The notes under the pieces: generated by a model
Databases searched by the model: none
What the model saw: the letters and a program-made list of their open reading frames with translations, nothing else
What the model was told of the DNA's origin: nothing
In this document: positions 1 through 64,000 of the stretch, in pieces
Layout: each line of letters opens with the position of its first letter
How positions within the stretch are numbered: position 1 is the first letter of the stretch
Translations under genes and position numbers: made by a program
DNA from: a virus
Reading direction: 5' to 3' (one strand)
Virus record (IMG/VR): IMGVR_UViG_3300046169_000069
DNA length: 64,000 nucleotides

Positions 1-3000
1 ACCACTCTTATCAGAAGTTTGTGTACCAGACAATGTATCAATCTGAGACTGTAGACTTGCGTCACCCGCAGTGCGAGCAGAAGACTCAGTGTTGATATTT
101 GACTGTAGTACTGCTTCTGCAGCAAGAGCACGTACTTCTTCAACACCTTCTGCAGTTTGTGCACGTAGCACCTCTGCGTCTAGTTCTGAGTGTACTTCGT
201 TGATCGCTTCAACAACAGATGTTGCAGTTGTTTCTAGTGAAGGAACACCACCCTGTCCTGTTATTTTAACAGATCCTGCTTCTATTTGGTAAATACCAAT
301 ACCAGTATCAGAACTTAATACAAATATGACACCATTGTCTTGAGTCGTAAATGGTAAAGATACTGTTGTAGGTACTGATCCCGCAGAAACTGTTGTTGAC
401 GCATATACTGTAGCTGAAGACTGTAGATTTCCGGCGACAACAGTAATAGTCATGTCACTAGCAGCCTGCAGAACAGTCATGCTAAGTGTATAACTTTCAC
501 CAACAACCAATGGAGTTGGTCCACTGTATGAGGTATAGTTAGATCCAATATATCCCCATATACCGCCACCAAGACCTGTCGAGTCTGGAGAAGGTACAGA
601 GAATTTTATTTCTTGATCTGGACCCCAAGTAGTCGCACCTGCGGCTTGATCCCAGTACTGAGCACTGATATTAGTGACGTTTCTGACGTAGTTAGTCTCT
701 TCACCCTTAACAAACGTGTCTAGATCAGAGATTGTCGAAGCGTTTGTAGTGATCAACGTCTGTAGATCGCCATCCGCACCTTCAAACGCAGCAACAACTT
801 CTTGCAACGTGTCTAGTGTTTCTGGTGATGTACCAACGATGGCATCCAACTGAGACTGTAGACCAGACTCAACGCCAGTTGCACGAGCAACTTCCGCATC
901 AACTGCAGCTTTGTACAGTTGCATCACCTGCAATACGTGCCGCCGCTTCATCTGAGTCACCAGCGATACGTGCCGCTGATTCCACTGAAACGTCACCACT
1001 TGCAGCGATGGTTAGGTTATCAATCTGAGTTTGTAGACTTGCGTCACCAGCAACACGAGCCGCTTGTTCTGCACTGTCCGCGTCTTCTAGATTTGATGTC
1101 AAAGTCTCAACAACATCTAGACGGTTAGAGTTAGACATTGCTGTCAACGCGCCAGAGTTATTGACGTTCTGAACCTGAACTTTCAGTTCTTCGGTCTTGC
1201 CTTCTAGATAGTTAATACCGTCAGATAGACTTGCGTTAGGTATGATAACTTCTTTGATCTCAACAGCACCGGAAGCGATCGTGAGGTCCAGATCATAAGA
1301 ACCAAGATTGCTAGTGTCCATACTCACAAACGATTCGCTGACTTTGATAGGAATACCTGACAAAGCCGAAGTGTCGTAAATATACAATGAACCAGATGTA
1401 GTACTATTATCATCATCTCCATGTGAAGAGACAACTAACTTACCACCTTCTACATCCAGACTATAACCAAAGTAATCGCTAGCGTTTCCGTCATATGCAT
1501 ATATTGTCTGAATATGACTTCCGTCAGATACGTCAAAGACTTCAACTTTACCTACATCTGACCCTTGTGCACCGTCCCAACCATAAGAACCTACGTATAG
1601 TCGAGTGTCGTCCAACGCAACAGATCTACCGAAGTTGTCCCAATCTTGTGAATCTGGAGACTGTAAAGCGTAAGCCATAGTTCCTGAAGCATACCCATCT
1701 GTATTTTTAGGATAAACATAGACAGCACCTCTACCGTACACGACTCCATTGTTATCATTTCTAGGACCGTAACGAGAACCTACGGCAACATAGTTATCGT
1801 TGAACGCAGTTCCGTTTGAGAAATGGCCAAAATTGCTTCCATCTTGATCATCGGACCACTGTCCATTAGGCGGCATTATTACAGAAGGTGTTGCCTGAAT
1901 ATCTCTCAGATCAAATATTGCAATGAAACTATTGTAGTTATTACTACCGTAGTAACTGTATCCATTAACTGTCACATATAGATAATCTTCATCGACTTCT
2001 ACTTGACGACCGAACTGAAGGTTATCATTCGAGTAGCTACTATTCGATCTCCAGAAGCTAGGAATCCCAGTAGGATCTAAAATGATAGGTTGACTTGTCA
2101 GATTGTTGATATCGTACAAATAAACTCTACCTGAGTTATCTTGGAAAGTTACGTTGTATGCATCTCTTCCAGTCCAATCTCGGCCCCATTCCCCTACAAT
2201 GATGTAGTTGTGATCGGCAGAACCGGTCACAGACCAACCAAAGTAATTATAAGCAGAAGTGTTTGAAGGTTTCAACACTACAGGATCTGCGCTAAGATCA
2301 TTTAGATCCCAAACATAGACTTCACCTGCGTTAGTCACATTGCCTGGATCTGAGTAATCATATCCAACGACAACTTTATCTCTTATGATTTTCGCGGTTC
2401 TTGGATTACCCATATTAGAAGTAGCACCAATATGACTACCATGACCTTCAGGAGATAAAACCGTTGGTGGTGACAATGGACTGTTCGCATCAAATACTAA
2501 TGCGTGACCACACGGAACGTCGGCGGTTGAAGCAGACACCGTAACGATATACTGATCTTGATAAACCCAACGTGAGACTTCAGTAGGCATATTTGGAACT
2601 GTTAGTCCCGCACCTGCGTGAATCTGATCATCAAGTGTTGCGATCTGTGTCGTATGCGTTGATACGATTGATGTGTTACCAGTGATTAGAGCCTGCAAGT
2701 CATTGTCTGCGTTCTGGAACGTAGATACAACTTCTTGTAGAGTGTCTAGTGTCTCTGGTGAAGTGCCAACGATGTTGTCGATCTGAGATTGCAACGCAGC
2801 ATCACCTGCCGCACGATCAGCAACTTCAGTAGCAATCTGGCCAGAGTGAACATCGATCTGTGCCTGTAGATTAGGTACAGAAGTATCTTCGATGACATCC
2901 AAACGTCCACGAACATCTACAAAGTCTGAATCGTGACCAGCGATGTCAGTTTGGTTTGTTGCGATATCGTCTAGGAACTGCGTGTCAGAACCAGTGATTG

Positions 3001-6000
3001 ACTGTAGAGATGTGTTCAACTCGTTGATTGCACCAACAACATCGGTAGCAGCTGTTTCTAGTGCTGGATTTGAAAGAGGATCTAAATCACTCTTCAACTC
3101 GTTGATTGCACCAGATAGAGTCTGACTTGATGTTGATAATGTACTGTTTCCGATTTCACTATGCAACTCGTTAATTGCACCATATATTGTTTTTGCGGTA
3201 GTTCCTACTGTAGTATCTAATTCATTATAATCCGATGAAACCACCTGACCATTTTCTAGAACAGCTGATCCCGTGCGGGTGCTTCTTAGATCATATTCGG
3301 TAAGGAGACTGCCATTGGAACCATAAAATCGAATCGCATCAAATGAGTAATTGTTACCAGTTAAATGTTCATCATAGGCTCGGCCGCCAGGAGCTGGTGA
3401 TATTGTATTACTTGGTATAATATTGTAGTCAGACCCCCAAGTTCCTGTGTGGTTTATTATCTGTTGGGCACCAGTGTTAGTGTGGAGCGGTACTGTCATA
3501 GTATTCCAATAACCAGAACTAAACTGAGCTCCACCGGAACCTAAAGTAATTCTCGTAGGAGATTCAATGCGGTACATAACATTTTCACCGTTTAGAATCT
3601 CTAAAGCATATACCGGATATCCATTTATATTATTAGCAACAGTATTTGGAATTGTAGCATAACTCTGACTATTAGTAAAATATAATGATGTCGTACTGTA
3701 CCCACTAGCGCTTACGGTACTAGAACCGCCACCGAAACTTACCATACCATGTTCTGTTTGATAATATTTCGGAGCTTTTGTTTGAGAAATAATATCTTTT
3801 ATTGATTGAATGTCAGAATCATTTCCACTGATTAAAGTTTGCAGGTCATGATCAGCATTCTCATATGCAGATACAAGTTCTTGTAGAGTGTCTAGAGTTT
3901 CTGGAGACGTTCCTACAATAGTGTCGATCTGTGACTGTAAACTCGCAATATCGCCGTCGTTTGAGGTGATTTGAGTTTGTAAGTTATTATCTGCGTTTTG
4001 GCGAGATAAAGTTTCACCAGAAGTATACTGTTCGAAGTATGCCACGTGTGCCGCATTTGCACTGTCATAGATTGATGACTGTTCTGCGTTAGCCGCAGCG
4101 TAGATCGCAGTCTGTTCTGCGTTAGCCGAATCATAAAGTGCAATCTGTTCCGCTTTATCAGAATCGTAACGTTGATCTTGTGCAAGCAGTTTGAAGTCAA
4201 TATTTGCTTCAACAGTTTGCAGATCTTGTACGATTGTAGATGAACCAGTAACCGCTTCAACAGCAGTAAGAAGTTCTTCTTTCTTAGCGTTCAAGTAGTT
4301 GACCGCAGCAGTTAGGTCGTCATTTGGATTGAATGTCTCTGTGACACTTAGGGTTACAGTTCCTGTTGCAGATACTGCAGGAAGTTTGTTTCCATAACCA
4401 AAACCAGTTTCTTCGATCATTACTGGATGTTGAAGAGAAACTCCCTCAACTCCATTGACAAGATCGGTGAAGTTATTCAGATCATGAATGTATATGGTTC
4501 CAGTATCTTCTGAAGTTCCACCAGACATTTTCATGTTTCGAGAAGTGATAATTAACTTATCATTTTGGATCTGAATAGAGGAAGGATAATCCCACCCATC
4601 TATATTAGATATTCCGCCCCAAGCGTTAGGAGCGAACTGATACACTCTCACATTGGAGAAATTATAACCAGAAAGTTCGCCACCTTTAAATTGTGCCTCA
4701 ATCCAACCAAAACTGCCAGGAATCCATGAATAATTATTACCACTACTTGGGAAGTTGTTGTTGAATAAGTCGTCTTTAGTGACCATTACAACTTCTTCTG
4801 TGCTTCCAAACACTAACCAGTCATCACTAACTGCAAGCTTTCGGTCCGAATTGTATAGGTAATATGCGTTAGAGTATCTTCTGTAAACCGAAGAATACAT
4901 CATACTGTTGTCGGTGCGGTAAAAAGGAGCAGCATTTAAGTTAGATGCGTCCCACACCATCAATCGGCCGTAATTATCGTGGACGTAGTATGATCCGTAA
5001 TTCTGTACAGCAGCAATCATAGTGTTACTTACAACGAAGTTGGACGCCACTACACCACCGTCATAGATAGAATCTTGCAAAGTAGTCACATAAGAAAGGT
5101 CTGTTCTATTATAGACAAATATTCTATCCTGGCCTGTTAAAGCGCCAACAAACACGTGAGTGTCGTTCCAATCTACTCTACATGCGAAACCATCGTAATC
5201 GTTTGACCCTAATGTTGGATAATTTACACCAGTTGGTAAGTCTTCGCTTGTTGTTTCAATGTAGATAGCGTTTCCAGAAACAAGTGATGGAACATCATAT
5301 ATTCTTGCACTGCCAACTACAGTATCAGTACTTACGTTACCGATAAGAACTTTAGAACCGCCATCATATCGAATTTGAGCATAATCATAAACAGTGCGTA
5401 GATCAGCATGTACTTCTGCGATAGGTAGTGAAGATGAATCTATCGTAGCAAGTTCGTAAACTAGGAAGTAAATCTCACGAGCATCAAGGCTGGTGTTGTC
5501 CAACCTAGCCATAACTATAACATGGTCACGAGTTATGAAGTTACCTTCTGGTTTAGAATTGTATGCCGACGGCAATACTACTCTTGTGCCTAATCCAGTC
5601 TGAACCGATTGGTTTTCAACATACTCTGCAGAAGTGTAGACAAAGAATTCGTCGTCACCTTCGATAACAGTGTAGTACTGATCACCAACATCTTTATTGT
5701 AAGTAATAGAAGTTAGTTCTTGTGGTAGAGCAATGTGACCTGTACCCATACGACCACGAATTTCGTTTTGTAATAGGTTTGTGTCTGCAAAAGAACCACT
5801 TACAGATGATGTGAAATAATTGTAATCGGAGTCGTGATCTACAATAAACTGTGCTTGAGACGCATTGACCGCATCTTCAAACCCTTGACGTTCAGCGTTT
5901 ACCGAAGCTTCGAATGCAGTACGATCTGCATTTACCTGATCAATATCAGCTTGAACTGCATCACGGTGTGCTTGACGATCCGCGTTTACAGATGCTTCGA

Positions 6001-9000
6001 ATGCAGTACGATCTGCATCTACCGCAACGATTGCAGCCGCGTTAGTCGCAATGTTTGCAGTGTTAGTTGCAACGTCTGCCGCGATTGAAGCGATGTCAGC
6101 ATCATTTGACTGGATTGCTGCCAAGTTTGCTTCTAGATCTGCACGTAGTTCCTGACGCTTAGCTTCCAAGTAGTTGATCGAGTTGCCTAGACCGGATGCT
6201 GGAATGATGGTGTCAGTAATTGTTTGCGTAACCGTTTCTGCTGGCGAGATCGCAATAAGACGACCGAAATTGCCAGAAGCTGTACTAGAATCACCTCGAA
6301 CTAAACGCTCAGGCGGTTGATCCATATTTGTTAGGTCATAAACAAACATAGCAGTACCGGAAGAACCAGCTACAATCAATCGATTGCTTTCTTCATGCAT
6401 CTGGTATGGGAAAATCCCTAGGTTGTTTTCTGGCGGTGTTATTACTAACGGAGGCAATAATAAATTATTCGCATCATAGATGAAAATAAGACCAACCGAA
6501 CTCGTAATTCCAGGCGTATTGCCCTCAAGTGTGCCTACAATTAATCTTGTGTCTGTTAATGCTATAGAGTATCCAAACTGAAGGTTATTTGTTGCATATT
6601 CTGCAGGCGGATATAACTTAGTATGTGCTTCATTCAGGTTATCTGGGTTAAACAAATAAACAGAACCGTGATTTGGTCCATCTATATCATCTCCATACGC
6701 ACCTACAGCAATACGTGTAGAAGAAACTTCGAACGAACCAGTAAGTTCGCCATTAGCCCAAGAGATAACGTCGGAGTTTTGATCGCCAGAAGTTAATTCA
6801 TGTCCATTGATCAAATGACCATCACTTTGTCGGATATCTAAAACCCAAAGTGCATCAACACCACTATATCTAAATGCACAAAGTTTATCGCCAAATACTC
6901 TCAGTTTATAATCGACTATACTAGCAATATTATATGTACTAGTTCTTAAGTTACTTCCAGATTCCGATAAAGGTTGTTTCCATATAGTATCCGTTCCTGA
7001 AGTTTCGTGCGCATAAATGTAATCTTCTGAAACAGCAAATCCATTTATATTTTGGTTTTCCGCAGTAGCATAAGATTTGGAAGCCGAAGTTATGCCCAGT
7101 ACTAAATCTGCCCATTCGTATCTGTACACTAGATGTCTATTGACATTCCAATTAATGAATAGAGCTTCACTGTTGGCGTCAATATGATATATGTAGTATC
7201 CGCTAAAGTAAACTTTTGCAACCGGAGTAGATGAATCGACACTATCATACACATAGACGTTATGATTATCAGCAGTCGCATAGAACTGACGGCCCGCATA
7301 CTCTACATCAAAGGTAATTGTCTCACCGATGTCTGGAGTAATTAGAGGAACGCCTTCAGCACCAATTGTTGTCTGTAGTGCAGCTAGTGTACCAGTGTTT
7401 GTGTTGATTAGACCCTGTAGAGTGCTGTCTGCATTTGAGTATGCAGTCACGATCTCTTGTAGAGTGTCTAGTGTCTCTGGAGAAGTACCAATGATTGCGT
7501 CTAACTGTGCTTGTAGTGCCGCGTCACCTGTGACGATTGCACTTGCGTTAGCCTGTTCTGCCAACTGAGCACGGACAACTTCTGCGTCTAGATTAGACTG
7601 TACTGCATTAACTTCATCTACTGTTGCACCACTTGCGGTTCGAGCTGCATTTTCTGCAACGATGTCATCGATCTGTGTTTGTAGACCCGAGTCAGCAGTT
7701 GTACGGTTTGAGATTTCTGTATTAAGTGCAGTAGACTGTGCAGAGATTAGAGTTGCTTGTGATGTCTGTGAAGATTCACGAGCAGCAGTTTCTGCAACGA
7801 TCTTCGCATCTAATGCATTGTCTGCAGAGATACGCGCTTGTGTTTCAGCAGTGTCTGCTGCCGCACGAGCGTTTGATTCGTCAACGATTGCACTTGCGTT
7901 AGTTGCATCACCAGCGATACGTGAAGTTTCTTCTGCAGAGATTGCCGCAACACGTGCGTCTGTTTCTGCCTGAACAGCTGTAGAAGTGGCACTATTGTCC
8001 GCCATTTCAGCGTGTAGTTCGTTGATCGCAGCACCAATGGTTTGTGCAGTAGTGTCTAGATTTGTTAGAACAGTTGAAACGTCGATTACGTCTTCATATA
8101 CTGCAGGCACTTCTTGTGAGGCGACCAAAGAATTGTGTCCGGCACTGACGGCGTAAGTTCTAGTGATTGCACCTGAAGTGGGTGTGAGACCAGTAGTGGA
8201 CTCATTATAGATCTTAACAGTTCCGTTGTCATCATTTTGTAAATAAACTTTACCGTTATCGACATCGACGAACTGTTTTTTGGTTGTGGAAATAGACCGA
8301 CCAAGATAAGATACTCCATTAGCATCCCAAGTCCATTCATGAAGATATGCATAACCTGAGACATGAGTAGTAACATATAGTTTATTATCAGTCATATCTA
8401 CATCAAACCCGTAACCTCGCCAGTAGGTATTCAAGTCGTTACTAGGGATAGTAGTATGTAACTCAAAAGTTTGACCTGTTACGTAGTTTTTTAAATTTAC
8501 TCTTTCATAGTTATTATATCCATCTTTGCGCTGAGACCATAAAATGTAATCTCCGCGAATATCAAATCCCCATACATTACCATTCCCTATGAAGGTATCT
8601 TGATTGTTGTATTGGGAAGTTGGGGATATCATATGTACACTGGATGGATTTGCACCATCTGTTACGTCCCAGATAGATATTCTGCCTTCTTCATAAGACC
8701 AAGTGTATCCTATAGCAATCTTAGTTCCGTCCTCGTTCATCTTTAGATAAACTTCTGTAGAACCTATGTTAGGTAGACCGTTATAAATTAGATTTGTATT
8801 AGAGTAAACTTCATTTCCTGCTAAATCGTATACTTTGAATCCTTTTTCAAAAGAAACAAATACATGCGTGTCGTTAGAAACGAGATTATAACCGAACTTT
8901 TGTATCGTTCCGCTAGATTCTAACACATAAGTGTAGTCTTCTGGGCCTGGGTTTGTTGATAGATCGTAGTGATAAACTCTACCAGTACCAGCGGCAGGGA

Positions 9001-11816
9001 TTGCGTCTGGCGCACTAACCCACAAATGGTTTCCTGTTTTCGCCACAGAAGCACCGAACGAACCCTGAGATCCGGATGGACTTGTGATGGTGTGGGTTAT
9101 ATTACCGGAGTATAAAATATCCCCCGTATATACACTAACAGAACCGGACTTAGCAACAGCCATTTCTGCTGGTGTTTCTGCAGTTACTAGGTTTTGACCA
9201 ACAACTGTGCTTACTTCGTGACCTAGGTATGATTCTAGAGATGAAATATCAGATGAGTTTGCAACCATCAACGCCTGTAGATCACCGTCAGCACTTTCGA
9301 ATGCAGCTACGATCTCTTGTAGCGTATCCAAACTTTCTGGAGATGAACCCAAGATCGCATCAATCTGTGACTGAATGCTTGATAGATCTAAGTTTGCTAG
9401 GTCCGAAGACTTCGCTAGTTCTACCCACTGACCAGCGTGTGCAAAGTATGCAGCACCCTCTGCGTGGACGTGTGCAAACATACCGTGATTTGCAGATGCG
9501 TCTGGTAGATCTGCCAATGTAGAGAACAATGGGTGTGTTGCACCAGTTGCTTCGACTTGGTTAATCTGATTTTGTAGATCTGTTTCTGCTGCAGTAGCAC
9601 GTGCAGTTTCTGCAGAGATTGCAGATGCATTTGCTTGTTCAGCTGATGTTGCGCGAGCTGCTTCTGCGTCTACCGCTGCCTGTACTGTTGCATCACCTGC
9701 AACACGAGCAGTTGCTTCTGCAGTGATTGCTGCTTCACGTGCTTCTGCTTCAGCTTCATCTCCAGCAACACGGGCTGCAGTTTCGGTTGAAATTGCACTT
9801 GTCTTCGCTGCGTTATTAGATGATACTGTTGCGCTAAGTGAATCGATTGCACTTTGTAGATCTGAGTCAGCATCTTCACGTTGTTGCTTTTCTGCAGCGT
9901 CAAAGAATGTGCGGTCAGAGACTTCTTGTGTCAATGATGCATTTACTGCTGTAATAGTAGAAGAGTTGCCTATGATTAGACCTGTAAGATCACTATCCGC
10001 ACCTTCAAACGCCGCCACAACTTCTTGAATTGTGTCTAGTGTTTCCGGAGATGTTCCAACGATTGCGTCTAGTTGTGATTGTAGAGCTGATAGATCTGTA
10101 CCAGTTACAGAGTTTAACTGTGATTGTAGATCGGAGACTGCAGCTGCACGTGTTTGTGCTTCTGCTAGGTCAGCAGCAATACGTGCTGATTGTTCTGCGT
10201 CTACCGCTGCCTGTACTGTTGCATCGCCAGCGATACGTGCTGCAGATTCGTCTGAGTCTGCATCAGCACGAGCACTTGCTTCAGCAACGATAGCCTGCAG
10301 CGTTTGCTTGTTCTGCAGATGTTGCGCGAGCAATTTCCGCATCAATTGCAGCACCACGTGCCGTTGCTTCCGCAGCGACTGCATCAGCGATATCCTGAGA
10401 TACTGCCTCACGTGCGCGTACGACTGTGAAGAATAACTTATTGTCACCTTCAGCAATAACGTCTGTGCTTGTTACTGCGATTGGAGTTGCAGTGACACCG
10501 TCGTATACTTCCCAACGATCTTCTAGTTCGTTCCAACGTAGCTGAACTGCAGGTTCGTCACCACGCATGATACGAATACCTGCGTTAAGTACCGGAGCAC
10601 CTGTAGAAACATTGCTGTTTAGATCGATGATATTGTCAGCGACTTTTAAGGTCTGACTGTCTAGAGTTGTTGTAGTACCCTCGACGGTCAAATTGCCTTC
10701 GATGGTTACATTATCTTCAAAGACTTTATCGCCAGTGATTGTACCGTCTGCATTTAAACTGTCAACATATTCTTTTGTTGCAGCGTCTGAAGCATCTACT
10801 GGAGCACCGACATTTTTAACTTTGTGTGTTCCCATATCAACAGCACCACCAAACTTAGTTGGTTCGCCGCCGACTGTAGAAATTGTTTCTCCAACAGACA
10901 TTACTAGATCTGACTTCAACTGGACACTTTCGTCGCCAGCGTTTAGATCAATGTTACCACCACCTGTTGCGCCGAACGACAGGTTCTGACCTGCGTCTGC
11001 GTACATAGTGATTGTACCGCTGTTGTCTTCTAGAATCTTAGTACCGTTAATGTACAGAGAGCCTGGACCGATGTATAGATCTTTCCATACGCGATCTGGA
11101 GAACCTAGTGTGTACTCGTTGTCAGCTGATGGAATTAAGTTTCCTGTCCAACCGTCGCTGTCGTTATACGTGAACTGTGACGCTTGTAGTGCGCTAACAG
11201 CGGCACCACGCGTTGCAGATTCAGCAGCAATTGCCGCAGCGTTCGCAAGTTCTGCTGCAGACGCACGAGTAACTTCTGCATCAATGTTCTGTTGTAGAGT
11301 TACGTCTCCTGCGATACGCTGAGTGGTTTCGATGCCGATAGCGGCAGTGTTTGCACTTAACGATGAGGAGTTTGCAGCTAGAAGTGATTGAATGTCACTA
11401 TCTGCACCTTCGAAAGCGGAAACGATCTCGACAAGAGTGTCAAGTGTTTCTGGTGAAGCGCCTACGATGGAGTCAATTTGAGTTTGTAGTGAATCTACTT
11501 CTGCTTGAGTGTCAGCATTAACTCCTAGTGAGTCAATCTGGGTTTGTAGAGATGCAATATCTGAAATACGTGTTGCTGTTTCGGATGCGATTGCAACTGT
11601 GTTACTGTTTACATCTATGAAAATTTGTGAGTCTGAGTCGACGATAGAACTGCCGGAACCAGTGAGTGCACCTTCATCTACTAGAGATGAGACTGCGTCT
11701 GCGATGGCCCCTGCAACTATAGTACCATCAGCTCGGATTATGACGACATCATTGACGGTTAATTCACCTTTTACGTCAACGCCGTTCTGAATCCTAAACT
11801 TTTTGTTAGTATTCAT
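1..11816 (-). CDS. Giant modular tail-fibre/adhesin-like virion protein (>3900 aa, runs off the left edge); coiled-coil stalk with inserted beta-propeller (FG-GAP-like) and other domains; split by two apparent frameshifts
   Basis: ORFs 10281..11816 and 899..10456, plus an open frame 1..~908, join after removing one base at ~10294 and one at ~910. Ala/Asp-rich heptad segments, 7 SPE[TS]LDT motifs, FG-GAP-like repeats (FGRSVALDDTRLYVGS..GKVEVFD; FGYSLDVEGGKLVVSS..GSLYIYD). Confidence 0.75.
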
Positions 11817-11847
11817 TGCTTATACCTTTTTTGGCTATGTGGGAAAT

Positions 11848-11870
11848 GGGGGTGGACTGATTCCACCCCC
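11848..11870 (-). terminator. GC-rich hairpin between two fibre genes (weak terminator or processing stem)
   Basis: gggggtgga-ctgat-tccaccccc, 9-bp stem; only a short U tract on the minus strand. Confidence 0.5.
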
Positions 11871-11898
11871 GAAGTTATGATTTAGAAATTATAATATA

Positions 11899-14800
11899 TT
11901 ATACGTCAACGTGAGTGGCAGTGACCTTAACGGTTGCACCAGCACTTACAGCTGTGTATGTTAGTTCTACTGAACCATTTGTCATTTGAACGTCGGTATC
12001 ACCTAGCAGACCTGCGCCTGTATAAACGATGCCGTACTCTGTTATATATGCATTGGTTCCGTCGTGGATTACCATGCACTCACGTACTTCGTGTTGACCG
12101 CCTAGATCTACAGTTACGATGAACTTAGCAGAACGATGGACAGTTGAATCAAACGAAGATACGACAACAGCAGATGTACCTACAGCAACATCTTCACCCT
12201 GAATGAATGCCTTGATTTCGTCAGCTAGTGTTTCAGCACCAACAGACTTAGGATCTAGGACACCAACCGAGTTAGTAGACTGAGCGATAACAACCGCCTG
12301 TGTACCGACTGGGATAGCAGAAGTGAATGTGATTGTCTGATTAGGACCATCGATTGTGTAGTGAGTTGTTGGATCCTGAATAACACCACCAACAAACACG
12401 AACGAGTTCTGGTTAGTAGTTGCGAAATCTAGTGCAAATACTGTTTGTGAACCGTCACCGCTTAGTGTCTGACGTTGTGCGTCATTGAACTGAAGTTGAG
12501 TTGGATCAACAAGCTCGATACCAGTACCGTCTGTACGTACGCGAGCAACATATCCTGCCTTTGCAGTACCTAGAGATGAATCAGTAACGTCTTCCAACTC
12601 AACGAATGCCTTACCAGTTGATACTGATAGAACACCTGTTGAACTGTTGTAAGATACGTCGCCTTCACCATCTACGTCTGTGACAGAGATTGAAGCACGA
12701 GCACGTGCTGGAGTAAAGTATTCGTTATCGCCTTCACTTAGATCAGTAGTTGAGAATACAGAGATATGCTGTGCAGCAAGTCCTGCATCCATCTGACCTT
12801 TGTTGACTGCGTCTGTTGCGTCAGTACCGTTAGCAACTGCGATGACCTTGTTTGAACCCATGTTCAAAACACCAGTCATTGTGTCGCCAGACTTTGATAC
12901 CTTAGTATCTACTGCAGCTTGTAGAATTACGTCAGCAGCAGCAAACTCTGCACGGATCGCAGCGTCTTCTGAAACACGTGTTGAAGTTTCAGTAGCAATT
13001 GCAGTCGCGTTAGCAGCGATGTCTGTTTGGTTCTGTGATACTAGACCTGTTAGAGTACCGTCTGCAGCTTGGAAAGCAGCAACGATTTCTGTTAGTGAGT
13101 CTAGTGCAGCAGAGTCAGTGTTTGACTTAATGAAGTCAACTTGTGACTGTAGAGATGTTTCAACACCCTGTGCACGAGTTGATTCAGCAGCGATTGCCGC
13201 AGCGTTAGTTGCGATGTCGCCTGCGTTTGCAACTTCAGCAGCCGTTGCACGGGCAACTTCTGCTGCTAGAGATGCAGTTAGATCTGAATCGCCAGCAATA
13301 CGTGCAGCTTCTTCTGCATCAATCTGTGCCTGAAGTGAAGACTCTTTTGATAAACGACCAGTATCTACTGCTTTGATCGCTGCGTCCAACTTCTGGTCTG
13401 CATCTGCAAGAGATGTAGATAGATTGATGTAGTTAGTGCCGGATGGAGTTGCATAAGTGCCGTCAGCGTTAACGCCAGCAGCTGTTTGTGTTGCAGTCAT
13501 TTCACCTTCAACGACTGTTAGACGTGAGTCTAGAGCGTTGTCAGCAACTTGACGTGCGTTTGTTTCTGTAGTGATCTTACCGTCTAGGACGTTATCCGCA
13601 TTCTCACGTAGAGTAGCTTTCGTTTGCAACGATGCCGTCTGCGTAAGTCTTAGCATTTGCTTCTGCAGTGTCAGCCTTAGTAGTAGCGTCTGTTGCCGCT
13701 TCTGACTTGACTACAGCGTCTGCCGCGATGTATGCGTTAGTTACTACCACATCTGCCGCAGCGAACTCAGAACGGATTGCAGAGTCTTCTAGGACACGTG
13801 TTGCAATTTCAGAAGCAAGAGCATCTGAATCTGCGTCTGCGCGAGCAACAGCAGCTTGCAAGACCTGCAGTGTTAACGTCTGTCTCGCCGTGTACTTCGT
13901 TGATTGCACCAGTTAGAGTCTGTGCAGTTGTGTCTAGAGTTTCTTCTGCAGAACCGATCTTCGCTTCTAGAGCGTCGATGTCTGCTTCGTTAACTGTTAG
14001 ACGACCTGCTTGTAGACCCTGTTCTGTTTCTAGAGCAGTCGCACGACCTTCTAGTGAAGTAGAACGAGATTCTAGATCAGTTGCACGTAGTTCAAGAGCA
14101 TCGATGTCTGCTTCGTTGACTGTTAGACGACCAGAGTTTGCAGAAATAACATTCTGTAGGTCTGAGTCTGCGTCTTCAAATGCAGCTACGATTTCTTGTA
14201 GTGTGTCTAGAGTTTCTGGCGAAGTACCAACAATCGCATCAACACGACCAGTTACTGCGTCAACGTCAGTACGTAGACCACCTTCAACGCCAGTAGCGCG
14301 AGTAGTTTCGTCTGCGATTGCAGTAGCGTTGGCTTGTTCTGCAGCCTGTGCACGTGTAACTTCAATTGTTAGATCAGCTGCGTTCTGTGCGATTGCAGCA
14401 GTGTTTGTGTTAACGTCTGAACGTAGACCACCTTCAATACCAGTAGCACGAGCAACTTCTGCTGCAAGTGATGCTGTTAGATCGGAGTCTGCGTTTGCAC
14501 GTGTAACGGCTTCTGCATCAATGTTGTTCTGCAATGCAGTGTCTGCGTTTGCACGAGCAACTGCTTCTGCGTCGATGTTAGACTGTAGAGTCGCATCACC
14601 AGCAGCACGAGCAACTTCTTCTGCACGTAGATCAGTTTCGTTTTGATCAGCAAGTGCTTCTACTGCATCCATCTCACCTTCTAGCGCAGTAGTGCGTAGA
14701 GAAAGTGCGTCGTCTGCAGCTGAACGAGTTGCAGCTTCTGCAGTAACTTGTGCAGTAGTGAAGTCGTTTGCTTCTTGCTTAGCAGTTAGGATACGTGCAG

Positions 14801-16533
14801 TAACAGTGTTACCGACAGTTCCGTCTACTGTTGCGTCACCGATTAGGGCAGCGTCTTGTGCATCAGCGTGTGCAATTGCAGCCGCTTGATGTAGATCTGC
14901 TTCTTGATCAGTGTATGCTTTTGCAGCGAATAGTACGTCTGAGTCGCGATCGATGTAATCTAGAGTGATGTTATCAATCTGTGTCTGTAGACCAGCATCT
15001 GCAGTACCACGAGTCGCCGCTTCTGCGTCAATCGCGTTCTGTAGTGCAGTGTCTGCAGAAGCACGTACAGACGCTTCCGTTGAAATAGCAGTAGTGTTAG
15101 ATGATACTAGTGCAGAGATGTCTGAGTCCGCATCTACAAATGCAGAGACAATCTCTTCTAGTGTATCTAGAGTTTCTGGTGAAGCACCAAGGATTGTTGT
15201 AACTTGTGATTGAACAGCGTCAACGTCAGTACGTAGACCAGATTCAACACCAGTTGCACGAGTAACTTCTGCCGCTAGGTCAGATGTTAGTACGCCTTCC
15301 GCAGCAGTCGCACGAGCGATTTCAGCGTCAAGACCTGCTTGTAGGTCAGAGTCGCCTGCAATACGTGCAGCTTTCTTCTGCAGCAACACCTGAATCAGCG
15401 TGTGACTTAGATGCAGCTTCTGCAGATGCGATACGGTCAGTTACAGTGTTTCCTGTAGTACCATCTACAGTTGCATCACCGATCAATAGATCATCGTGTG
15501 CTTTTGCAGATACTAGAGTTGCAGCGTCACCAGAGTTGATCAATGCAGTCATGTCAGTGCGGACTTGTGTGTCAGCAGTTGCACGTGCAGAGATTTCGTC
15601 TTGGATAGATTGTGCGTTTGCAGCTTCTGCCGCTGTTGCACGAGTTTCTTCGTCTGCGATATCCTGAGCGTTAACCGCTTCAGCCGCAGTTGCACGAACG
15701 ATCTCAGCAGCAAGGTCAGATTGTAGAGTGTCTACATTGCCTTCTTCTGTGGTTAGTCGAACGTCTAGTGCGTTGTCAGCAGCGATACGAGCAGCAGCTT
15801 CTTCTGCAGTAAGTGCAGTCTGAAGTGCAGTGTCGCCAGCAGTACGTGCAGATACTTCTGCAGTGATCTGACCTTGTAGATCAGCTTCTGCAGTTGTTGC
15901 ACGTGTAACCTCGTTAGAGATTGCAGTTGAGTTTGCAATAGTAGATGCAGTCAATACGCTATCTGCGTTTTGGAATGCAACGACGATTTCTGCAAGTGAG
16001 TCAAGTGCAGCAGCTGGGTCAGTATTGCTAACAATGTTGTCAATACGAGTGGTTAGAGCTGAATCTGCAGTTTGGTATGCAAGTTCAATTGCATCTTCAC
16101 GTGCTACCGCACGAGTAACTTCTGCAGCAAGATCAGCAGTGAGTGTTGCGTCAGCAGCGATACGAGCAGCTTCTTCCGCGTCAATGTTTTGTTGTAGTAG
16201 AGTTTCAGCCGCTGATGCGCGTGAAGATTCAGTTGCTACCGCGTCTGCGATATCTTGTGCAACTGCCGCCTTAGCACGTGCGTCAGTGAAGTACTTAGAT
16301 GAATTTTCGGTAGTGCCTTCAGAGATGTCGTCCGTAGAGAACGATGCGATGAAGTCATCTGCGCCAATTTTCTTAAGTGAGTCTGAACCTACATCGTACA
16401 ATAGGGTAAAACAATCTGCAGGGTTAACCATTCCCTGTAGTTCGGCTTGCCCCTGTACCGCGCTCTCATCAAGTTTTGTATTGATGACGGCCTTGTCGGC
16501 CAGAGCAGGTGATTTAATTTGCCTAAATGCCAT
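11899..16533 (-). CDS. Long coiled-coil tail-fibre-like structural protein (~1540 aa), split by three apparent frameshifts
   Basis: ORFs 15346..16533, 13809..15389, 13604..13909 and 11899..13656 join after removing one base each at ~15373, ~13856 and ~13619. AE..RA..A heptads; C-terminal GDGSQTVFAL..VFVGGVIQ and RSAKFIV..IHDGTNAYITEYG domains typical of marine T4-like virion proteins. Confidence 0.75.
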
Positions 16534-16583
16534 TAGGTAATCTCCTAGGTTAGTGGTTTTGGAATTAAACGTTTAATAATATA

Positions 16584-16943
16584 CTAACGAAATTTAATGT
16601 AGATGTCCGTCCCTACTGGGGGGATCTCAAAAAACTGAATAGTATTCTCAATTGTTTCATAGATTTCTTCAGGATGCTGAAGAACATCGTTAACCCAGAC
16701 ATCAATTAGATCATCACGAGATGGGATACCATTCAAAGTAAATACTGCAGTGTCGCCTGGAGCAATGATAGACTGTGCTTCAGGAATGACAGTGCGTTCA
16801 TTGGTTGATGAAGAGGTACCTTCGATATAATCGAATAATGCGGTTTCTTGGCCGGGTGTCGCAGAAACTTCTTCTTGTTTTTGTTTAGCTAAGTTGAAAA
16901 GACTTTCGGCAAGTACCCTGTTGAAGGATTTATTATTGATCAT
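16584..16943 (-). CDS. Small virion structural protein (beta-sandwich of the 'VWVNDVLQ' type)
   Basis: 119-aa ORF downstream of a late promoter; same domain type as in neighbouring fibre genes. Confidence 0.6.
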   Translation of the reverse strand: MINNKSFNRVLAESLFNLAKQKQEEVSATPGQETALFDYIEGTSSSTNERTVIPEAQSIIAPGDTAVFTLNGIPSRDDLIDVWVNDVLQHPEEIYETIENTIQFFEIPPVGTDIYIKFR

Positions 16944-16980
16944 ATCTTTGGAATACTACGTCTGATTAATATACTGTCTT

Positions 16981-16988
16981 TATTTATA
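16981..16988 (-). promoter_or_regulatory. T4-type late promoter TATAAATA
   Basis: tatttata on plus strand, intergenic, ~40 nt upstream of the start at 16943. Confidence 0.8.
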
Positions 16989-17020
16989 TTAAAAACGAGT
17001 TCAAAGCGTATTTTTATTTT

Positions 17021-17903
17021 TTATGACTGCCTGAACTGTAGTAATTCTTGTAATAACTCTGTGACATCTTGTAGATCACTATCCAGACTATTAATTCTGG
17101 CGTGTAATACGTCTACTTCAGTTTGTGTAGTGACACTCTGGCCATTCAATGTATAGTTACCAAGAAGTTGAACTCCAGTATCGTCCAGAACAAGTCTATC
17201 ATCATTTTGGTGTTGTATCTTGAACTGACTATCGTTAAACCCCAAGTGTTTAATAATAGTGTCAGTACCATTATGATAAAAACGAGTTTCTTCGTTGGTG
17301 CCTACAATAAAGGCAAAGTGGTCATCTATGATGAGGTCGTTTCCAAAAGAAACGCCAGTAGAATTGTAGGCTGCTACCTGAACTACCTGTTCATCGCCTA
17401 CAATGTGTGTAAGGGAGATCGTGTCTCCGTCATTCGCAACGTAGTCTATTCCTTGATGGAGTAAGACACCGTTGAGATATACTTGAATTCTTGATGGACT
17501 GTTCGGATCTGGATCGTATTGTAATACGTTGCCAGCGTCATCTGCACCCGTTATAACCTCTAGTGTTCCATCGGACGTATAGATGTATGCGTTGAATGTA
17601 GTTGTCGCAGAGAGACTATCGTCCCCTACAGCGCCAATCTCTACAATCGTTTGAACTCCACCATCATACTCTCGTTTGATGTAGAGCTTTTCCGTCTTGA
17701 GTATTTATACCGATCTCGCCCAGTTTTAACTCTTCAATACTGGGAATATCACCAAGACCGTCAAATGTCTTGATGTTCGCACCGATATTCTGTACGACAT
17801 TACTGATAGGTCGGCCGACCGTGACTCTCTTAACCTTGGTTCCAGAACCAAACCCACTGATAGAGGATACGTTTGTGACTCCGCCAATTCTACGTATAGG
17901 CAT
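17021..17903 (-). CDS. Virion structural protein (~293 aa), one apparent frameshift
   Basis: 17664..17903 (..LGEIGINTQDGK) continues as LYIKREYDGG..IQVYLNGVLL.. into 17021..17245 after removing one base at ~17688. Confidence 0.65.
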
Positions 17904-17907
17904 GTCG

Positions 17908-18258
17908 TTACCTCGTGACCGAAGGGTTGACTTTTATCTTACCTTCTAGTATTCTTTCTATAATAGTATGACCGTCTTCATCAACGAAACTGATCTCAAC
18001 ATCATAGACGTATCTACCACGAGTGGATAGGGCATCGGTTTGCAAGTTAGTTAAGGATATTGTAACGATGCCCTCTAAAGGAGGAGTGGGTATTACAGCC
18101 GTGAAGTCAATTGACTCTGTACTTCTGTAAGTTTTTTTCAGTTTGGCGGCCGCTGAATAACCAGTAAGATCTTTCTTAGATCCGTCCGGATTCACTAACT
18201 CTATCTGTAGAGCTAGGTCCGAACCTTGATCAATTGTAAAATCTTCGTAAGTCGCCAT
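17908..18258 (-). CDS. Conserved Ig-like virion structural protein
   Basis: IDQGSD..DLTGYS..GRYVYDVEI..RILEGKI.V.PSVTR pattern, typical of marine T4-like tail modules. Confidence 0.65.
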   Translation of the reverse strand: MATYEDFTIDQGSDLALQIELVNPDGSKKDLTGYSAAAKLKKTYRSTESIDFTAVIPTPPLEGIVTISLTNLQTDALSTRGRYVYDVEISFVDEDGHTIIERILEGKIKVNPSVTR

Positions 18259-18294
18259 TATGGTTAAACCCTAAGTGTTATAAACTTCTGTTTC

Positions 18295-18302
18295 TATTTA
18301 TA
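18295..18302 (-). promoter_or_regulatory. T4-type late promoter TATAAATA
   Basis: tatttata, intergenic, upstream of 18258. Confidence 0.8.
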
Positions 18303-18306
18303 ACAC

Positions 18307-19011
18307 TTAAACTGCAGAAATGTCGTCAAGAACCATCTCACGAAATTCTTCAGAAGTCTCTGACCAGTCAAATACATAAGAAACGGTAACACGCCAGTCA
18401 TCTGTAGATGCGGCATGATACATTAACTTTTCTGGTTCGTCATAGTGTCCGAAGTATGCAGCCTTACAAGTCCATACTCCTGGCGTGTCTTGACAGCGAA
18501 CAACTTCTTTCGTTTCTGGGTGAATGTAGTCAAAGTAACCAGAACCATCTTCTGAGTAAGAGAAGATAAGATTAAAACCTGGCGCATTTGCATTGTTATG
18601 CCATGAGATATACCCGCCCGGTGGATAGACTGCTGCAAGTGCATTGTGTTTAACAGACAAGAAGTTCATCATCTTGTCGTTTAGATCACGTAGGTGATGA
18701 GTCATGTCACGTTTAAAGATTGGGTCTGCATCTTTTTCAAACATCTTATGTGCGCGGTCAGATAGTTTGAAGTTATATCCAACCATCTCTTCGGGAAATC
18801 CATCATGTCCCTTTCCCATTGCAACGATGTCATTCATGTATCCTTCACCAACGTAGTATGAACGTTGACGAATATGTTCTGCTGCAGTCAAGTGACAGTT
18901 CTTTTCAAAACCCTGCATAGTATGCAATTTGGCATACTGGTCTAAAACCTCTAGCAACTCTGGGTTATTTACCTCTACGTGCTTTAGATATTGGTCGTTT
19001 ACCTGTGTCAT
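18307..19011 (-). CDS. Putative 2OG-Fe(II) oxygenase / cupin-fold hydroxylase
   Basis: YPPGGYISWHNN..NLIFSYS..GYF..MYHAA....RVTVSY matches the double-stranded beta-helix layout: HxN in place of HxD, distal His, 2OG-binding Arg. Confidence 0.6.
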   Translation of the reverse strand: MTQVNDQYLKHVEVNNPELLEVLDQYAKLHTMQGFEKNCHLTAAEHIRQRSYYVGEGYMNDIVAMGKGHDGFPEEMVGYNFKLSDRAHKMFEKDADPIFKRDMTHHLRDLNDKMMNFLSVKHNALAAVYPPGGYISWHNNANAPGFNLIFSYSEDGSGYFDYIHPETKEVVRCQDTPGVWTCKAAYFGHYDEPEKLMYHAASTDDWRVTVSYVFDWSETSEEFREMVLDDISAV

Positions 19012-19736
19012 ACGATTGGAGTATCCTTGTTCAACCCAGCCGAGAAGTGTCTTAAAATTACGGGTCCCGTCTCAGGTCGTGTTCTTGCCCAATTGAGGGC
19101 ATTGTAATAATTCCACCTCAAGTCATCATCAAAGATACCAACCTTGAGGTCCTTATACTTTTCTTCCTTCTCAGTTAACCACCAAAGCGAGAACTGATCC
19201 CAAGACTTGAGACTGTCTGCATACCCTTCTGGCCACCAAGAGTCGTTCATCTGTCTGAATGTCAAGTCCCACCAATCGTCCATGAATTCACGTACAATCG
19301 GTTTACTCATATCATACAAACAAACGCCACCGCATAATGTAAACTTCGCCATACCCTCTGGTGTAGAGAAGTCGCGTTCTGCGTAGATGTAATCTCTATC
19401 ATCTGTTAACGCAGAAAACACCACATCGTGGTCTTTCATCTCATCCCAAACTTTTACAATGTCTTCGTGCTCACATTCCATATCAGCATCAATGTACATT
19501 GTCAAGTCATACGGAGACTTTGCCATCCCCCACAACTTCGCACGGTAGTGATCATCACAAAAGATGATATCATCCGCGACTTCGCGACCACGATCATCAA
19601 TAAACCGTTCTTCGGTCACTAAACAAATCTTGCAATCCTCATAGTAATCTCTAATGGATTCGGCAAGATTCAATGCGTACAAATAAAAGTTGCGTTTCTT
19701 AGACGCAACTAACAAAAATCCTTTACTCTTTTCCAC
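19008..19736 (-). CDS. GT-A fold glycosyltransferase (GT8/GT77-like)
   Basis: SPYDLTMYIDAD (DxD), LCGGVCLY and WDQ motifs. Confidence 0.75.
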   Translation of the reverse strand: MEKSKGFLLVASKKRNFYLYALNLAESIRDYYEDCKICLVTEERFIDDRGREVADDIIFCDDHYRAKLWGMAKSPYDLTMYIDADMECEHEDIVKVWDEMKDHDVVFSALTDDRDYIYAERDFSTPEGMAKFTLCGGVCLYDMSKPIVREFMDDWWDLTFRQMNDSWWPEGYADSLKSWDQFSLWWLTEKEEKYKDLKVGIFDDDLRWNYYNALNWARTRPETGPVILRHFSAGLNKDTPIV

Positions 19737-20185
19737 TGTCTTCGGCCTCTAGTTGTTCTTGCAGAATCATAATTGAGTACATATCTACTTCAATCTTTGA
19801 CTTTGCCCGACGCAGTTTAGCCTTCAACTTGCGGTTCTTAGAGTTCTTAATCTCTTCAACCTCAAACGCTTCTAGTTTGTAGTTGAACAGTTTTTCAAGC
19901 TTACGTGCCTTTTGATGTTCTTCTTCACGTATCTTGTCTTCTTCAGCTTCTGCCTTCTTGCGAACAACACGATTCAGATGTTTCCTTATCAATCGCATCT
20001 TCACCTAGAGAATCAATCACTTCTTTAAAAAGTTCGTTCTCACTACCGTCCTTATCATGACGATGTAAAAACATTTGTTGGCGCGTCACTCTACCAACGT
20101 CATCTTCAAGTTCTAGAATACAGTTTAGTTCTTTCTTTTCGTCTGTTTCCCAGAACGCATTATCCATCCAACGCTTATAACTCAT
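19723..20185 (-). CDS. Hypothetical protein (~153 aa, charged helical C-terminus), one apparent frameshift
   Basis: 19943..20185 joins 19723..20004 after removing one base at ~19974; overlaps the start of the glycosyltransferase. Confidence 0.6.
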
Positions 20186-20232
20186 TAAGTATCTCCAAAG
20201 AGTTCAATTCAATTCAAATGTATATAGTGTAG

Positions 20233-20260
20233 AAATAAAACGGGTCAAGTGAATGACCCG
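20233..20260 (-). terminator. Putative intrinsic terminator after the hairpin-repeat gene
   Basis: cgggtca-N6-tgacccg stem followed by ttttattt on the minus strand. Confidence 0.55.
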
Positions 20261-20270
20261 CATTTCCTAT

Positions 20271-20299
20271 ATTATAACACAGTACGGTTGATTATGCAA
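20271..20299 (-). promoter_or_regulatory. Possible sigma70-type promoter TTGCAT-17-TATAAT
   Basis: Minus strand ttgcat aatcaaccgtactgtgt tataat, overlapping the upstream stop codon. Confidence 0.35.
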
Positions 20300-23200
20300 C
20301 ACGTACGTATAATGTATATGTTTCAGTAACCTCTGTAAGCGTATCTGAAATCGTTGCACCCACGTAGTTACCCAAGAAAGATCTTGCATAGTTACCAACG
20401 TAATCTCGAGCATAGTTACCACCAAATGTACGTGAGTAATTACCTGTAAAGTCTCCAACATAGGCAGAGTCACGATTGCGTGAGTATGCACCAGAGTAGG
20501 CCGAGTTACGGACACGAGCGTATGCAGATACACGTACGCGTGAGTAGTTACCTACGAAGTCGCGTGAGTAAGTGCCAGTGTATTCACCAGTAAATGTACG
20601 TGAATAATCACCGACATAGTTGCCACCGAAGTCGCGAGTATATGTGCCAGTGTATTCACCAGCAAAGTCACGGGAGTAGTTACCTACATATTCCCCAGCG
20701 AAGCCGCGTGAGTAGTTGCCCGCATACTGACCAGAGAAGTCGCGAGTATATGTGCCAGTGTATTCACCCGCGAATCCACGAGCATAGTTACCTACGAAGT
20801 CGCCGACAAAGTCACTTGCATAAGCCCCAGTGTATTCACCAGCAAATGTTCTTGCATAGTTACCAGTAAAGTCTCCAGCAAAATCACGTGCATAATTACC
20901 AGCAAATGTTCTTGCATAGTTACCAGTAAATGTGGCATTATATGTTCCCGCATACTCACCAACAAATCCACGTGAGTAAGCACCAGTATATTCACCAACG
21001 AAGTTGTTGTTGTAAGTACCAGTGTATGCGCCTGTGTATTCACCTACGAATGTTCGGTTATAAGTTCCTGCGTATTCGCCAACAAATCCACGTGAATAGT
21101 TACCCGCAAAGTTTCCACCAAAGTCACGTGCGTAGTTTCCTACGTAGTTTCCACCGAAGTCTCCAACAAAATCACCGATAAAGTTACCAGCGAAGTTACG
21201 AGAGTAGTTACCAGTGAATGTGCGTGAGTAGTTGCCTGCAAAATCTCCAGCGAAGTCACGCGAGTAGTTACCAGTGAATGTACGTGAATAGTTACCAGCA
21301 AAGTTTCCTGCAAAGTTAGTCACACGATCACGAGCATATGTTGATGCGCGGTTGCGGATGTATGCAGAAACACGAGTCACGACATATGCAGAGTAACGAG
21401 TACGAGTAGATGTACGAGTATACTCACCAGTAAAGTTACCGGCATATTCACCCGCGAATCCACGAGCATAGTTACCTACAAAGTCACCTGCATAGTTACG
21501 GGCGTAGTTACCGATAAAGTTACCAGCGAAATTTGTTACTCTATCACGAGTGAAGTTACCTATGTAATCAGTAATTCGTGTACGTGCATACGAAGAGTTG
21601 CGATTACGCGTAGATGTACGTGTTGATGTACGAGTAAAGTTACCTGTGTAATCAGTAATTCGTGTACGTGCATAAGCTGAGTAACGTGTGCGTGTTGAAG
21701 TAATTGTCGATACACGTGTGAAGTTGCCTACGTAGTTTGTTACGCGATCACGAGCGTAAGCTGAGTTACGTGTACGAGTATAGTTTGTTGCACGAGTTCT
21801 TGCATAAGCACTGTAACGAGTACGAGTAGATGTGCGCGTAGATGTACGAGTAAAGTCACCAACATAGTTAGTAATACGAGTACGTGAGTAGGCACTGTAA
21901 CGAGTACGTGTTGAAGTACGTGTTGACGTACGAGCATATTCACCTACGAAGTCACCAGCATAGTATCCAGTACGTGTGTAGTTACCTGTATTGGTAAAGG
22001 TCTGAACACGATTACGAGTGAACGCACGAGCGTAGTTACCTGTGTAGTACAATGTACGAGTGTAGTAACCAGTACCTGTACCCGTACGTGTTGACGTACG
22101 GCTGTAATTGCCTTCATATGAGAACGGACGACTACGAGTATAGTTTCCTACAAAATCACCAGTAAAGTTGGTTACACGATCACGTGAGTAGTTTCCAGCG
22201 TATGAGAACGCACGACTTCGATTATACGTAGAAGTACGGGTGCGCGTATAGTCGCGAGAGTAGTTTCCAGCGTAAGAGAATGCACGACTGCGAGTATAAT
22301 CCTCTGCGGATACACGAGTTCGGGCATAGTCCCCAACAAAGTTGCCGGTAAAAGAACCAGCCGTGCCTTGAGTAACCAACCCATAGTAATAATTTTGAAA
22401 AAGTTGCATTTGGAGAGTGCCTCTTGAATAGGTCACTCCATTGTGCGTAATTGAAGTTGCGTTGGCGTTAGTGCTGGTCGCAATAGTCGTAGCGTTAATA
22501 ACAACAGAAGCTCCCGCAGTACTCTTTAACCAATATGTGACATATTGGGCGTACTGAGTAGTACTTCCCGAATTAACAGAAGTTCGGGTTGATGTGCGTG
22601 CGTAGTTGCCTACATACGAAGTACCGCCCGTAACTCCAGTATAGTTTCCTACAAAGTTTCCTGTAAAAGAACCGCCAGAACCACTGTAAGTAACGCCGTA
22701 ACGAGTTTCCAGCCCAAAGTTCTCTCGGAAAGTGCCTCGATTATACGTGACACCACCATTGGTTATTGATGTCATGGTGGTTCCTTGCGCTATATAGCGA
22801 CAGAAGAACCGCCCACATAAACAATTACAGTACTGGATTCATTATCAATAACCCAACCATCTGTCACTGTGTTGAAAGGACTCTCCGAATAATCGTCAGT
22901 AGCACCACCAGAACCTGTAGAAACGCGAGTAGAAGTTCGGGTGAAATCTGTACTAGTTGGAGTTCCAGTGTAGTTACCTAAATAAGATCCCGTTCGGTTT
23001 CGAGTAAAGTTTCTTGAATAGTTTCCGCCGAAGTTGCGCGAATAATTACCCAAATAAGATCCAGTACGAGTACGGCCGTAGTTACCTATAAAGTTGCCTG
23101 CGTAGTTGACATCTGGTTCGCGAGTATAGTTACCCAAATAAGATCCGGTTCGTGTACGCGCATAGTTACCTACGAAGTCACCTGCGTAGTATAGAGTACG

Positions 23201-25697
23201 AGTATAGGCTGGGGTACGTGCATAGTCTGCAGCATAGTTACGTGCATAGTTGCCAGTGAAGTCGCCGACATAGTACAGTGTACGCTGATAGTTCAAAGTA
23301 CGTGTTGAAGTACGTGTTGATGTGCGTGAATAGTTTCCTACAAAATCACCAGCATAGTTACCAGCAAAACCACGAGAATAGTTGCCTACAAAGTCGCCAG
23401 TAAATGTAGTCGCGTAATTACCTACGAAATCACCACCGTAGTTGCCTGCGAATCCTCGAGCATAGTTGCCTACAAAGTCGCCTACATAGTCTCCGACATA
23501 ATTTCGGGCGTAGTTACCAATAAAGTTACCAGCGAATGTGGTTGTATAGTTGCCTGTGTAGTTACCTGCAAAGTCACCAGCGTATCCACGAGCATAGTTA
23601 CCTACGAAATCTCCGGTGAATACTGTAGTGTAGTTACCAACGAAATCGCCACCGTAGTTGCCCACAAATGTACGTGCATAGTTTCCTACGAAATCTCCGG
23701 TGAATACTGTTGTATAATTGCCAACAAAGTTACCAGCGTAGTTAGTAACACGGTCACGTGTGTATGCAGACGCACGAGTACGTGTTGACGTACGTGCATA
23801 AGCTGAGTAACGTGTTCTCGCAGAAGTACGAGTAGAAACACGAGCATAGTTACCTACGTAGTTTCCTGCAAATCCGCGTGAGTAGTTACCTACGAAGTTA
23901 CGCGAATAGTTGCCTTGGAAGTTACGTGAGTAGTTTCCAATAAAGTTGCCAGCAAAATCGGTCACACGATCGCGAACATATGAAGAAACACGGCCACGAG
24001 TAAACTCACCCGTGAAGTTAGTCACACGATTGCGTGTGTAAGTAGAAACACGGGCACGAGCATAAGCATTTGCAAAGTTAGTGACACGGTCGCGAGTGTA
24101 GTTAGTGATGCGGGTTCGTGTGTAATCTGCAGAGTATGCTGATGTGCGTGTACGAGTTGAAGTTCTTGTATAAGCTGAGTTACGAGTACGTGAGTATGTT
24201 CCGGCATAAGCTGATACACGGTTTCGTGAATATGTACCAGAGTATGTACCTGTGTATGAAGAAACACGAGTACGAGCGTAAGTGCCTGAATAGGCAGAGT
24301 TACGAGTACGTGCATATGTACCTGCATAAGCAGAAACACGACCACGAGTGTATGCAGAAGAACGAGAACGCGTGAACGTACCAGTAAAGTTCTGTACGCG
24401 ATTACGTGTGTAAGTAGAAACACGTGCGCGTGAGTAAGTTCCCGCAAAGTAACCAGTAAATGCAGTTAGTCTATTACGAGAATATGTAGAGATACGGTTA
24501 CGAGCATACGCGCCAGAGTACGCAGATGTGCGTGTGCGCGAATATGTTCCAACGTATGTTGAGACACGGGTTCTCGCATAAGTGTCTGAATACGCGGATG
24601 TACGAGTTCGTGAGTAGGTTCCTGTATAAGAGGAAACACGTGTACGAGTGTAATCAGCCGAGTAAGTAGAAACACGATTGCGAATATAAGTCCCTTCATA
24701 TGAAGATGGTCGCGTACGAGTGTACTCTCCGACGAAATCTCGAGAATAGTTACCTACGAAATCTCTATTATATGTTCCTGTGTAGTCTCCAACAAAGGTG
24801 CGGGAGAATGTATCTACACTATTACGTGTGTATGTTGAAACTCTATCGCGAGTGTAAGCCGAAATACGCGTACGTGCGTATGATGAGTTACGTGTGCGAG
24901 AGTATGAACTATTTACAATAGTACGTCGGGTGTTAGTTGCATCACCAACAACAGACCATGTTCCAGGCAGTGTTGGTACACCTTGCGCAGCTGAACGGAA
25001 CTGATAAGATCCGATCGCACCGGCCGTCGCACGGAGGGATTTGACACGTTGACCAATAGTATATTTGATCTGATCATCCGACATTTCTTTGAATCCGTCA
25101 AAGTTGGATGACCCATCGTAACAAATAGCAACGGGACGCACTGCGTTAACCACAGGCATCGTTACACGTTGATAGATGTTGTAATTTGTTACTGTACCAT
25201 CACCGTGTGTGTCTGAGAAGACATTTGCGAGGAAGACCGTATAGTCTGCGCCAGGTGATGTACTAGAAAGTTTGAATGTACCGACATAGTCATTCTGGAC
25301 CATGTTACTGAGTACACGACTTGCAAGATTATCCAAATCTGGATCTACCATTTCGTAGAAGCCTGGATTTGGGGCCTGAGTCATAATAACCCACAGGACG
25401 AACAAAATCGGCACCAGTTTCATCTGCAACACCGCCCACCTGACGTAGAGGTGTGGTTACAGTTGTAGATGTGATATTAGTAATTGGGTGAGTGCCCGCA
25501 GATTCATTAAAATACGCGTCCGTAAATGAACCAATATTAACATCACCAGTTAAACTGATATCTCCGACTTCACCAGCAGATGCATCTGCTAATGCTTGTC
25601 CCACCGCATAAGAAAGATAGTTCTCTTCTAGCGGTGTAAATTCCTGTAGGTCACCATTAGTATTTTTAATTTTTAGTGGGATACTAGATGCTGACAC
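20292..25697 (-). CDS. ~1800-aa tetrapeptide-repeat fibre protein with self-complementary arms (predicted giant beta-hairpin), two apparent frameshifts
   Basis: ORFs 25329..25697, 22790..25432 and 20292..22775 join at ~25373 (YYDSGP|NPGFYEM) and ~22792 (SVAI|AQGTTMTSIT). N-terminal ~260-aa globular region, then ~320 [YFRS]xxx units. Two late promoters upstream. Confidence 0.75.
20367..24904 (-). repeat. Degenerate 12-nt coding repeat array (YxRx, RxSx, FxGN, STRT, YxGT units)
   Basis: Strict 4-residue periodicity; recurring DNA words tagttacc and tacgag. Confidence 0.9.
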
Positions 25698-25746
25698 AAT
25701 AATTGCTCTCTTGTAAAAGTTGAAATTAACGGTTAATAACGTACTT

Positions 25747-25754
25747 TATTTATA
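25747..25754 (-). promoter_or_regulatory. T4-type late promoter TATAAATA
   Basis: tatttata, 50 nt upstream of the GTG start at 25697. Confidence 0.8.
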
Positions 25755-25793
25755 ATAAAAAAAATGTGCGGAAACCAAAGTCTGCGCACATTT
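25755..25793 (-). terminator. Putative intrinsic terminator
   Basis: aaatgtgcg..cgcacattt inverted repeat with a long U tract on the minus strand, downstream of 25817. Confidence 0.5.
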
Positions 25794-25801
25794 CGTAAAA
25801 A

Positions 25802-25809
25802 TATTTATA
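25802..25809 (-). promoter_or_regulatory. T4-type late promoter TATAAATA (second copy)
   Basis: tatttata, intergenic. Confidence 0.6.
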
Positions 25810-25816
25810 CCAACTG

Positions 25817-26284
25817 TTACTGTGGTGGAGTTGGCCAGTTAATGTCAGTTAAATTCTCAATTCCGTCAAGATTTTCTGTAATATCACGCAACTCTTGACG
25901 ATAACCTGCCCATGCATTCTTCATATCGAGTGATAGTGGGGCGTCTGGAATTTGCGTCCAATCTGTTCTCATCAACTCATTGTTGCGAGTCTGACGAATT
26001 TCGATATGTAAAGATTGTAAATTGATCTTCCAAGAATGACCGTCACGGTAAGCGTGTTCGTTCGGAGGTTCGCCAATATCAACGAAAGACTCTGACGATC
26101 TGTCATAAAAATTTCTGCGGACGAACTCTAATGGGGTAAGAGAGCCCATGCGTTCATCGCCAATCAATTCGAATCTACTAGACCCGTCTGGTTGTAAACC
26201 TAATTCAACTTTTAAAGTTGCCGGTTCTATCTGTAGGTTCATAATTGAACCGTTTGATTCATTAATATGTGCTAACCAACTCAT
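25817..26284 (-). CDS. Tail fibre assembly chaperone (Phage_tail_APC-like C-terminus)
   Basis: IRQTRNNELMRTDWTQIPDAPL..WAGYRQELRDI..INWPTPP. Confidence 0.85.
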   Translation of the reverse strand: MSWLAHINESNGSIMNLQIEPATLKVELGLQPDGSSRFELIGDERMGSLTPLEFVRRNFYDRSSESFVDIGEPPNEHAYRDGHSWKINLQSLHIEIRQTRNNELMRTDWTQIPDAPLSLDMKNAWAGYRQELRDITENLDGIENLTDINWPTPPQ

Positions 26285-27108
26285 TCTACTATACTTCCTC
26301 TAAATATTACGAAATCTGGTGATCTTTGACTATAAGTAATAGATCCAAAAATACCTGTCGTTGTTGTTGATTGAAATCCATACACTCCTGAGGCAATTGT
26401 TACTGGGCTCGAGGCAGTGCTTGGTTGATAATTACCACTTCCTGTTGGTGCGAAAATTAACGCTCTACTAGTTGATGAACTTGTTAAAAGAGAAACCCCC
26501 GTTGATTGAGAGATATCATCGCCTATACTATAAAAAAAATCAAAAGAAGAGTTTAAAAGATCTGACCTTACAACCGAACCGTTGTTAGTAATTAAAGCAA
26601 CAGAGCCTGGTGGATAGTATTCTTCTAACTTAATTGTTTTTTCTGAGGTCATCGCTCTGGAATCGAACTGAACTCTATTTTCTTTATTTATTATCTGTAG
26701 TCCATAGTCTCCGGTAGGGGTGACATCGGATGACGGTTTCAAAACAATATATTCTAGTGATCCGACTCCAGAAAAAGTGATTTGAGATTCTTTATACCAT
26801 ATGTTTGGTCTAACGCCTAACAACAGGGTTGTGGGTGTTGGGTTTCCGTTTGCGTCCTCTTCATAAAGAGGATTGGGTTGGCCACTATCATATTCATCAT
26901 AAAAAAACTTAATGAAATCATGCGGAAAAGTTGGTCCCCTTACCGGAGTGTGTCGAACGAACACAAGGTCTCTTGCTAAATCAACATCGACTGTAGTCTT
27001 AGACCCAAATCCATGTTCAACTGCTACGTAGTTAGACATGTCTGCTTCTGTATCAGCAATTACAATGTTATTAGATGATCCTGATTTTATTTCTAATCCA
27101 TATGACAT
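26281..27108 (-). CDS. Tail-associated protein with two YGL-type repeats
   Basis: MSYGLEIK and GDYGLQIINKENRVQFDSR; coupled to the chaperone gene. Confidence 0.55.
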   Translation of the reverse strand: MSYGLEIKSGSSNNIVIADTEADMSNYVAVEHGFGSKTTVDVDLARDLVFVRHTPVRGPTFPHDFIKFFYDEYDSGQPNPLYEEDANGNPTPTTLLLGVRPNIWYKESQITFSGVGSLEYIVLKPSSDVTPTGDYGLQIINKENRVQFDSRAMTSEKTIKLEEYYPPGSVALITNNGSVVRSDLLNSSFDFFYSIGDDISQSTGVSLLTSSSTSRALIFAPTGSGNYQPSTASSPVTIASGVYGFQSTTTTGIFGSITYSQRSPDFVIFRGSIVE

Positions 27109-27109
27109 A

Positions 27110-27991
27110 TTAGAACCTTAACATATAATATGTGTAATTAATTGTACGGGCATAGTTAAAAGTTAATCCATATTCATCTTGTGCCGTTATTAAAACGCCG
27201 TTATTTGTTCTGGTGTAGTTTATAAATGACGTTCTGAAGTAAATATCTATAACAGATCTATTGGTTAATGTCCACCCAAAACTTCTAAGATCTAGTTCGT
27301 ATGTTGCGCTTGCAACATTTGCGGGGATAGTTATGCCGACTGTGCCTATCTCATTAACTAAACTTATTACTCTTTGACCACCGCCCCAGACTTCATTGCC
27401 ATTAGCATTTAATATTTGTATTCCATAGTCTCCCTGAGACACATCGACAATCGTTGTGGGGTCTCCTAAATCTACAGGGTTAATTTCGCTCTGTCTGGAT
27501 ACAGTATAAAACTTGTTTGAAGACATTGATGTCGAAGTCTGAGAACCTCTGGTGTAGATATACTCACCAACTTCAACTTGAATCGCCCCTTCGGATATCA
27601 GTCCGTTAAAAACTTCATCGCCGACCCAATTGATGACAACAGTTTTAACTCCGTCGCTTGAGTAGTCGGCTGGTTCATACCAATAGGATGATCCACCACC
27701 ACCTCCACCACCACTAGTCGTTTCGCCAGTAACTGCATATTGAACAGTTGTGAGGCCAGAAAAAGATTCGGTAGTTTCTCTGGTATACGTCACTCCCCCG
27801 AAACTATATTGAGTATCGGTTGTCGCAATTAAGTCCGTACCAACTTCATCTACGACAATAGATCCATTATATTTTATTGTCGTAGTGTATACCGGCACTG
27901 CGGAACCGCCATCAAATTGATATGTGGTAGTTATCTGCCAATAGTTATCTGTTAACGCAGTCCCGCCACCGATATTATCATCACCGATCAT
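27110..27991 (-). CDS. Tail-associated protein with two small beta domains and a YGI-type C-terminal domain
   Basis: Domains ending GGVTYTRE and GEYIYTRG joined by poly-Gly; GDYGIQILNANG. Confidence 0.55.
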   Translation of the reverse strand: MIGDDNIGGGTALTDNYWQITTTYQFDGGSAVPVYTTTIKYNGSIVVDEVGTDLIATTDTQYSFGGVTYTRETTESFSGLTTVQYAVTGETTSGGGGGGGSSYWYEPADYSSDGVKTVVINWVGDEVFNGLISEGAIQVEVGEYIYTRGSQTSTSMSSNKFYTVSRQSEINPVDLGDPTTIVDVSQGDYGIQILNANGNEVWGGGQRVISLVNEIGTVGITIPANVASATYELDLRSFGWTLTNRSVIDIYFRTSFINYTRTNNGVLITAQDEYGLTFNYARTINYTYYMLRF

Positions 27992-30900
27992 GATAGTTTA
28001 CCAAGTTTGACTCTAACTCTAGAGACTTCAACATTATCTACAATAACACTATCACTAATTGTGATAAGATCGTTAGTAATTGACACACTACCTTGTCCGG
28101 CTACACTAGATGTTATATTTAGACCAGTGTCTCCCGGCAGGTAACTATCTGGATCAGTTGTAATAGCAACTAAACTTGCATCGATTCTACCTGTTTTGAT
28201 CCCACCACCATCGATTATAGTAATCCCATCTACGTCCCTTTGTAGAGTTCCTTCGCTATTTTGGAAAGTTACTACTCCATTGAAGTTGTATGCTTTGAAT
28301 GGTGGCCCGAAACTTACCAATGTACTACCATTCTCGCCTCCGGATTTCTCTGCCCAATATCGGGCAGACCAATAATCTCCACTCAAATTAGTATTTACAA
28401 TAGGGTCTTGAACCCATCCGGTTGGGAGATTCCCTAAAGCGTTATCGTCCCAATTAAAAGTGGCACCATCATATGATAAAGGATTTGGATAAGTATCGTC
28501 ATCAGGCCATTCAGATCCTATAACTGGACTTGTGTAATAAATGTACCCACGGGACTCTCTAGGGAGATTGCTTAAGTCTGGAGTGCCTGGGTCCCCATCA
28601 CGTGAGTGAATAATCGGAGCAGACCAAGTTAGTTGATAATCGTTTCCAGTCAATTGACCTTGTGTACTTGCTAAAGCTTGAGTCATCCATAATGCGTTAG
28701 CACCAGTGTCCGCCGGTTCTTCAGACCAACCTTTATCGGGGTCGAGACCAATGACTTTGTCTTGATCAAAACTGTAGTAAATGCCCGTTGGCGGATCGCC
28801 TGCAACTCCCGTTGTTGTCAGACCTGAAGAGATGCCCAGACCTGTTCTTAAATCATCTTCTGCGTTACTGCTTCCGAAGTCTTTGTCTAGTCTCTTGAAG
28901 AGTTGTATTCTGTATGTTGAGAAACCATCTTCACCGTTGTTTTTTGATTTATAAGGTGCCGACCATCCACCATCTGCTCTTTCGGGATCTTCGTCACCTA
29001 CTATCGCAAATGTTCTTTCGATTTCCCAAATAGTGTTGCCGTTAGTCGGGAATCCTTCATCACTAACATGATCCCACCAACCAGCTGGAGGACACACACT
29101 ATTTCCTGCTAGGGTGTACGAACCAGAGCTTCCATCTAAGTATGCGAGATTAAGTCCATTTGCATCTGATATTGATATAGGCGAACTACCAAAATTAACA
29201 ATTCCGTCTGTCGGGGTGGTTGGAGGAGTGTCTCGGTCCCCACCGCGTGTAACAACTCTCAATAGGTATGTTGATCTTCCAGGCGCACCAGTTCCTCCAG
29301 CCGTAGTTGGATCAGGATCTGACCACGCAATATTATTATCTACTTTAGATTCGCCTGGAATACCAGAGATTGAAGCGACCCCGCTACTAACATAAAGTGT
29401 TGCGTTTGGGTAATCCGTTTCATCATAAGGATTTATCGGAACAACCTTTTTCCAAGGGGAATTATTGTCTATAGTAAACGTCTTGTTCGCAAAATTAAAA
29501 GATGCGTCATCACTCTCGGGTTTACTAGGTGGAGTATCATTTTCGACCCATCGATATACATTTAATTGAGCGACAGTTCCGCCATCAACAGCGACATTCA
29601 GAATCAACTTAGGTTCTGTAAATGTAAGTGTGTTGTCTATGCCGATAGCGCCACGAAGAGTTGCGACAGTAGAAATTTCATATAGTGGTCCGTTACTATT
29701 ACCTTCCGCATCATATAAAGCAGGAATTTCCTCATACCAACCAATACCTTCATGGGTTAATGCTGGAGTTGATGTGAATCGGTTCGTTGTGAAACTATAA
29801 ACTGCTCCGTTGCCAAAGTCAGAGGAGTTTGGATCTGGAATTTGGTTCCAATCCGGATCTAATGCAGTAACATCTGGAATGCGGGCATATAATGACTTGA
29901 AGTAAGTGGATACTGGAATCAGAACATCAATTGTAGGTGTTGACCAAGCCTCTTTTGTTCCGTCGGGGTTGCCATTAGTTGTGGCCCAATCTGTCCCTTC
30001 GTCACCAGATAGAGAGAACAATCTCTGAGAAGACCAAAGTGTGTCTTCGCCAGGCGGTTTTGCATAAAGCCACTCTATTCCATCTTCATCTGTTATTGAG
30101 TAAGCTGAATTTGTAATAGGGCCCATATGCTGGTGTTGCGGTCGCAGAGTGACCTACATATGAGTTTGCAGGGGTTGTTGCACTGAAATCAAAACCACCA
30201 CCAAGTGGAGGTTTAGGTACAACTAAGTTGCCATTAGTGTCTAAGGCGTCCGCAACTCTACGATATAAAACGGCAGTAAATGTAGATCGACCGTTTCTGC
30301 CGTCACTTCCGGAAGTAGTTAGTTGTGGATCGCTCCAAGTAATATCATCGTCTAATGTCGAATCATTAGGTAATCCAGATTCGCTAGCAATACCCGTAGA
30401 GACATATAGTTTAGGCGCTTCGTCAGTTCTAGGAGGAGTGGCGGCAAACCATCCTTCATCTACTGGAGCTGAGTATTCGTTTGATCCGAAGTCAAAACTG
30501 CCGCCTGTAGGTTTGTCCTCAGACACTAGATTAGTTTCTGCCGCGACTCGCTTGTATGCAAATAACTGAACAGTTCTTGCTCCGACTACACCATCGACTG
30601 GTGGACCACCCACTAAAGCAGGAGAAGACCAAGCACCAGAAGGCGCAGTAAATGATTGACCATCTTCTGGGTCTATCGCAACAAAAGTATAAGTTGATGA
30701 CCAAAGTTCGTCAGTCTCAGGAGAAGTTGGTTGAGAAACTGACCACCCAGAAGGTTCGCTAAACACACCTGAACTGAAGACATAAGATCCACCATCTGGT
30801 TCCGATGGAGGAACACGAGCGCCGTCAGCTACAGTTTTTGGATGTCTTGTAAATACTGTGATAGTTTCACGAAAGGTGCCTGAGGGATTACCGCCACCGC

Positions 30901-31438
30901 CACCACCAGTTACAGTAGCAGCTTTCCATTCATTGCCCGACCATCGCAGTACTTGGCCTGGTTCTTTGCCTGAAGTGTCTACGTTCGAGAGATCGTCTAA
31001 TCCAGAAGGTATAGATGGTCTATTAGTTAGACTGTTATAGTCTCCATCAAAACCACCCGAACCAATATCACTCTTGTTTGCAAGTTCTACCCATGAACCA
31101 CCGTGCGCAAAATATGCAGCTCCAGTATTATGGACATGCGCGAACATACCATGATAAGCAGACGCGTCTGGTAGCTCTGCAACATTAGCATACATGTTAC
31201 CAAAGAGAATCTTATTGCCACCAAGATCTAATGTCTGCGATGCAAGAAAGTCACGAATCTCTTGTTCAGTAAATCCCGCGTCATCCACAATATCAGCGAT
31301 CGCCGCATCAATTAAAGCTTGTACTTCCGCTTCGGACAATCCGGCGTTCTCCAGTACATTTTGAAAATTGTCGTTAATCTTCAGAATCGCTTCATTGATT
31401 TTATCCGCAAGATTAATTGTGTATATTGGATTACTCAT
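27988..31438 (-). CDS. Large tail fibre/tail-tip protein (~1150 aa) with tandem ~100-aa Pro/Trp-rich domains, one apparent frameshift
   Basis: 30086..31438 joins 27988..30126 at GGGCCC ~30120. N-terminal KINDNF motif, His motif, repeated 'P..P.GGSFDF..GW..P..L[WY].S..WS.P' units, C-terminal RVKLGKLS. Confidence 0.7.
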
Positions 31439-31664
31439 TTACATCACCTGTTAATTTTAAGAGCAATTGTTTAATCTCATTCATGTCTTCTTTTAATCCC
31501 TTAACGTCCTCAGTAAGTGAGTTGATGTGTTCTTTTCTTTCATCACTTACTTGTTTCAGTTTTCTTGCCCTTTCAATCTCTGTTGTGTTAGTATTTAGTA
31601 TGGCCCCAGTACGCTTATCTCGTACTAAATTGGTATGGCCTTCTACTTTTATATGCGACTTCAT
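31431..31664 (-). CDS. Small conserved coiled-coil protein
   Basis: IKVEGHTNLVRDKRTGAILN plus a C-terminal heptad repeat. Confidence 0.65.
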   Translation of the reverse strand: MKSHIKVEGHTNLVRDKRTGAILNTNTTEIERARKLKQVSDERKEHINSLTEDVKGLKEDMNEIKQLLLKLTGDVNE

Positions 31665-31673
31665 GTAAAACCT

Positions 31674-34600
31674 TTAGTGATGAAAGACTAGAGCATCATC
31701 TTCTGATTGCCAAGCAGGGTTTACTGATCCACCCGCATCTCTATATTCATCTGTGTATCGAATACCGATCGGTATATCCAACCAATCAAAAGTCTCACCA
31801 CTGTGAGTAGCGGATAGGTTGACACTATAGTTACCTGAAGCTTCAGAAGTAATCGTGTTCACAAACTCTGTACCATAGTTCATAGTAACAGTACCCGTAG
31901 TAGACCATTCCGGACCAAATGTGTATGTTATTGGATAGTAGTGTGTGTTATGACCTTCTGGTCTTTCGATTCCGTAAGTTATGAATCTAACATCATGTTG
32001 AGTACCATTTACAGATGAATCCGTTTCAATATATATTGGTTGAACTGTTGCTTGACCTTCTTCTTCTGAGGTCATTTCTGGACTATATGGATAAAGTGCG
32101 TGGAAGTCTCGACCACTCTCCCAATATACGCCATCATGGGCGACAAGCTACAACGATACCTTCGTCTGTATCAACCGTCATACGATCTCCAACAGGCAAG
32201 TCATAATTGAACGTGAGTGTTTGAATGATATCGCCAGCTGGTTCATACAAATCACCACCAAATGCCTCACTAGTAGGTGGAGACAATCTAATGTCCATCT
32301 CTACAGTACCAGTATATGGTGTGGATTCACTAACACCCGACATATCAGATTCAACTAGAATGAACCCTGTGCTACCCATTTCGCCCCTTTCAGAGACCGA
32401 TAAATTAGTTGCAAAACTGTCACCGACATGATCGTAGATTGTTTTGTTTCGAAGTACCGACACACCGTCACTTGTGTGAGACATGATCGGATCATTCGGA
32501 TCATTATCATTAGGTATTTCATAATCGTTGATTTTTTTCAGGGTGCTTGTAATTCCAAATCTTTCTAGATAGTCAAAGAAGTTATTAGCTGGACCGTCAG
32601 TAAATTGTTGAATAGGTCTATCCAACCACTGACTAGTATGCACTAGAGTTCGTGTTCCAACATCCGTAGCGTTTACTTGAGAATAGACTTTCAACGATCC
32701 ATCAAGGTGGAACTCAAGATTGAATCTGACTCCTCTAGGCTCCCAACCAGATGTACCTGACCACTCTCTACCCACATCGCGGCTACTTGCTGATATTGTT
32801 GGAACGGTCTCAGCGAAAAGCGAACTTATGTCTCTGACCTCATTGGTCTCGCTTCCGGTGTCGGTATTAGTTTCGCCGCCGGTGTCGGTATTAGTTTCGC
32901 CGCCGGTGTCGGTATTGGTCTCGTTACCAGCATCTGTTCCAGAATTCGGAGTCGTGCTAGAAGAGGTTGTAGTAGAACTTCCATTTCCACCAACTCCAGT
33001 CACTAACGATATTGTACGCAAATCTCTAATAGTAGGAGACTTAGAAGAGTTCTTAGCGTGCATAACAACTTTAACTTGGAACGCGGTAAACTGATCTAAC
33101 TCTGCAGTATACTCGTACTGACGGAAGTTTTGGGGATTATCATCTTCTGGTAGAGGTTTATCTATTTCTACCTTAATCCAATTTGTGATAAAACTTCCAC
33201 TGTTATCTGTAGTTAATAGTGCGTCTTCGTCTGCAGCAACCTTAACATATACTTCGAAATCAGAGCCTGGTGGACGATTCGCTGAGAACATAACCTTCAG
33301 AGATTTAGACGAATCGTTGATAGTCACTGCACTTGATATGTGTTGTGCTGCGTATCCAAATGTGGTATAATCAGGCGTATCCGCCGTCGCGTTATAAACA
33401 TCATAATCAACGACATTTTCTAGTGCAAGAACAGAAACTCTCTGTAGATCGATGACCGGAGAAACTTTAGTATCACTTGTCGTCATCTGAAGATTGAACT
33501 TCATTGTCTCATTACCACTCGCGTTCTCTGAAGAAGCGACGATGCTTGGTTCACCGTTTATGTTGTAGTCATTTAAGAATACTTGACGTGCGTTCGCCAG
33601 ACTACTTGGTAGACCATAACTGAACTGACCTAGACTACGACTGTCGTTAGAAGAGTTACCGCCATAAGACTTTGCCTTTGCATCGAATAGTTTTGCACTG
33701 ACTCCTGTCTTGTTAGGAATGACACTTTGTATCTGCGGTATAAAACTATCATAGTATACTTGTTGTGATGCAACGACTGTATCACCACCACCGACACCTG
33801 ACATAGGTGCAGACGCGGACACTTCAATTGTATATCCGTCCCAGTTCACACTCTTGATGTCAAATGTTCCGTTGAACTCTGAGGCAGCAACACCACCGAT
33901 GGCATTCGCAACACCTGAGATCGCAACGTTGTCACCCCGACTGAAACCATGCCCTTCGTGATAGACCTTGACAGATGTAGAACCTGAAGTAGTCTCCAGT
34001 GGATCGGTTTTCAGTGCAACTTTTGGTAGAGGCGCATTGTCGAGAACTAACGCGCCCGATGTAGAGAAATCGGCTCTATATAGATCAAACATCAAATCTT
34101 TAGATTGATCTGGTGACCAAGTATATCCATTCTGTGACAAGAACAATGAACCAGCAGCCGCCTGTCGGGATACTTTATCTTCACGACTACCAACAACAAA
34201 CTCATATGTTTCCGCAATGTATATGTTATACTCAACAGACTCACTGAGTATTGCTATAGCATACTCTTCGCCGCTTGTCAAGTAAATCGGTTCATCGAAT
34301 TCTACGGTTGTTGCATTTTCCTGTACCTCTGACATAATAGTATCAGAACTGAAAGGAGTAACTGTTATGTCGGCTGGATCAACAAAAGTGTTAGACCCTG
34401 GCACAATACGATTTGTTGGCACACCGCTTTCGACTGCACGAATCTGAACCTGCAGAGGTACAGTCGCATCTTTACTTTCTAGGTAAAGATTGACCTTGGT
34501 TAAGAATAGTCCGTTAGGGTTCTCTATTTGATCTACAAAGAACGTTTGTGCGAGCGGATCACTACGACCCCCATCTCTTTCAACTACGCGTGTGGTGCGA

Positions 34601-37600
34601 ATGGTTTGTTGTACATCGTCAATAGAACCTGTTGATGAGTAAGATGCGCGAGCAGATACTGTTGATTCGTTTTCATTATTAACGCTAACATCAAGTAATT
34701 TAAATTCTTGTTTTCCTGTACGGAACTTCAACGTATCTGTGTTAGGCAAGAAGAACGAACCAACCAGTTTTCCAGACCCATCTGTCTGTAGTGCAGATGG
34801 TCCACCTAGATCAGTTGGGTACTCAGTCGCAGATGCGTACTGGCTTCCAAACTCTTGTGGGTCGTCTGCGAATCGTTGAGTCGTCGCTTCTTGACGTACC
34901 CAAGAACTTACATCTTTGTCACCGAAGAATGCGAACATCTTAGTATTAGGCCGCAGACCCCTAGCAACAAAGTTGATTCTACGAGAACGCATGTACGGAG
35001 TAACTTCTTCTCCTGCGACCTGTGTTCCCGCATAATCAAAGACAGTGAGGCTCATTGATGCATCTGCACCCGATATGTATCCCGTCTGAGTGTATCCAAG
35101 AATACCAGCGCCGCCTCCTCCATAGTCCCACAAATCATCTCCATACTGATCTTGTATGTAACCATCACCAGTACGTTCAATCGTTTGCATCTGTGGAGTT
35201 AAGTCTCGTGTTTCGATCCACTCATCCGAAGATGGTGATAGTTCCATCGTACCCACTTGACTTACAACTGCGAACGGGTTAACGTTCACAATGTTGGTGG
35301 CTAAATCCTGCAATATATGTGAGGTGCTGGTGAATGGTAGTGTCACCAAGTCGCCATTTTTCACGACAGCGTCAACGTTGTCCGAACTATAAGATAGTCG
35401 AACAGAGTTCTGACGGAAAGATGGTTTCAATTGACCAGTTGGATCTTGAGACGCTCGATAGTTAGGATTGTTGACATCCGAATAAAGATATGAGGTGAAA
35501 TTATCAGCAACAATACCCGTCTTTATTATTTCCGCCCCAGTATCTGGATCTATGATAGGCAAGTTGACGGTAGCTGACTCTAGTAAGTTGAGTGTTGTAA
35601 TTTCAAGATTTTCAATACGTTTCTCTAGTTCACCGATATCTTTCATAGTGAAACGTTTGTTTGGAATATAAACACTTGATAAATCTGATCTATCAAAAGT
35701 ATATGGGTTCAATCGGAACTTGTACATTGCCATTGAACCTGTAGGAATTTGTGGTTCACGTGGGCTGACCGCCGATTCTCCTTGAATGACTTGTAACTCA
35801 CCAAACCCAATACCATCTCGACTGTCTATTGCGTTAGCGACAAGAATATCAATACGTGGTAGATAGTATTCAACATCATCAATTGAAATTGCAGATGCGT
35901 TCTGAGGCAGTGGTGTCTTCACCACGAACTCACGTAAATATGGCCCTAAGAAATCTCTGGTAGGTCGGAAATCAAGTACATCAAGTAGACAGACAATTTG
36001 TCCCGAGACTGTCGTGTACTTCGGAATATCTTCGTATGCATCATCCACATAAGATGCTGCGCAGAAGTATCCTTCTTTATCTTCGTGTGCATAATAATCA
36101 TACACTACTTGTACGTCTTTGGCAACACCATCATAAGGAATTACGTATCCAGATTTCAGATATGCAACTGACCGATCATAAAAGTTGTCTCTTTGACCAC
36201 CATCAAAAGTGAACTGGTGTGTAATGTCTTCTGCATCGTCCCACGGGCCAGTTTCGGCTGATGGTCGATACTTAACCGACTTCAACTTGATACCATCAAC
36301 ATAGTCCAAGAAAAGTGGACGACCTTGTTGATCGGATACAGTCACACTGCCGTATTCTACCGATTCTGTAAGCGTCTTTGATCGGGGAGTGATATTAGTC
36401 TTTTCTACGTAATATGCAATAGTATATGATTGACTAGGAGTGAGACCAGTATACTTACCAGTCATATCAGGACTTATCGATAGGATCTCGCCAGCCTCTT
36501 CAGCGATTATCCACTGCGACTGTTCTACACCTGATAACGTAAGTTCACCAGCACCATCTGCTTGCGTAGTTGTTGTAACCTGCGCAGTATAGTTTGCGGT
36601 GATGCTGTCTTTTGTCGGTGTCGTTCTTGGTAGTTCAAATAGTAGGCTATTATCAGCAGCTTCGTGAATAACGCTATCAACCATAACGATCTGTGGGCTA
36701 TTAGGGTCGAGTGTTGGGTCTTCTAAGATTGTCGCCTCAGAGAAACTGTGATAACCACCGCCCTGTTTAGGGTCCATGCGAATGTTAAAGATGTATAAAC
36801 GAACGCCTGTCGAGTCACGCTGTACAGCACGTACGTTACAGTAACCAATGTAATCACCCGCAGATGATGTTCTTAGGCGTTGATGACCAAACGATGCAAG
36901 TCGGCCGAAACCTTGTGACCCTGAAGCGCCTTCTTCGATGTAAACATAGTTACCGAATGTCGCTGGTACAGGTTCGTTAAGTTTCTCTAGTGTATCTCGT
37001 GCCTTTGGTACAGTAATGTCCGTAGCACCGATGTCTAATCGATATCCATCTACATAAGCAATGCCTTCACTCACATCTAGGTTTAGATTGTCCGCATCCT
37101 TATCTTCAAAGATTGCAGTAAACTTTTCGACAACATAGTTACCTGACTCTTCTTTCGTTCGTTGAGCCATTAATTTATTGATTCGATTGTATGCATCAAA
37201 GTTAGACACTTCACGAGTGATTTTACCATCTACAATCCGTGCGATGAATATAAAATTGGACTCTTCTTCTGGAAACTCTACGCGACGAGCATTAAACAAC
37301 TCTCGCGTAGTAGGAATTAGTTTGATCTGATATCGATGTGCGCCAGGAGCAGTGTGATCCGGAACCTGTCCTTGATTGTCATAGAGCTGTTCGTCATCAC
37401 CTTCTGTAACAATTTTCTGTTCTATTCTAAATCCAAAGTCTTCCTCTGGGGTATCACTGTACTTAGAAATAAAGGTGTCGCCTTTCTCTAAGTATACAAA
37501 GTGTCCCTGTATAAAAAAGTCTCCCGAAGAAAAGTGTGCTTTGGTTCCACGACCAGCAGCAGGAATAGGATCTGAACTGTCATCAATCACTTTTAAGTTG

Positions 37601-38052
37601 ACAGATACATTATCTACACGGGTTATGATTTCTTGAGTTGATACGCGAGGCGCTTTTTCCGTATCGGTGACCGCAGAGGTATCTGTGTATTGGACATACA
37701 GAGTCTCTGGATCGGTGTTTGTGGCGGGAACGATTTCAACTATTTTAAATTCTATTGTCCCGTTGGTCAACGTCACGCCAAATAAATCAGGCGTCGTTAC
37801 ACTGACAGAGTCCAACCGAATATACTCGACCTTGTTGTTTACTGTCGCACCGCCCGGATTGACCATCGCACCTTCTTTAAAGATGTTCTGACCAAATCGT
37901 GCAATCTCTTCTTGAATGATTGTTTGTTGTTCAATTAATTCACGAGCTTGGAGCGCACGGCCGGAGTTGTATAGAACACGATAGTAACCATCATTCGCAT
38001 CATAAAAATCGCGATATGTTTCTCGAAACGTTTTGCTTGTAAAATCTGTCAT
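31674..38052 (-). CDS. Large baseplate-associated structural protein (DUF4815/VrlC-like) with a C-terminal extension
   Basis: YYRVLYNSGRALQAREL, APGAHRY, RTKEESGNY, DFRP, VNPFAV, DPLAQTF and GSLFLSQNG motifs. Removing one base at AGCT ~32145 fuses 32134..38052 in frame with 31674..32075. Confidence 0.75.
32853..32925 (-). repeat. Three 24-nt tandem repeats encoding an ETNTDTG[G/S] linker
   Basis: ccggtgtcggtatt(a/g)gt repeated at 24-nt spacing. Confidence 0.85.
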
Positions 38053-38060
38053 GATGTGTC

Positions 38061-39473
38061 CTATACGGTAATGACTATCTTAATGTCTTCTTTTTGTTCT
38101 TCGTGACGACGAATTCTTGAACGGTTCTCAATATATAGAACTTCTCCAGAAAACCGATCAATGGCATTTTCTAATGTTACGGAAACGACTACGCCATATT
38201 CTGACGCACCTTCATTGGATATTCCTTCACCTGAGTTGCCATTCTCACCAATCAGAAACGGTTCAAATCCAGTAGATAGGTTTTGATGATAGTAAATTTC
38301 ATTCCCAATTGAATCGTCTACATACGCTTTTGCACCAGAAGTCGTGCCCGTAATCAAAGTGCCTTTTGTGAAGGTTGATGTCCCCACCAGTGTTATTGAA
38401 GGCAAGACTTTATCAGACGTGTTGATATAAGGAATTGGATCGCCTTCTGCATCCAAATCTAATGACAATGGATTTTTGATAAGGCCCATTTGACGAAATG
38501 TATTATCAACAATAAATGTATCATTTACCGTTCCATCTGGTTTGGTATTGATCATTACAGAACTTGTTTTCAAATCATCTACTGGATCAAATCCAAGTCC
38601 TTTTTTGCTTGTAATAACAGGCTCTACCACAGAAGGTGTAGAACCACCAATTATTTCAAATGAGGCATACGTATATCCCGAACCATAGTTTGACATTTCT
38701 ACCTTAACAAGATTTCCGTTCTCATCAATTACCGCTACTGCGGTTGCTCCATTACCATCACCATGAATATTAACTGTTGGGGGACTAGATTGGGAATATC
38801 CAGTCCCGGCTGTTACAAGTCTGGTACGAATAATTTCGCCTGGGATAGCAGTATCTCGTACGGTAATCTGTAGATCTTCGATAGAGTCTCCCGAAGGCAA
38901 ATCTATCTCAGCTTTCTGCACAGGAATATGATTAGATGATAGGAATTGAAAAATGCGTTCCGGCGTTAGGGTGTATAAAAACTTCCATACATAACCGTCA
39001 GAAGTTATAAATGGTTTCCACCACTCACGCACATTATACATCGGTGCATTGGGGTCTGTCTCTGGACTCATTGGAGCATGTAGTCCCCAGTTTGGTTCAA
39101 CTGTAGATACTGCATCAGCTGGAGATATACATACATAAACTTCTTTTGCGTCATTTAAAACGTAGAATGGTGTCCAATTCTCATCAATATCAGACTTAAC
39201 TGAATCGTCCCATCCAGCATAGGTGGAACCAGAAGACCAGTTCACGCGTCTAGCAACCATAGTAGATCCTTCGACCTTCTTGATCGACTGTAGGTTGTTT
39301 CTGAACTCGCGTTCTTCCCGTAAACAATCAACTGGATCAATCACAGAGTCGGCTTGATTAAAGGTATCACATTTACCGATACCGATATAGTACTCATCGG
39401 AAGAATTTTGTATGTTTGATAGAAGATCTCGCGCCAGAGTTCTACTCATTGTTTGTCTTACTATAGCTGGCAT
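38061..39473 (-). CDS. gp8: Baseplate wedge subunit gp8-like
   Basis: RRVNWSSG..Y..WDD, FYVLN..VYVCI, DGYVWKFLYT, FRQMGLIKNP, SGEVLYIENR..QKEDIKIVI. Confidence 0.85.
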   Translation of the reverse strand: MPAIVRQTMSRTLARDLLSNIQNSSDEYYIGIGKCDTFNQADSVIDPVDCLREEREFRNNLQSIKKVEGSTMVARRVNWSSGSTYAGWDDSVKSDIDENWTPFYVLNDAKEVYVCISPADAVSTVEPNWGLHAPMSPETDPNAPMYNVREWWKPFITSDGYVWKFLYTLTPERIFQFLSSNHIPVQKAEIDLPSGDSIEDLQITVRDTAIPGEIIRTRLVTAGTGYSQSSPPTVNIHGDGNGATAVAVIDENGNLVKVEMSNYGSGYTYASFEIIGGSTPSVVEPVITSKKGLGFDPVDDLKTSSVMINTKPDGTVNDTFIVDNTFRQMGLIKNPLSLDLDAEGDPIPYINTSDKVLPSITLVGTSTFTKGTLITGTTSGAKAYVDDSIGNEIYYHQNLSTGFEPFLIGENGNSGEGISNEGASEYGVVVSVTLENAIDRFSGEVLYIENRSRIRRHEEQKEDIKIVITV

Positions 39474-39504
39474 TTCATTTTCCCAAATAGAAATAATTAT
39501 TCTT

Positions 39505-39512
39505 TATTTATA
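39505..39512 (-). promoter_or_regulatory. T4-type late promoter TATAAATA
   Basis: tatttata, intergenic, upstream of gp8. Confidence 0.8.
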
Positions 39513-39518
39513 ATGGTT

Positions 39519-40397
39519 TTAAGAGTCTCTTAGAAAATTATTTAACCACACTTCTTTTTGGTGGTGAGACATCAAAAGGTCTTTATAGATTACTGGAAGT
39601 TCGTAGGGACTACTTCTATAATGATTGACATGACGCAAGGCCTCTTCTCGCAAAGGAGTTAGGTACTCATTGTAGTCATGAACTTTTTGTGCGCTACCTT
39701 CTGTTGTTCTATCAATACAATAGAAATCGCTTGACATCGATAAGAAATAACAAAGGTTTCCCTTTTGGTGTTCTGCCAAAAGTTTATATGTGTATGCATG
39801 ATCTTCGCCATTACCTATATCTACATTGAATCTATGTTCAGCCGACTTTCTACTTTGAAGAATAATAAAGTCTATTGAGACTGGACTTTCTTCTGTGAAC
39901 AGATGACTGACTTGAGGACCCATACTAGGTTTGGGAGCGCACATAGAAGTTCCCCATACACTCGCATGATATTTTTCATTTACCCACCAATAGTGGCCCG
40001 ACTCTAAGGCATAGTCACATATACAATCACATGGCACCACGCCTAGGACATCTATGCAAGGGAAGTGTTTGATGTGGTTATACAAAGACTGTAAATAAGA
40101 CGGATATAAAAAATCGTCTCCGTCCATTTGTGATACGTAATCTGCATCACTCTCTAAGAATACTTCTAGACACGCGTTCTTTCCCATTCCTGGCTTGCCA
40201 TTACTTTCGGTGTTTACAACGCGAAATGGTAGGTTGAGTGCGCATACATCTTCGTAGTATCCTTCATGAATACTATTAACTACTACAACGACTTCCCACT
40301 CTATAGGAGATATTTTCACAACACCTTGTGCGGATTTTACTAATCGTACTAGTTTAGGAATATCATTAGATGTCAATAGGGTTGTCAATAATTTCAT
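39519..40397 (-). CDS. GT-A fold glycosyltransferase (GT2-like)
   Basis: EVVVVVN, SNGKPGMGKN, DYVSQMDGDDFLYP (DxDD) and GED motifs. Confidence 0.75.
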   Translation of the reverse strand: MKLLTTLLTSNDIPKLVRLVKSAQGVVKISPIEWEVVVVVNSIHEGYYEDVCALNLPFRVVNTESNGKPGMGKNACLEVFLESDADYVSQMDGDDFLYPSYLQSLYNHIKHFPCIDVLGVVPCDCICDYALESGHYWWVNEKYHASVWGTSMCAPKPSMGPQVSHLFTEESPVSIDFIILQSRKSAEHRFNVDIGNGEDHAYTYKLLAEHQKGNLCYFLSMSSDFYCIDRTTEGSAQKVHDYNEYLTPLREEALRHVNHYRSSPYELPVIYKDLLMSHHQKEVWLNNFLRDS

Positions 40398-40399
40398 AA

Positions 40400-40954
40400 T
40401 TACTCCGCATGAAAAAAGAAGGTCTGGAACAGTCGGCCGTTGTGTTTATCGGTTCCAAATCCAGGCAATACACTACGATGGTAATACATAGAATCGTAAA
40501 TGACTATCCTATTATAAACATTCTTTGCTTCTGCGACGATCTCCCAATCGGATTCTAAAAACTCAAACTCATTGAAGTCGACCGCAGCGTCTGGGCTATG
40601 TCGCATGATGCCAGTAGGACCATGTCGATATATCGCAGTGCCGGAGTCTAGAGGAGCGTCGGGTGTTAAGTATATGACCGCAGCGTGTGACATCTCATCA
40701 TGGTGAACCCAAGTCCGAGAATCTTCTGTGGTATACTGAAAGGAAGTGTTATAACTATCAGTAGGAAACTGAGTTATCTTTTTTCCTATGATTGATTGAA
40801 AGTTTTCAATTAGGTGATCGTGATAACCACCATCGTTGGAACACGGTTGTGTTCTCCAGCCGGGATAGTTTCCGGAAACATTAAACTCTTGACTAAGAGC
40901 GTATTCTCTAACAGCATCTGGGTTAGAGTAAAAGTCTTCAATTATAGTAAACAT
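40400..40954 (-). CDS. 2OG-Fe(II) oxygenase (DUF6445 / prolyl-hydroxylase-like)
   Basis: IIEDFYSNPDAVR..YPGWRT, WVHHD (HxD), AAVIYLTP..SGT, NRIVIYDS..YH, GRLFQTFF. Confidence 0.8.
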   Translation of the reverse strand: MFTIIEDFYSNPDAVREYALSQEFNVSGNYPGWRTQPCSNDGGYHDHLIENFQSIIGKKITQFPTDSYNTSFQYTTEDSRTWVHHDEMSHAAVIYLTPDAPLDSGTAIYRHGPTGIMRHSPDAAVDFNEFEFLESDWEIVAEAKNVYNRIVIYDSMYYHRSVLPGFGTDKHNGRLFQTFFFHAE

Positions 40955-40973
40955 TATATACCTGTAGTTGGAA

Positions 40974-40991
40974 CCCCCTCTTGCGAGGGGG
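40974..40991 (-). terminator. GNRA-loop hairpin between the collagen gene and the oxygenase
   Basis: ccccctc-gcaa-gaggggg on the minus strand; poor U tract, so probably leaky. Confidence 0.45.
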
Positions 40992-40997
40992 AATAAA

Positions 40998-43769
40998 TTA
41001 GTTTATCTTACCAATCTTCACCCTCAATGCGTTGGAGTTGTCAAAAATGTCTATAGACGTTGACGAAAACTCAATTCGTTCATTGGGTGGTGTCCCTGTA
41101 TTTAGGAGACCACTCATATCAATAAATCCTTGGTTGTTCGTCAACTCTGTGAAGTCAGCGGTTGATGTTCCTGTTATATTCTGAGTAGATCTATACACTC
41201 GACCCGAATTAATATGCCACCAAACGTCGCCAACAAAAATCTTATCTACTGTACGGAATTGTTTAATTCCTGCAGAAGCGGTTGCGTTTACATTTGATGG
41301 AAACGTAGTAGACGTGTTGAACAACACTGCGTTACCGAATCCACCAACTGGGCCCTGTTGACCAGTTATACCCGCAACACCCGTAACGCCCTGTGGTCCA
41401 TCTGCTCCAGTGGCGCCTTGTTTTCCGGTAGCGCCTTGTTGTCCAGTAGCGCCGGTAGCACCGTCTGGTCCAGTAACACCGTCTGGTCCAGTAACACCTT
41501 GTTTTCCTTGAGGGCCTTGTTTTCCGGTAGCGCCTTGTTTTCCGGTAAGCGCCGGTAGCACCGTCTGGTCCAGTGATACCCTGTTTTCCAGTGGGGGCCC
41601 TGTGGTCCATCTGCTCCAGTACCGCCTTGTTTTCCAGTGGGGCCCCTGTGGCCCATCTGCTCCGTGGCACCCTGTTTTCCGGTAGCGCCTTGTTGTCCAG
41701 TAGCGCCGGTAGCACCGTCTGGTCCAGTACCGCCTTGTTTTCCAGTGGGGCCCTGTGGCCCATTATTACCAGTTTGCCCTTGAATGCCCTGTCTACCTTG
41801 AGGGCCTTGTGAACCTTGTGGGCCGTTGTTTCCGGTTTGCCCTTGAATGCCCTGTCTACCTTGAGGTCCTTGTGAACCTTGGGGACCATTGTTACCTGTC
41901 TGTCCTTGGATGCCCTGTCTACCTTGAGGTCCTTGTGAACCTTGTGGCCCATTATTACCTGTCTGGCCCTGAATACCTTGGGCACCAGTATTACCTTGAG
42001 CGCCTTGTGGGCCGTTGTTTCCGGTTTGTCCTGTTATGCCTTGAACGCCCTGAGAACCCTGTGCTCCTTGTGGCCCATTATTACCTGTCTGTCCTGTTAT
42101 GCCTTGAACACCTTGAACACCTTGTGGTCCCTGTGGACCATTATTACCTGTCTGGCCTGTTATGCCCTGAACACCTTGAACACCTTGAGGACCCTGTGGT
42201 CCATTGTTTCCGGTTTGACCTTGCAGACCTTGTGCTCCAGTATTACCCTGAGCCCCTTGTGGTCCATTATTACCAGTCTGTCCTTGCAGACCTTGTGGTC
42301 CGGTATTGCCTTGAGATCCTTGTGGGCCATTATTACCAGTCTGACCCTGAAGTCCTTGTGGACCAGTACTACCTTGAGATCCTTGTGGGCCATTATTACC
42401 AGTCTGACCCTGAATACCTTGAACGCCTTGTGCTCCTTGAGGGCCCGGTTCTCCCGTCAATCCTTGAGGGCCAGGTTCACCTGTGTTACCGATAGGACCC
42501 TGTGGGCCTGGCGTGGTACCCGCTGGTCCCTGAGGGCCCGGATCGCCTGTGTTACCGATAGGGCCCTGTGGGCCTGGCGTGGTACCCGCTGGTCCTTTAG
42601 GGCCCGGATCGCCCGTATTTCCAGTTGGACCATGTGGACCAGTTATACCCTGTATTCCTTGAACACCTTGTGGGCCTGGTGGGCCCGGATTACCTGTCAG
42701 TCCAGTTAGGCCTTGGGCGCCTTGTGGACCTTGAATACCAACTCCGCCTGGATTTCCTGTCAGTCCTTGTGGACCTGCTCCGCCGGTTGCACCTTGGGCA
42801 CCAACCTCGCCTGGGTTTCCCTGTAATCCCAAAGGTCCAGTATTTCCTTGTGGTCCTTGAGCACCAACCTCGCCTGGGTTTCCGGTTAGACCAGTGGTTC
42901 CCGTTGCGCCTTGAACACCTTGCGGTCCAACTTCGCCCGGATTACCTGTCAATCCAGTTATACCCTGAGAACCCTGTGGCCCTTGTGCTCCAACTTCGCC
43001 TGGGTTTCCAGTAAGACCCGTTATACCCTGAGAACCTTGTGGTCCTTGAGCACCAACCTCGCCTGGATTTCCTGTAAGACCTGTTATGCCTTGAGGACCC
43101 TGATTACCTTGAGGACCAACTTCGCCGGGATTTCCCGTCAATCCAGTTATACCCTGCGGTCCTTGATTACCTTGAGGACCAACTTCGCCTGGATTTCCTG
43201 TAAGACCTGTTATGCCTTGTGGTCCCTGATTACCCTGCGGGCCAACTTCGCCTGGATTTCCGGTGAGGCCCGTTATACCCTGTGGTCCCTGATTACCCTG
43301 CGGGCCAACACCGCCTGGGTTTCCGGTTAAACCCGTTATGCCTTGAGGACCCTGAATACCTTGAGGTCCTATCGGACCAAATCCACCTTGGCCGCCAAGA
43401 GGGACCCTGCATTCCGATTGGTCCCTGCGGGCCAACACCGCCAATCTCAGAGTTGTCAATAAGGTCATTGATATCTTGAATTTCTTGGACCAACCCGCCG
43501 ATTTGGGTATCATGTCCCCCGACACGAACGTCAAGCAAATTAATAGCATGAGTGTTTGCAACGACTTCGTCTAATGTAACGCCATCAAAAGCACTGTCTA
43601 TAGAGTCAGTCACATACTTAGATAGAAACTCTAAGGACATGCCCTCTTCTAATTTTGTGATTTCATAAAGTTCTAGAAAGTTAGCATTAATCTTTTCACT
43701 AGCTTCGCGAAGCGTATCGCCTTTACCGTCGTTTGCTGATTGACCCGTGTTTAGAATTTTTCTTGTCAT
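40998..43769 (-). CDS. Collagen-like tail fibre (~920 aa, ~230 Gly-X-Y triplets) with a T4 gp9/gp10-type N-terminal baseplate anchor; several apparent frameshifts
   Basis: ORFs 43293..43769, 41366..43561 and 40998..41561 join. N-terminus [24 protein letters not shown]; C-terminus LRVKIGKIN. Confidence 0.85.
41335..43443 (-). repeat. Collagen Gly-X-Y array with 63-nt and 54-nt higher-order repeats
   Basis: Blocks ([21 protein letters not shown])n, ([10 protein letters not shown]..)n and (GKQGAT..)n. Confidence 0.9.
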
Positions 43770-43770
43770 T

Positions 43771-44721
43771 TTATCCGCCGTGTTGTTCTGTGTCTAGATA
43801 TTCGTATGATTGTGAGAGATCTAATGTACCATCATCTAGTGTGGGTGGTCGGACGCCTGCCCAATTCGCGACTGTAGTAAAGTCGTCTGATATTTGTTGC
43901 AATGTAATTGTTTCGTACTTGTCAAGAGTTTCAAGTGAACTGACAATGATGCCTGTACCATCGTCTTTCTGCGATTGTGTACGTGCATCTACCGGATCGT
44001 TCTCTTCCATAACGAGTAGAACATAACTTGGTTCAAAACTCATATGTCCAGTGGACTCAAGTACAACTGGATAATTTGGTGGTTCTAGTGGATCAGTAGT
44101 GATCCCCGACATAAGTTCTAAGTCAGCCGAACCTTGAGTGACCGTTTCACCCGCTAAGTAGAATCCCGCTGGGTGAACCATCTTCTTATATAGTTCTTCG
44201 TAGTCTCCAAAAGACATACCCGTTTTCAAAAGAATCGAGAAAATCTGATATCTTCGGTCGTCCTGAATACGTTTCAATGATTGTGGTCCAATCAAAGAAC
44301 CGCCTGGTTTATCGTTAAGAATGAAGATATCACGTTTAGGATAGATGACTTCTACTTCTTCACCATAAAACGCCTCAAAGAATTGTTCTACAGAAAGTTG
44401 TGTGCCCTTCGCACGATAGAACTGCGAAAGAAGTTTCGCCATAAACCGTGGATCTGCATTTGGATTTGCAGCAAATGATTCGGTATCAAGTCCATCACTA
44501 ATTTCTCTTATCAACAGATCTAGGTTTTTTAGATCCGTAGAGGAGATATTGCGCAAATCAAATAATTTTTCTATCTCTGGCGATTCCGTCTCATCAGCCG
44601 CAAAGTTATAGTAACCCTTTAAAAACTTAATTAATTCGGGGTACTGACTCTTAAAGAAATCCGGCAGTACCTGAGTTACTTTGGCCTGATGAAACTTGAG
44701 GTTGGTTCGACGATCGGACAT
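43771..44721 (-). CDS. Baseplate wedge protein gp7-like (short form)
   Basis: LPDFF..YPELIKFL..YY, FYRAKGT..F...YGEEVEV.YP, IQDD.RYQIFS, VHPAGF; directly follows gp6. Confidence 0.7.
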   Translation of the reverse strand: MSDRRTNLKFHQAKVTQVLPDFFKSQYPELIKFLKGYYNFAADETESPEIEKLFDLRNISSTDLKNLDLLIREISDGLDTESFAANPNADPRFMAKLLSQFYRAKGTQLSVEQFFEAFYGEEVEVIYPKRDIFILNDKPGGSLIGPQSLKRIQDDRRYQIFSILLKTGMSFGDYEELYKKMVHPAGFYLAGETVTQGSADLELMSGITTDPLEPPNYPVVLESTGHMSFEPSYVLLVMEENDPVDARTQSQKDDGTGIIVSSLETLDKYETITLQQISDDFTTVANWAGVRPPTLDDGTLDLSQSYEYLDTEQHGG

Positions 44722-46565
44722 TACAATGTAACCTTAATTTCACCCGTATCGATTCTGGACATAACGCTTGACACTTCCTCATCAAGTGTTATAATATAGT
44801 TACGTAAAGGAGTGACCTGTACTTTGATTTGCTGGAGTTGCACTAATCTTAATATCACTGCCCACAAAACCATCCTTATCCACCAATAAAGAATTTATTT
44901 TTACTTGACCAAGGCCTGGGTCATAACTACCGACATTTGAAATCTTAACTACGTCGTTTAGATCTACCATTTGTAACTGAGTAGATCCTAATTTATTTTT
45001 AATAACGAAATACTGTCCGTTTGATTTGAAAATAGATGACGTTACTGTGTAGTCATCCTTGTCTGGTTGAGCAAGATAGACAGGGAAGTTTACCACATGA
45101 TCCGACTCGTAGTATGTGTCAAAGTCTTCTGGTAAAACGCCGTTGTCTTCTAGTTGTTTTTCTTTTATTTCAATCAATCCCTGTATGTCAATGCGTTGTT
45201 GCATACGAACCGTCATTCGAGAGTTTAAGATGGCTGGAGATAGATTATCAATTTGCGTCAATAAATTAGAACGACGGAATGTTGCATCGAACGTGTTTAG
45301 TTCGTTTCGGACATAGGCGTTAATCAATGATTTAACATCGGTCTCTAATGATTGAGATTGAGTTACCTTAAAGGGATCAATGTTAAACTTTGTTTGAAGT
45401 TCTAGATATGTCTTTTGTGGATCTACAAATTCTAAATCAATAGACATGATAGAAAGGTTCGCAGCCAATTCTTGACGAATATTGTTCTTCTCTGTCACAA
45501 TCACTTCGTCACTGACGTTATCTCTAAAGTTTAAACTGACGAACACCTTACCGTATTGTGGTGGCAAATTATCGTTGCCTCCCCACGAAATCACATCACG
45601 AACATAGTTTGAATATCGAGCTTGAATTAAAAGCTCGGTAGTCGTCTGCGGTCACTAAACGATTCTGTGCAGCATATGCGCGAGGTGCATTTAATTTAAT
45701 AGAGTTTAAAGACTCTCTTTCCGATCCGCCAGCGGATGGTGATAATGTAGTTACTACAACATCGTCTAAGTCGTTCGGGGTAAACTTTTGTGCTCCATTA
45801 CCATTTAAGTGATTTGTTGAAATATATGACACTTCAATAACATTGCCTCGTACTGGGCGTTTTCCTAATACATTGCCATCACTAAAGGTAATGTCATAAT
45901 ATCCATTAGGAGTTTCATTTACCATGTATATTGTTGAATCGTCATTAATGGTAGTAACAGTTTGAATATCATGATAAGCTACAAAGTTTGGCGAGGTAGC
46001 ATTGTCCTTCACCTTAACAGATATGGTCGAGGTGTCAATATTCTCATCTTGAATAACATAACTCACATTGTCTGCATCGTTAGCAAAAAATGTTCTTTTA
46101 TTCATTTTACCTTCGACAATCTGCACATTTTCAAAAATAAATGTATTGTCTTGAGATATATCTACCGTATACGGTTCTATTGTCAAAAACTGATAACCAA
46201 TATCATCAATACTGGATAAAAACATTGTTCCTTTGTTTAAAGTAAATGTAGCTGGAGGATTTTCTATTGTTAACTCAACCCTTATCGTGGCGCGAGCCGC
46301 TGTGCGAGACTTCACAGAATACCCTAAAAGCTTCTGCGTGTCCGATTACCGAGGCGCGTATCTGAGAAGTTGTTAGAAAAGATTCGTTAATGGCCAAGTT
46401 TGCTATCAACGCATTGATATGCGTGTTATATGATAAGACATCTAGGATATTAGATAATCCACTCGCATTAAAATCATAATCTTCAAACTCACCACTGCTT
46501 CTAAGGTAAGTTTTTAATTTGGACTTGATGTCACTAAAATCTAAATTAGATGTGTTGATTGTCAT
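44721..46565 (-). CDS. gp6: Baseplate wedge subunit gp6, three apparent frameshifts
   Basis: LDFSDIK..F.DYDF.ASGLS.ILDVLSYNTH, NESFL, FSDG.LGK, AQNRLVTADDY, WGG..PPQYGKVF. Fragments join at ~46328, ~45631 and ~44816. Confidence 0.9.
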
Positions 46566-47006
46566 TTATCTTGACCTTAAAATGGTTAAGTCCATAGTAA
46601 CGACCTTTGGTGTATTCACAACAGCAAAAACCAGCTTCACACTAAGACTGTAATTAGTTTCGTTAAATCGCGCTGTAACTTGACGTACTTTTGCACGAGG
46701 TTCATCATTTTGTATAGCAAGTTTAATAACGTCTTCAATATCACTTAAGTCGAACTCTGTAGTTAAAGAAAACAAAAGTTTCTCTAACCCGCCTCCAAAG
46801 TATGGACGAAAGGGTACAGAACCTTTCTCTGTCAATAAAAGATTCTTGACTGACTGACGTACTGCAGCTGCATCGGTCTTCTTGTAAACGTCGCCAGATG
46901 TCTTACGTGCGAACGTGCAATCAATATCCGAATACTCACGGTCAATAGTTACCGTGATCGGTTTATTCTGCAGGTTTCCGTCTTGTGTAGAAAATACGCT
47001 TGCCAT
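46566..47006 (-). CDS. gp25: Baseplate wedge subunit gp25
   Basis: YSDID..F..DAAAVRQSVKNLLLT.KG..PFRP.FG..L..LLF..EPR. Confidence 0.9.
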   Translation of the reverse strand: MASVFSTQDGNLQNKPITVTIDREYSDIDCTFARKTSGDVYKKTDAAAVRQSVKNLLLTEKGSVPFRPYFGGGLEKLLFSLTTEFDLSDIEDVIKLAIQNDEPRAKVRQVTARFNETNYSLSVKLVFAVVNTPKVVTMDLTILRSR

Positions 47007-47027
47007 TACATTAAACTCTTTTCTTTG

Positions 47028-47035
47028 TATTTATA
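47028..47035 (-). promoter_or_regulatory. T4-type late promoter TATAAATA
   Basis: tatttata overlapping the upstream stop, before gp25. Confidence 0.8.
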
Positions 47036-49065
47036 CAGGAAGTTCTACATCAAATGAAGTTGGTATGCCAATCAACGGTAAAACATCGCAAAGTGTCAAA
47101 GTGAGTAAGTCCATTAACTTTCCTAAACCAATTGCGTCTAAGAATTTCTTGATCTTCTTGATCCAAATATTCAACAGTTCCTTCTCCCAGTTCGCGGCAA
47201 AGTCACGTGCAGCCTTGATCAGATTATCAATGTCTTTCTCGGCGGTCTTTACTGTCTCTTCTATTTCGCCACCAATCACATCCAACAAAGACATGCCAAA
47301 TAATGACACACCTTCAAGGTGATCAATGACCATACTGTATGCCTCTGCCTGCAAATCAAAGTTCTTTATTCTATCCTCGGCGTTTTTAAGTTCCTGTTCA
47401 AACTCCTTCTTTAAGTTGTCTATGTCAGCTTCTAGGTCGTCAATCTCTTGTTGAATCAGTTGGTCCATATTCTCTATGTCCGACTGCACCTGTTCTACTT
47501 CAGCGATAGCGTCCGTCTTAAACTGTTCTGCTTTCTGTTTAGCGATCTCAATTTGTGCCTTGATAAATGACTCAACGTCAAAGTTCAATAAATCAATTAA
47601 CGAAGGTAGACCTAACGCATCCCATATCTCTTTGAACTTGCCAATTAGTGCACCGAAGGCTCCGTGTAAAGCATTGGTGCAGAACTTGACAATTTCGGTC
47701 TTGATGTATTGCCATGTAAGTTTAGCTTTCCATTCGTTGCAGACAACACCAAACTCGCCATTGAACTGTTGGTACTCCGGCGGCAACAAGGAGAAGAACT
47801 GATCAATGATCGCACTCTTCTCTTCGTCTAGTTGATTCAACACAGAATCATATGCGTCTTGTTCTAGTTTACCACTTTCGAAGTCCGCTTTTAGTTGATC
47901 TATCTTTGCAGTGTATTCTCCGGTCATACCTGAGATTTGAGAGACAATGCGATTCTGTTCTTCTTCTTCAAGTATCTTTAGTACGTTGATTGATATACCA
48001 AGGACAGGTACACTGAAGTTGATAGGAATGACCTTTGAGATCATCTCTAACATCTTGGCAGGAATAAAGATATGGAACTCTTGTATCAACTCATTCCATG
48101 CATCGTCAGCTTCCTTCTGCCAGTTGCGAACCTGACCCTTCTTCCAATACGGGGATAGAATGTCGGCGATCAAATCCATGATCTCTTCTACCTGATCAAT
48201 GATGCCTTGTAACTGTTCTGTTATCTGCGCAATCTCGCCTTCAATCTGAGATTCTATTTCTGCTTGTATGTCAAAGTTCCGTACGTCAGAGTCTAAGTCT
48301 TCTACCTTCGCTCGCGCCTCTGCTTCTAGTCGCGTCTTCTCGGCCTTTACCTCTGCCTTGATGTCCGGCAATGAATCAATGTAGACCTGTAGTTTACTTG
48401 GTATCTGCGCAAGTTTATTGAACTCGTTAACGATATCGGCGCGGGTAGGTAGAGTGTTACCATCACACGGTATTTGTATGCCACCGATCGCAGGCAATGC
48501 GAGAGCGGGTAATGCAATACCAGCCAAAGACAAACCACCCGAAGCGAGTTTGCTGAGGAAGTCTGCGTCCTCTTTCTTAAGAGCGGGAAGGGTAGAATTA
48601 GGAACAGGTCTGATATTGAGTGTAGGGAGTTCTACCTCTACTATCGGTTCCGGTTCAGGTTCTGGCTCTGGCTCGGGTTGTGTTCAGGCTCTGGTTCTGG
48701 CTCAGGTTCCGGTTCAGGTTCAGGGCTTCTGGTTCTGGCTCAGGTTCTGGTTCAGGTTCAGGCTCTGGTTCTGGCTCAGGTTCTGGTTCAGGTTCAGGCT
48801 CTGGTTCTGGTTGTGGTTCTGGTTCAGGTTCTGGTTCTGGTTCCGGTTCTGGTTCTGGTTGTGGTTCTGGCTCCGGTTCTGGTTCTGGTTCTGGCGTCTG
48901 CGCAGCCCATAAGAGTTGATCACCCAACCGAATTTCAATGATTGGTTCATCACCTAAAAACGCAACATAAGTTGACCATACCAGATCATCACCCAGGCGG
49001 ACTTCGACGATCGGTTGATCGCCAAGTAGAACGTTGTGATTGTCCGACCCGTTAATGACTGGCAT
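47031..49065 (-). CDS. Hypothetical protein (~675 aa): two LGD..[VL]W repeats, long (Pro-Glu)n linker, helical/coiled-coil body; one apparent frameshift
   Basis: 48655..49065 joins the frame of 47031..48533 after removing 2 nt at ~48725. Confidence 0.6.
48645..48895 (-). repeat. Hexanucleotide repeat encoding ~40 Pro-Glu dipeptides
   Basis: (ggttct/ggttca/ggctct/ggctca)n. Confidence 0.9.
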
Positions 49066-49077
49066 AGGTGATGCCTA

Positions 49078-50379
49078 TTACCCTGTGATAAAGTACAGTG
49101 TATCTGGATCTGGTGTCAATGCAGAATATTGGCTTTGGGTACCCGTCCATAGTTTAACAGGATTCCCCGAACTGTTTTGATTGTCTAACACTCCACTTGA
49201 TGCAGCCAGTTCTGAAAGTATGGTTGTCTCTTGAGCTGTCGCACGATTAACCTCTGACGTGATTTGTGTCTGTAGATCGCTAACAACAGTATCGTGTCCA
49301 TCTATGCGAGAAACCGACGCATCTAACTCTCCGTGAAGTTCATTAACAGCATCAACATTGTTCTGTGCAGTGGTGTTAAAAGAACCTGTACCAACCTTGG
49401 ATTGGTTTTGGGTTACGGCAGTCTCTAGGTCTGTAGTGCGAACTTCTACCGCAACGATATCAGTCTCTGCAGTCGTCAACCGGCCGGAGTTGTTAGTGAT
49501 GACCTGTTGTAGATCACTGTCAGCATTTTCAAATGCGGAAACTATTTCCTGAATCGTATCCAAAGTCTCTGGAGATGATCCAATGATTGTATCAACTCGA
49601 CCTGTTACGACATCAACGTCAGTACGTAGACCAGCCTCGATACCTTCTGCACGATTCTTTTCAGTAACAACAGCAGCGGCGTTAACACCTTCTGCGGCAG
49701 TTGCACGAGAGATCTCTGCACTCAACTGTGACTGTAAATCACTTACGTCGTTGTTCACTAAGTTCTGTAGAGCAAGGATGTCCGAATCCGCATCAAAAAT
49801 ATCAAATGCGTTTTGATCTATATCTGTACGTAGACCCGCCTCGATAGCCGTTGCACGAGTGTTTTCTGCGACGATTGCGTCTGCGTTAATGCCTTCATTA
49901 GTGGTTGCACGAAAAATCTCTGCGTCTAACTGAGACTGTAGGTCACTTACATCTGTACCCACGGAGTTCTGTAGAGAGAGAATGTCCGAGTCGTTTGCGG
50001 TGACTTGTGATTGTACACTATCTACATCCGTACGTAACCCAGACTCTATCGCCGTGGCGCGAGCAATCTCTGCATCTATGTTACTCTGCAGAACAGTATC
50101 TGCAGCATCACGATCGGATGTTTCGGTCGCGAGAATGCCATCAGCATAAGTCTTGGCCGCCAACTCTGCAGCGTCTGCCTTAGTGGTTGCGTCTGCACTC
50201 GCATCTGCAAGCACCGCATCATCAGCTGTAGAGAACTCATTACGAATTGCAGCATCTACGGTTTCAAAATTAGAGTTAATTTTGTCAAATGCCGGTAGCA
50301 TGGGTTCAATCACGGTACCGTCAATCTGTACTACATTTAATCCATCATCGGAATCTAGTTGTTGTATATTGTCTGTCAT
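49078..50379 (-). CDS. Coiled-coil fibre-like protein
   Basis: KINSNF N-terminal motif, heptads, SPETLDT motif, C-terminal LWTGTQSQY.AL..DPDTLYFI. Confidence 0.7.
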   Translation of the reverse strand: MTDNIQQLDSDDGLNVVQIDGTVIEPMLPAFDKINSNFETVDAAIRNEFSTADDAVLADASADATTKADAAELAAKTYADGILATETSDRDAADTVLQSNIDAEIARATAIESGLRTDVDSVQSQVTANDSDILSLQNSVGTDVSDLQSQLDAEIFRATTNEGINADAIVAENTRATAIEAGLRTDIDQNAFDIFDADSDILALQNLVNNDVSDLQSQLSAEISRATAAEGVNAAAVVTEKNRAEGIEAGLRTDVDVVTGRVDTIIGSSPETLDTIQEIVSAFENADSDLQQVITNNSGRLTTAETDIVAVEVRTTDLETAVTQNQSKVGTGSFNTTAQNNVDAVNELHGELDASVSRIDGHDTVVSDLQTQITSEVNRATAQETTILSELAASSGVLDNQNSSGNPVKLWTGTQSQYSALTPDPDTLYFITG

Positions 50380-50386
50380 AATCTAC

Positions 50387-51076
50387 CTATGAATTAAGTT
50401 TAATCGTGTCGCCTCTAACGGTTACACTGGGAGCGGATAAGTCAATAGAAACTGCAGATGTGACCTTAACATCTTCTTTTACAGCGATCAGCGCATTACC
50501 AGTGACGTTGATCTTAACGTTACCAGTCACATTCACTTCGTCATGACCAACGACTACAGTGAACTTGTCGCCCGAAACAATGAGGCGCTCATCTTTTACT
50601 ACTAAAGTTGTTCTATCACCTTCTTCAAATATTTCGTAGTTAGTGCCCGACCTATGTTGTTCGCGGATACGTTCTTTACCTTCGGTGTCGTCATACTCTT
50701 TGAAGTGGCCACGTTCAGTCTCATACACTTTATTGAGGGGATAATTCTCTTTCGCCTTCTCGTTTGTGTCACCTTCTTTTGGTACCGTACCAATCACCAT
50801 CGGTAACTGAGAGTTCTGTCCATCCAAGAAGATACCGAAAACCTGAGTACCCACTAACATGCCTAGGTTCTGTCCTTTACCTTCGTGGATACCTGTAGTA
50901 ACGGGCACAACTATCTGGGCCCAAGGTAGGTCTTCGTCTTTGATATTGTCATACACGCCAAACGCACGTACCTGTGCGCGACCCAACTGCAAAGGATCGT
51001 CAGCTACGTTAATGACCTCTCCAATAAACCAGCGGGTCTGGTCACCATAATAATCTATAAAGGTCTGAGGTATCAT
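50387..51076 (-). CDS. gp5: Baseplate hub/spike gp5 (OB fold plus short beta-helix, no lysozyme domain)
   Basis: WFIGEV..DPLQLGR.QVR.FG..DLPWA..VFGIFLDG...QLPMVIG; YPLNKVYETERGH..EYDDT.G.ERI...HRSG. Confidence 0.85.
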   Translation of the reverse strand: MIPQTFIDYYGDQTRWFIGEVINVADDPLQLGRAQVRAFGVYDNIKDEDLPWAQIVVPVTTGIHEGKGQNLGMLVGTQVFGIFLDGQNSQLPMVIGTVPKEGDTNEKAKENYPLNKVYETERGHFKEYDDTEGKERIREQHRSGTNYEIFEEGDRTTLVVKDERLIVSGDKFTVVVGHDEVNVTGNVKINVTGNALIAVKEDVKVTSAVSIDLSAPSVTVRGDTIKLNS

Positions 51077-52416
51077 GTGATATCACCATTTGATAATTTA
51101 ACACCAGAGAATGTTAGTGTATATGTACGTGGGGTAAATGAATGTTTACAGGCGAATATAAGATAGTCGCCAGATTTCTTTTTATCAAATAGGTCTGTAG
51201 GATCTCCGACCTTAGTGTTGCGGAGAAAACGTACTCTCAATTTATTACCAACGGTAGTATTTTCTTCACCATTAAAAAAGTCTAAACCATTTACTATAAA
51301 ACTCATTGGGTCGCTGACCAGTAGTTGTGACAAAGATCGGTTCACTTCATTGAGCCGATATTGTGCGACCTCATCTTTTTCCGACAAAGATTTCTTGCCG
51401 TCAAAGGCTTGGGAACTGCCTATCCGCGTAATCTTTCTGGAGTTAATTTCAGTCTTACTGGACCACTCATATCTGGTCTTGTCATAAAGAGGCCGATGCG
51501 TTGTCTCCCAGAGTTTTTTGAAAGACGCCAACTTATCCAAAGCTTCTTTATTGATATCAAATCTAAAGGTATTGTCTTTCTTTTTCTCTTTCTTAGTTAA
51601 ATTCAAATAAGTATAATCAGATCCTATTAATCCTCTATCAATTAACTTATAAACGTCGTATGTGTCTTTTGCCTGATACGCCATAATCACTCGGCGTTTG
51701 GATTTATCTGCAGGCATACTCATTTGAGATTCATAGTGCGTGTATTCTTCGCCTTCGCCATTGTTCATTACGTCATCTTTTAACATTTTCGACATATCAT
51801 AAAAGTGTAGGTTTCCCCCCACGAGTGTCGAATAGAGGTAGTATGGATATCCATCAACTGTAGTGACTCGGTTTTTTATCCAACACATAGCATCTATTGG
51901 TGTTAGGTTAGGTATAATAACTTTCATCACTTGATTATCCGCCTCACCCAAACCTAAATTTACATCACGCCCCAAGAAATCTTCCGCAATTTTTTTTATG
52001 ATGTCTGGCGAACTACCAGTATATGATTGATTAATGTTCGTTAGATTGGAAAGGAACGCAATATCTTCTATCAAGTGCATTGCAAAGAATTCTTCGTTGT
52101 CACTCACCTTATTTGATGAGAGTATCTTATCAATAAAAAAATGTTTATTAACAGGAACAGAGCCTTCCAAATTCGATTTCAAAGTTATCGATACTCTTTC
52201 CCCTCCACTTATATTAAGAACACCAACAACGTCTTCAATATCAACAAACCCAAGAACCGCAGTTACATATGGTTTGTCCAAATGTTCAAACACATCTAGA
52301 TCAGATACGAGAGTGGAAATATCAAGCGGCTCTTGGAGGAATTCGGTGTGAATAAGTACGGTCTGGATTGATACAGCATCAACGAATTCCGGTGCTGATG
52401 GTTTTAAATCGCTCAT
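51073..52416 (-). CDS. Baseplate hub protein, gp27-like by position and motifs
   Basis: Between gp53 and gp5; VFEHLDKPYVTA, IPNLTP, DKKKSGDYLI...KH.F. Confidence 0.55.
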   Translation of the reverse strand: MSDLKPSAPEFVDAVSIQTVLIHTEFLQEPLDISTLVSDLDVFEHLDKPYVTAVLGFVDIEDVVGVLNISGGERVSITLKSNLEGSVPVNKHFFIDKILSSNKVSDNEEFFAMHLIEDIAFLSNLTNINQSYTGSSPDIIKKIAEDFLGRDVNLGLGEADNQVMKVIIPNLTPIDAMCWIKNRVTTVDGYPYYLYSTLVGGNLHFYDMSKMLKDDVMNNGEGEEYTHYESQMSMPADKSKRRVIMAYQAKDTYDVYKLIDRGLIGSDYTYLNLTKKEKKKDNTFRFDINKEALDKLASFKKLWETTHRPLYDKTRYEWSSKTEINSRKITRIGSSQAFDGKKSLSEKDEVAQYRLNEVNRSLSQLLVSDPMSFIVNGLDFFNGEENTTVGNKLRVRFLRNTKVGDPTDLFDKKKSGDYLIFACKHSFTPRTYTLTFSGVKLSNGDIT

Positions 52417-53148
52417 TGTTGACTAATCGCTTGTCTAAACATTTGAACCACTCTGTTGACGGACTGGGGTTTTAGTACAATAATACTACGCAAGCTTGTC
52501 ATTTTCTTGCACATAGAACTCTAGATTAGTAACCTCCACGTATGGTTCGGTTGACAGGTCTAGTCTATTCGTATAGATTTCTCCGTCCTGTAAATAGTGG
52601 TGTGCAGACAGATATTGGAGTTCTACAGAAACCAATTGAAGTTGTTCTGAGCTGTCCTGTGCTGTTATTATATCTGTAGTATTGAACGAGGAAGTACCAG
52701 TTGTTTCAATAACTAGTTGACCTAGATCTAGGTTTCTTGATATAATAGTTCCTGTAGCGTAAGACGGGTCACCATTGGACGCATTGTTCGCTTGTACTGT
52801 AGAACCCACCGCAAAGTCATCTACTATCAAATCGTCCACTGACAGTGTTACATATGGCAAATCTCGTTTTGCCTTTTCAACTATCTCCGTATGATCTAAA
52901 GGCCATCCCTGTTCTCTCAGATGGTTGTTCATCAAGTATAGTGTCCAGTGTAACTGTGGATTCTCATATAAAATGAACGCTACATTATCAGGCCTTTCTC
53001 CGTTACGGATATAATAGTTTTTATAAAACGAACTATTTATTTTAACCTCATCTAAAATCTCAGCATACGATGAAAGATTTTGCATAACACCTTTTTCACC
53101 ATTATCAAAGGTGTAAAGGGTTGATGTAAATTTATTAAAATATGACAT
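52413..53148 (-). CDS. gp53: Baseplate wedge subunit gp53, apparent frameshift near the 3' end
   Basis: MSYFNKF, YYIRNGERPDNVA..LY....LHW..LMN..WPL. Removing one base at AAGCTT ~52493 restores ENDKLRSIIVLKP..; the new stop overlaps the next ATG. Confidence 0.85.
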
Positions 53149-54335
53149 TAGAATCCTTCCACAATATCTTTACGAGATAGTGTCTTCTCTTCTACAAAGT
53201 TCAGAGCTAAATCAATCTCTACAGGGCTTCCGTCTTTATGAAAGGCCATAGAAGAAGGGTTATAATTTGTTGCAATAGACTTTAAAAAACACTCTTTCAT
53301 TTTTGTACCTATTATTTTGGATGATGGTTCATGTGACACGTGAATTTCAAACATATCTGGGTACTTGTATCCAGCACTAATGCCTCCGGCCTCAATTGAT
53401 TCTGGATATGCATATGTTCTGAAACTTTTGATAATTTGTTCTACCATATCAGCTTCAGCTTTAGACCTAGCGATGAACTTAAACGAGAATGAGAATTCTC
53501 GCAAAGCAACTCCACGAAAGGCACTTCTTACATTGGGGTTGACAGTAACAGCTCCAGAGATCTGTGCAGCTGCACCCAACTCAGCCCCTACGACCGGAAC
53601 CTTACCTGCGAGTTGTGAAGAGGCCAATCTAGCAGCGTCTCCAGCTAAATTTCCACCGACAAGATCTATAATACTACTTGCAGCACGCTTTATACCAGAC
53701 CCCGCAGCGGCAAGAACACCTTTACCCTGTGAAGCTGTAGCAGCAGCTGCCGCAGCACCGATCTGTCCAAGTTCAGGAGTTGCTATATTAAAACCATCAT
53801 TCTGTTGTAGTGCAACGGGCAAATATAATTTTATATTAACTCCTCTGTACTCTGTTTTTCTAGGAGTGTATACGTCTTCAGGTTTATCTTTATTTTTGTT
53901 TGCCTCATAAGCCGTTGCTTTTGTTTCAGCTTCTTCTACGGCCTGTTCTTGCGACTTACCTTCGTTTTTTTCAGGATTGTAATCTTTGGAGTTTGCTTCT
54001 TGCAGTTCTTCAGTAATTTGACCGCGTTCTCCATCTTTTTTTACGAGACCTTCTACTACGCTAACAGCATCTAGCGAAGCACCACGAACAGACTTAACTT
54101 TGAATATGATGCTCGCACCATACCTATCTTTTTCGGACATAGGAAAATGAGAAGTTATGGTCACACCATCTTTATTAGCAGGAGGCACTATAGTTTCTTC
54201 TTCTACTTCTTCTGTAGATTCTTCTTTAACGCCACCAACCCCACCCAGTGCTCGACCTATCTCCTCTTGAGAAACTGTATCTCCAACACCCTTATCTTGA
54301 TCGATGAATGAATCTGATTCTGCCATGATGTGCAA
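53148..54335 (-). CDS. gp48: Baseplate tail-tube cap gp48-like
   Basis: IKLYLP, VNPN...FRGV.LREFSFSFKF..RS..EA..V..II..FR..YP, CFLKSI.TNY.P, IDL.L.F.E. Confidence 0.8.
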   Translation of the reverse strand: MHIMAESDSFIDQDKGVGDTVSQEEIGRALGGVGGVKEESTEEVEEETIVPPANKDGVTITSHFPMSEKDRYGASIIFKVKSVRGASLDAVSVVEGLVKKDGERGQITEELQEANSKDYNPEKNEGKSQEQAVEEAETKATAYEANKNKDKPEDVYTPRKTEYRGVNIKLYLPVALQQNDGFNIATPELGQIGAAAAAATASQGKGVLAAAGSGIKRAASSIIDLVGGNLAGDAARLASSQLAGKVPVVGAELGAAAQISGAVTVNPNVRSAFRGVALREFSFSFKFIARSKAEADMVEQIIKSFRTYAYPESIEAGGISAGYKYPDMFEIHVSHEPSSKIIGTKMKECFLKSIATNYNPSSMAFHKDGSPVEIDLALNFVEEKTLSRKDIVEGF

Positions 54336-54343
54336 CCTATGTC

Positions 54344-54351
54344 TATAAATA
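54344..54351 (+). promoter_or_regulatory. T4-type late promoter TATAAATA for gp4
   Basis: tataaata, 30 nt upstream of 54381. Confidence 0.8.
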
Positions 54352-54360
54352 TGATTTAAC

Positions 54361-54368
54361 TATTTATA
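54361..54368 (-). promoter_or_regulatory. T4-type late promoter TATAAATA for the gp48 operon
   Basis: tatttata, facing the gp4 promoter. Confidence 0.8.
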
Positions 54369-54380
54369 CACGATTTTCAA

Positions 54381-54890
54381 ATGAAGACCTACAAAGGAAG
54401 ATACAAACCAAAGAACGCATCCAAGTACGTGGGTGACGCGAACAATGTCGTGTATCGTTCTATGTGGGAACGACACGTCATGAAATGGTGTGATGATAGT
54501 TCTGACGTTGAACAGTGGATGTCCGAAGAGTTGGTCATCCCCTACATCTGCGAGACCGACAATAAGCCTCACCGATATTATATGGACTTCGTCATTCAGT
54601 ACAAGTCTGGTCGTGTTGTACTAGTCGAGGTTAAACCCCACAAACAAACAATGCGTCCCGAACGTAAGCAAGGGAAATCCAGAAACACCTTACTAAACGA
54701 GGGGATGACTTACATAAAGAACCAATCCAAGTGGAAGGCCGCAAAGCAATATGCAGACGACCGTGGGTACCACTTTGAGATTTGGACAGAGAATGAACTC
54801 ACCGCTATGGGTATTATGCCTAAGCCATTACGATCCAAGAAACCAATCAAGAAATTGCCTCCGTTCAGAAAAAAGAAAAAACGCGTATAA
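54381..54890 (+). CDS. gp4: Head completion protein gp4 (TnsA-like nuclease fold)
   Basis: YKGRYKPKN..KY.GD...VVYRSMWE...MKWCD..W.SEE..IPY..HRYYMDF..EVKP..NQSKW.AA. Confidence 0.9.
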   Translation: MKTYKGRYKPKNASKYVGDANNVVYRSMWERHVMKWCDDSSDVEQWMSEELVIPYICETDNKPHRYYMDFVIQYKSGRVVLVEVKPHKQTMRPERKQGKSRNTLLNEGMTYIKNQSKWKAAKQYADDRGYHFEIWTENELTAMGIMPKPLRSKKPIKKLPPFRKKKKRV

Positions 54891-54893
54891 ATA
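54886..54893 (+). promoter_or_regulatory. T4-type late promoter TATAAATA
   Basis: Overlaps the gp4 stop, upstream of gp2. Confidence 0.8.
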
Positions 54894-54920
54894 CAGTTAA
54901 GAATTTTTACGGAAGCGCAC

Positions 54921-55511
54921 ATGTCTAACATATTTCAGAACCTAGAACTGCAGGCGTTTCGTGCTGGGATCACTCCGCGTACCAAGGAGTCCCGTGAGTG
55001 GTTCAGAAAGAAGATCAAAAGTCTTAAAAGTATTAATCGTGAATCCTTGATGAAAGAGGACCCGCTGAAGCAAACAGGCAGAGAGATCATAGGTAGCATG
55101 TATATGTTCTTCTACGACCCGAAGCACAAAGAGACTTTGCCGTTCTACGACACGTTTCCATTAGTTGTCGTTGTTGGTCCAGCTGAAGGTGGGTTCTATG
55201 GTTTGAACCTACACTACCTTCCACCCATCTTACGTGCGAAGATGTTGGATGCGTTGATGGACATCACAACAAATAATAAGTTTAACGACTCAACGCGATT
55301 CAAGATGTCGTATGAACTGTTGGCGAAGACGGCAAAATTAAAGTATTTCAAACCGTGTTTCAAACACTACTTGAACGAACATGTACAGAGTAAGTTCGCG
55401 ATGGTACCCGCACCAGAGTGGGAGATCGCAACATTCTTACCGACAGCTAAGTTCGAGAAGGCAAGTATCAACGCAGTCTATAAAGACTCCAGACAGAAGA
55501 TAACAGACTAA
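54921..55511 (+). CDS. gp2: DNA end protector protein gp2
   Basis: GSMYMFFYDPKHKETLPFYDTFPLV..GFYGLNLHYLPP..R..KPCFKHYL..W..A.FLP..F. Confidence 0.9.
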   Translation: MSNIFQNLELQAFRAGITPRTKESREWFRKKIKSLKSINRESLMKEDPLKQTGREIIGSMYMFFYDPKHKETLPFYDTFPLVVVVGPAEGGFYGLNLHYLPPILRAKMLDALMDITTNNKFNDSTRFKMSYELLAKTAKLKYFKPCFKHYLNEHVQSKFAMVPAPEWEIATFLPTAKFEKASINAVYKDSRQKITD

Positions 55512-56134
55512 TGGCAGGCATAGAAGAATTAAAAAGTAAACTGATCTCCAAAGGTGGTCTGGCTATGAACAACCAGTTTCTGGTTGAACTTCCATCAATG
55601 GGCGGAACAAAAGGTCGTACGTTGAATGTACTGTGTAAAGAGGTGTCCTTGCCGGGAAAGCAGATTCTAACATTAGATCAAACACTAGGAATGTATCAAG
55701 AAAAAATCGCTAATGGATTTGCGGCAGAAGATGTCTCTATGACATTTTATGTACCTAATGATTACTCTACTAAGAAATATTTTGACACGTGGCGATCTAA
55801 AATTTTATATAAAGATAATGGCGCTCTGGTAGTAGGATATAAAAAAGATTATGTACACGATATTACCATTAGACAATTGAAAAAACCAGTGGCGCGTTTT
55901 GGGTTTGATCTTGGCCCGTTAGACATCAACTTCGATGTTTTAGGAAAATCTATATACAGTGTGAAATTACTAGAAGCCTTTCCTACAAGTCTTGCTTCTA
56001 TTCAACTATCAAGCGAGCAGGATCAGATAGTAGAGTTTACCGTTCAGTTCTCATATACAGATTGGGTAACTGTTGACAATGAAAAAGAAGGAATATCAGC
56101 AAAGATTGGTCTTAATCTAGGCAAATACATTTAA
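55511..56134 (+). CDS. Tail-tube-fold baseplate protein (gp54/gp19-like)
   Basis: GGLA..NQFLV, LCKEVSLPG, V.MTF..FDTW, L.EAFPTS...L...FTVQFSY. Confidence 0.7.
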   Translation: MAGIEELKSKLISKGGLAMNNQFLVELPSMGGTKGRTLNVLCKEVSLPGKQILTLDQTLGMYQEKIANGFAAEDVSMTFYVPNDYSTKKYFDTWRSKILYKDNGALVVGYKKDYVHDITIRQLKKPVARFGFDLGPLDINFDVLGKSIYSVKLLEAFPTSLASIQLSSEQDQIVEFTVQFSYTDWVTVDNEKEGISAKIGLNLGKYI

Positions 56135-56149
56135 ATTATAGGATACATT

Positions 56150-56858
56150 ATGGCATTACCAAAACTTAACTCGTTACCTGTGTATGAGATGACCGTTCCG
56201 TCTACTGGACAGAATGTGACATACCGACCCTTTCTAGTTAAAGAACAGAAAAATCTATTAATTGCATTTGAAGCTTCAAAACCGGCGCGATTTAGTTCGT
56301 GCGGTACAACGCACCATTGAGGCGTGTGTGGAAGATGATATTAACAGCAACCTCACGACGTTTGACGTTGACTACATGTTCACTAAGATTCGTTCTAAGT
56401 CGGTCGGTGAGACCGCTGACATTCTCGTACCGTGTTCAGAGTGTGAAACTAAAAACGATGTCAAGGTTGATCTAGATGACGTAGTTGTCGACTCTGAGAT
56501 TCCAGAGATGATGATTCAAATTACCGAAGATATATCTGTACAGATGAAGTTTCCGACATACGACGACTTCTTAGGGAACACAAATCTGCTAGACAGTACA
56601 ACGGTCACTGAAGCTTTATTACAGTTGATCATAACATGTATGGATTCTATATTGACCGAAGAAGAAAGATACTCTTTAGGCGATGAGTCGGTTGAAGATG
56701 TACTTAACTTTTTGGAATCAATGACCAGTGACCAGTTTGAAAAAGTCTCTCAGTTTGCGAACAACATTCCAAACTTAACAAAAACAATCTCATTCTCGTG
56801 CGAGTCTTGTGGCCACGAAAACGAAAAAACATTGAAAGGACTTGACGATTTTTTTTAA
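56150..56858 (+). CDS. gp26: Baseplate hub subunit gp26-like, one apparent frameshift
   Basis: MALPKL..YE.TVPSTG..V.YRPFLVKEQK joins 56262..56858 after removing one T at AAGCTT ~56276; FDVDYMF.KIRSKSVGE and two CxxC pairs. Confidence 0.8.
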
Positions 56859-57037
56859 TTAACCTCTCTCACGACAACCTGACCAACTACTATCAGGTTA
56901 ATTTTCAGTTGATGAACAATTTCAACTATTCGTTGGCAGAGGTGGAAACAATGCTCCCGTGGGAGAGAGAGATTTACTTAACACTATTAGTAGATGACAT
57001 AACAGAAAAAAATCAAAGGGCGAAACAAAAAGGATAA
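56849..57037 (+). CDS. gp51-like small baseplate hub assembly protein in the -1 frame of gp26
   Basis: Hand translation LINLSHDNLTNYYQVNFQLMNNFNYSLAEVETMLPWEREIYLTLL..; no ATG before the conserved part. Confidence 0.7.
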   Translation, partial: FFLINLSHDNLTNYYQVNFQLMNNFNYSLAEVETMLPWEREIYLTLLVDDITEKNQRAKQKG

Positions 57038-57040
57038 AAA

Positions 57041-58736
57041 ATGAGCCTTAGAGAGTTATCGGAAAAATTAGGGCAACAGACTGATCTCATGCAAGAGATC
57101 GGTTCGGATATTTACGACTACTTGAATAGTGTTATATCGAGTAATGATATTGCAAGTCTCCACTTAGAGGAACTCAACACCACTAATCAACAAATACTTA
57201 ATGCCATAGAAAGACAAAGTCAATCTACGGGCGATGATCTAGAGGAAAAACGAGATCAACAAGTATTCAATAAAACGATGGTCGATCTTTTGCGAGAGAT
57301 CTCGTCTAACACCAAAGGCGAATCGGGCGGTTCCGGTGGAAGTGGACCCAAGCAAGGAAAATTCGCTGGAGCCCTTGCGGGGGGTCTAGGTATCGCCGCA
57401 AAAGGAATGGGTTTAGCAGCAGGTCTAGGCGCATTGGGTTTTGGTATTGGCGCCTTCTTTACTGGATTGTCTCTTGGTGACAAAGCACAAGCCATGCTTG
57501 GTGTTGATATGTCAGCTACCAAGAAAAATATGATCACTCTTGGCGAGGCGTTCTCAGAAACACCGACAGACGGTCTTTTAAAAATGGGCGCAGCCATGGC
57601 AATCGGTGCAAAGTTCGGTAGTATCAAAGGTGCCCTTAAAATGGGATTCTTCGGTGCTGGCATAAGTGCCTTCTTTGGCGGTCTAGCGTTGGGAGATAAA
57701 GGCATGTCTGCAATGAGCGTAGATGGTTCTACGCTTTTTTTTAAATCTATGTTGGTTAATCTGGGCGAAGGATTAAACGCATTTAGTGGCACATCGTTAC
57801 TCGCGCTCGGTGGACTTCTGGCGTTCGGCACCGCATTTGGTTCAGCTGCAGTTGTGGGTCTTCCGTTGTTGGGAGCTGGATTGGCAGGATTCTTAACTGC
57901 TATATAGCAGGAGCGGCCGGACTGCTTGGTAAAGCAGGAATAGACGGAAGCAATCTTAAATCTATTTTAGTAAACGTCGCAGAAGGTCTCACTCCACTAG
58001 GACAGATAGACGGTACCAATCTTATTGCGGTTGGTGCAGCTCTATGGCCGCGGTTGGTGTCGGAATGGTCGCTCTTTTTTCAGGAAAGGGTATCGCTAGC
58101 GTTATGGACTTCATCGGGGGATTTTTTGGTGGAGACGATGAAGAAGATATGTTCACCAAACTTTATAATGGTCTTCAACCACTATCCACACTGAACGCAG
58201 ATAACCTAACAGGATTAGCTACAATCTCAGGCATTATCGGTGGTCTTGCAGGTTCACTCGAACGACTCTCAGATATCGATTATGGCGACGTAAAAAGTTC
58301 GGTAAAGGATTTGGGTAAGATTCTTGCATTTACTATTCCGATGTTAGATGCGGCAGGTAAAGGGACTGTTATTGGGGATGGGTTTTTTGATGGATATCCG
58401 GAACTGAATTTTGCGCCTGGACTTGATAATATCCCCCAGAGCACGTTTGATAAAATAAATTCCGTTGTGTCTGTGAAAGGACCATCACAACAATCTGCGC
58501 CTTTATCTGTAAATGATGCAACACAACAATCTGCAGCAACTTCTTCTAATAACATGTCTACCTTGATTCGTGAGAACAACGAGACTAAAAATAATTCTCC
58601 GGTTATCGTCATGGACAATAGTACGTCAAACAATGTTTCTGGCGGCGGTGGTGGCGGTGGTGGAGCATCTATCGTTGCCGGAACAATTTCTCCATTCGAT
58701 ACATACGATCCATATTTAGCGACACGCAAGGTGTAA
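57041..58736 (+). CDS. Tape-measure-like / gp29-like protein (~560 aa), two apparent frameshifts
   Basis: Coiled-coil N-terminus, long Gly/Ala-rich hydrophobic repeats, low-complexity tail. 57041..57907 and 58044..58736 join after removing 2 nt at ~57903 and 2 nt at ~58042. Confidence 0.55.
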
Positions 58737-58765
58737 AAAAGGGGACTTGATGTCCCCTTACTTTT
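58735..58765. terminator. Bidirectional intrinsic terminator between convergent genes
   Basis: aaaaaaggggac-ttgat-gtccccttactttt. Confidence 0.8.
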
Positions 58766-59039
58766 AGTTGGTAGAGTTTCTATCGAGTGACTCAATCAAG
58801 ATCATTTTTACGATCCTTGATTTGGTATAAGACTTCGGTACCATCAACCCCAATTCTTCGGCCATCACAACTAATTGTGCCCTAGTTAATGACATTAAAT
58901 CAGCCTGATCAGGTTGAGTAGGAGTGGTAGGAGAAGAGCCCCCACCCGTAGTCTTTTCCGGTTTGCGTGATACTGATCGGTAGATCAGACCAAGTGCGAC
59001 TAGTCCCGCTAGGACCAGAATAATCATATTGTTATCCAT
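58764..59039 (-). CDS. Small membrane-anchored protein with a C-terminal Rho-N/HeH-like helical motif
   Basis: N-terminal TM segment IILVLAGLVALGLIY; DLMSLTRAQL..MAEELGL.VP...TKSRIV. Confidence 0.55.
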   Translation of the reverse strand: MDNNMIILVLAGLVALGLIYRSVSRKPEKTTGGGSSPTTPTQPDQADLMSLTRAQLVVMAEELGLMVPKSYTKSRIVKMILIESLDRNSTN

Positions 59040-59042
59040 TTT

Positions 59043-59990
59043 TTAATCCTCCGCTGCCATCTGTGCGAAGTACGACAGGGTGTCGTCTTCTTCGGTCGCA
59101 ACCGCTGCAGGGGCAGGGGCAGGAGCAGCTACGATTGTTGGTTCAGAAGATTCTTTCCAAGGAGCAGATTCTGCAGTTTGGGCGAGAGCCTCATTCTTAA
59201 CAGTTGCACCAGAACCTGTTGCAAGTCCCAACACAGTCTCCAACTTGTTCTTCAACTCATCATAAGTCTTAAACCAGTTGGCATCGTGTGCGTTAGGGTA
59301 GTTAGGTACTACAAACTCATTCAGATCGTACAACGCATTGTACACGGCTTCAAGTTGCGTCTCATCTGAACCTAAGTGTGCAGAAGGGGACTTGAAGTCC
59401 GACTTATCGTAGTTACGATACCCAGCGACATTACGGATCTTCAGTTCAAAGTCTGCGCCGCCCCAGAAGTCAAACGGATTGACTGGAGTCTCGCCTGGGA
59501 ATTCTGGTTGCATCTGGTCCATGATCTTATCAAAGATCTTCTTACCGAACTCATAGAGGAACGTCTTGCCGTTATTGGCAGGGTTCGCGGGATCATTGAT
59601 CACTTGGATATTAGTGACGTAGTGTAGACGACGCTTCTGGCGACGTGCGGTCTCTTTGTCCTCTTCGATACCTGAGTTCCACAGACGTGAGTTCAACTCA
59701 CCGACTGGGTCGTTCTGACCAAGGGTAGTGAGTGATCGTTCGATGTACCATTGTCCGGTTGGACCCTTGAATGCGTGGTCCCAATAACGTACCCACGGAA
59801 GATCTTGTCCTTCAGTAGCAGGAAGAAAACGAATAACAGCGTAGCCGTTGCCCTGTTCATCAACAGTAGGCTTCCACTTGCGATCGTCTTGGTATTTGTT
59901 GGTGTTGGTTGTCTGACCTGACGCTTCGGTCGCGGCAGTGACAAGTTTGGAGATGTCCATAGATCTGGACTTTAGATTTGCAAAAGACAT
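59043..59990 (-). CDS. gp32: Single-stranded DNA-binding protein gp32
   Basis: DDRKWKP..D..GNGYAVIRFLP, HAFKGPTGQWYIE.SLTT, FGKKIFDKI, PFDFW.GADF.LKIR.V.GY.NYDKS.F, acidic tail. Confidence 0.95.
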   Translation of the reverse strand: MSFANLKSRSMDISKLVTAATEASGQTTNTNKYQDDRKWKPTVDEQGNGYAVIRFLPATEGQDLPWVRYWDHAFKGPTGQWYIERSLTTLGQNDPVGELNSRLWNSGIEEDKETARRQKRRLHYVTNIQVINDPANPANNGKTFLYEFGKKIFDKIMDQMQPEFPGETPVNPFDFWGGADFELKIRNVAGYRNYDKSDFKSPSAHLGSDETQLEAVYNALYDLNEFVVPNYPNAHDANWFKTYDELKNKLETVLGLATGSGATVKNEALAQTAESAPWKESSEPTIVAAPAPAPAAVATEEDDTLSYFAQMAAED

Positions 59991-60051
59991 AATATGTACC
60001 TTGTATAAACTTAAATATAAACTAAAATATGAATTGCCTCTAGGGCACTTC

Positions 60052-60059
60052 TATTTATA
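60052..60059 (-). promoter_or_regulatory. T4-type late promoter TATAAATA upstream of gp32
   Basis: tatttata overlapping the gp33 stop. Confidence 0.75.
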
Positions 60060-60291
60060 CGTCTAGTGTGTTCTGCTGAGGGAGAAAATGTAACTGTCTC
60101 GCTTCAGCCTCGAGATGTTCAACTATAGTCGGAGACAAGTATTTCTTAATGTCTTCTAACTCTAGTCCATTCTCTTCACATAGATGTACAATAGCGTCCA
60201 TATAGGACTGTTTGTTTCGAAACACGAAACTCTCAACCATAGTTGAGAAAGATTTTTTGGTTAGGAACTTCTCTTCAGTTTGTTCATCCAT
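60055..60291 (-). CDS. gp33: Late transcription coactivator gp33
   Basis: F...VE..V....SYMDAIVHLCEEN.LE.E...K.LS..I.E.LE.EA..L.FL; start reassigned to MDEQ. Confidence 0.85.
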   Translation of the reverse strand: MDEQTEEKFLTKKSFSTMVESFVFRNKQSYMDAIVHLCEENGLELEDIKKYLSPTIVEHLEAEARQLHFLPQQNTLDV

Positions 60292-60535
60292 CGAGTACCT
60301 CAACTTGCGTGACGTTTTCCACACGGAAAGACCGCCAAGCTTGCTTATCGATAGCGAACGCACGTACAACTGAGTTGTTCACAGCCAATGCAGCCGCAGT
60401 CTCACCCTGTTCACGTGTCGGTAACAACTCAGGTAAAAGGGTACAGGGCATAACACGCTCTTCTCCATCTACCTTTGTGAACGTGACCTGTAAGATGTTA
60501 GACTTTAACTGTTCAACAATGTTTTCATATGACAT
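60284..60535 (-). CDS. SH3/WYL_2-like small beta-barrel protein
   Basis: V.FTKVDGEERVM.CTL..DKQAWRSFR; start reassigned to MSYE. Confidence 0.7.
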   Translation of the reverse strand: MSYENIVEQLKSNILQVTFTKVDGEERVMPCTLLPELLPTREQGETAAALAVNNSVVRAFAIDKQAWRSFRVENVTQVEVLDG

Positions 60536-60545
60536 TGACGCCTCC

Positions 60546-60833
60546 TTAGAATCGTTCGTATTCATCGTCCTCGGCGCCTTCTTCACCAGTATCTGCATGA
60601 ACGGCTTCGAGAAACTCTTCACTCTGATCAAGAACTGCAATCGTGTGCTCAAACGCTTCGAGCGTAGAGATTACATTCATACGTTTCTCATCGTCTTCAG
60701 GAAGTTCTGCGAACTCCTTAACGAAGGTATCCAGAGTGTCTAGATATGCAATGCGCATGTACTCACGTGCGATGAGTTCTACATCATTGCGAGGGTATTG
60801 ACCTAAGTCAATAAGGTTTTCAGGTAGGGACAT
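60546..60833 (-). CDS. Hypothetical acidic protein
   Basis: Clean ORF coupled to the upstream gene by TAATG. Confidence 0.6.
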   Translation of the reverse strand: MSLPENLIDLGQYPRNDVELIAREYMRIAYLDTLDTFVKEFAELPEDDEKRMNVISTLEAFEHTIAVLDQSEEFLEAVHADTGEEGAEDDEYERF

Positions 60834-61057
60834 TAATTCCACTCCTCGTTTTGGTTAGCTTCATATACGTCTGAGAAATGAGTATTCACAAATTTAACCT
60901 CATCTCCCCAACGCACATCCGACTTATAGTCTTGACGATCAAGACGTTCTACTTCATCAGCGAGACGTTTATTTGCCGCACTGATTTTGCCACGCTTCTG
61001 AATCTTAAGTGCAGCTGCACGAATCATTGCGTAACGTTCTTCTTTCGAAATTGACAT
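60833..61057 (-). CDS. Hypothetical protein
   Basis: 74-aa ORF in an operon-like array. Confidence 0.6.
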   Translation of the reverse strand: MSISKEERYAMIRAAALKIQKRGKISAANKRLADEVERLDRQDYKSDVRWGDEVKFVNTHFSDVYEANQNEEWN

Positions 61058-61059
61058 AT

Positions 61060-61088
61060 ATTATACTCCAAAAAACTCTTCTTGTCAA
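61060..61088 (-). promoter_or_regulatory. Consensus sigma70 early promoter TTGACA-17-TATAAT
   Basis: Perfect hexamers with a 17-nt spacer. Confidence 0.75.
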
Positions 61089-61234
61089 GAGTGATCATTA
61101 TTAGGATAGAGGCTATCTTCAGGATAGCCCCGTTTCTTGACCTCTTTCTTACGGTCAACGTGGGTGGATGGCCGATTGAACTTCGGTGAGTGTTTCGCCA
61201 CCGGATTCGACCGATTGATAGATTTCTTCTTCAT
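61085..61234 (-). CDS. Small basic protein (NPVAK motif)
   Basis: MKKKSINRSNPVAKHSPKFNRPSTHVDRKK.. Confidence 0.5.
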   Translation of the reverse strand: MKKKSINRSNPVAKHSPKFNRPSTHVDRKKEVKKRGYPEDSLYPNNDHS

Positions 61235-61628
61235 ACCTATACGCCTCTTCTTCCCAAGGATGATCTTCATAGGCAAGGTTTGTGTACTCAACTCCATCAA
61301 AGATATGTTTGTATGACAAACCATCCTCATCAAGAGTTAGACCCACATGAATGAGTCGTCCCGTTAAAATCTGCACAGCATGAACAAACTCGTGTGCGAT
61401 ATTAATCTTGAGCGATTCATCATCTTGGTCATGAGTTGAAAACCGAATATCTACTCGATCTTCATCACCATCTGTTTCACCAGAAAAATTGCCGATCATC
61501 TCTTCTTCAAACAAAACTTTAACATACCCGCCTAGACGGGTAATTCCAATTGACTCTGCGCAACGAAACACATAGTCGGAGATGCCCTCATTGGGCGAGT
61601 TCTCTATAATAACATTTTCGGCAATCAT
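61155..61628 (-). CDS. Zincin-like metallopeptidase domain protein
   Basis: IAHEFVHAVQ (HExxH) and Y..HPWEEEAY. Confidence 0.7.
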   Translation of the reverse strand: MIAENVIIENSPNEGISDYVFRCAESIGITRLGGYVKVLFEEEMIGNFSGETDGDEDRVDIRFSTHDQDDESLKINIAHEFVHAVQILTGRLIHVGLTLDEDGLSYKHIFDGVEYTNLAYEDHPWEEEAYRYEEEIYQSVESGGETLTEVQSAIHPR

Positions 61629-61637
61629 ACCTAGTCC

Positions 61638-61847
61638 TTAATGAATTGTTATTTCGGGCATGACTTCATCGAACGCTTCGAGTAGATCAATCTCATCTTG
61701 GATTGCCTCACGAATCTCGACTTCACTCATACCAATAGCTTCCATACTAGAAACTGCCATCTCAGGTGAGAGCATATCATCAATCACCGAATCAAAAAGA
61801 TCTCGAAGATACTCTCCCACTTCACCACGTGCATACCATGCTGTCAT
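61638..61847 (-). CDS. Hypothetical acidic protein
   Basis: 69-aa ORF overlapping the upstream stop (ATGA). Confidence 0.55.
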   Translation of the reverse strand: MTAWYARGEVGEYLRDLFDSVIDDMLSPEMAVSSMEAIGMSEVEIREAIQDEIDLLEAFDEVMPEITIH

Positions 61848-62077
61848 TGCTTTGACTCCACTAACCTATTGTCTCTAAACTCGAACCCCTCGGGGGCACT
61901 TAACTTACCTAACAACCACCAATCTTCAGCCTTCATAGTAGGCACAAACTGGCCGTGTTCATCTTGAAACTTCTTACCCATCTTGTTGTACTCGTTCAAG
62001 TAATCAACCGCGTCTAGGACGACTTCAAACTCTTGCACATCAAGGTTGTTGTTTAACTTAGGCTTTGCTGTATACAT
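61844..62077 (-). CDS. Hypothetical protein
   Basis: Start reassigned to MYTAKPK (GGAG RBS, TAATG coupling). Confidence 0.55.
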   Translation of the reverse strand: MYTAKPKLNNNLDVQEFEVVLDAVDYLNEYNKMGKKFQDEHGQFVPTMKAEDWWLLGKLSAPEGFEFRDNRLVESKQ

Positions 62078-62238
62078 TACTTCTCTCCTTTCATTTCGTG
62101 ACGGTACTCTCTCTTCAACCACCACTTATACATTCTAAAATATTCTGCTGAATCGTAGAGGGGACTGCGACCCGTGAACTGTGCCACTTCGTCGCAATGC
62201 TCATACCACTTTTGGTTACACCAGTGACGAAAGTTCAT
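62077..62238 (-). CDS. 53-aa hypothetical protein missed by the ORF track
   Basis: MNFRHWCNQKWYEHCDEVAQFTGRSPLYDSAEYFRMYKWWLKREYRHEMKGEK; TAATG-coupled at both ends. Confidence 0.65.
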   Translation of the reverse strand: MNFRHWCNQKWYEHCDEVAQFTGRSPLYDSAEYFRMYKWWLKREYRHEMKGEK

Positions 62239-62786
62239 TACGCGTACCAACTTCGGTAGAAAGACTTACCTTCTTCGGCGAGACCAGCGTGACGCACATC
62301 GTCAATGTTGATGTACTTACCAGTGATTCGCTTCTTGAACTCACCACCGATGAACTCGTTCTTGACTGGAATGACACGATCACTCATGAAACTCTCACTG
62401 CCTTCAACAGAAGCGACAGCGATCTCACGCAGAGTGACAGTCGCACCCTTCTTGGCGATGACTTGGTAGGCATCGATGTTAGTCTGTTCCCAACCCCAAG
62501 ACGCGACATAGATGTCACCCTCTTTGACAGACTCAAGAGCGGCAGCCTTAGCGGCAGCACGAGCGATCTTGCGTTCCTGCTTCCACTGATCAGCGCGTTC
62601 AAGGTCAACAAGGAACTGTTCAACGTGTTCAATCATACGAGCGACAGTACCGTAACGATAAGCGAACTCAGTCTTGTAACCCAGACGGGCACGTTTAGTA
62701 GGACGCTTACAAACCGCAGTGATCTTCGCCTCATCAATCTCCAACTCAAGACCACGCGCTTCGTACTTCTCAATCAACTTCAACAT
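62238..62786 (-). CDS. Hypothetical early protein
   Basis: First gene after a sigma70 promoter; GDIYVASWGWEQTNIDAYQV motif. Confidence 0.7.
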   Translation of the reverse strand: MLKLIEKYEARGLELEIDEAKITAVCKRPTKRARLGYKTEFAYRYGTVARMIEHVEQFLVDLERADQWKQERKIARAAAKAAALESVKEGDIYVASWGWEQTNIDAYQVIAKKGATVTLREIAVASVEGSESFMSDRVIPVKNEFIGGEFKKRITGKYINIDDVRHAGLAEEGKSFYRSWYA

Positions 62787-62817
62787 AATTAACTCTCTCT
62801 CATCAATTTATGTAACC

Positions 62818-62845
62818 ATTATACCAAATCTGGCGGGATTGTCAA
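62818..62845 (-). promoter_or_regulatory. sigma70 early promoter TTGACA-16-TATAAT with AT-rich UP element
   Basis: Perfect hexamers and A-tracts upstream. Confidence 0.8.
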
Positions 62846-62863
62846 CACTTTTTTAAAACTTTT

Positions 62864-63100
62864 TTATGTTAATTTTTCACAATAAATGGGTTGTATTTTT
62901 CGTTCAACAATTCGCATTGCACAGGGATCGTTTGCGAAAACACTCCAAGTGCCGTCGTACTGACTGGCGATAGTGATCTCAAATTCTTCTCCGTAGATGT
63001 CGTACGCTTCAAACTTAAATTCGTAGAAGATGTTAGGCTCTCCCAACACTTCGGTCAACCTTTCATAGGACACGTCAATGTATCCTTGTAAACAACTCAT
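62864..63100 (-). CDS. Hypothetical protein
   Basis: GAGG RBS; LQGYIDVSYERL..VLGEP. Confidence 0.6.
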   Translation of the reverse strand: MSCLQGYIDVSYERLTEVLGEPNIFYEFKFEAYDIYGEEFEITIASQYDGTWSVFANDPCAMRIVERKIQPIYCEKLT

Positions 63101-63118
63101 GATAACCTCTTATCAAAG

Positions 63119-63234
63119 GAGTGAGAAGGGAAGAAGCAGTGAACCGTAGTTCCTATTCTGACACCAGATGTCTCGGAGAGACAAACAGTGGGCCGAAGCC
63201 CCTAGTCGAGAGACCAGATCTCCCCAACTCACAA
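63119..63234 (-). ncRNA. Candidate structured RNA / 5' leader
   Basis: Non-coding, starts just after a sigma70 promoter; three hairpins, one with a C(UUCG)G loop, inside a gtgag..ctcac closing stem. Confidence 0.45.
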
Positions 63235-63239
63235 TACAC

Positions 63240-63267
63240 ATTATACTCTTTTTTCAAATAAAGTCAA
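63240..63267 (-). promoter_or_regulatory. sigma70 early promoter TTGACT-16-TATAAT
   Basis: Near-consensus hexamers with an A-tract upstream. Confidence 0.7.
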
Positions 63268-63280
63268 GACCTTTTTTAGA

Positions 63281-63868
63281 TTATTTTGGAATAAAGGGTG
63301 CGTTTTTTACTGCTTTTAACCACGACTCAGGATCTTTCGGTTTCGACGGGGTCACTCGCAGACCCTGTTCCTTGAAGTTCGCCTTCAGGATCGTGGCGGT
63401 CTCACGACCAAGGAACCTCGACACCAGTTTCAGTAGGGTCTGTCGAAAGGTCACATGGTGGTGGCTGTGTCCTGCACTATGCGCGAGTTCGTGTAGGACG
63501 ATGTACTTGTTGAAGTCGAACGCGGGCGAGATCTCAATCCACGATCCGTGTGATCTACCCATGTATGCCGCTCGACTTCCCATATTGCGTGACTGGACGA
63601 CTCGGACCTTGCCGTGGTAACGAGACAACTTCTCCCACGTCTTGGATGCGGTCACTTGTTTTACAAACTTCTCCACATCTTTAAACTCATTGAGTGGACC
63701 GATCAACTCAGGGTGTTCGTTTTCGAGTTTCCATTCTGCGTTGTAGGTCTTGGTCTTCTCACTGTCGCGTTTTGGTAGAACCGTCTTACGACGGTAGTAG
63801 TCAGAATACTTATGGGCCTGAGAGGTAGTCAGTCCCGCGTTCAATGCTCTGCGATATGCAGTTCGCAT
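63281..63868 (-). CDS. SprT-like/zincin metallopeptidase domain protein
   Basis: IVLHELAH..HHH..F; start reassigned to MRTAY. Confidence 0.65.
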   Translation of the reverse strand: MRTAYRRALNAGLTTSQAHKYSDYYRRKTVLPKRDSEKTKTYNAEWKLENEHPELIGPLNEFKDVEKFVKQVTASKTWEKLSRYHGKVRVVQSRNMGSRAAYMGRSHGSWIEISPAFDFNKYIVLHELAHSAGHSHHHVTFRQTLLKLVSRFLGRETATILKANFKEQGLRVTPSKPKDPESWLKAVKNAPFIPK

Positions 63869-63999
63869 TACTTCTTTTTCCTTACCCGCTTCTTGGCAGG
63901 AGCCTTCTTCTTGGGTGCTGTCCATTTCTTTGCGAGGAACTCCTCAACTGATAACCCACACTCACGAAGGGTCTTGTGGAATCTTTTTACATCGGTCAT
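63868..63999 (-). CDS. Basic hypothetical protein (possibly truncated by the window edge)
   Basis: MTDVKRFHKTLRECG..KKKAPAKKRVRKKK, TAATG-coupled to the next gene. Confidence 0.4.
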   Translation of the reverse strand: MTDVKRFHKTLRECGLSVEEFLAKKWTAPKKKAPAKKRVRKKK

Positions 64000-64000
64000 T

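Follow-up and report, generated by a model that had tools for sequence, protein, structure and literature searches.

The question raised by this locus is why a viral protein should carry two long arms of tetrapeptide repeats, one matching the other when read backwards, and whether its chain folds back on itself. The gene lies in the window, the whole 64,000-nucleotide stretch of viral DNA that was analysed, where the region 20292..25697 (minus strand, as are all features given below) is split into three ORFs (25697-25329, 25432-22790 and 22775-20292). In an intact metagenomic relative the corresponding gene (L002:9677-15076) is a single ORF of 1800 codons; it is 98.8% identical in nucleotides to the window across 5.6 kb, and the two differ in length only by two frameshifting insertions in the window. 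Both frameshifts named in the initial annotation are thus present in the assembly, an extra C that turns the C3 run of the intact relative into C4 (25371..25374) and an extra TA that turns (TA)2 into (TA)3 (22791..22796). The latter gives rise to a TAG stop (22790-22792) and makes one gene look like two. Judging from the comparison with the relative, and without a check of the reads, the two frameshifts are probably assembly errors.

The region is best read as a single gene, which encodes a tail fibre of a marine T4-like phage. ORFs near it match tail-fibre PHROGs, and the upstream neighbour at 25817..26284, which is not part of the fibre, is a tail-fibre assembly chaperone (Pfam PF16778, Phage_tail_APC, E 8e-15; PHROG tail fiber assembly, E 4e-13). 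In the record of phage C48C1, which carries a member of the same family, the flanking genes are annotated as tail fibre and chaperone as well. What places the gene in the tail-fibre class, a block of fibre genes with an adjoining fibre chaperone, is therefore present. A Pfam search with the fibre protein itself returned 0 families, and the only lead towards the virion is a set of weak tblastn matches (31% identity) between the repeat region and S-RIM2 ORFs annotated as 'structural protein'. A receptor-reaching role with the tip domains distal is inferred, and there are no data on presence in the virion or on receptor binding. The downstream ORFs (18307-20185) had no match in Pfam or PHROGs, and their earlier labelling as glycosyltransferase or 2OG oxygenase stays unconfirmed.

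The protein of about 1800 residues begins with a globular domain of ~264 aa (24905..25697), which is conserved throughout the family, is modelled by AlphaFold2 (AF2) in relatives at a pLDDT of about 90 or more and belongs to no Pfam family. It is built from three internal copies of a ~85-aa repeat (hhalign between repeats: probability 91-94%, E 1e-6 to 2e-7). The N arm follows (22937..24904), 164 tetrapeptide units in a single frame, then a tip or turn region (22335..22936) and the C arm (20367..22334), again of 164 units. The tip consists of irregular units and a small domain of ~53 aa (W..S.V.I..TSITxGGVTYxRGT) that occurs twice, at 22855-22692 and 22532-22374; the first copy spans the second frameshift, while the relative L003 is without the second copy, a difference of 92 aa. 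The gene closes with the C-terminal tail YVGATISDTLTEVTETYTLYVRVA and the stop codon (20292..20366), and the ending ETYTLYVRxA is conserved family-wide, with T608, T610 and Y612 invariant in alignment A1. The two arms together (1312 aa) contain 0 His and carry a net charge of about +105, with no acidic residues facing it.

Under the pairing rule the two 656-residue halves match in reverse order, N-arm unit i facing C-arm unit 164-i+1. The initial annotation had described this mirror over 133 units, between the first 133 of the N arm (24904-23309) and the last 133 of the C arm (21962-20367). These are indeed 532 aa each, that is 133 tetrapeptides free of stops, and the register holds, but it extends further than was claimed, without a gap up to 164 units (24904-22937 against 22334-20367). 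Most of the unit counts given there were reproduced exactly: in the N arm each of the 47 units whose third residue is Arg has Gly (36) or Ser (11) opposite it and never Arg, RxSx faces [YF]xRx in 31 of 33 cases and RxTx faces [FY]xG[NDE] in 13 of 13, YxG[TA] faces its own kind 10 times, and RTGS faces R[AP]FS at each of its three occurrences. STRT-type units all face [FY]xG[NDE] as had been stated, but we count 13 of them (SxRx, 13/13) and not 14. Seen from the C arm, position-3 Arg faces Gly or Ser in 47 of 48 units. At the same position Ser faces Arg in 20 of 22 cases and Thr faces Gly in 10 of 10, and at position 1 Arg faces Phe, not Tyr, in 27 of 29. In the 31 units nearest the turn the simple class rule is obeyed only 14 times and two Arg:Arg rungs occur, so that pairing there, if it is real, relies on other motifs. 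Charge complementarity, which had been proposed as part of the code, was not seen, as the correlation between acidic residues and facing Arg was 0.12 and -0.01. The rule concerns size and shape, together with Arg facing an aromatic ring.

The mutual-information comparison that had been suggested gave a signal only at the proposed register, which was lost when the arms were shifted. Between unit classes the information was 1.364 bits at the mirror register, against 0.20-0.49 bits at shifts of at least two units, 0.19-0.36 bits in forward (parallel) alignments of the arms at all shifts, and 0.21 +/- 0.04 bits (maximum 0.38) in 2000 unit shuffles. Allowed rungs amounted to 89% at the mirror register and 35-38% in shuffled or shifted arms, and Arg never faced Arg at position 3 in 133 units, whereas the mean at other shifts was 17.5 (range 12-26). 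At the level of residues the phase-conditioned information reached 2.78 bits over a background of 0.92 +/- 0.12, with its peak where positions 1:1' and 3:3' face each other. The order of units along the arms is aperiodic, which is why only one register satisfies the rule. A parallel beta-solenoid or a tandem repeat would be expected to have a forward i/i+n correlation and a periodic order; neither was found, and the absence of the forward correlation excludes the parallel solenoid.

The mirror code is also conserved in relatives. Intact ones have arms of 133/133 (L003), 124/124 (L004) and 168/168 (L006) units, which pair without net gaps at 87-90% allowed rungs, in comparison with 35-40% in controls, and the rule also covers segments that are missing from the window's protein. 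It had been predicted that gain or loss of repeats would have to be compensated in both arms, and every indel among the homologues does have a partner of equal length at the mirror position, one of them offset; examples of N-arm/C-arm pairs are 28/28, 12/12, 4/4, 20/20, 16/16, 44/44 and 176/176. Between L002 and L004 the N-arm indels are 28, 12, 4, 20, 16 and +44 aa, five of which have a C-arm indel of the same length at the mirror place, while the partner of the 16-aa indel lies ~25 residues off, inside a 28-aa repeat. In L006 and L004, which are 90% identical, the N arms differ in length by 176 aa and the C arms, at the mirror position, by 156+20 = 176 aa, and L002 and L006 differ by total insertions of 136 aa per arm. 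The single ORF of phage C48C1 (3347 aa) has five globular insertions of 107-315 aa in its C arm, and the repeat segments that separate these insertions remain paired with an N arm that is uninterrupted. These comparisons support the view that selection keeps the N arm and the reversed C arm in one register.

How far the rule reaches beyond these relatives is less clear. A HMMER search gave 692 representatives at 50% clustering, most of them matching the N-terminal domain, and complete members range from 404 to 3347 residues. With a matrix trained on the window's protein the mirror pattern appeared only in P0008, P0034 and P0072, relatives that share its Arg/Gly alphabet, and about 90 other complete members scored at noise level with the same matrix. 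Distant members use other tetrad alphabets, and a code-free test of aromatic coincidence was not discriminating. A family-wide mirror rule has consequently not been shown.

Since the relatives change both halves together and the halves match in reverse order, the chain can be argued to fold back on itself, and we consider it likely, with some room for doubt, that it forms an antiparallel paired shaft with register-locked arms; no structure is available and the arms are modelled below pLDDT 50. The chain would run outward as the N arm, 656 residues of [YF]x[RG]x-type tetrapeptides, turn at a tip of ~200 residues and return as the C arm, also of 656 residues, with N-arm residue i beside C-arm residue K-i in antiparallel extended (beta) strands, and a short conserved C-terminal strand would dock onto the N-terminal globular domain. 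Register would be set by side chains on the face of tetrad positions 1 and 3, where Arg could stand opposite Gly, Ser or Phe only and never opposite Arg, Tyr opposite Tyr, Thr opposite Gly, and Gly opposite Gly, Arg or Thr. As a single register is permitted, evolution would have to alter the two arms jointly, in the manner of an RNA stem.

Some indirect support for this topology comes from predicted structures. We ran AF2 on two short relatives, P0034 (616 aa) and P0072 (436 aa), and in both the C-terminal 20-25 residues were modelled at pLDDT 85-97 as a long strand (E580-614 and E402-434, respectively) lying next to the strand by which the chain exits the N-domain (E241-273 and E260-290). In P0034 the ends of these strands sum to 853-855, where the code gives K = 853. 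In P0072 they sum to 692-694 against ~684 from the code, so agreement of the register is only approximate there. The arms of both models fall below pLDDT 50 and their register cannot be read. A complex prediction with matched fragments (P0003 493-548 and 1493-1548) scored 0.00, which is not evidence either way. In line with a fold-back, alignments of single-domain folds in the fold search cover model residues 41..616. Foldseek against the PDB gave nothing at E <= 0.001, and VIA-align reached a best Z of 7.3 with beta-prism-like domains (MABP, perforin-2 P2), which is below the meaningful level, and no family is claimed. Of the very long antiparallel beta-ribbon envisaged in the initial annotation, the fold-back and the antiparallel register are thus backed by the mirror code, the mirrored indels and, indirectly, AF2, while the beta geometry and the length of ~200 nm remain inferences.

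Direct contact between the arms, and its occurrence within one chain (in cis, not in trans), are inferred as well, and the sequence code alone cannot separate a cis hairpin from antiparallel pairing between chains. In the latter case the N arm of one chain would pair with the C arm of another in head-to-tail copies, and the result would be either a bipolar rod of roughly double length or a trimer with swapped domains, each hairpin being closed by a neighbour. Such pairing predicts i + j = K and mirrored indels equally well, and phage fibres are usually oligomers. We nevertheless regard it as improbable, because the AF2 monomers put the C-terminal strand (pLDDT 95) on their own N-terminal domain, because some members turn back tightly and lack any central dimerisation element (in P0072 the pattern reverses at YTRD|FVGD, without a tip domain), because the tip domain varies in copy number (1 or 2) and has no symmetric counterpart, and because a fibre must attach at one end and meet its receptor at the other.

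It is also conceivable that the arms do not touch at all, each being matched to a third element or bound by composition, for example by a constant density of Arg. The number of Arg per six rungs is in fact nearly constant (6.4 +/- 1.1) while each single arm ranges from 0 to 6, and contact from arm to arm was seen in no model. A density constraint, however, explains neither the residue rules (Thr:Gly 10/10, Ser:Arg 20/22 and position-1 Arg:Phe 27/29) nor the collapse of the signal within a shift of two units nor the unit-exact mirrored indels, and a third element would itself need mirror symmetry, so we give this possibility very little weight. Least credible of all is an artefact of mutation or assembly, in which a repetitive gene was put together wrongly or DNA that was duplicated in inverted orientation long ago is read on the same strand. 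In its favour, many families of direct repeats make the DNA of the gene highly repetitive, and the assembly does contain frameshift errors. Yet an origin at the DNA level was rejected, as neither inverted repeats nor a peak of antisense identity were found, facing units are complementary and not similar, and the architecture recurs, with differing arm lengths, in six metagenomic contigs that are independent of one another and in the genome record of one phage. Within the limits of sequence data the artefact is already refuted.

If the fold-back reading is accepted, it may further be asked how many chains make one fibre. Internal triplication of the N-domain leaves a monomer possible, and we tentatively entertain, without holding it to be the better bet, a fibre of a single chain and not a trimer, with a pseudo-threefold N-domain, the hairpin inserted in a beta-hairpin of repeat 3 and a shaft that is a two-stranded ribbon. 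The idea that the C-terminal strand completes repeat 3 found little support, the hhalign probability rising only weakly with it (61.5% vs 49.8%). The net charge of the arms without facing acids would be unusual for a stable lone ribbon and suggests missing partners, counter-ions or oligomerisation. Under the same tentative single-chain reading the ribbon would measure ~0.2 micrometres, and up to ~0.35 micrometres in C48C1, with a digital pairing code, paired indels and looped-out globular domains tolerated on one strand; it would be a natural, programmable protein 'duplex' that evolves like an RNA stem.

We found no paper that describes such a mirror-coded fold-back design of a fibre. If the arms do pair, a simple and legible code of residue pairing determines the long-range fold of a protein, and this code is kept by compensatory changes, a logic so far linked to nucleic-acid stems. 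A large marine family of phage fibres would then have a new shaft architecture, which would account for the adjustment of fibre length in steps of four residues and for the display of globular domains along the shaft, and would offer a natural set of rules for designing register-specific pairs of beta-ribbons.

In the needle at the tip of the T4 long tail fibre, gp37, the chain runs tipward, reverses and returns (Bartual et al. 2010, as related in PMC9659904 and PMC6957217), as is inferred for the fibre here. The needle resembles our protein in belonging to a fibre of a T4-like phage, in having antiparallel strands of the two halves adjacent (here an inference) and in the recurrence of inward- or same-face residues at i and i+2. 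It differs in being a six-stranded homotrimer, a state not shown for the fibre here, in pairing over a few dozen residues and not 656 per arm, and in that neither an aperiodic Arg/Gly/Ser/Phe/Tyr code nor mirrored indels are described for it. The absence of His from the arms rules out HxH iron sites, unlike gp37, and among all PDB chains none was matched at E <= 1 when phmmer was run with the 1800-aa protein.

Two other kinds of elongated proteins are worth comparing. SMC and Rad50 proteins have length-matched antiparallel coiled-coil arms built of alpha-helical heptads, and as is inferred for the fibre the N- and C-terminal halves of one chain pair over hundreds of residues with arm lengths that stay matched; the fibre, however, has no heptads but an i/i+2 tetrad pattern, beta strands at its base in the AF2 models and another function. 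In the triple beta-helix, the adenovirus beta-spiral and pentapeptide repeats, short repeats likewise make an elongated structure, where successive repeats are packed in parallel and residues correlate at i and i+period. In the arms studied here, by contrast, forward correlation is at background, unit order is aperiodic and only the mirror register is informative.

The two long minus-strand ORFs of this locus, 25432-22790 (880 aa) and the adjoining 22775-20292 (827 aa), are built almost wholly from tetrapeptide units, YSRT, RVSA, FVGN, YTGT and STRT among them, and a short ORF lies upstream of them on the same strand (25697-25329). In L002, an IMG/VR contig with 98.8% nucleotide identity, the same sequence is a single ORF of 1800 codons, and within the fibre gene the two differ in length at two places only: the window is longer by one C in the C-run at 25371-25374 and by one TA in the (TA)n run at 22791-22796. 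Compared with L002 (98.4% identical here), frameshifting insertions number at least five in 11 kb of the window (15374, 17692, 19973, 22791-22796 and 25371-25374), all of them extra bases in homopolymer or (TA)n runs and each disrupting an ORF which is intact in L002; one such ORF, of 159 aa and downstream of the fibre gene, is in two pieces (19723-20004 and 19943-20185). Since insertions in such runs break ORFs intact in L002, the frameshifts are, on this sequence comparison and without a read-level check, most likely assembly errors, apparently systematic, and we took the locus as one gene, 20292-25697. An upstream ORF in the window is a Phage_tail_APC chaperone and neighbouring ORFs match tail-fibre PHROGs, while the downstream ORFs at 18307-20185 (234, 242 and the split 159 aa) had no Pfam or PHROG matches at the thresholds used. 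The structural gene block contains two more giant minus-strand ORFs, 899-10456 (3185 aa) and 32134-38052 (1972 aa), which lack the tetrad arrays, N-domain motifs and C-terminal motif of the fibre family.

The two 1596-nt segments which the initial annotation proposed as complementary N and C arms each translate, as claimed, to 133 units. When the N arm is read forwards and the C arm backwards, mutual information between unit classes is 1.364 bits in the proposed register, 1.05 and 0.69 bits at one-unit shifts, 0.20-0.49 bits at larger shifts and 0.19-0.36 bits in all forward (parallel) alignments; 2000 unit shuffles gave 0.21 ± 0.04 bits. The suggested comparison with shifted and shuffled registers thus favours the mirror register, with far less information beyond one-unit shifts. 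The class table is near-deterministic: RxSx faces [YF]xRx, RxTx and SxRx face [FY]xG[NDE], and YxG[TA] faces YxG[TA]. We recovered the earlier counts for N-arm units with Arg at position 3 (47 of 47 facing Gly or Ser), RxSx (31 of 33) and RxTx (13 of 13), and the rule for STRT-type units also stands, all of them conforming, with a count of 13/13 in place of the reported 14/14. There are no Arg:Arg pairs at position 3 in the proposed register, compared with 12-26 at shifted registers. A palindrome at the nucleic acid level could be imagined as the source of this pattern; it is ruled out because no inverted DNA repeat was found and no peak appears in the profile of antisense identity.

The frame and the mirror register run on beyond 133 units, to 164 units per arm (N arm 24904-22937, C arm 22334-20367). 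The last 31 rungs, i.e. facing pairs, are built of other motifs and meet the simple class rule in 14 cases; here the RTGS units noted near the turn do face R[AP]FS, three against three, with constant position sums which put each pair just where the register predicts. Between the arms lies the tip region, in which a 53-aa domain is present twice; the homologue in contig L003 has it once.

At the residue level, conditioning the information on tetrad position took out the trivial period-4 signal, and a single peak register remained (2.78 bits vs a background of 0.92 ± 0.12), which places position 3 opposite position 3' and position 1 opposite position 1'. Opposite Arg at position 3 stand 36 Gly, 11 Ser and no Arg; Ser faces Arg in 20/22 cases, Thr faces Gly in 10/10, position-1 Arg faces Phe in 27/29 and Tyr faces Tyr in 51/64. 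As positions 1 and 3 share a face in an extended strand, the rule reads as a packing pattern across two antiparallel strands, along a single face of the pair. The arms (1312 aa) contain 177 Arg as their sole basic residue, with no Lys, His, Cys, Trp or Met, and have a net charge of about +105. Counted over every six rungs, Arg content hardly varies (6.4 ± 1.1) although it spans 0-6 in either arm alone, which quantifies the described switching of the two arms between opposite blocks. Charge complementarity, which had also been put forward, is not supported because acidic residues show no preference for places opposite Arg (r = 0.12 and -0.01).

Intact single-ORF homologues were found at six IMG/VR loci (1566, 1729, 1800 and 1911 aa). 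Mirror local alignment with a scoring matrix learned on L002 paired 531 residues per arm in L003 and 495 in L004 without gaps, and 667 in L006 with no net gap, the mirror scores being 211-238 vs 24-34 for forward controls. Once tokenised, the arms (124, 133 and 168 units) conform to the class rule in 87-90% of their rungs, compared with 35-40% in controls, and the agreement extends to stretches found in L006 only. Between L002 and L004 the N arms differ by indels of 28, 12, 4, 20, 16 and +44 aa, five of which have a C-arm indel of equal length at the mirror position; for the 16-aa indel the counterpart is displaced by about 25 residues, inside a 28-aa repeat. L006 and L004 are 90% identical, and a 176-aa block in the L006 N arm is balanced in its C arm, at the mirrored site, by 156+20 = 176 aa, while insertion totals between L002 and L006 are equal at 136 aa per arm. 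Part of these events is common to L004 and L006 by descent, so that there are at most about ten independent paired events. The expectation that gain or loss of units would be compensated in both arms is therefore met, and the mirrored indels, inferred from sequences alone, are the strongest evidence for the putative mirror pairing. L002 and L003 differ by few substitutions, and all three double changes keep allowed pairs.

An exhaustive HMMER search gave 692 representatives, most matching the N-terminal domain and 203 at E <= 1e-30; complete members (404-2503 aa) also have in common the C-terminal ending ETYTLYVRxA. The mirror pattern is present in members with the same Arg/Gly alphabet, P0008 (161 ungapped), P0034 (616 aa, 111 ungapped) and P0072 (436 aa, 16 rungs around the tight turn YTRD|FVGD). 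In many members with other tetrad alphabets neither the L002-type matrix nor a code-free test showed the mirror rule. In P0008 a mini-loop outside the tetrad pattern, AQGTGxSIVxGEG, also occurs four times (residues 495, 552, 824 and 873), two per arm and roughly mirrored (sums 1368 and 1376 vs the hairpin constant of 1363).

AF2 models of P0034 and P0072 have pLDDT of ~90+ in the N-domain, below 50 in the arms and 85-97 in the last 20-25 residues, a long strand adjoining the strand which leaves the N-domain. In P0034 the ends of these strands sum to 853-855, the code giving 853; in P0072 the agreement is only within ~10 residues. Single-domain folds structurally aligned to the AF2 model span residues 41..616, so the C-terminal strand is part of the N-terminal domain in the model. 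The N-domain (24905-25697; P0034 residues 1-262 in the family alignment) is an internal triplication (hhalign Prob 91-94%) of a beta-beta-alpha-beta unit of ~85 aa. The C-terminal TYTLYVR is similar to the strand that closes repeats 1 and 2 (TTLYQ, YNIYQR), a likeness with weak profile support; on this basis the whole hairpin may have been inserted within a beta-hairpin of repeat 3. If true, this would be independent support for fold-back in cis, and a monomeric fibre would stay possible.

The mirror complementarity of the arms is thus confirmed, and the core of its earlier interpretation is supported; its physical form is inferred, which applies to the beta ribbon, to pairing in cis or in trans, to a monomeric or trimeric state and to the length. 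The nearest described system is the needle of the T4 long tail fibre protein gp37, in which each chain turns back at the tip, with antiparallel strands lining a needle held by His-bound iron (PMC9659904, PMC6957217). Chain reversal in a T4-type fibre would be the common principle, but the arms of the window protein have no His. Membership in the gp37 family was rejected on this ground and because the protein matches no solved structure by sequence and has no Pfam family. We found nothing in the literature that describes the aperiodic pairing code of 656 rungs or the mirrored indels.

Among named records Phage C48C1 (Kyanoviridae) is the closest, and its homologue is a single 3347-aa ORF (L001:5138-15181) flanked by annotated tail-fibre and chaperone genes. 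Its N arm is uninterrupted and its C arm has five globular insertions of 107-315 aa, between which the repeat segments keep their ordered pairing with the N arm, indicating that one strand can loop out whole domains. One insertion, together with adjoining repeats, forms a tandem duplication (TRHRSYLYYSTD at residues 2009 and 2084), which could be either real or an assembly artefact. Another family member, P0004 (1798 aa, ending at the contig end), has ~700 aa of FG-GAP and LamG-type domains (PF14312, PF13385, precomputed) inside the N-terminal domain, and this insertion precedes an N arm resembling that of C48C1.

Follow-up and report, generated by a model that had tools for sequence, protein, structure and literature searches.

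A putative hairpin tail fibre with two tandem tip domains in a T4-like cyanophage

We analysed a 64,000-nt stretch of viral DNA (hereafter, the window) and found that two open reading frames, ORF-A and ORF-B, are by comparison with intact relatives one tail-fibre gene on the minus strand, at 20292-25697. The gene belongs to a T4-like cyanophage (Kyanoviridae-type). Over ~660 residues its product appears to fold back on itself as a hairpin, a reading well supported by its sequence, and two related domains lie in tandem at the turn. The explanation that combines these elements, with one gene, a hairpin, tandem tip units at a three-way junction and heads for host recognition, is the one we favour, and we judge it somewhat likelier to be right than wrong.

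The protein is predicted to run from a 255-residue N-terminal domain that presumably attaches to the virion, by way of a 660-residue ascending arm, the tip and a 650-residue descending arm to a 21-residue tail. The features are listed below in the direction of transcription; residue numbers refer to G001, a viral record that is 98% identical over the region and has a single 1800-residue open frame.

25817..26284 (-): upstream tail-fibre assembly chaperone gene, Phage_tail_APC (Pfam match to PF16778, E 8e-15)
25375..25697 (-): first fibre-gene piece, ~residues 1-108 of the N-terminal globular domain (window ORF 25329..25697)
22790..25432 (-): ORF-A, 880 codons, covering what remains of the N-terminal domain, then the ascending arm, stem1a and domain 1 through its 43rd residue
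22946..24931 (-): ascending arm, G001 residues 256-917, in 4-residue units with aromatics in one phase
22922..22945 (-): stem1a, FTRTSTRV, the Arg/Ser-type flank before domain 1, from the translation; conserved in all tip-domain homologues
22668..22921 (-): tip domain 1, predicted all-beta core at G001 residues 931-1006, split by the frameshift in the window; from the translation and the model
22791..22796 (-): TATATA run on the coding strand, TATA in G001; the added TA shifts the frame and makes a TAG stop
22644..22667 (-): stem1b, FTGNFVGN, the Gly-type flank after domain 1; conserved as (Y/F)TGNF.GN in homologues
22617..22643 (-): linker YTGVTGGTS, 9 residues between the tip units, from the translation
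22581..22616 (-): stem2a, YVGNYARTSTRT, from the translation
22353..22580 (-): tip domain 2, core at G001 residues ~1047-1110, an insertion relative to every homologue found
22317..22352 (-): stem2b, FTGNFVGDYART, from the translation
20358..22316 (-): descending arm (G001 residues 1127-1779), the gapless complement of the ascending one at register i+j=2042
20292..20357 (-): C-terminal 21-residue tail and stop codon, conserved in Phage C48C1

The neighbours in the window are gp6-, gp48- and fibre-like genes (a baseplate/fibre block). An adjacent PF16778 gene in such a tail/baseplate block is a trait of fibres served by Tfa or Phage_tail_APC proteins. The order of chaperone and fibre gene is the same in C48C1, and the chaperone gene also adjoins the homologue P0004.

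The initial annotation, made from the window alone, had joined the two frames across ~22792, and the relatives bear this out: the gene is intact in both G001 and Phage C48C1, and the tip domain is uninterrupted in every homologue. In the window, the ORF boundary falls within domain 1. ORF-A ends ...GGSSVAI-TAG (22790-22792), and ORF-B starts MTSIT at 22775, 14 nt past the ORF-A stop and in the -1 frame. The sole difference from G001 at this junction is TATATA versus TATA. Because it is one of four run-extension insertions relative to G001 within ~8.4 kb (at CCC, TATA, A and AAA), the added TA probably arose in assembly or by recent mutation. Three of the four, the TATA one included, disrupt frames that are open in G001. 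The +C insertion (CCC to CCCC) at ~25374 splits off the first piece of the fibre gene, where G001 reads ...GPNPGFYEM unbroken. A programmed frameshift at the junction was ruled out: no slippery heptamer is present, and the window differs from G001 here by an insertion of 2 nt.

Evidence for the hairpin comes from the arms. Aromatic residues occupy one phase of the 4-residue unit in 118/124 and 123/135 cases, and ten residue types account for 96% of the arm composition. Set against each other antiparallel and gapless in the register i+j=2042, the arms give 78 Arg-Gly, 2 Arg-Arg, 11 Gly-Gly and 85 aromatic-aromatic pairs over 660 positions, versus 40-59 Arg-Gly, 14-34 Arg-Arg and 15-28 Gly-Gly pairs in other in-phase registers. 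Each of ~20 relatives from viral contigs has one outstanding register (z 5-7), and the pooled pairs depart from expectation (Phe-Arg, 356 observed vs 133 expected; Tyr-Tyr, 441 vs 263; Arg-Arg, 17 vs 122), yielding a code of Phe-Arg, Tyr-Tyr, Gly-Arg and Ser-Arg. Gapped antiparallel self-alignment with the pair matrix reached z of at least 4 over segment shuffles in 25/26 independent metagenome proteins. Across the wider metagenome family the gapless test is weak, with a median z of 3.1, and perfect gapless pairing is, by these tests, confined to a subset of it. The antiparallel pairing code between the arms that the annotation had proposed is real by these statistics, and the family as a whole conserves it. 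In most relatives (3/4 in the wider metagenome family test) the complementarity is centred on the inserted globular domain, and 84-nt duplications lie at mirror positions of the two arms. A palindrome at the DNA level was ruled out as the source of the complementarity: no inverted repeat that would explain it was found, just a single imperfect one of 21 nt being present. A local anti-diagonal stem finder, run on C48C1 for further hairpins, was dropped as too noisy, because any Arg-type stretch locally fits any Gly-type stretch. Additional hairpins may nonetheless lie in the proteins of C48C1 (3347 residues) and L011 (>3800 residues).

From these patterns we infer direct physical pairing of the strands. 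The arms would run antiparallel, residue by residue, with Tyr opposite Tyr, Phe opposite Arg, and Arg opposite Gly or Ser on one face. If they pair in this way, the chain would therefore fold back, and the tip would be the point farthest from both termini. The oligomer is probably a trimer, as in other phage fibres. A two-chain model of arm residues 612-671 with the cognate 1371-1430 scored 0.00, the fold of the partner being uncertain, and thus speaks neither for nor against the pairing.

The closest analogue of such a fibre would be the fold-back needle of T4 gp37. In gp37, the chain runs out to the distal tip and back (D10-D11) with receptor-binding residues at the turn, residues 811-881 and 1010-1026 forming the collar domain and 882-1009 the needle (PMC6957217). 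A bulky Phe has to face a Gly on the other strand (G921/F970), and the fibre is a chaperone-dependent trimer (PMC6957217). A fold-back chain, Gly opposite a bulky residue and an origin in T4-like phages are common to both systems, the fold-back being read here from sequence, as gapless antiparallel complementarity centred on the tip. However, the needle arms of gp37 are ~60 residues long, compared with ~660 here, and gp37 has neither a 4-residue repeat, nor a family-wide pair code, nor a duplicated tip. Iron coordinated by His holds the core of gp37 together, whereas the arms described here contain no His in 1315 residues, so the His-x-His iron motif is absent; the three His in the protein all lie outside the arms. 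Pfam, PHROGs and PDB sequence searches returned no sequence or profile similarity to gp37 or any other solved fibre.

Translation of the window places FTRTSTRV, domain 1, FTGNFVGN, the 9-residue linker, YVGNYARTSTRT, domain 2 and FTGNFVGDYART in that order at 22317-22945 (-), and both domains carry the motif W ... TSIT.(N/G)GVTY.RGT ... YG(V/L); order and motif agree with what the annotation had described. Its proposal that the domains are kin also holds: taken with their flanks, the two units are 35% identical over 100 residues (BLASTP, E 5e-16), and on this alignment the domains are homologous. Their number was correctly read, but they are somewhat larger than the ~60 residues originally given, with confident AlphaFold2 cores of 76 residues for domain 1 (pLDDT >90) and 64 for domain 2 (~90) that share the same strand order.

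In typical relatives, the turn would bear one small all-beta domain, with STR.ST before it and (Y/F)TGNF.GN after it; in this lineage the entire unit, domain and flanks, occurs as two tandem copies. Only G001 gave two full matches to the tip HMM, at least 13 relatives gave a single match, and all other relatives examined have one tip domain, a different one or none. The double tip is thereby shown, at the level of profile matches, to be unique among the relatives found and a variant within a family of 4-residue-repeat hairpin fibres. The comparison of homologues that the annotation had suggested thus shows both the number and the type of tip domain to vary. In a tree of tip domains, domain 2 forms a long branch, from which duplication in place and import by recombination are indistinguishable. 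A comparable event is reported for the tail fibre gp8 of Alteromonas phage A5, whose knob domain was duplicated by insertion, together with conserved flanking residues, in some relatives (PMC10579305). In both cases a small fibre domain was duplicated with its flanks in some relatives only; gp8, however, is a trimeric fibre of the usual N-to-C kind whose head is at the C terminus, its knobs are serial on the shaft, and the sequences are unrelated.

The flanks bear on how the two tip units are joined. We scored them with a pair matrix learned from 14 relatives, over 10 residues. The pairs around domains 1 and 2 score 10.5 and 13.2, compared with means of 9.7 for cognate and 3.7 for non-cognate in-phase windows of the main stem; 10% and 2% of non-cognate windows reach these two values, which is modest evidence, the stems being short. 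To this modest degree, the scores agree with the claim that the flanking units obey an Arg-versus-Gly rule. The further claim of a separate mini-stem for each domain is less secure: the flanks fit the code, but their pLDDT in AlphaFold2 is <55, and a pairing of outer with outer and inner with inner flanks totals nearly as much (21.2) as each domain on its own flanks (23.7). The pair code is degenerate, and short stems are therefore not uniquely specified. Homology would nevertheless favour the own-flank, three-way topology, because in relatives with a single domain these conserved flanks have no partner but each other. Each copy most likely retains its own paired flanks, residues 918-925 with 1010-1017 and 1027-1038 with 1115-1126; the chain would then branch at a three-way junction and bear two heads, and the junction connectors are short and Gly/Pro/Thr- or acid-rich (TGTPTSTD, YTGVTGGTS, RVSAED). 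RNA stem-loops and three-way junctions offer an analogy, and only that, in their antiparallel strands held in register by a complementarity rule, their mirror-position duplications and a possible branch point. In the fibre, the strands would be matched by the size of side chains and by cation-pi fit within a beta-type ribbon rather than by bases.

AlphaFold2 modelling of the whole tip with 38-residue arm stubs gave a confident core for domain 1, with pLDDT <50 for stems, linker, domain 2 and stubs. A second model, of domain 2 with aligned homologues, has a confident core and low-confidence flanking strands at 1036-1040 and 1114-1118, symmetric about the code-predicted register 2154. Throughout, the stems, linker and flanking main-stem segments stay below a pLDDT of 50-55, and no model supports the junction or the ribbon. 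Fold searches of the PDB reached at best Z 2.9 (domain 1) and 4.0 (domain 2), to unrelated proteins; Foldseek of the tip models against PDB and BFVD gave no match at E <=0.001, and the best score of an Atlas feature search, 0.75, was uninformative. Among viral clusters of the ESM Atlas, the domain 2 model resembles one with PF05268 in 80% of its members (TM 0.59 by query, 93 residues, rmsd 3.2), and domain 1 weakly matches a gp38-domain protein in BFVD (probability 0.69). The PF05268 HMM had no match in G001 up to E 10, and Pfam searches of 11 tip domains found no family. Gp38-type adhesins (PF05268) are likewise small distal receptor-recognition modules of T4-like fibres. The likeness is a lead only; gp38 is a separate protein, not an insert within the fibre chain.

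The family considered here comprises the window protein, C48C1 WJE88074.1, P0004, L011-L037 and P0008-P0099. It spans at least 93 metagenome clusters, all unnamed or annotated 'hypothetical' and almost none with a Pfam domain; the family itself matches no Pfam family, and the fibre protein matched no fibre family in Pfam or PHROGs. Among sequenced isolates, Phage C48C1 carries a member. The window protein has long 4-residue arms of restricted composition and the antiparallel Tyr-Tyr/Phe-Arg/Gly-Arg/Ser-Arg self-complementarity of the family; where the family pattern is a single tip module at the centre of complementarity, it has two in tandem. Against 50,697 phage records, tBLASTn found no match to the tip and only Phage C48C1 with the N-terminal domain and one arm. 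An exhaustive HMMER search with the tip returned P0006, which is a true fragment, and two repeat proteins that were spurious hits. Among PDB sequences, neither the N-terminal domain nor the tip profile nor one arm had a relevant match. In the literature on repeat motifs, 4-residue-repeat fibres and Kyanoviridae fibres, we found no description of the hairpin architecture.

Phage host choice is set by tail-fibre tips, and tip variability in close relatives together with unrelated tip types is the pattern of host-range determinants. To our knowledge, the receptor-binding parts of marine and freshwater cyanophages are largely unknown. Between G001 and C48C1 the tip domain is the most divergent part (52% identity vs 69-78% elsewhere), and across the family the tip type varies, with several unrelated types. 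By analogy, and from their position, their variability and the neighbouring chaperone gene, the tip domains are probably host-recognition heads, and the Phage_tail_APC protein is likely the assembly chaperone of these heads. In some members, extra C-terminal domains such as the large ones of P0004 could bind the receptor instead of the tip.

Four other explanations have to be weighed, and two of them concern the path of the chain. In a stacked arrangement, FTRTSTRV and FTGNFVGDYART would prolong the main stem, FTGNFVGN and YVGNYARTSTRT would form a terminal beta-hairpin capped by TGGTS, and the domains would bulge sideways on opposite strands. The alternative pairs score 9.3 and 11.9, within the range of true-stem windows, and the low-confidence AlphaFold2 model has two short strands flanking the GG of the linker. 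Yet this arrangement requires a one-residue register shift relative to the main stem (2041 vs 2042) and a Gly-Gly pair, and since single-domain relatives pair the same flanks around their domain, the same geometry would be expected of each copy; we regard the stacked arrangement as unlikely. The arms might instead pair between chains, each N-arm with a C-arm from a different chain of an oligomer that is antiparallel or swapped, leaving no intramolecular hairpin and making the 'tip' a mid-fibre knob. Sequence complementarity is the same within and between chains, and the Gly-Phe packing of T4 gp37 does lie between subunits (PMC6957217). Against this stand the coincidence of the complementarity centre with the inserted domain in most relatives, the short flanks adjoining the domain that obey the code, and the attachment domains that a head-to-tail antiparallel oligomer would put at both ends, and we consider pairing between chains very improbable.

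The remaining two concern the gene and its function. The indels could be real and the gene truly split or dead, two polypeptides rebuilding domain 1 and the hairpin non-covalently or the fibre being non-functional. The window sequence does contain a stop, a plausible AAGGA-type ribosome-binding site and an ATG, but four extensions of short runs, three of them breaking frames intact in G001, are typical of assembly error, the break near 25374 would sever the N-terminal domain as well, and the slippery heptamer of programmed frameshifting is missing; a genuine split is improbable, if less so than pairing between chains. A little more probable, though still rather unlikely, is that the tip domains bind no receptor and serve as folding nuclei or Phage_tail_APC docking sites that start the zipping of the hairpin, with recognition on the arms, another fibre protein or the C-terminal domains. 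L021, L029/L031 and L024 have nearly no globular tip but keep the arms, P0004 has its additional C-terminal domains, and the window contains other fibre-like genes, all of which would fit. The variability of the tip between close relatives, its several unrelated types and the location of the receptor-binding residues in T4 gp37, where the fold-back needle turns (PMC6957217), argue instead for host-recognition heads.

A broader proposal, which we offer tentatively and hold to be less probable than not, is that these are natural fibres whose long-range architecture is set by a simple position-by-position code between two beta-type strands, one modular enough for a 'stem plus domain' duplication to produce an RNA-like three-way junction with two receptor heads. 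If true, the pairing-code architecture would be novel as a structural principle among fibrous proteins, and the code would provide ready-made rules for the design of long, rigid rods and forks made of protein. Arms forming a real ribbon would measure ~200 nm (our estimate, at ~3.3 Å per residue for extended beta) and would be visible by electron microscopy. The family points to an unusual fibre build, in which a single fold-back chain of hundreds of residues carries an exchangeable module at its turn. As the double tip shows, this module can be duplicated along with its flanks, which offers one chain an easy way to acquire two binding heads and may bring higher avidity or two specificities.

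Translation of the minus strand recovered every element that the initial annotation had named at the tip, the turn of a putative hairpin fibre, where each of two small domains is bordered by short flanks. The elements and the two open reading frames (ORFs) that carry them are as follows.

22790-25432, minus: ORF-A, 880 codons, ending ...GGSSVAI-TAG
22922-22945, minus: FTRTSTRV, flank before domain 1
22668-22921, minus: domain 1
22644-22667, minus: FTGNFVGN, flank after domain 1
22617-22643, minus: linker YTGVTGGTS
22581-22616, minus: YVGNYARTSTRT, flank before domain 2
22353-22580, minus: domain 2
22317-22352, minus: FTGNFVGDYART, flank after domain 2
20292-22775, minus: ORF-B, 827 codons, starting MTSITNGG

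The domain 1 and domain 2 units, flanks included, share 35% identity over 100 residues (E 5e-16), bearing out their proposed relationship. ORF-B starts 14 nt downstream of the end of ORF-A, in the -1 frame. In G001, a viral record of 160 kb with 98% identity over window positions 19000-25970, a single 1800-residue open frame runs across this junction, which reads GCT ATA GCG in G001 and GCT ATA TAG CG in the window, with TA added to a TATA run. Comparison with G001 revealed four insertions in the shared 8.4 kb of the window, each lengthening a short run.

17691: +A (AAA to AAAA)
19974: +A (A to AA), splitting a 153-residue gene downstream of the fibre gene
22791-22796: TATA to TATATA, breaking the frame of the fibre gene
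25374: +C (CCC to CCCC), cutting the first ~108 residues off the same fibre gene

Three of the four disrupt reading frames that G001 keeps open: the fibre gene is hit twice and its immediate downstream neighbour, of 153 residues, once, the pieces of the latter being window ORFs at 19943-20185 and 19723-20004. The domain interrupted by the window stop codon, domain 1, is unbroken in every homologue; with the single frame in G001, this shows that ORF-A and ORF-B are one gene, as initially proposed. From these comparisons we read the split as a probable assembly or sequencing artefact, a recent mutation being less likely. Because the junction lacks a slippery site, a programmed frameshift and a designed two-protein system were both rejected.

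In G001 numbering, the protein is laid out as follows.

1-255: N-terminal domain
256-917: ascending arm
918-1126: tip
1127-1779: descending arm
1780-1800: C-terminal tail

Of the 1315 arm residues, 96% belong to just ten residue types; His, Lys, Cys, Met and Trp are absent, and aromatics keep to one phase of a four-residue frame (118/124 and 123/135 in the two arms). When the reversed descending arm was slid without gaps along the ascending arm, one register stood out, in which the numbers of facing residues sum to 2042. Over its 660 positions we counted 78 Arg-Gly pairs, 2 Arg-Arg, 11 Gly-Gly and 85 aromatic-aromatic, against 40-59 Arg-Gly, 14-34 Arg-Arg and 15-28 Gly-Gly pairs in every other in-phase register. 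A single-unit shift abolished the signal, and the fit therefore holds at the level of individual units, not merely between Arg-rich and Gly-rich blocks. No DNA inverted repeat underlying the complementarity of the arms was found. Tandem 84-nt (28-residue) duplications occupy mirror positions of the arms, at residues 646-703 and 1321-1384 (window 23588-23760 and 21545-21734), the latter overlapping the predicted partner range of the former (1339-1396). Apparently, when one arm gained a duplication the opposite arm gained a matching one, preserving the register.

A pattern scan of viral contigs yielded 28 loci, and nearly every full-length relative among them has one outstanding register (z 5-7) with Arg-Arg pairs near zero. 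Pooled pairs from 14 relatives extend the pairing code.

Facing residue pairs among 3862 pooled from 14 relatives; expected counts are from in-phase shifted registers
Phe-Arg: observed 356, expected 133
Tyr-Tyr: observed 441, expected 263
Gly-Arg: observed 365, expected 244
Arg-Ser: observed 115, expected 56
Arg-Arg: observed 17, expected 122

The rule of Arg opposite Gly, as first stated, holds, but the code is richer, with Phe-Arg, Tyr-Tyr and Arg-Ser also enriched and Arg-Tyr, Gly-Gly and Phe-Tyr rarer than expected. The code distinguishes Phe, which faces Arg, from Tyr, which faces Tyr; with Phe-Tyr and Arg-Tyr depleted, this points to specific contacts between side chains and not to a general hydrophobic periodicity. 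A segment of the descending arm, used as query against a large protein collection, brought in 93 further clusters, all unnamed or 'hypothetical' and almost none with a Pfam domain. The gapless test was weak in this metagenome set (median z 3.1), but gapped antiparallel self-alignment with the learned pair matrix reached z of at least 4 over segment-shuffled controls in 25 of 26 tested; complementarity is therefore general, and perfect gapless arms are limited to a subset. Between G001 and the sequenced isolate Phage C48C1, a small sample of 206 orthologous pairs held 13 two-sided changes against 7.8 expected, including Val-Thr to Thr-Val, Ser-Ala to Ala-Ser and, twice, Leu-Ser to Thr-Asn, an excess that is suggestive.

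Tip domains vary in number and type among the homologues. At the centre of complementarity, one domain homologous to domain 1 is found in L011, L013-L015, L025, P0004, P0006 and C48C1, small domains of other kinds, bordered by the same conserved flanks, in L018-L020 and L037, larger inserts in L026 and L034, and almost nothing in L021, L029/L031, L024 and L033. In L021, L029 and L031 the turn has no globular tip and is built of RTLYY-type and RTRTATG-type units; two of these three have another strong register, pointing to bulges or an additional hairpin. P0004, on contig L038, is a distant single-tip homologue of 1293 residues with shorter arms and ~230 extra C-terminal residues ending in a Pro-rich tail; Phage_tail_APC genes flank it on both sides and a Phage_Tail_Tip (PF09327) gene lies upstream. 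A tip-domain HMM found two full copies only in G001 and one copy in at least 13 relatives; none of the 93 metagenome proteins had two. Aligned with all homologues, domain 2 and its flanks form a clean insertion, which could have arisen by in-place duplication and divergence or been imported by recombination.

AlphaFold2, run with shallow alignments, gave confident models of both cores, each a small all-beta domain with its strands in the same order (domain 1, residues 931-1006, pLDDT above 90; domain 2, ~1047-1110, pLDDT about 90), but the stems expected around them, the linker and the main-stem stubs stayed below 55. In the domain 2 model the flanks form strands (1036-1040 and 1114-1118) placed exactly symmetrically about 2154, the register that the code predicts; given the low confidence there, we treat this only as a hint. 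Solved structures gave no match to either domain (best Z 2.9 and 4.0). The only structural lead was a viral Atlas cluster with a gp38 adhesin Pfam domain (TM 0.59, 93 residues), joined by a weak BFVD match to a gp38-domain protein; sequence HMMs lent no support to gp38 adhesin membership.

The main-stem register ends at ~Tyr909/Tyr1133 and gives way to three connectors, TGTPTSTD, YTGVTGGTS and RVSAED, that are short and atypical. The initial annotation gave each domain its own mini-stem, and these pairings score like true stems under the learned matrix (918-925 with 1010-1017, 10.5; 1027-1038 with 1115-1126, 13.2; true stem windows average 9.7, non-cognate windows 3.7). A stacked arrangement, in which the outer flanks pair together and the inner flanks pair together, reaches a comparable 9.3 and 11.9, and pairing scores by themselves do not decide between the two. 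Homology offers the strongest argument for the junction: no columns of the tip module are more conserved than the flanks, which in single-domain relatives would necessarily form the last hairpin rungs by pairing with one another. After duplication, a module should retain this flank-to-flank geometry. We lean towards a three-way junction, with each domain probably on its own paired flanks, and consider the stacked arrangement rather improbable.

The gene upstream of the fibre gene (25817-26284) encodes a Phage_tail_APC tail-fibre assembly chaperone, and other genes in the window have matches among T4-type families of the baseplate and fibres (gp6-like wedge, gp48-like tube cap, fibre PHROGs). 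Near-identity with G001 stops abruptly upstream of ~25970, within or beside the chaperone gene, and the alignment over ~25970-27500 is full of indels, a pattern resembling a recombination boundary where the fibre module ends. The window also holds other very large structural ORFs of 3185 and 1972 codons and a GC-rich stretch (0.52) around 42-44 kb (regions 899-10456, 32134-38052 and 41366-43561). Among isolates, only Phage C48C1 (Kyanoviridae) shares the N-terminal domain (77% identity) and the C-terminal tail. Its homologue (L040, OQ984149.1 141011-151054; 3347 residues, annotated 'hypothetical protein') follows a tail assembly chaperone gene. The clearest hairpin in L040, centred at ~residue 1332 with one tip domain, covers only part of the chain, which may contain further hairpins or branches.

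Several features point to the tip domains as probable host-recognition elements: in the hairpin layout the tip is farthest from both termini, it is of several types across the family, the gene lies beside a fibre chaperone gene, and the tip is where G001 and C48C1 diverge most (52% for domain 1, against 69-78% in the N-terminal domain, arms near the tip and tail). The existence of tip-less relatives and of additional C-terminal domains in P0004 allows for other binders. Among known systems the T4 gp37 needle comes closest, a much shorter fold-back with receptor-binding residues at its turn, in which Gly must face bulky Phe (PMC6957217). Fold-back logic, a tip at the turn and chaperone dependence are common to both, but the gp37 arms span ~60 residues against ~660, its core is His-iron whereas the G001 arms have no His, and homology between them is undetectable. 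A fibre domain is also duplicated in Alteromonas phage A5 gp8 (PMC10579305), which provides a precedent. In the literature we found no description of four-residue-repeat fold-back fibres or their pairing code, and all database members of the family are unnamed. We class the double tip as a variant within the phage-fibre theme; the underlying fold-back architecture may be a new structural principle.

Follow-up and report, generated by a model that had tools for sequence, protein, structure and literature searches.

Genomic Organization of the Cassette

The window analyzed here is a stretch of 64,000 nt from the IMG/VR virus record IMGVR_UViG_3300046169_000069, a marine T4-like phage whose late baseplate operon harbors a cassette of three minus-strand genes, encoding a fibre, a 2-oxoglutarate (2OG)/Fe(II) oxygenase and a glycosyltransferase (Table 1). 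The gp7-like gene lies directly 5' of the fibre gene with a gap of 1 base, the glycosyltransferase gene starts 2 bases past the oxygenase stop, and in relatives the two enzyme genes overlap. The T4-type late promoter motif TATAAATA has 11 matches in the window versus 2.6 expected. The copy before gp25 is likely the start of the transcription unit containing the cassette, and the next minus-strand copy is found only before gp8. A Megablast search of GenBank phages with the cassette gave no match; the gp8-like protein is 64% identical to the baseplate wedge subunit of Phage C48C1.

Table 1. Features of the cassette and its surroundings in the window.
Feature	Position	Strand	Remarks
Late promoter motif TATAAATA	47028..47035	-	T4-type; just 5' of gp25-like gene
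gp7-like baseplate wedge protein, 316 aa	43771..44721	-	Pfam PF23786 3.1e-18; PHROG baseplate wedge families
Baseplate fibre gene	40998..43769	-	N-terminal attachment domain, collagen-like shaft and C-terminal globular domain
Fibre N-terminal gp9/gp10-like attachment domain	about 43434-43769	-	
Fibre collagen-like shaft	about 41346-43433	-	about 232 Gly-X-Y triplets
Fibre C-terminal globular domain	40998-41345	-	
Extra C in CCC run	43403	-	frame shift between N-terminal domain and collagen; not in L025
Four further single-base homopolymer indels	41547..41665	-	GKQ/GAD repeat block passes through all three frames
DUF6445 2OG/Fe(II) oxygenase, 184 aa	40400..40954	-	PF20043 1.7e-12
GT2-like GT-A glycosyltransferase, 292 aa	39519..40397	-	PF00535, 26.4 bits vs cut-off 23.3
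Late promoter motif TATAAATA	39505..39512	-	between GT2 stop and gp8 start
gp8-like baseplate wedge protein	38061..39473	-	PF09215 1.6e-6; downstream border of slot

The N-terminus of the fibre matches T4_gp9_10_N marginally (PF07880, 25.1 bits vs a cut-off of 25) as well as PHROG 677, 'baseplate wedge tail fiber protein connector' (4e-11), and together with its place among the wedge genes this assigns it to the baseplate-attached fibres of T4 gp9/gp10 type. The shaft consists of long uninterrupted Gly-X-Y stretches (PF01391, 7.8e-15), with 205 triplets in runs of six or more and the full count reached once the indels are read through; there are two one-residue interruptions, both GTTPG. It is predicted to form a collagen-like triple helix. 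Gln is abundant and Pro scarce at the Y position (Y-Pro 7%, Y-Thr 30%), and a GKQ block is located at the C-terminal end. An initial annotation of this DNA had already described a baseplate-anchored collagen of ~230 triplets with Y-Pro, frequent Y-Thr and a Lys-containing GKQ block, followed directly by two enzyme genes, and all of this agrees with our analysis. Its view that the fibre interrupts the gp6-gp7-gp8 order had to be abandoned: a protein with a gp10 N-terminal domain is the normal occupant between the gp7-like gene and gp8, filling this slot in all dereplicated relatives but two, in which no ORF was found. The fibre slot is ancestral and the only additions are the two enzyme genes.

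The collagen had also been annotated as one gene, which is right as to its coordinates and repeat, but in the record it is not a single ORF and runs through three frames (43293-43769, 41366-43561 and 40998-41561). Five single-base homopolymer indels break it. Besides the extra C, a base is missing near 41663 and extra bases are present in 41639-46, 41593-97 and 41547-48, where a one-base correction per site restores Gly-X-Y continuity. The indel at 43403 and three extra bases in gp6 are probably errors of the record, because contig L025, 99.76% identical, has none of them and keeps both genes open; this comparison covers the first fibre indel and gp6, and the four C-terminal indels are read from the present record alone. 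Relatives carry intact collagen ORFs of 900-1400 aa (e.g., P0121, 1100 aa). Programmed frameshifting was rejected, since the sites are ordinary short homopolymers, the frame changes both ways, the breaks in gp6 are of the same kind and L025 is without the extra bases.

The Oxygenase and the Glycosyltransferase

Both enzymes retain the catalytic signatures from which they were first recognized, namely HxD..H..R and DxDD. In the oxygenase, the motif H84-x-D86...H159...R174 is invariant in 46 sequences, and the predicted structure (pLDDT 95) is a prolyl-hydroxylase-like double-stranded beta-helix; iron triad, basic R174 and fold place it in the 2OG/Fe(II) superfamily. The protein is predicted to be soluble, with no transmembrane segment. 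More than 90 PDB chains match the model at Z >= 8, and the matches listed are nearly all 2OG oxygenases. Hydroxylases of protein Pro and Lys are among its closest folds, the top matches being prolyl hydroxylases with Z of 14.2 (TaPHD), 14.0 (OGFOD1) and 14.0, and the collagen P4H and lysyl hydroxylases of viruses and animals lie at 11.4-12.6. The collagen P4H of PBCV-1 (vCPH) scores 12.6, Dictyostelium PHD 12.5, CrP4H 12.1, C-P4H-II 11.9, mimivirus L230 11.9, LH3 11.4 and P3H1 10.5; small-molecule oxygenases also stand near 12 (PolD 12.4, PasI 12.0), within 2 Z units of the top, which counts against a role in collagen maturation. The PHROGs label 'minor coat protein' for DUF6445 found no support.

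The glycosyltransferase bears an invariant D92-G-D94-D95 motif and is likewise predicted to be soluble, without transmembrane segments. Its model (pLDDT 94) has Z of 15.7 to CgT (5hea), 15.2 to TarS and 13.6-13.8 to ppGalNAc-T, so that PF00535, DxD motif and predicted GT-A fold together define it as GT2-like. The family is narrow, comprising 127 proteins followed by a sharp drop in E-value, and PHROGs holds no family for it. The acceptor cannot be read off the modeled fold, and this is counted against a role in collagen maturation.

The maturation pathway had been called animal-like, a term that does not extend to homology. Pfam detects only DUF6445 in the oxygenase and not a P4H family, a profile search against every PDB sequence gave nothing below E = 0.27, and neither search revealed sequence homology to PLOD or L230 (fold Z 11.4-11.9). 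Similarly, Pfam at E <= 0.01 finds only PF00535 in the transferase and not GT25 (COLGALT1 or the N-domain of L230), and its profile search of PDB sequences gave no match. Since the PDB searches of both enzymes were empty, it is the fold that places them among solved families.

Distribution of the Enzyme Genes and Fibre Shafts

We collected 105 complete gp7-like-to-gp8 slots, 66 after dereplication. Enzyme genes occur in 17/17 slots with a collagen shaft and in 0/49 without collagen, leaving no discordant slot. The gp8 tree contains three concordant changes of shaft and enzymes; shared descent limits the statistics, and with no more than three independent contrasts the result falls short of significance (p = 0.25 by sign test). 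There are two near-isogenic comparisons: L029, with collagen and a Capsule_synth-like gene, against Phage C48C1, with a non-collagen shaft and no enzymes (gp8 branch lengths 0.017 and 0.023), and L160, with collagen and the DUF6445+GT2 pair, against G001, non-collagen and without enzymes. Shafts are exchanged between conserved N- and C-termini, and the slot is recombinogenic.

Three enzyme sets accompany the collagen shafts: DUF6445+GT2, a Capsule_synth-like transferase alone (L027 and L029), and a 2OG-FeII_Oxy_4 oxygenase with an MptE-like transferase/methyltransferase. Gene kinds other than these oxygenase and sugar transferase sets were not seen in the collagen-bearing slots. In the sister loci L087 and L065, whose adaptor proteins are 69-74% and gp8 proteins 56% identical, one carries DUF6445+GT2 and the other 2OG-FeII_Oxy_4 with an MptE/sialyltransferase-like transferase bearing a methyltransferase domain, which is a non-orthologous displacement of the enzyme pair. 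A general module of a fibre with its own modifying enzymes, as the initial annotation had proposed, is backed by such non-orthologous sets occupying the same position after collagen shafts; the parallel it had drawn with a first cassette (18307-19736) is not, as neither Pfam nor PHROGs recovered a family for the enzymes assigned there.

The linkage of the pair to collagen extends from every complete slot examined to four other fibre architectures, represented by L126 (2446 aa), L141/L022 (1252 aa), L130 (a fibre of 1913 aa, part of it collagen) and L129 (where collagen follows downstream). The initial annotation would have regarded its proposal as refuted by a lack of such linkage elsewhere, and this outcome was not obtained. 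Additionally, in the cultured phage DSL-LC02 genes for a DUF6445 protein, a mannosyltransferase and a methyltransferase adjoin a collagen-like protein. Collagen was never nearby in the 12 clusters of GT2 relatives without DUF6445; these unpaired GT2s form one clade on the GT2 tree, and with only one independent change no valid statistic exists for the link between pair and collagen. Two observations count against collagen maturation. The lineage L019-L021 has the pair but lacks collagen for about 8 kb around it, and distant DUF6445 paralogues of the collagen-free phages S-SSM7, Syn9 and S-WAM2 are located in polysaccharide clusters or oxygenase arrays. Paralogues are present in Syn9, S-SSM7, P-HM1 and HTVC008M. 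The literature that we searched contained no mention of DUF6445 and no report that connects hydroxylases or transferases with the collagen fibres of phages.

Candidate Target Residues

Y-Pro, Y-Thr and Lys had been proposed as targets, but they are not conserved across cassettes. Among 16 pair-linked collagens, Y-Pro (X-Pro-Gly sites) ranges over 0-9%, Y-Thr over 1-30% and Y-Lys over 0-8%, a wide variation despite the same enzyme pair; Y-Pro is only 0-1% in L114, L126 and L088. Lys of the GKQ block sits at X rather than Y, and Y-Lys is 0.5% in the present collagen. No candidate acceptor is conserved in all pair-linked collagens, L129 being nearly devoid of Pro, Thr, Lys and Asn, and this too counts against collagen maturation. 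Asn at the X position recurs every seventh triplet in 14/16 partner collagens, with a frequency of 4-20% in most, and this spacing may merely reflect 63-bp repeat units. As a universal acceptor X-Asn was dismissed, as it makes up only 1% in L129, yet 12% in the non-pair collagen of L029.

Proposed Function and Alternative Explanations

The co-occurrence in the 66 loci suggests that phages mature collagen chemically, in a manner resembling that of animals and giant viruses, and from genomics we infer, with moderate confidence, that the cassette serves a dedicated hydroxylation and glycosylation of its collagen shaft. The gp10-like N-terminal domain would anchor the fibre in the baseplate and the shaft would form the triple helix. 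Both enzymes, being small and soluble, would be expressed from the late promoter along with the fibre and would modify its shaft in the cytoplasm of the host, either ahead of assembly or while it proceeds. Using Fe(II), 2-oxoglutarate and O2, the DUF6445 oxygenase would hydroxylate a side chain in the repeat, and the GT2 would transfer a sugar from a nucleotide sugar to the new hydroxyl, hydroxylation followed by glycosylation being the simplest order, or to Thr. The likely benefit would be a triple helix that is more stable, more hydrated or protease-resistant, or else a glycan coat altering fibre binding. More tentative, and to us a possibility that falls short of probable, is the wider proposal that phages hydroxylate and glycosylate collagen-like fibres with dedicated, substrate-matched modules drawn from unrelated families on three or more occasions, in which the acceptor of DUF6445+GT2 may be a residue that is not known as a modification site in collagens (candidates are X-Asn and X-Pro).

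The initial annotation had favored two parallel, independent modifications, with the oxygenase stabilizing the helix at Y-Pro or Lys, as happens in animals, and the transferase separately O-glycosylating Y-Thr, for which BclA and the cuticle collagen of vent worms are precedents. The Y-Pro and Y-Thr contents of this collagen and the P4H-like fold of the oxygenase are in line with it, and L027 and L029, having a transferase alone, indicate that a glycosylating module can do without a hydroxylase. We nevertheless consider it rather unlikely, given that collagens with the same pair drop to 0-1% Y-Pro and 1-4% Y-Thr and that Y-Lys is so sparse; moreover, the two genes stay adjacent even at the collagen-free locus L019, which suggests consecutive steps. 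Somewhat less credible is a remodeling of the host surface, whereby the transferase, aided by the oxygenase, alters the LPS or another envelope glycan and blocks superinfection or the re-adsorption of progeny. PMC7029224 reads in this sense the many glycosyltransferases within the host-recognition fibre clusters of marine pelagi- and cyanomyophages, as modifiers of the host LPS O-chain, and the distant DUF6445 homologues of S-SSM7 and of Sf-FS3 are embedded in sugar clusters of an LPS-like kind. Such a role predicts independence from the kind of shaft, contrary to the strict association described above, and the enzymes have no membrane segments, their genes are part of a late structural operon and the pair moves with collagen into unrelated fibre genes.

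It might also be argued that collagen repeats are recombination hot spots where unrelated accessory genes land as hitch-hiking cargo, the fibre itself not being acted on, and both the swapping of shafts in this slot and the variation of the enzyme sets by lineage fit such an origin. All three cargo sets are nonetheless of one functional kind (oxygenase with sugar transferase, or sugar transferase alone), and the swapped non-collagen shafts, which are repeats as well, have acquired no cargo at all, making this explanation very improbable.

It has been known since 1998 that phages have collagen-like fibres, and these are assumed to fold with neither hydroxyproline nor sugars, as bacterial collagens do. 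Marine phages, including cyanophages, also carry many orphan 2OG/Fe(II) oxygenases and glycosyltransferases without assigned substrates. If dedicated maturation of the shaft is true, collagen modification exists in viruses of bacteria by convergence from unrelated enzymes. DUF6445 and a group of phage genes termed 'auxiliary' would then have a structural role rather than a metabolic or host-directed one; on the wider proposal, DUF6445 would gain its first function and the surplus of such oxygenases in marine phages would be explained in part. Moreover, a glycan layer would have to be considered in host-range prediction and fibre engineering.

Comparison with Known Systems

Animal collagen maturation (C-P4H, P3H, PLOD/LH3, COLGALT1) shares with the cassette the proposed logic of hydroxylation followed by glycosylation and a similar hydroxylase fold. 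However, the phage enzymes are not orthologous, they would work with no ER, PDI subunit or peptide-substrate-binding domain, and the transferase is GT2-like and not GT25. In Dictyostelium and Toxoplasma, the prolyl hydroxylase PhyA and then the GT-A transferase Gnt1 act on one residue of Skp1 in the cytoplasm, and PhyA (PDB 6T8M) is one of the fold matches of the oxygenase model. This system resembles the cassette in combining a PHD-type 2OG hydroxylase with a soluble GT-A transferase, but its target is one proline in a regulatory protein and not a repetitive structural fibre, and the transferases are unrelated.

Regarding viruses, PMC9614988 describes mimivirus L230 (Luther et al., 2011) as a hydroxylase and glycosyltransferase acting in sequence on the collagen-like proteins of the virus. 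The cassette likewise combines a viral structural protein of collagen type with a putative 2OG/Fe(II) hydroxylase and glycosyltransferase, which would act on it. L230 (PDB 6AX6), though, is one fused protein, clearly homologous to PLOD and GLT25D1, and acts on Y-position Lys, whereas the phage cassette divides the predicted roles between two small proteins, neither of them linked to those families by sequence, and has almost no Y-Lys and a bacterial host. The same paper refers to BclA of the Bacillus anthracis exosporium, whose GXT triplets bear O-linked sugars (Daubenspeck et al., 2004). BclA is also a prokaryotic collagen-like filament, and its GXT triplets recall the Y-Thr content of the phage shaft, but it lacks a hydroxylase step, is served by different enzymes of a rhamnose/anthrose cluster and is not a virus fibre. 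Finally, the transferases of PMC7029224 belong to the same ecological group of phages and have a similar placement near fibre genes, yet neither they nor any oxygenase are tied to collagen shafts there, while in the slots surveyed here collagen and enzymes go together.

Gene Organization and Reading Frames

Every gene of the cassette region lies on the minus strand, and the oxygenase and glycosyltransferase genes are separated by a gap of 2 bases. The window contains 11 copies of the T4 late-promoter motif TATAAATA, against 2.6 expected by chance; they span positions 16981-60059 and are in most cases on the minus strand. Two copies, at 47028-35 and 39505-12, stand in the gaps immediately upstream of gp25 and gp8, respectively, and the motif scan of the window found none between them. 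Because no copy lies in that interval, the enzymes are probably transcribed late, together with the wedge and fibre genes.

Genes around the collagen cassette, in reading order (window positions)
Gene or product	Position	Strand	Family or remark
gp25-like gene	46566-47006	-	first in reading order
gp6		-	between the gp25-like and gp7-like genes; split in this record
gp7-like wedge protein, 316 aa	43771-44721	-	PF23786
Fibre gene	43769 down to 40998	-	PF07880 N-terminus, Gly-X-Y shaft
DUF6445 protein, 184 aa	40400-40954	-	DUF6445 oxygenase
GT2-like protein, 292 aa	39519-40397	-	PF00535
gp8	38061-39473	-	after GT2
1972-aa protein		-	next after gp8; DUF4815 in homologues from related contigs

The fibre begins with a T4 gp9/gp10-type domain (PF07880 just at cut-off; PHROG 677 at 4e-11) and ends, after the Gly-X-Y repeats, in a globular domain of ~115 residues. 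Apart from its shaft, the 64-kb window has no collagen-like stretch, and the length of ~230 triplets proposed in the initial annotation agrees with the ~232 counted once indels are read through. The repeat unit is seven triplets (63 bp; 41735-43306, minus strand) with one X-Asn triplet per unit (GNP, GNN, GNQ, GNT). Two one-residue interruptions of the register occur mid-shaft (~42512-42600 and ~42578-42640, minus strand) and are conserved in the fibres of the related loci L010 and L027 (GPAGTEPGPPG in L027), across collagens with different enzyme sets; such an interruption may build a kink or hinge into the shaft.

The collagen is real, but the single ORF ascribed to it is broken in this record, where the repeat passes through three reading frames and one-base corrections at five short homopolymers (43403, ~41663, 41639-46, 41593-97, and 41547-48) restore Gly-X-Y. 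The essential protein gp6 is likewise found in three ORFs, covering PHROG 219 positions 3-79, 86-324, and 334-568. An independent contig (L025), 99.76% identical over window positions 47549-42610, is without exactly four window bases (46329, 45632, and 44818 in gp6, 43403 in the fibre; four in 4.9 kb), all of them extra single bases in short homopolymers. In that contig gp6 is one 613-aa ORF and no frame break separates the N-terminal domain of the fibre from the collagen; of the five indel sites of the collagen gene, the comparison covers 43403 alone. Since these frames are open and intact collagen fibres, 900-1400 aa long, are encoded by relatives, the record is probably in error at the indels; at most, they are lesions confined to this isolate. 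Frameshift-based readings elsewhere in the genome, e.g., at the T8 run (~56840-57040), may be exposed to the same homopolymer-base problem.

Collagen Shafts and Enzyme Genes in Related Phages

The survey took in 105 slots from viral and metagenome contigs (66 after dereplication), each complete from the gp7-like gene to gp8, and classed them according to how much Gly-X-Y they contain and whether they hold homologues of five enzyme queries (DUF6445, GT2, a Capsule_synth-like protein, a 2OG-FeII_Oxy_4 oxygenase, and an MptE-like protein). Among the 66, enzyme genes are present in 17/17 collagen-shaft slots and in 0/49 non-collagen slots. Nearly all of the latter hold one ORF of ~190-1570 aa, mostly ~300 (the exceptions being L164 with three ORFs and two slots with none), and no enzyme-like extra ORF was found in the 49. 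Mapped on the gp8 tree, collagen shows three changes and so do the enzymes, always jointly, giving three independent pairs, all concordant (sign p = 0.25, significance being out of reach with three pairs). Two contrasts are nearly isogenic, namely L029 vs. phage C48C1 and L160 vs. G001. G001, the nearest genome compared (flanks with 72-74% DNA identity), has a 1291-aa fibre in the same place and then gp8 directly; the N-terminus and last ~25 residues of this fibre are homologous and its shaft is a non-collagen repeat. C48C1, the nearest GenBank genome (gp8 64% identical), has a non-collagen fibre (1568 aa) without enzymes. Since both carry a non-collagen fibre there without enzymes, the earlier picture of a collagen inserted into the gp6-gp7-gp8 order is wrong; judged from these loci, the slot is ancestral, and relatives differ in the shaft and, along with it, in whether enzymes are present. 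Shaft swapping is also visible within the fibres (40998-43769 vs. L003:5384-9259 in G001 and L079:4242-8948 in C48C1): the N-terminal attachment domain is homologous, the last ~25 residues are similar (...I.IYDGS..RVKIG.L), and in between lies collagen or else a long non-collagen repeat of ~70-residue period.

The majority of collagen slots carry DUF6445 and GT2. L027 and L029 have instead a single 331-336 aa protein matching Capsule_synth (KpsC/KpsS-type transferase), while L065 has a 2OG-FeII_Oxy_4 oxygenase and a 449-aa protein with a methyltransferase domain and MptE-like and sialyltransferase-like matches, both weak. The gp8 tree places L087 as the sister of L065; their two adaptor proteins are 69% and 74% identical, and L087 carries DUF6445 and GT2 in place of the other oxygenase-transferase pair. 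By gene content this is a clean non-orthologous displacement, which argues that the selected trait is the function of an oxygenase plus a sugar transferase after a collagen shaft. For cassette 1, another module of fibre and enzymes in the initial annotation, the two ORFs taken for a glycosyltransferase and a 2OG oxygenase (18307-19736) matched no family in Pfam (E ≤ 0.01) or PHROGs (E ≤ 0.001).

The expectation that the pair would be linked to collagen elsewhere was borne out, in slots and in other fibre architectures. The pair directly follows collagen-bearing fibres of other kinds in L126 (2446 aa) and L022/L141 (1252 aa) and, in L130, a tail protein of 1913 aa in which collagen makes up a stretch of 108 triplets. 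In L129 it lies 1.1 kb before the collagen protein, which is thus downstream instead of upstream; the GT2 gene of this locus is flanked by two DUF6445 paralogues (L129:8372-10406). In the cultured freshwater Synechococcus phage DSL-LC02, a collagen-like protein and a tail fibre flank DUF6445, a mannosyltransferase, and an FkbM-type methyltransferase. Those GT2 relatives that have no DUF6445 partner fall into a single clade (12 clusters), with collagen nearby in none. The collagen link has a single clear exception, L019-L021, where the pair is present with no collagen within 8 kb; it sits between Glyco_tranf_2_4 and Cupin_2 genes, among replication and lysis genes (L019:6677-9283, and likewise in L020 and L021). 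Distant DUF6445 paralogues (25-37% identical) belong to sugar clusters or oxygenase arrays of S-SSM7, Sf-FS3, and Syn9, and no collagen was found anywhere in the S-SSM7, Syn9, and S-WAM2 genomes. Because of this exception and of the paralogues in collagen-free phages, collagen specificity does not extend to all of DUF6445; it largely holds for the subfamily that goes with this GT2.

Predicted Enzymes

DUF6445 harbors the invariant H84-x-D86, H159, and R174 of the 2OG/Fe(II) oxygenase motif. Its structure model (pLDDT 95) was compared exhaustively with structures, and the top fold matches are protein prolyl hydroxylases (Trichoplax PHD, Z 14.2; OGFOD1, 14.0; Pseudomonas PPHD, 14.0), followed by the collagen-modifying P4Hs (PBCV-1 collagen P4H, 12.6; Chlamydomonas P4H, 12.1; human C-P4H-II, 11.9) and lysyl hydroxylases (mimivirus L230, 11.9; LH3, 11.4). 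A few small-molecule oxygenases also match at Z ~12, and Pfam and PDB profile searches gave no sequence link to solved structures or P4H families. In RefSeq phage records, homologues are labelled "minor coat protein" (PHROG 1644; e.g., L004:7989-8495 in S-SSM7 and L006:5983-6594, gp52 of Syn9), and the DSL-LC02 one carries the label "FkbM family methyltransferase"; for a 2OG/Fe(II) oxygenase, both names seem to be misannotations.

The GT2-like protein scores above the PF00535 threshold with an invariant DGDD motif, and is one of 127 proteins in a tight family, beyond which E-values fall from 1e-60 to 1e-20. Its model (pLDDT 94) has a GT-A fold with best matches to CgT (Z 15.7), chondroitin polymerase, TarS, and SpsA, protein O-GalNAc transferases following at 13.6-13.8; such matches of a model are uninformative on the acceptor. 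No membrane segment was found in either protein.

Candidate Acceptors and Alternative Readings

We consider it somewhat probable, from gene content and linkage, that the pair modifies the fibre. Composition was compared across 16 pair-linked collagens, in which Y-Pro (0-9%), Y-Thr (1-30%), and Lys (0-8%) range so widely that the candidates initially suggested do not stand as general targets. The Lys of the window collagen stands at X in GKQ and not at Y, the position on which lysyl hydroxylases act. The same range speaks against independent, parallel modifications by the oxygenase and the glycosyltransferase, which we regard as unlikely. Steadier features are Y-Gln (43-65%), X-Pro (mostly 8-46%), and X-Asn (4-20%), the last at every seventh triplet in 14/16; this spacing may be a mere effect of the 63-bp repeat units. 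The L129 collagen is without nearly all of these features, and Pro, Thr, Lys, and Asn are almost absent from it; that of L029, which has a different enzyme, contains 12% X-Asn. X-Thr amounts to 12-37% with the other two enzyme sets vs. ≤7% with DUF6445 and GT2, a shift compatible with enzyme-substrate matching.

The enzymes could also act on the host surface. In marine myophages, published work noted collagen repeats among the proteins of the fibres, as well as glycosyltransferases in the fibre clusters that it read as host LPS modifiers (PMC7029224), and this precedent favors a reading that we nevertheless hold to be improbable here. That the enzymes are hitch-hiking cargo of the fibre locus seems very improbable. 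No paper mentioning DUF6445 or linking phage collagen to modifying enzymes was found in the literature searched.

Modification of the fibre by the pair would have counterparts in known systems. Thr glycosylation is possible on prokaryotic collagen-like filaments, as in BclA, and the collagen-like proteins of mimivirus undergo Lys hydroxylation by L230 and then glucosylation (PMC9614988). The design inferred for the cassette from genomics is alike (hydroxylate, then glycosylate), and it also resembles the cytoplasmic Skp1 hydroxyproline-glycosylation pathway. The animal-like maturation pathway of the initial annotation has strong comparative support as an analogy, but not as homology: the cassette resembles animal collagen maturation without sequence membership in the P4H, PLOD, or GT25 families.
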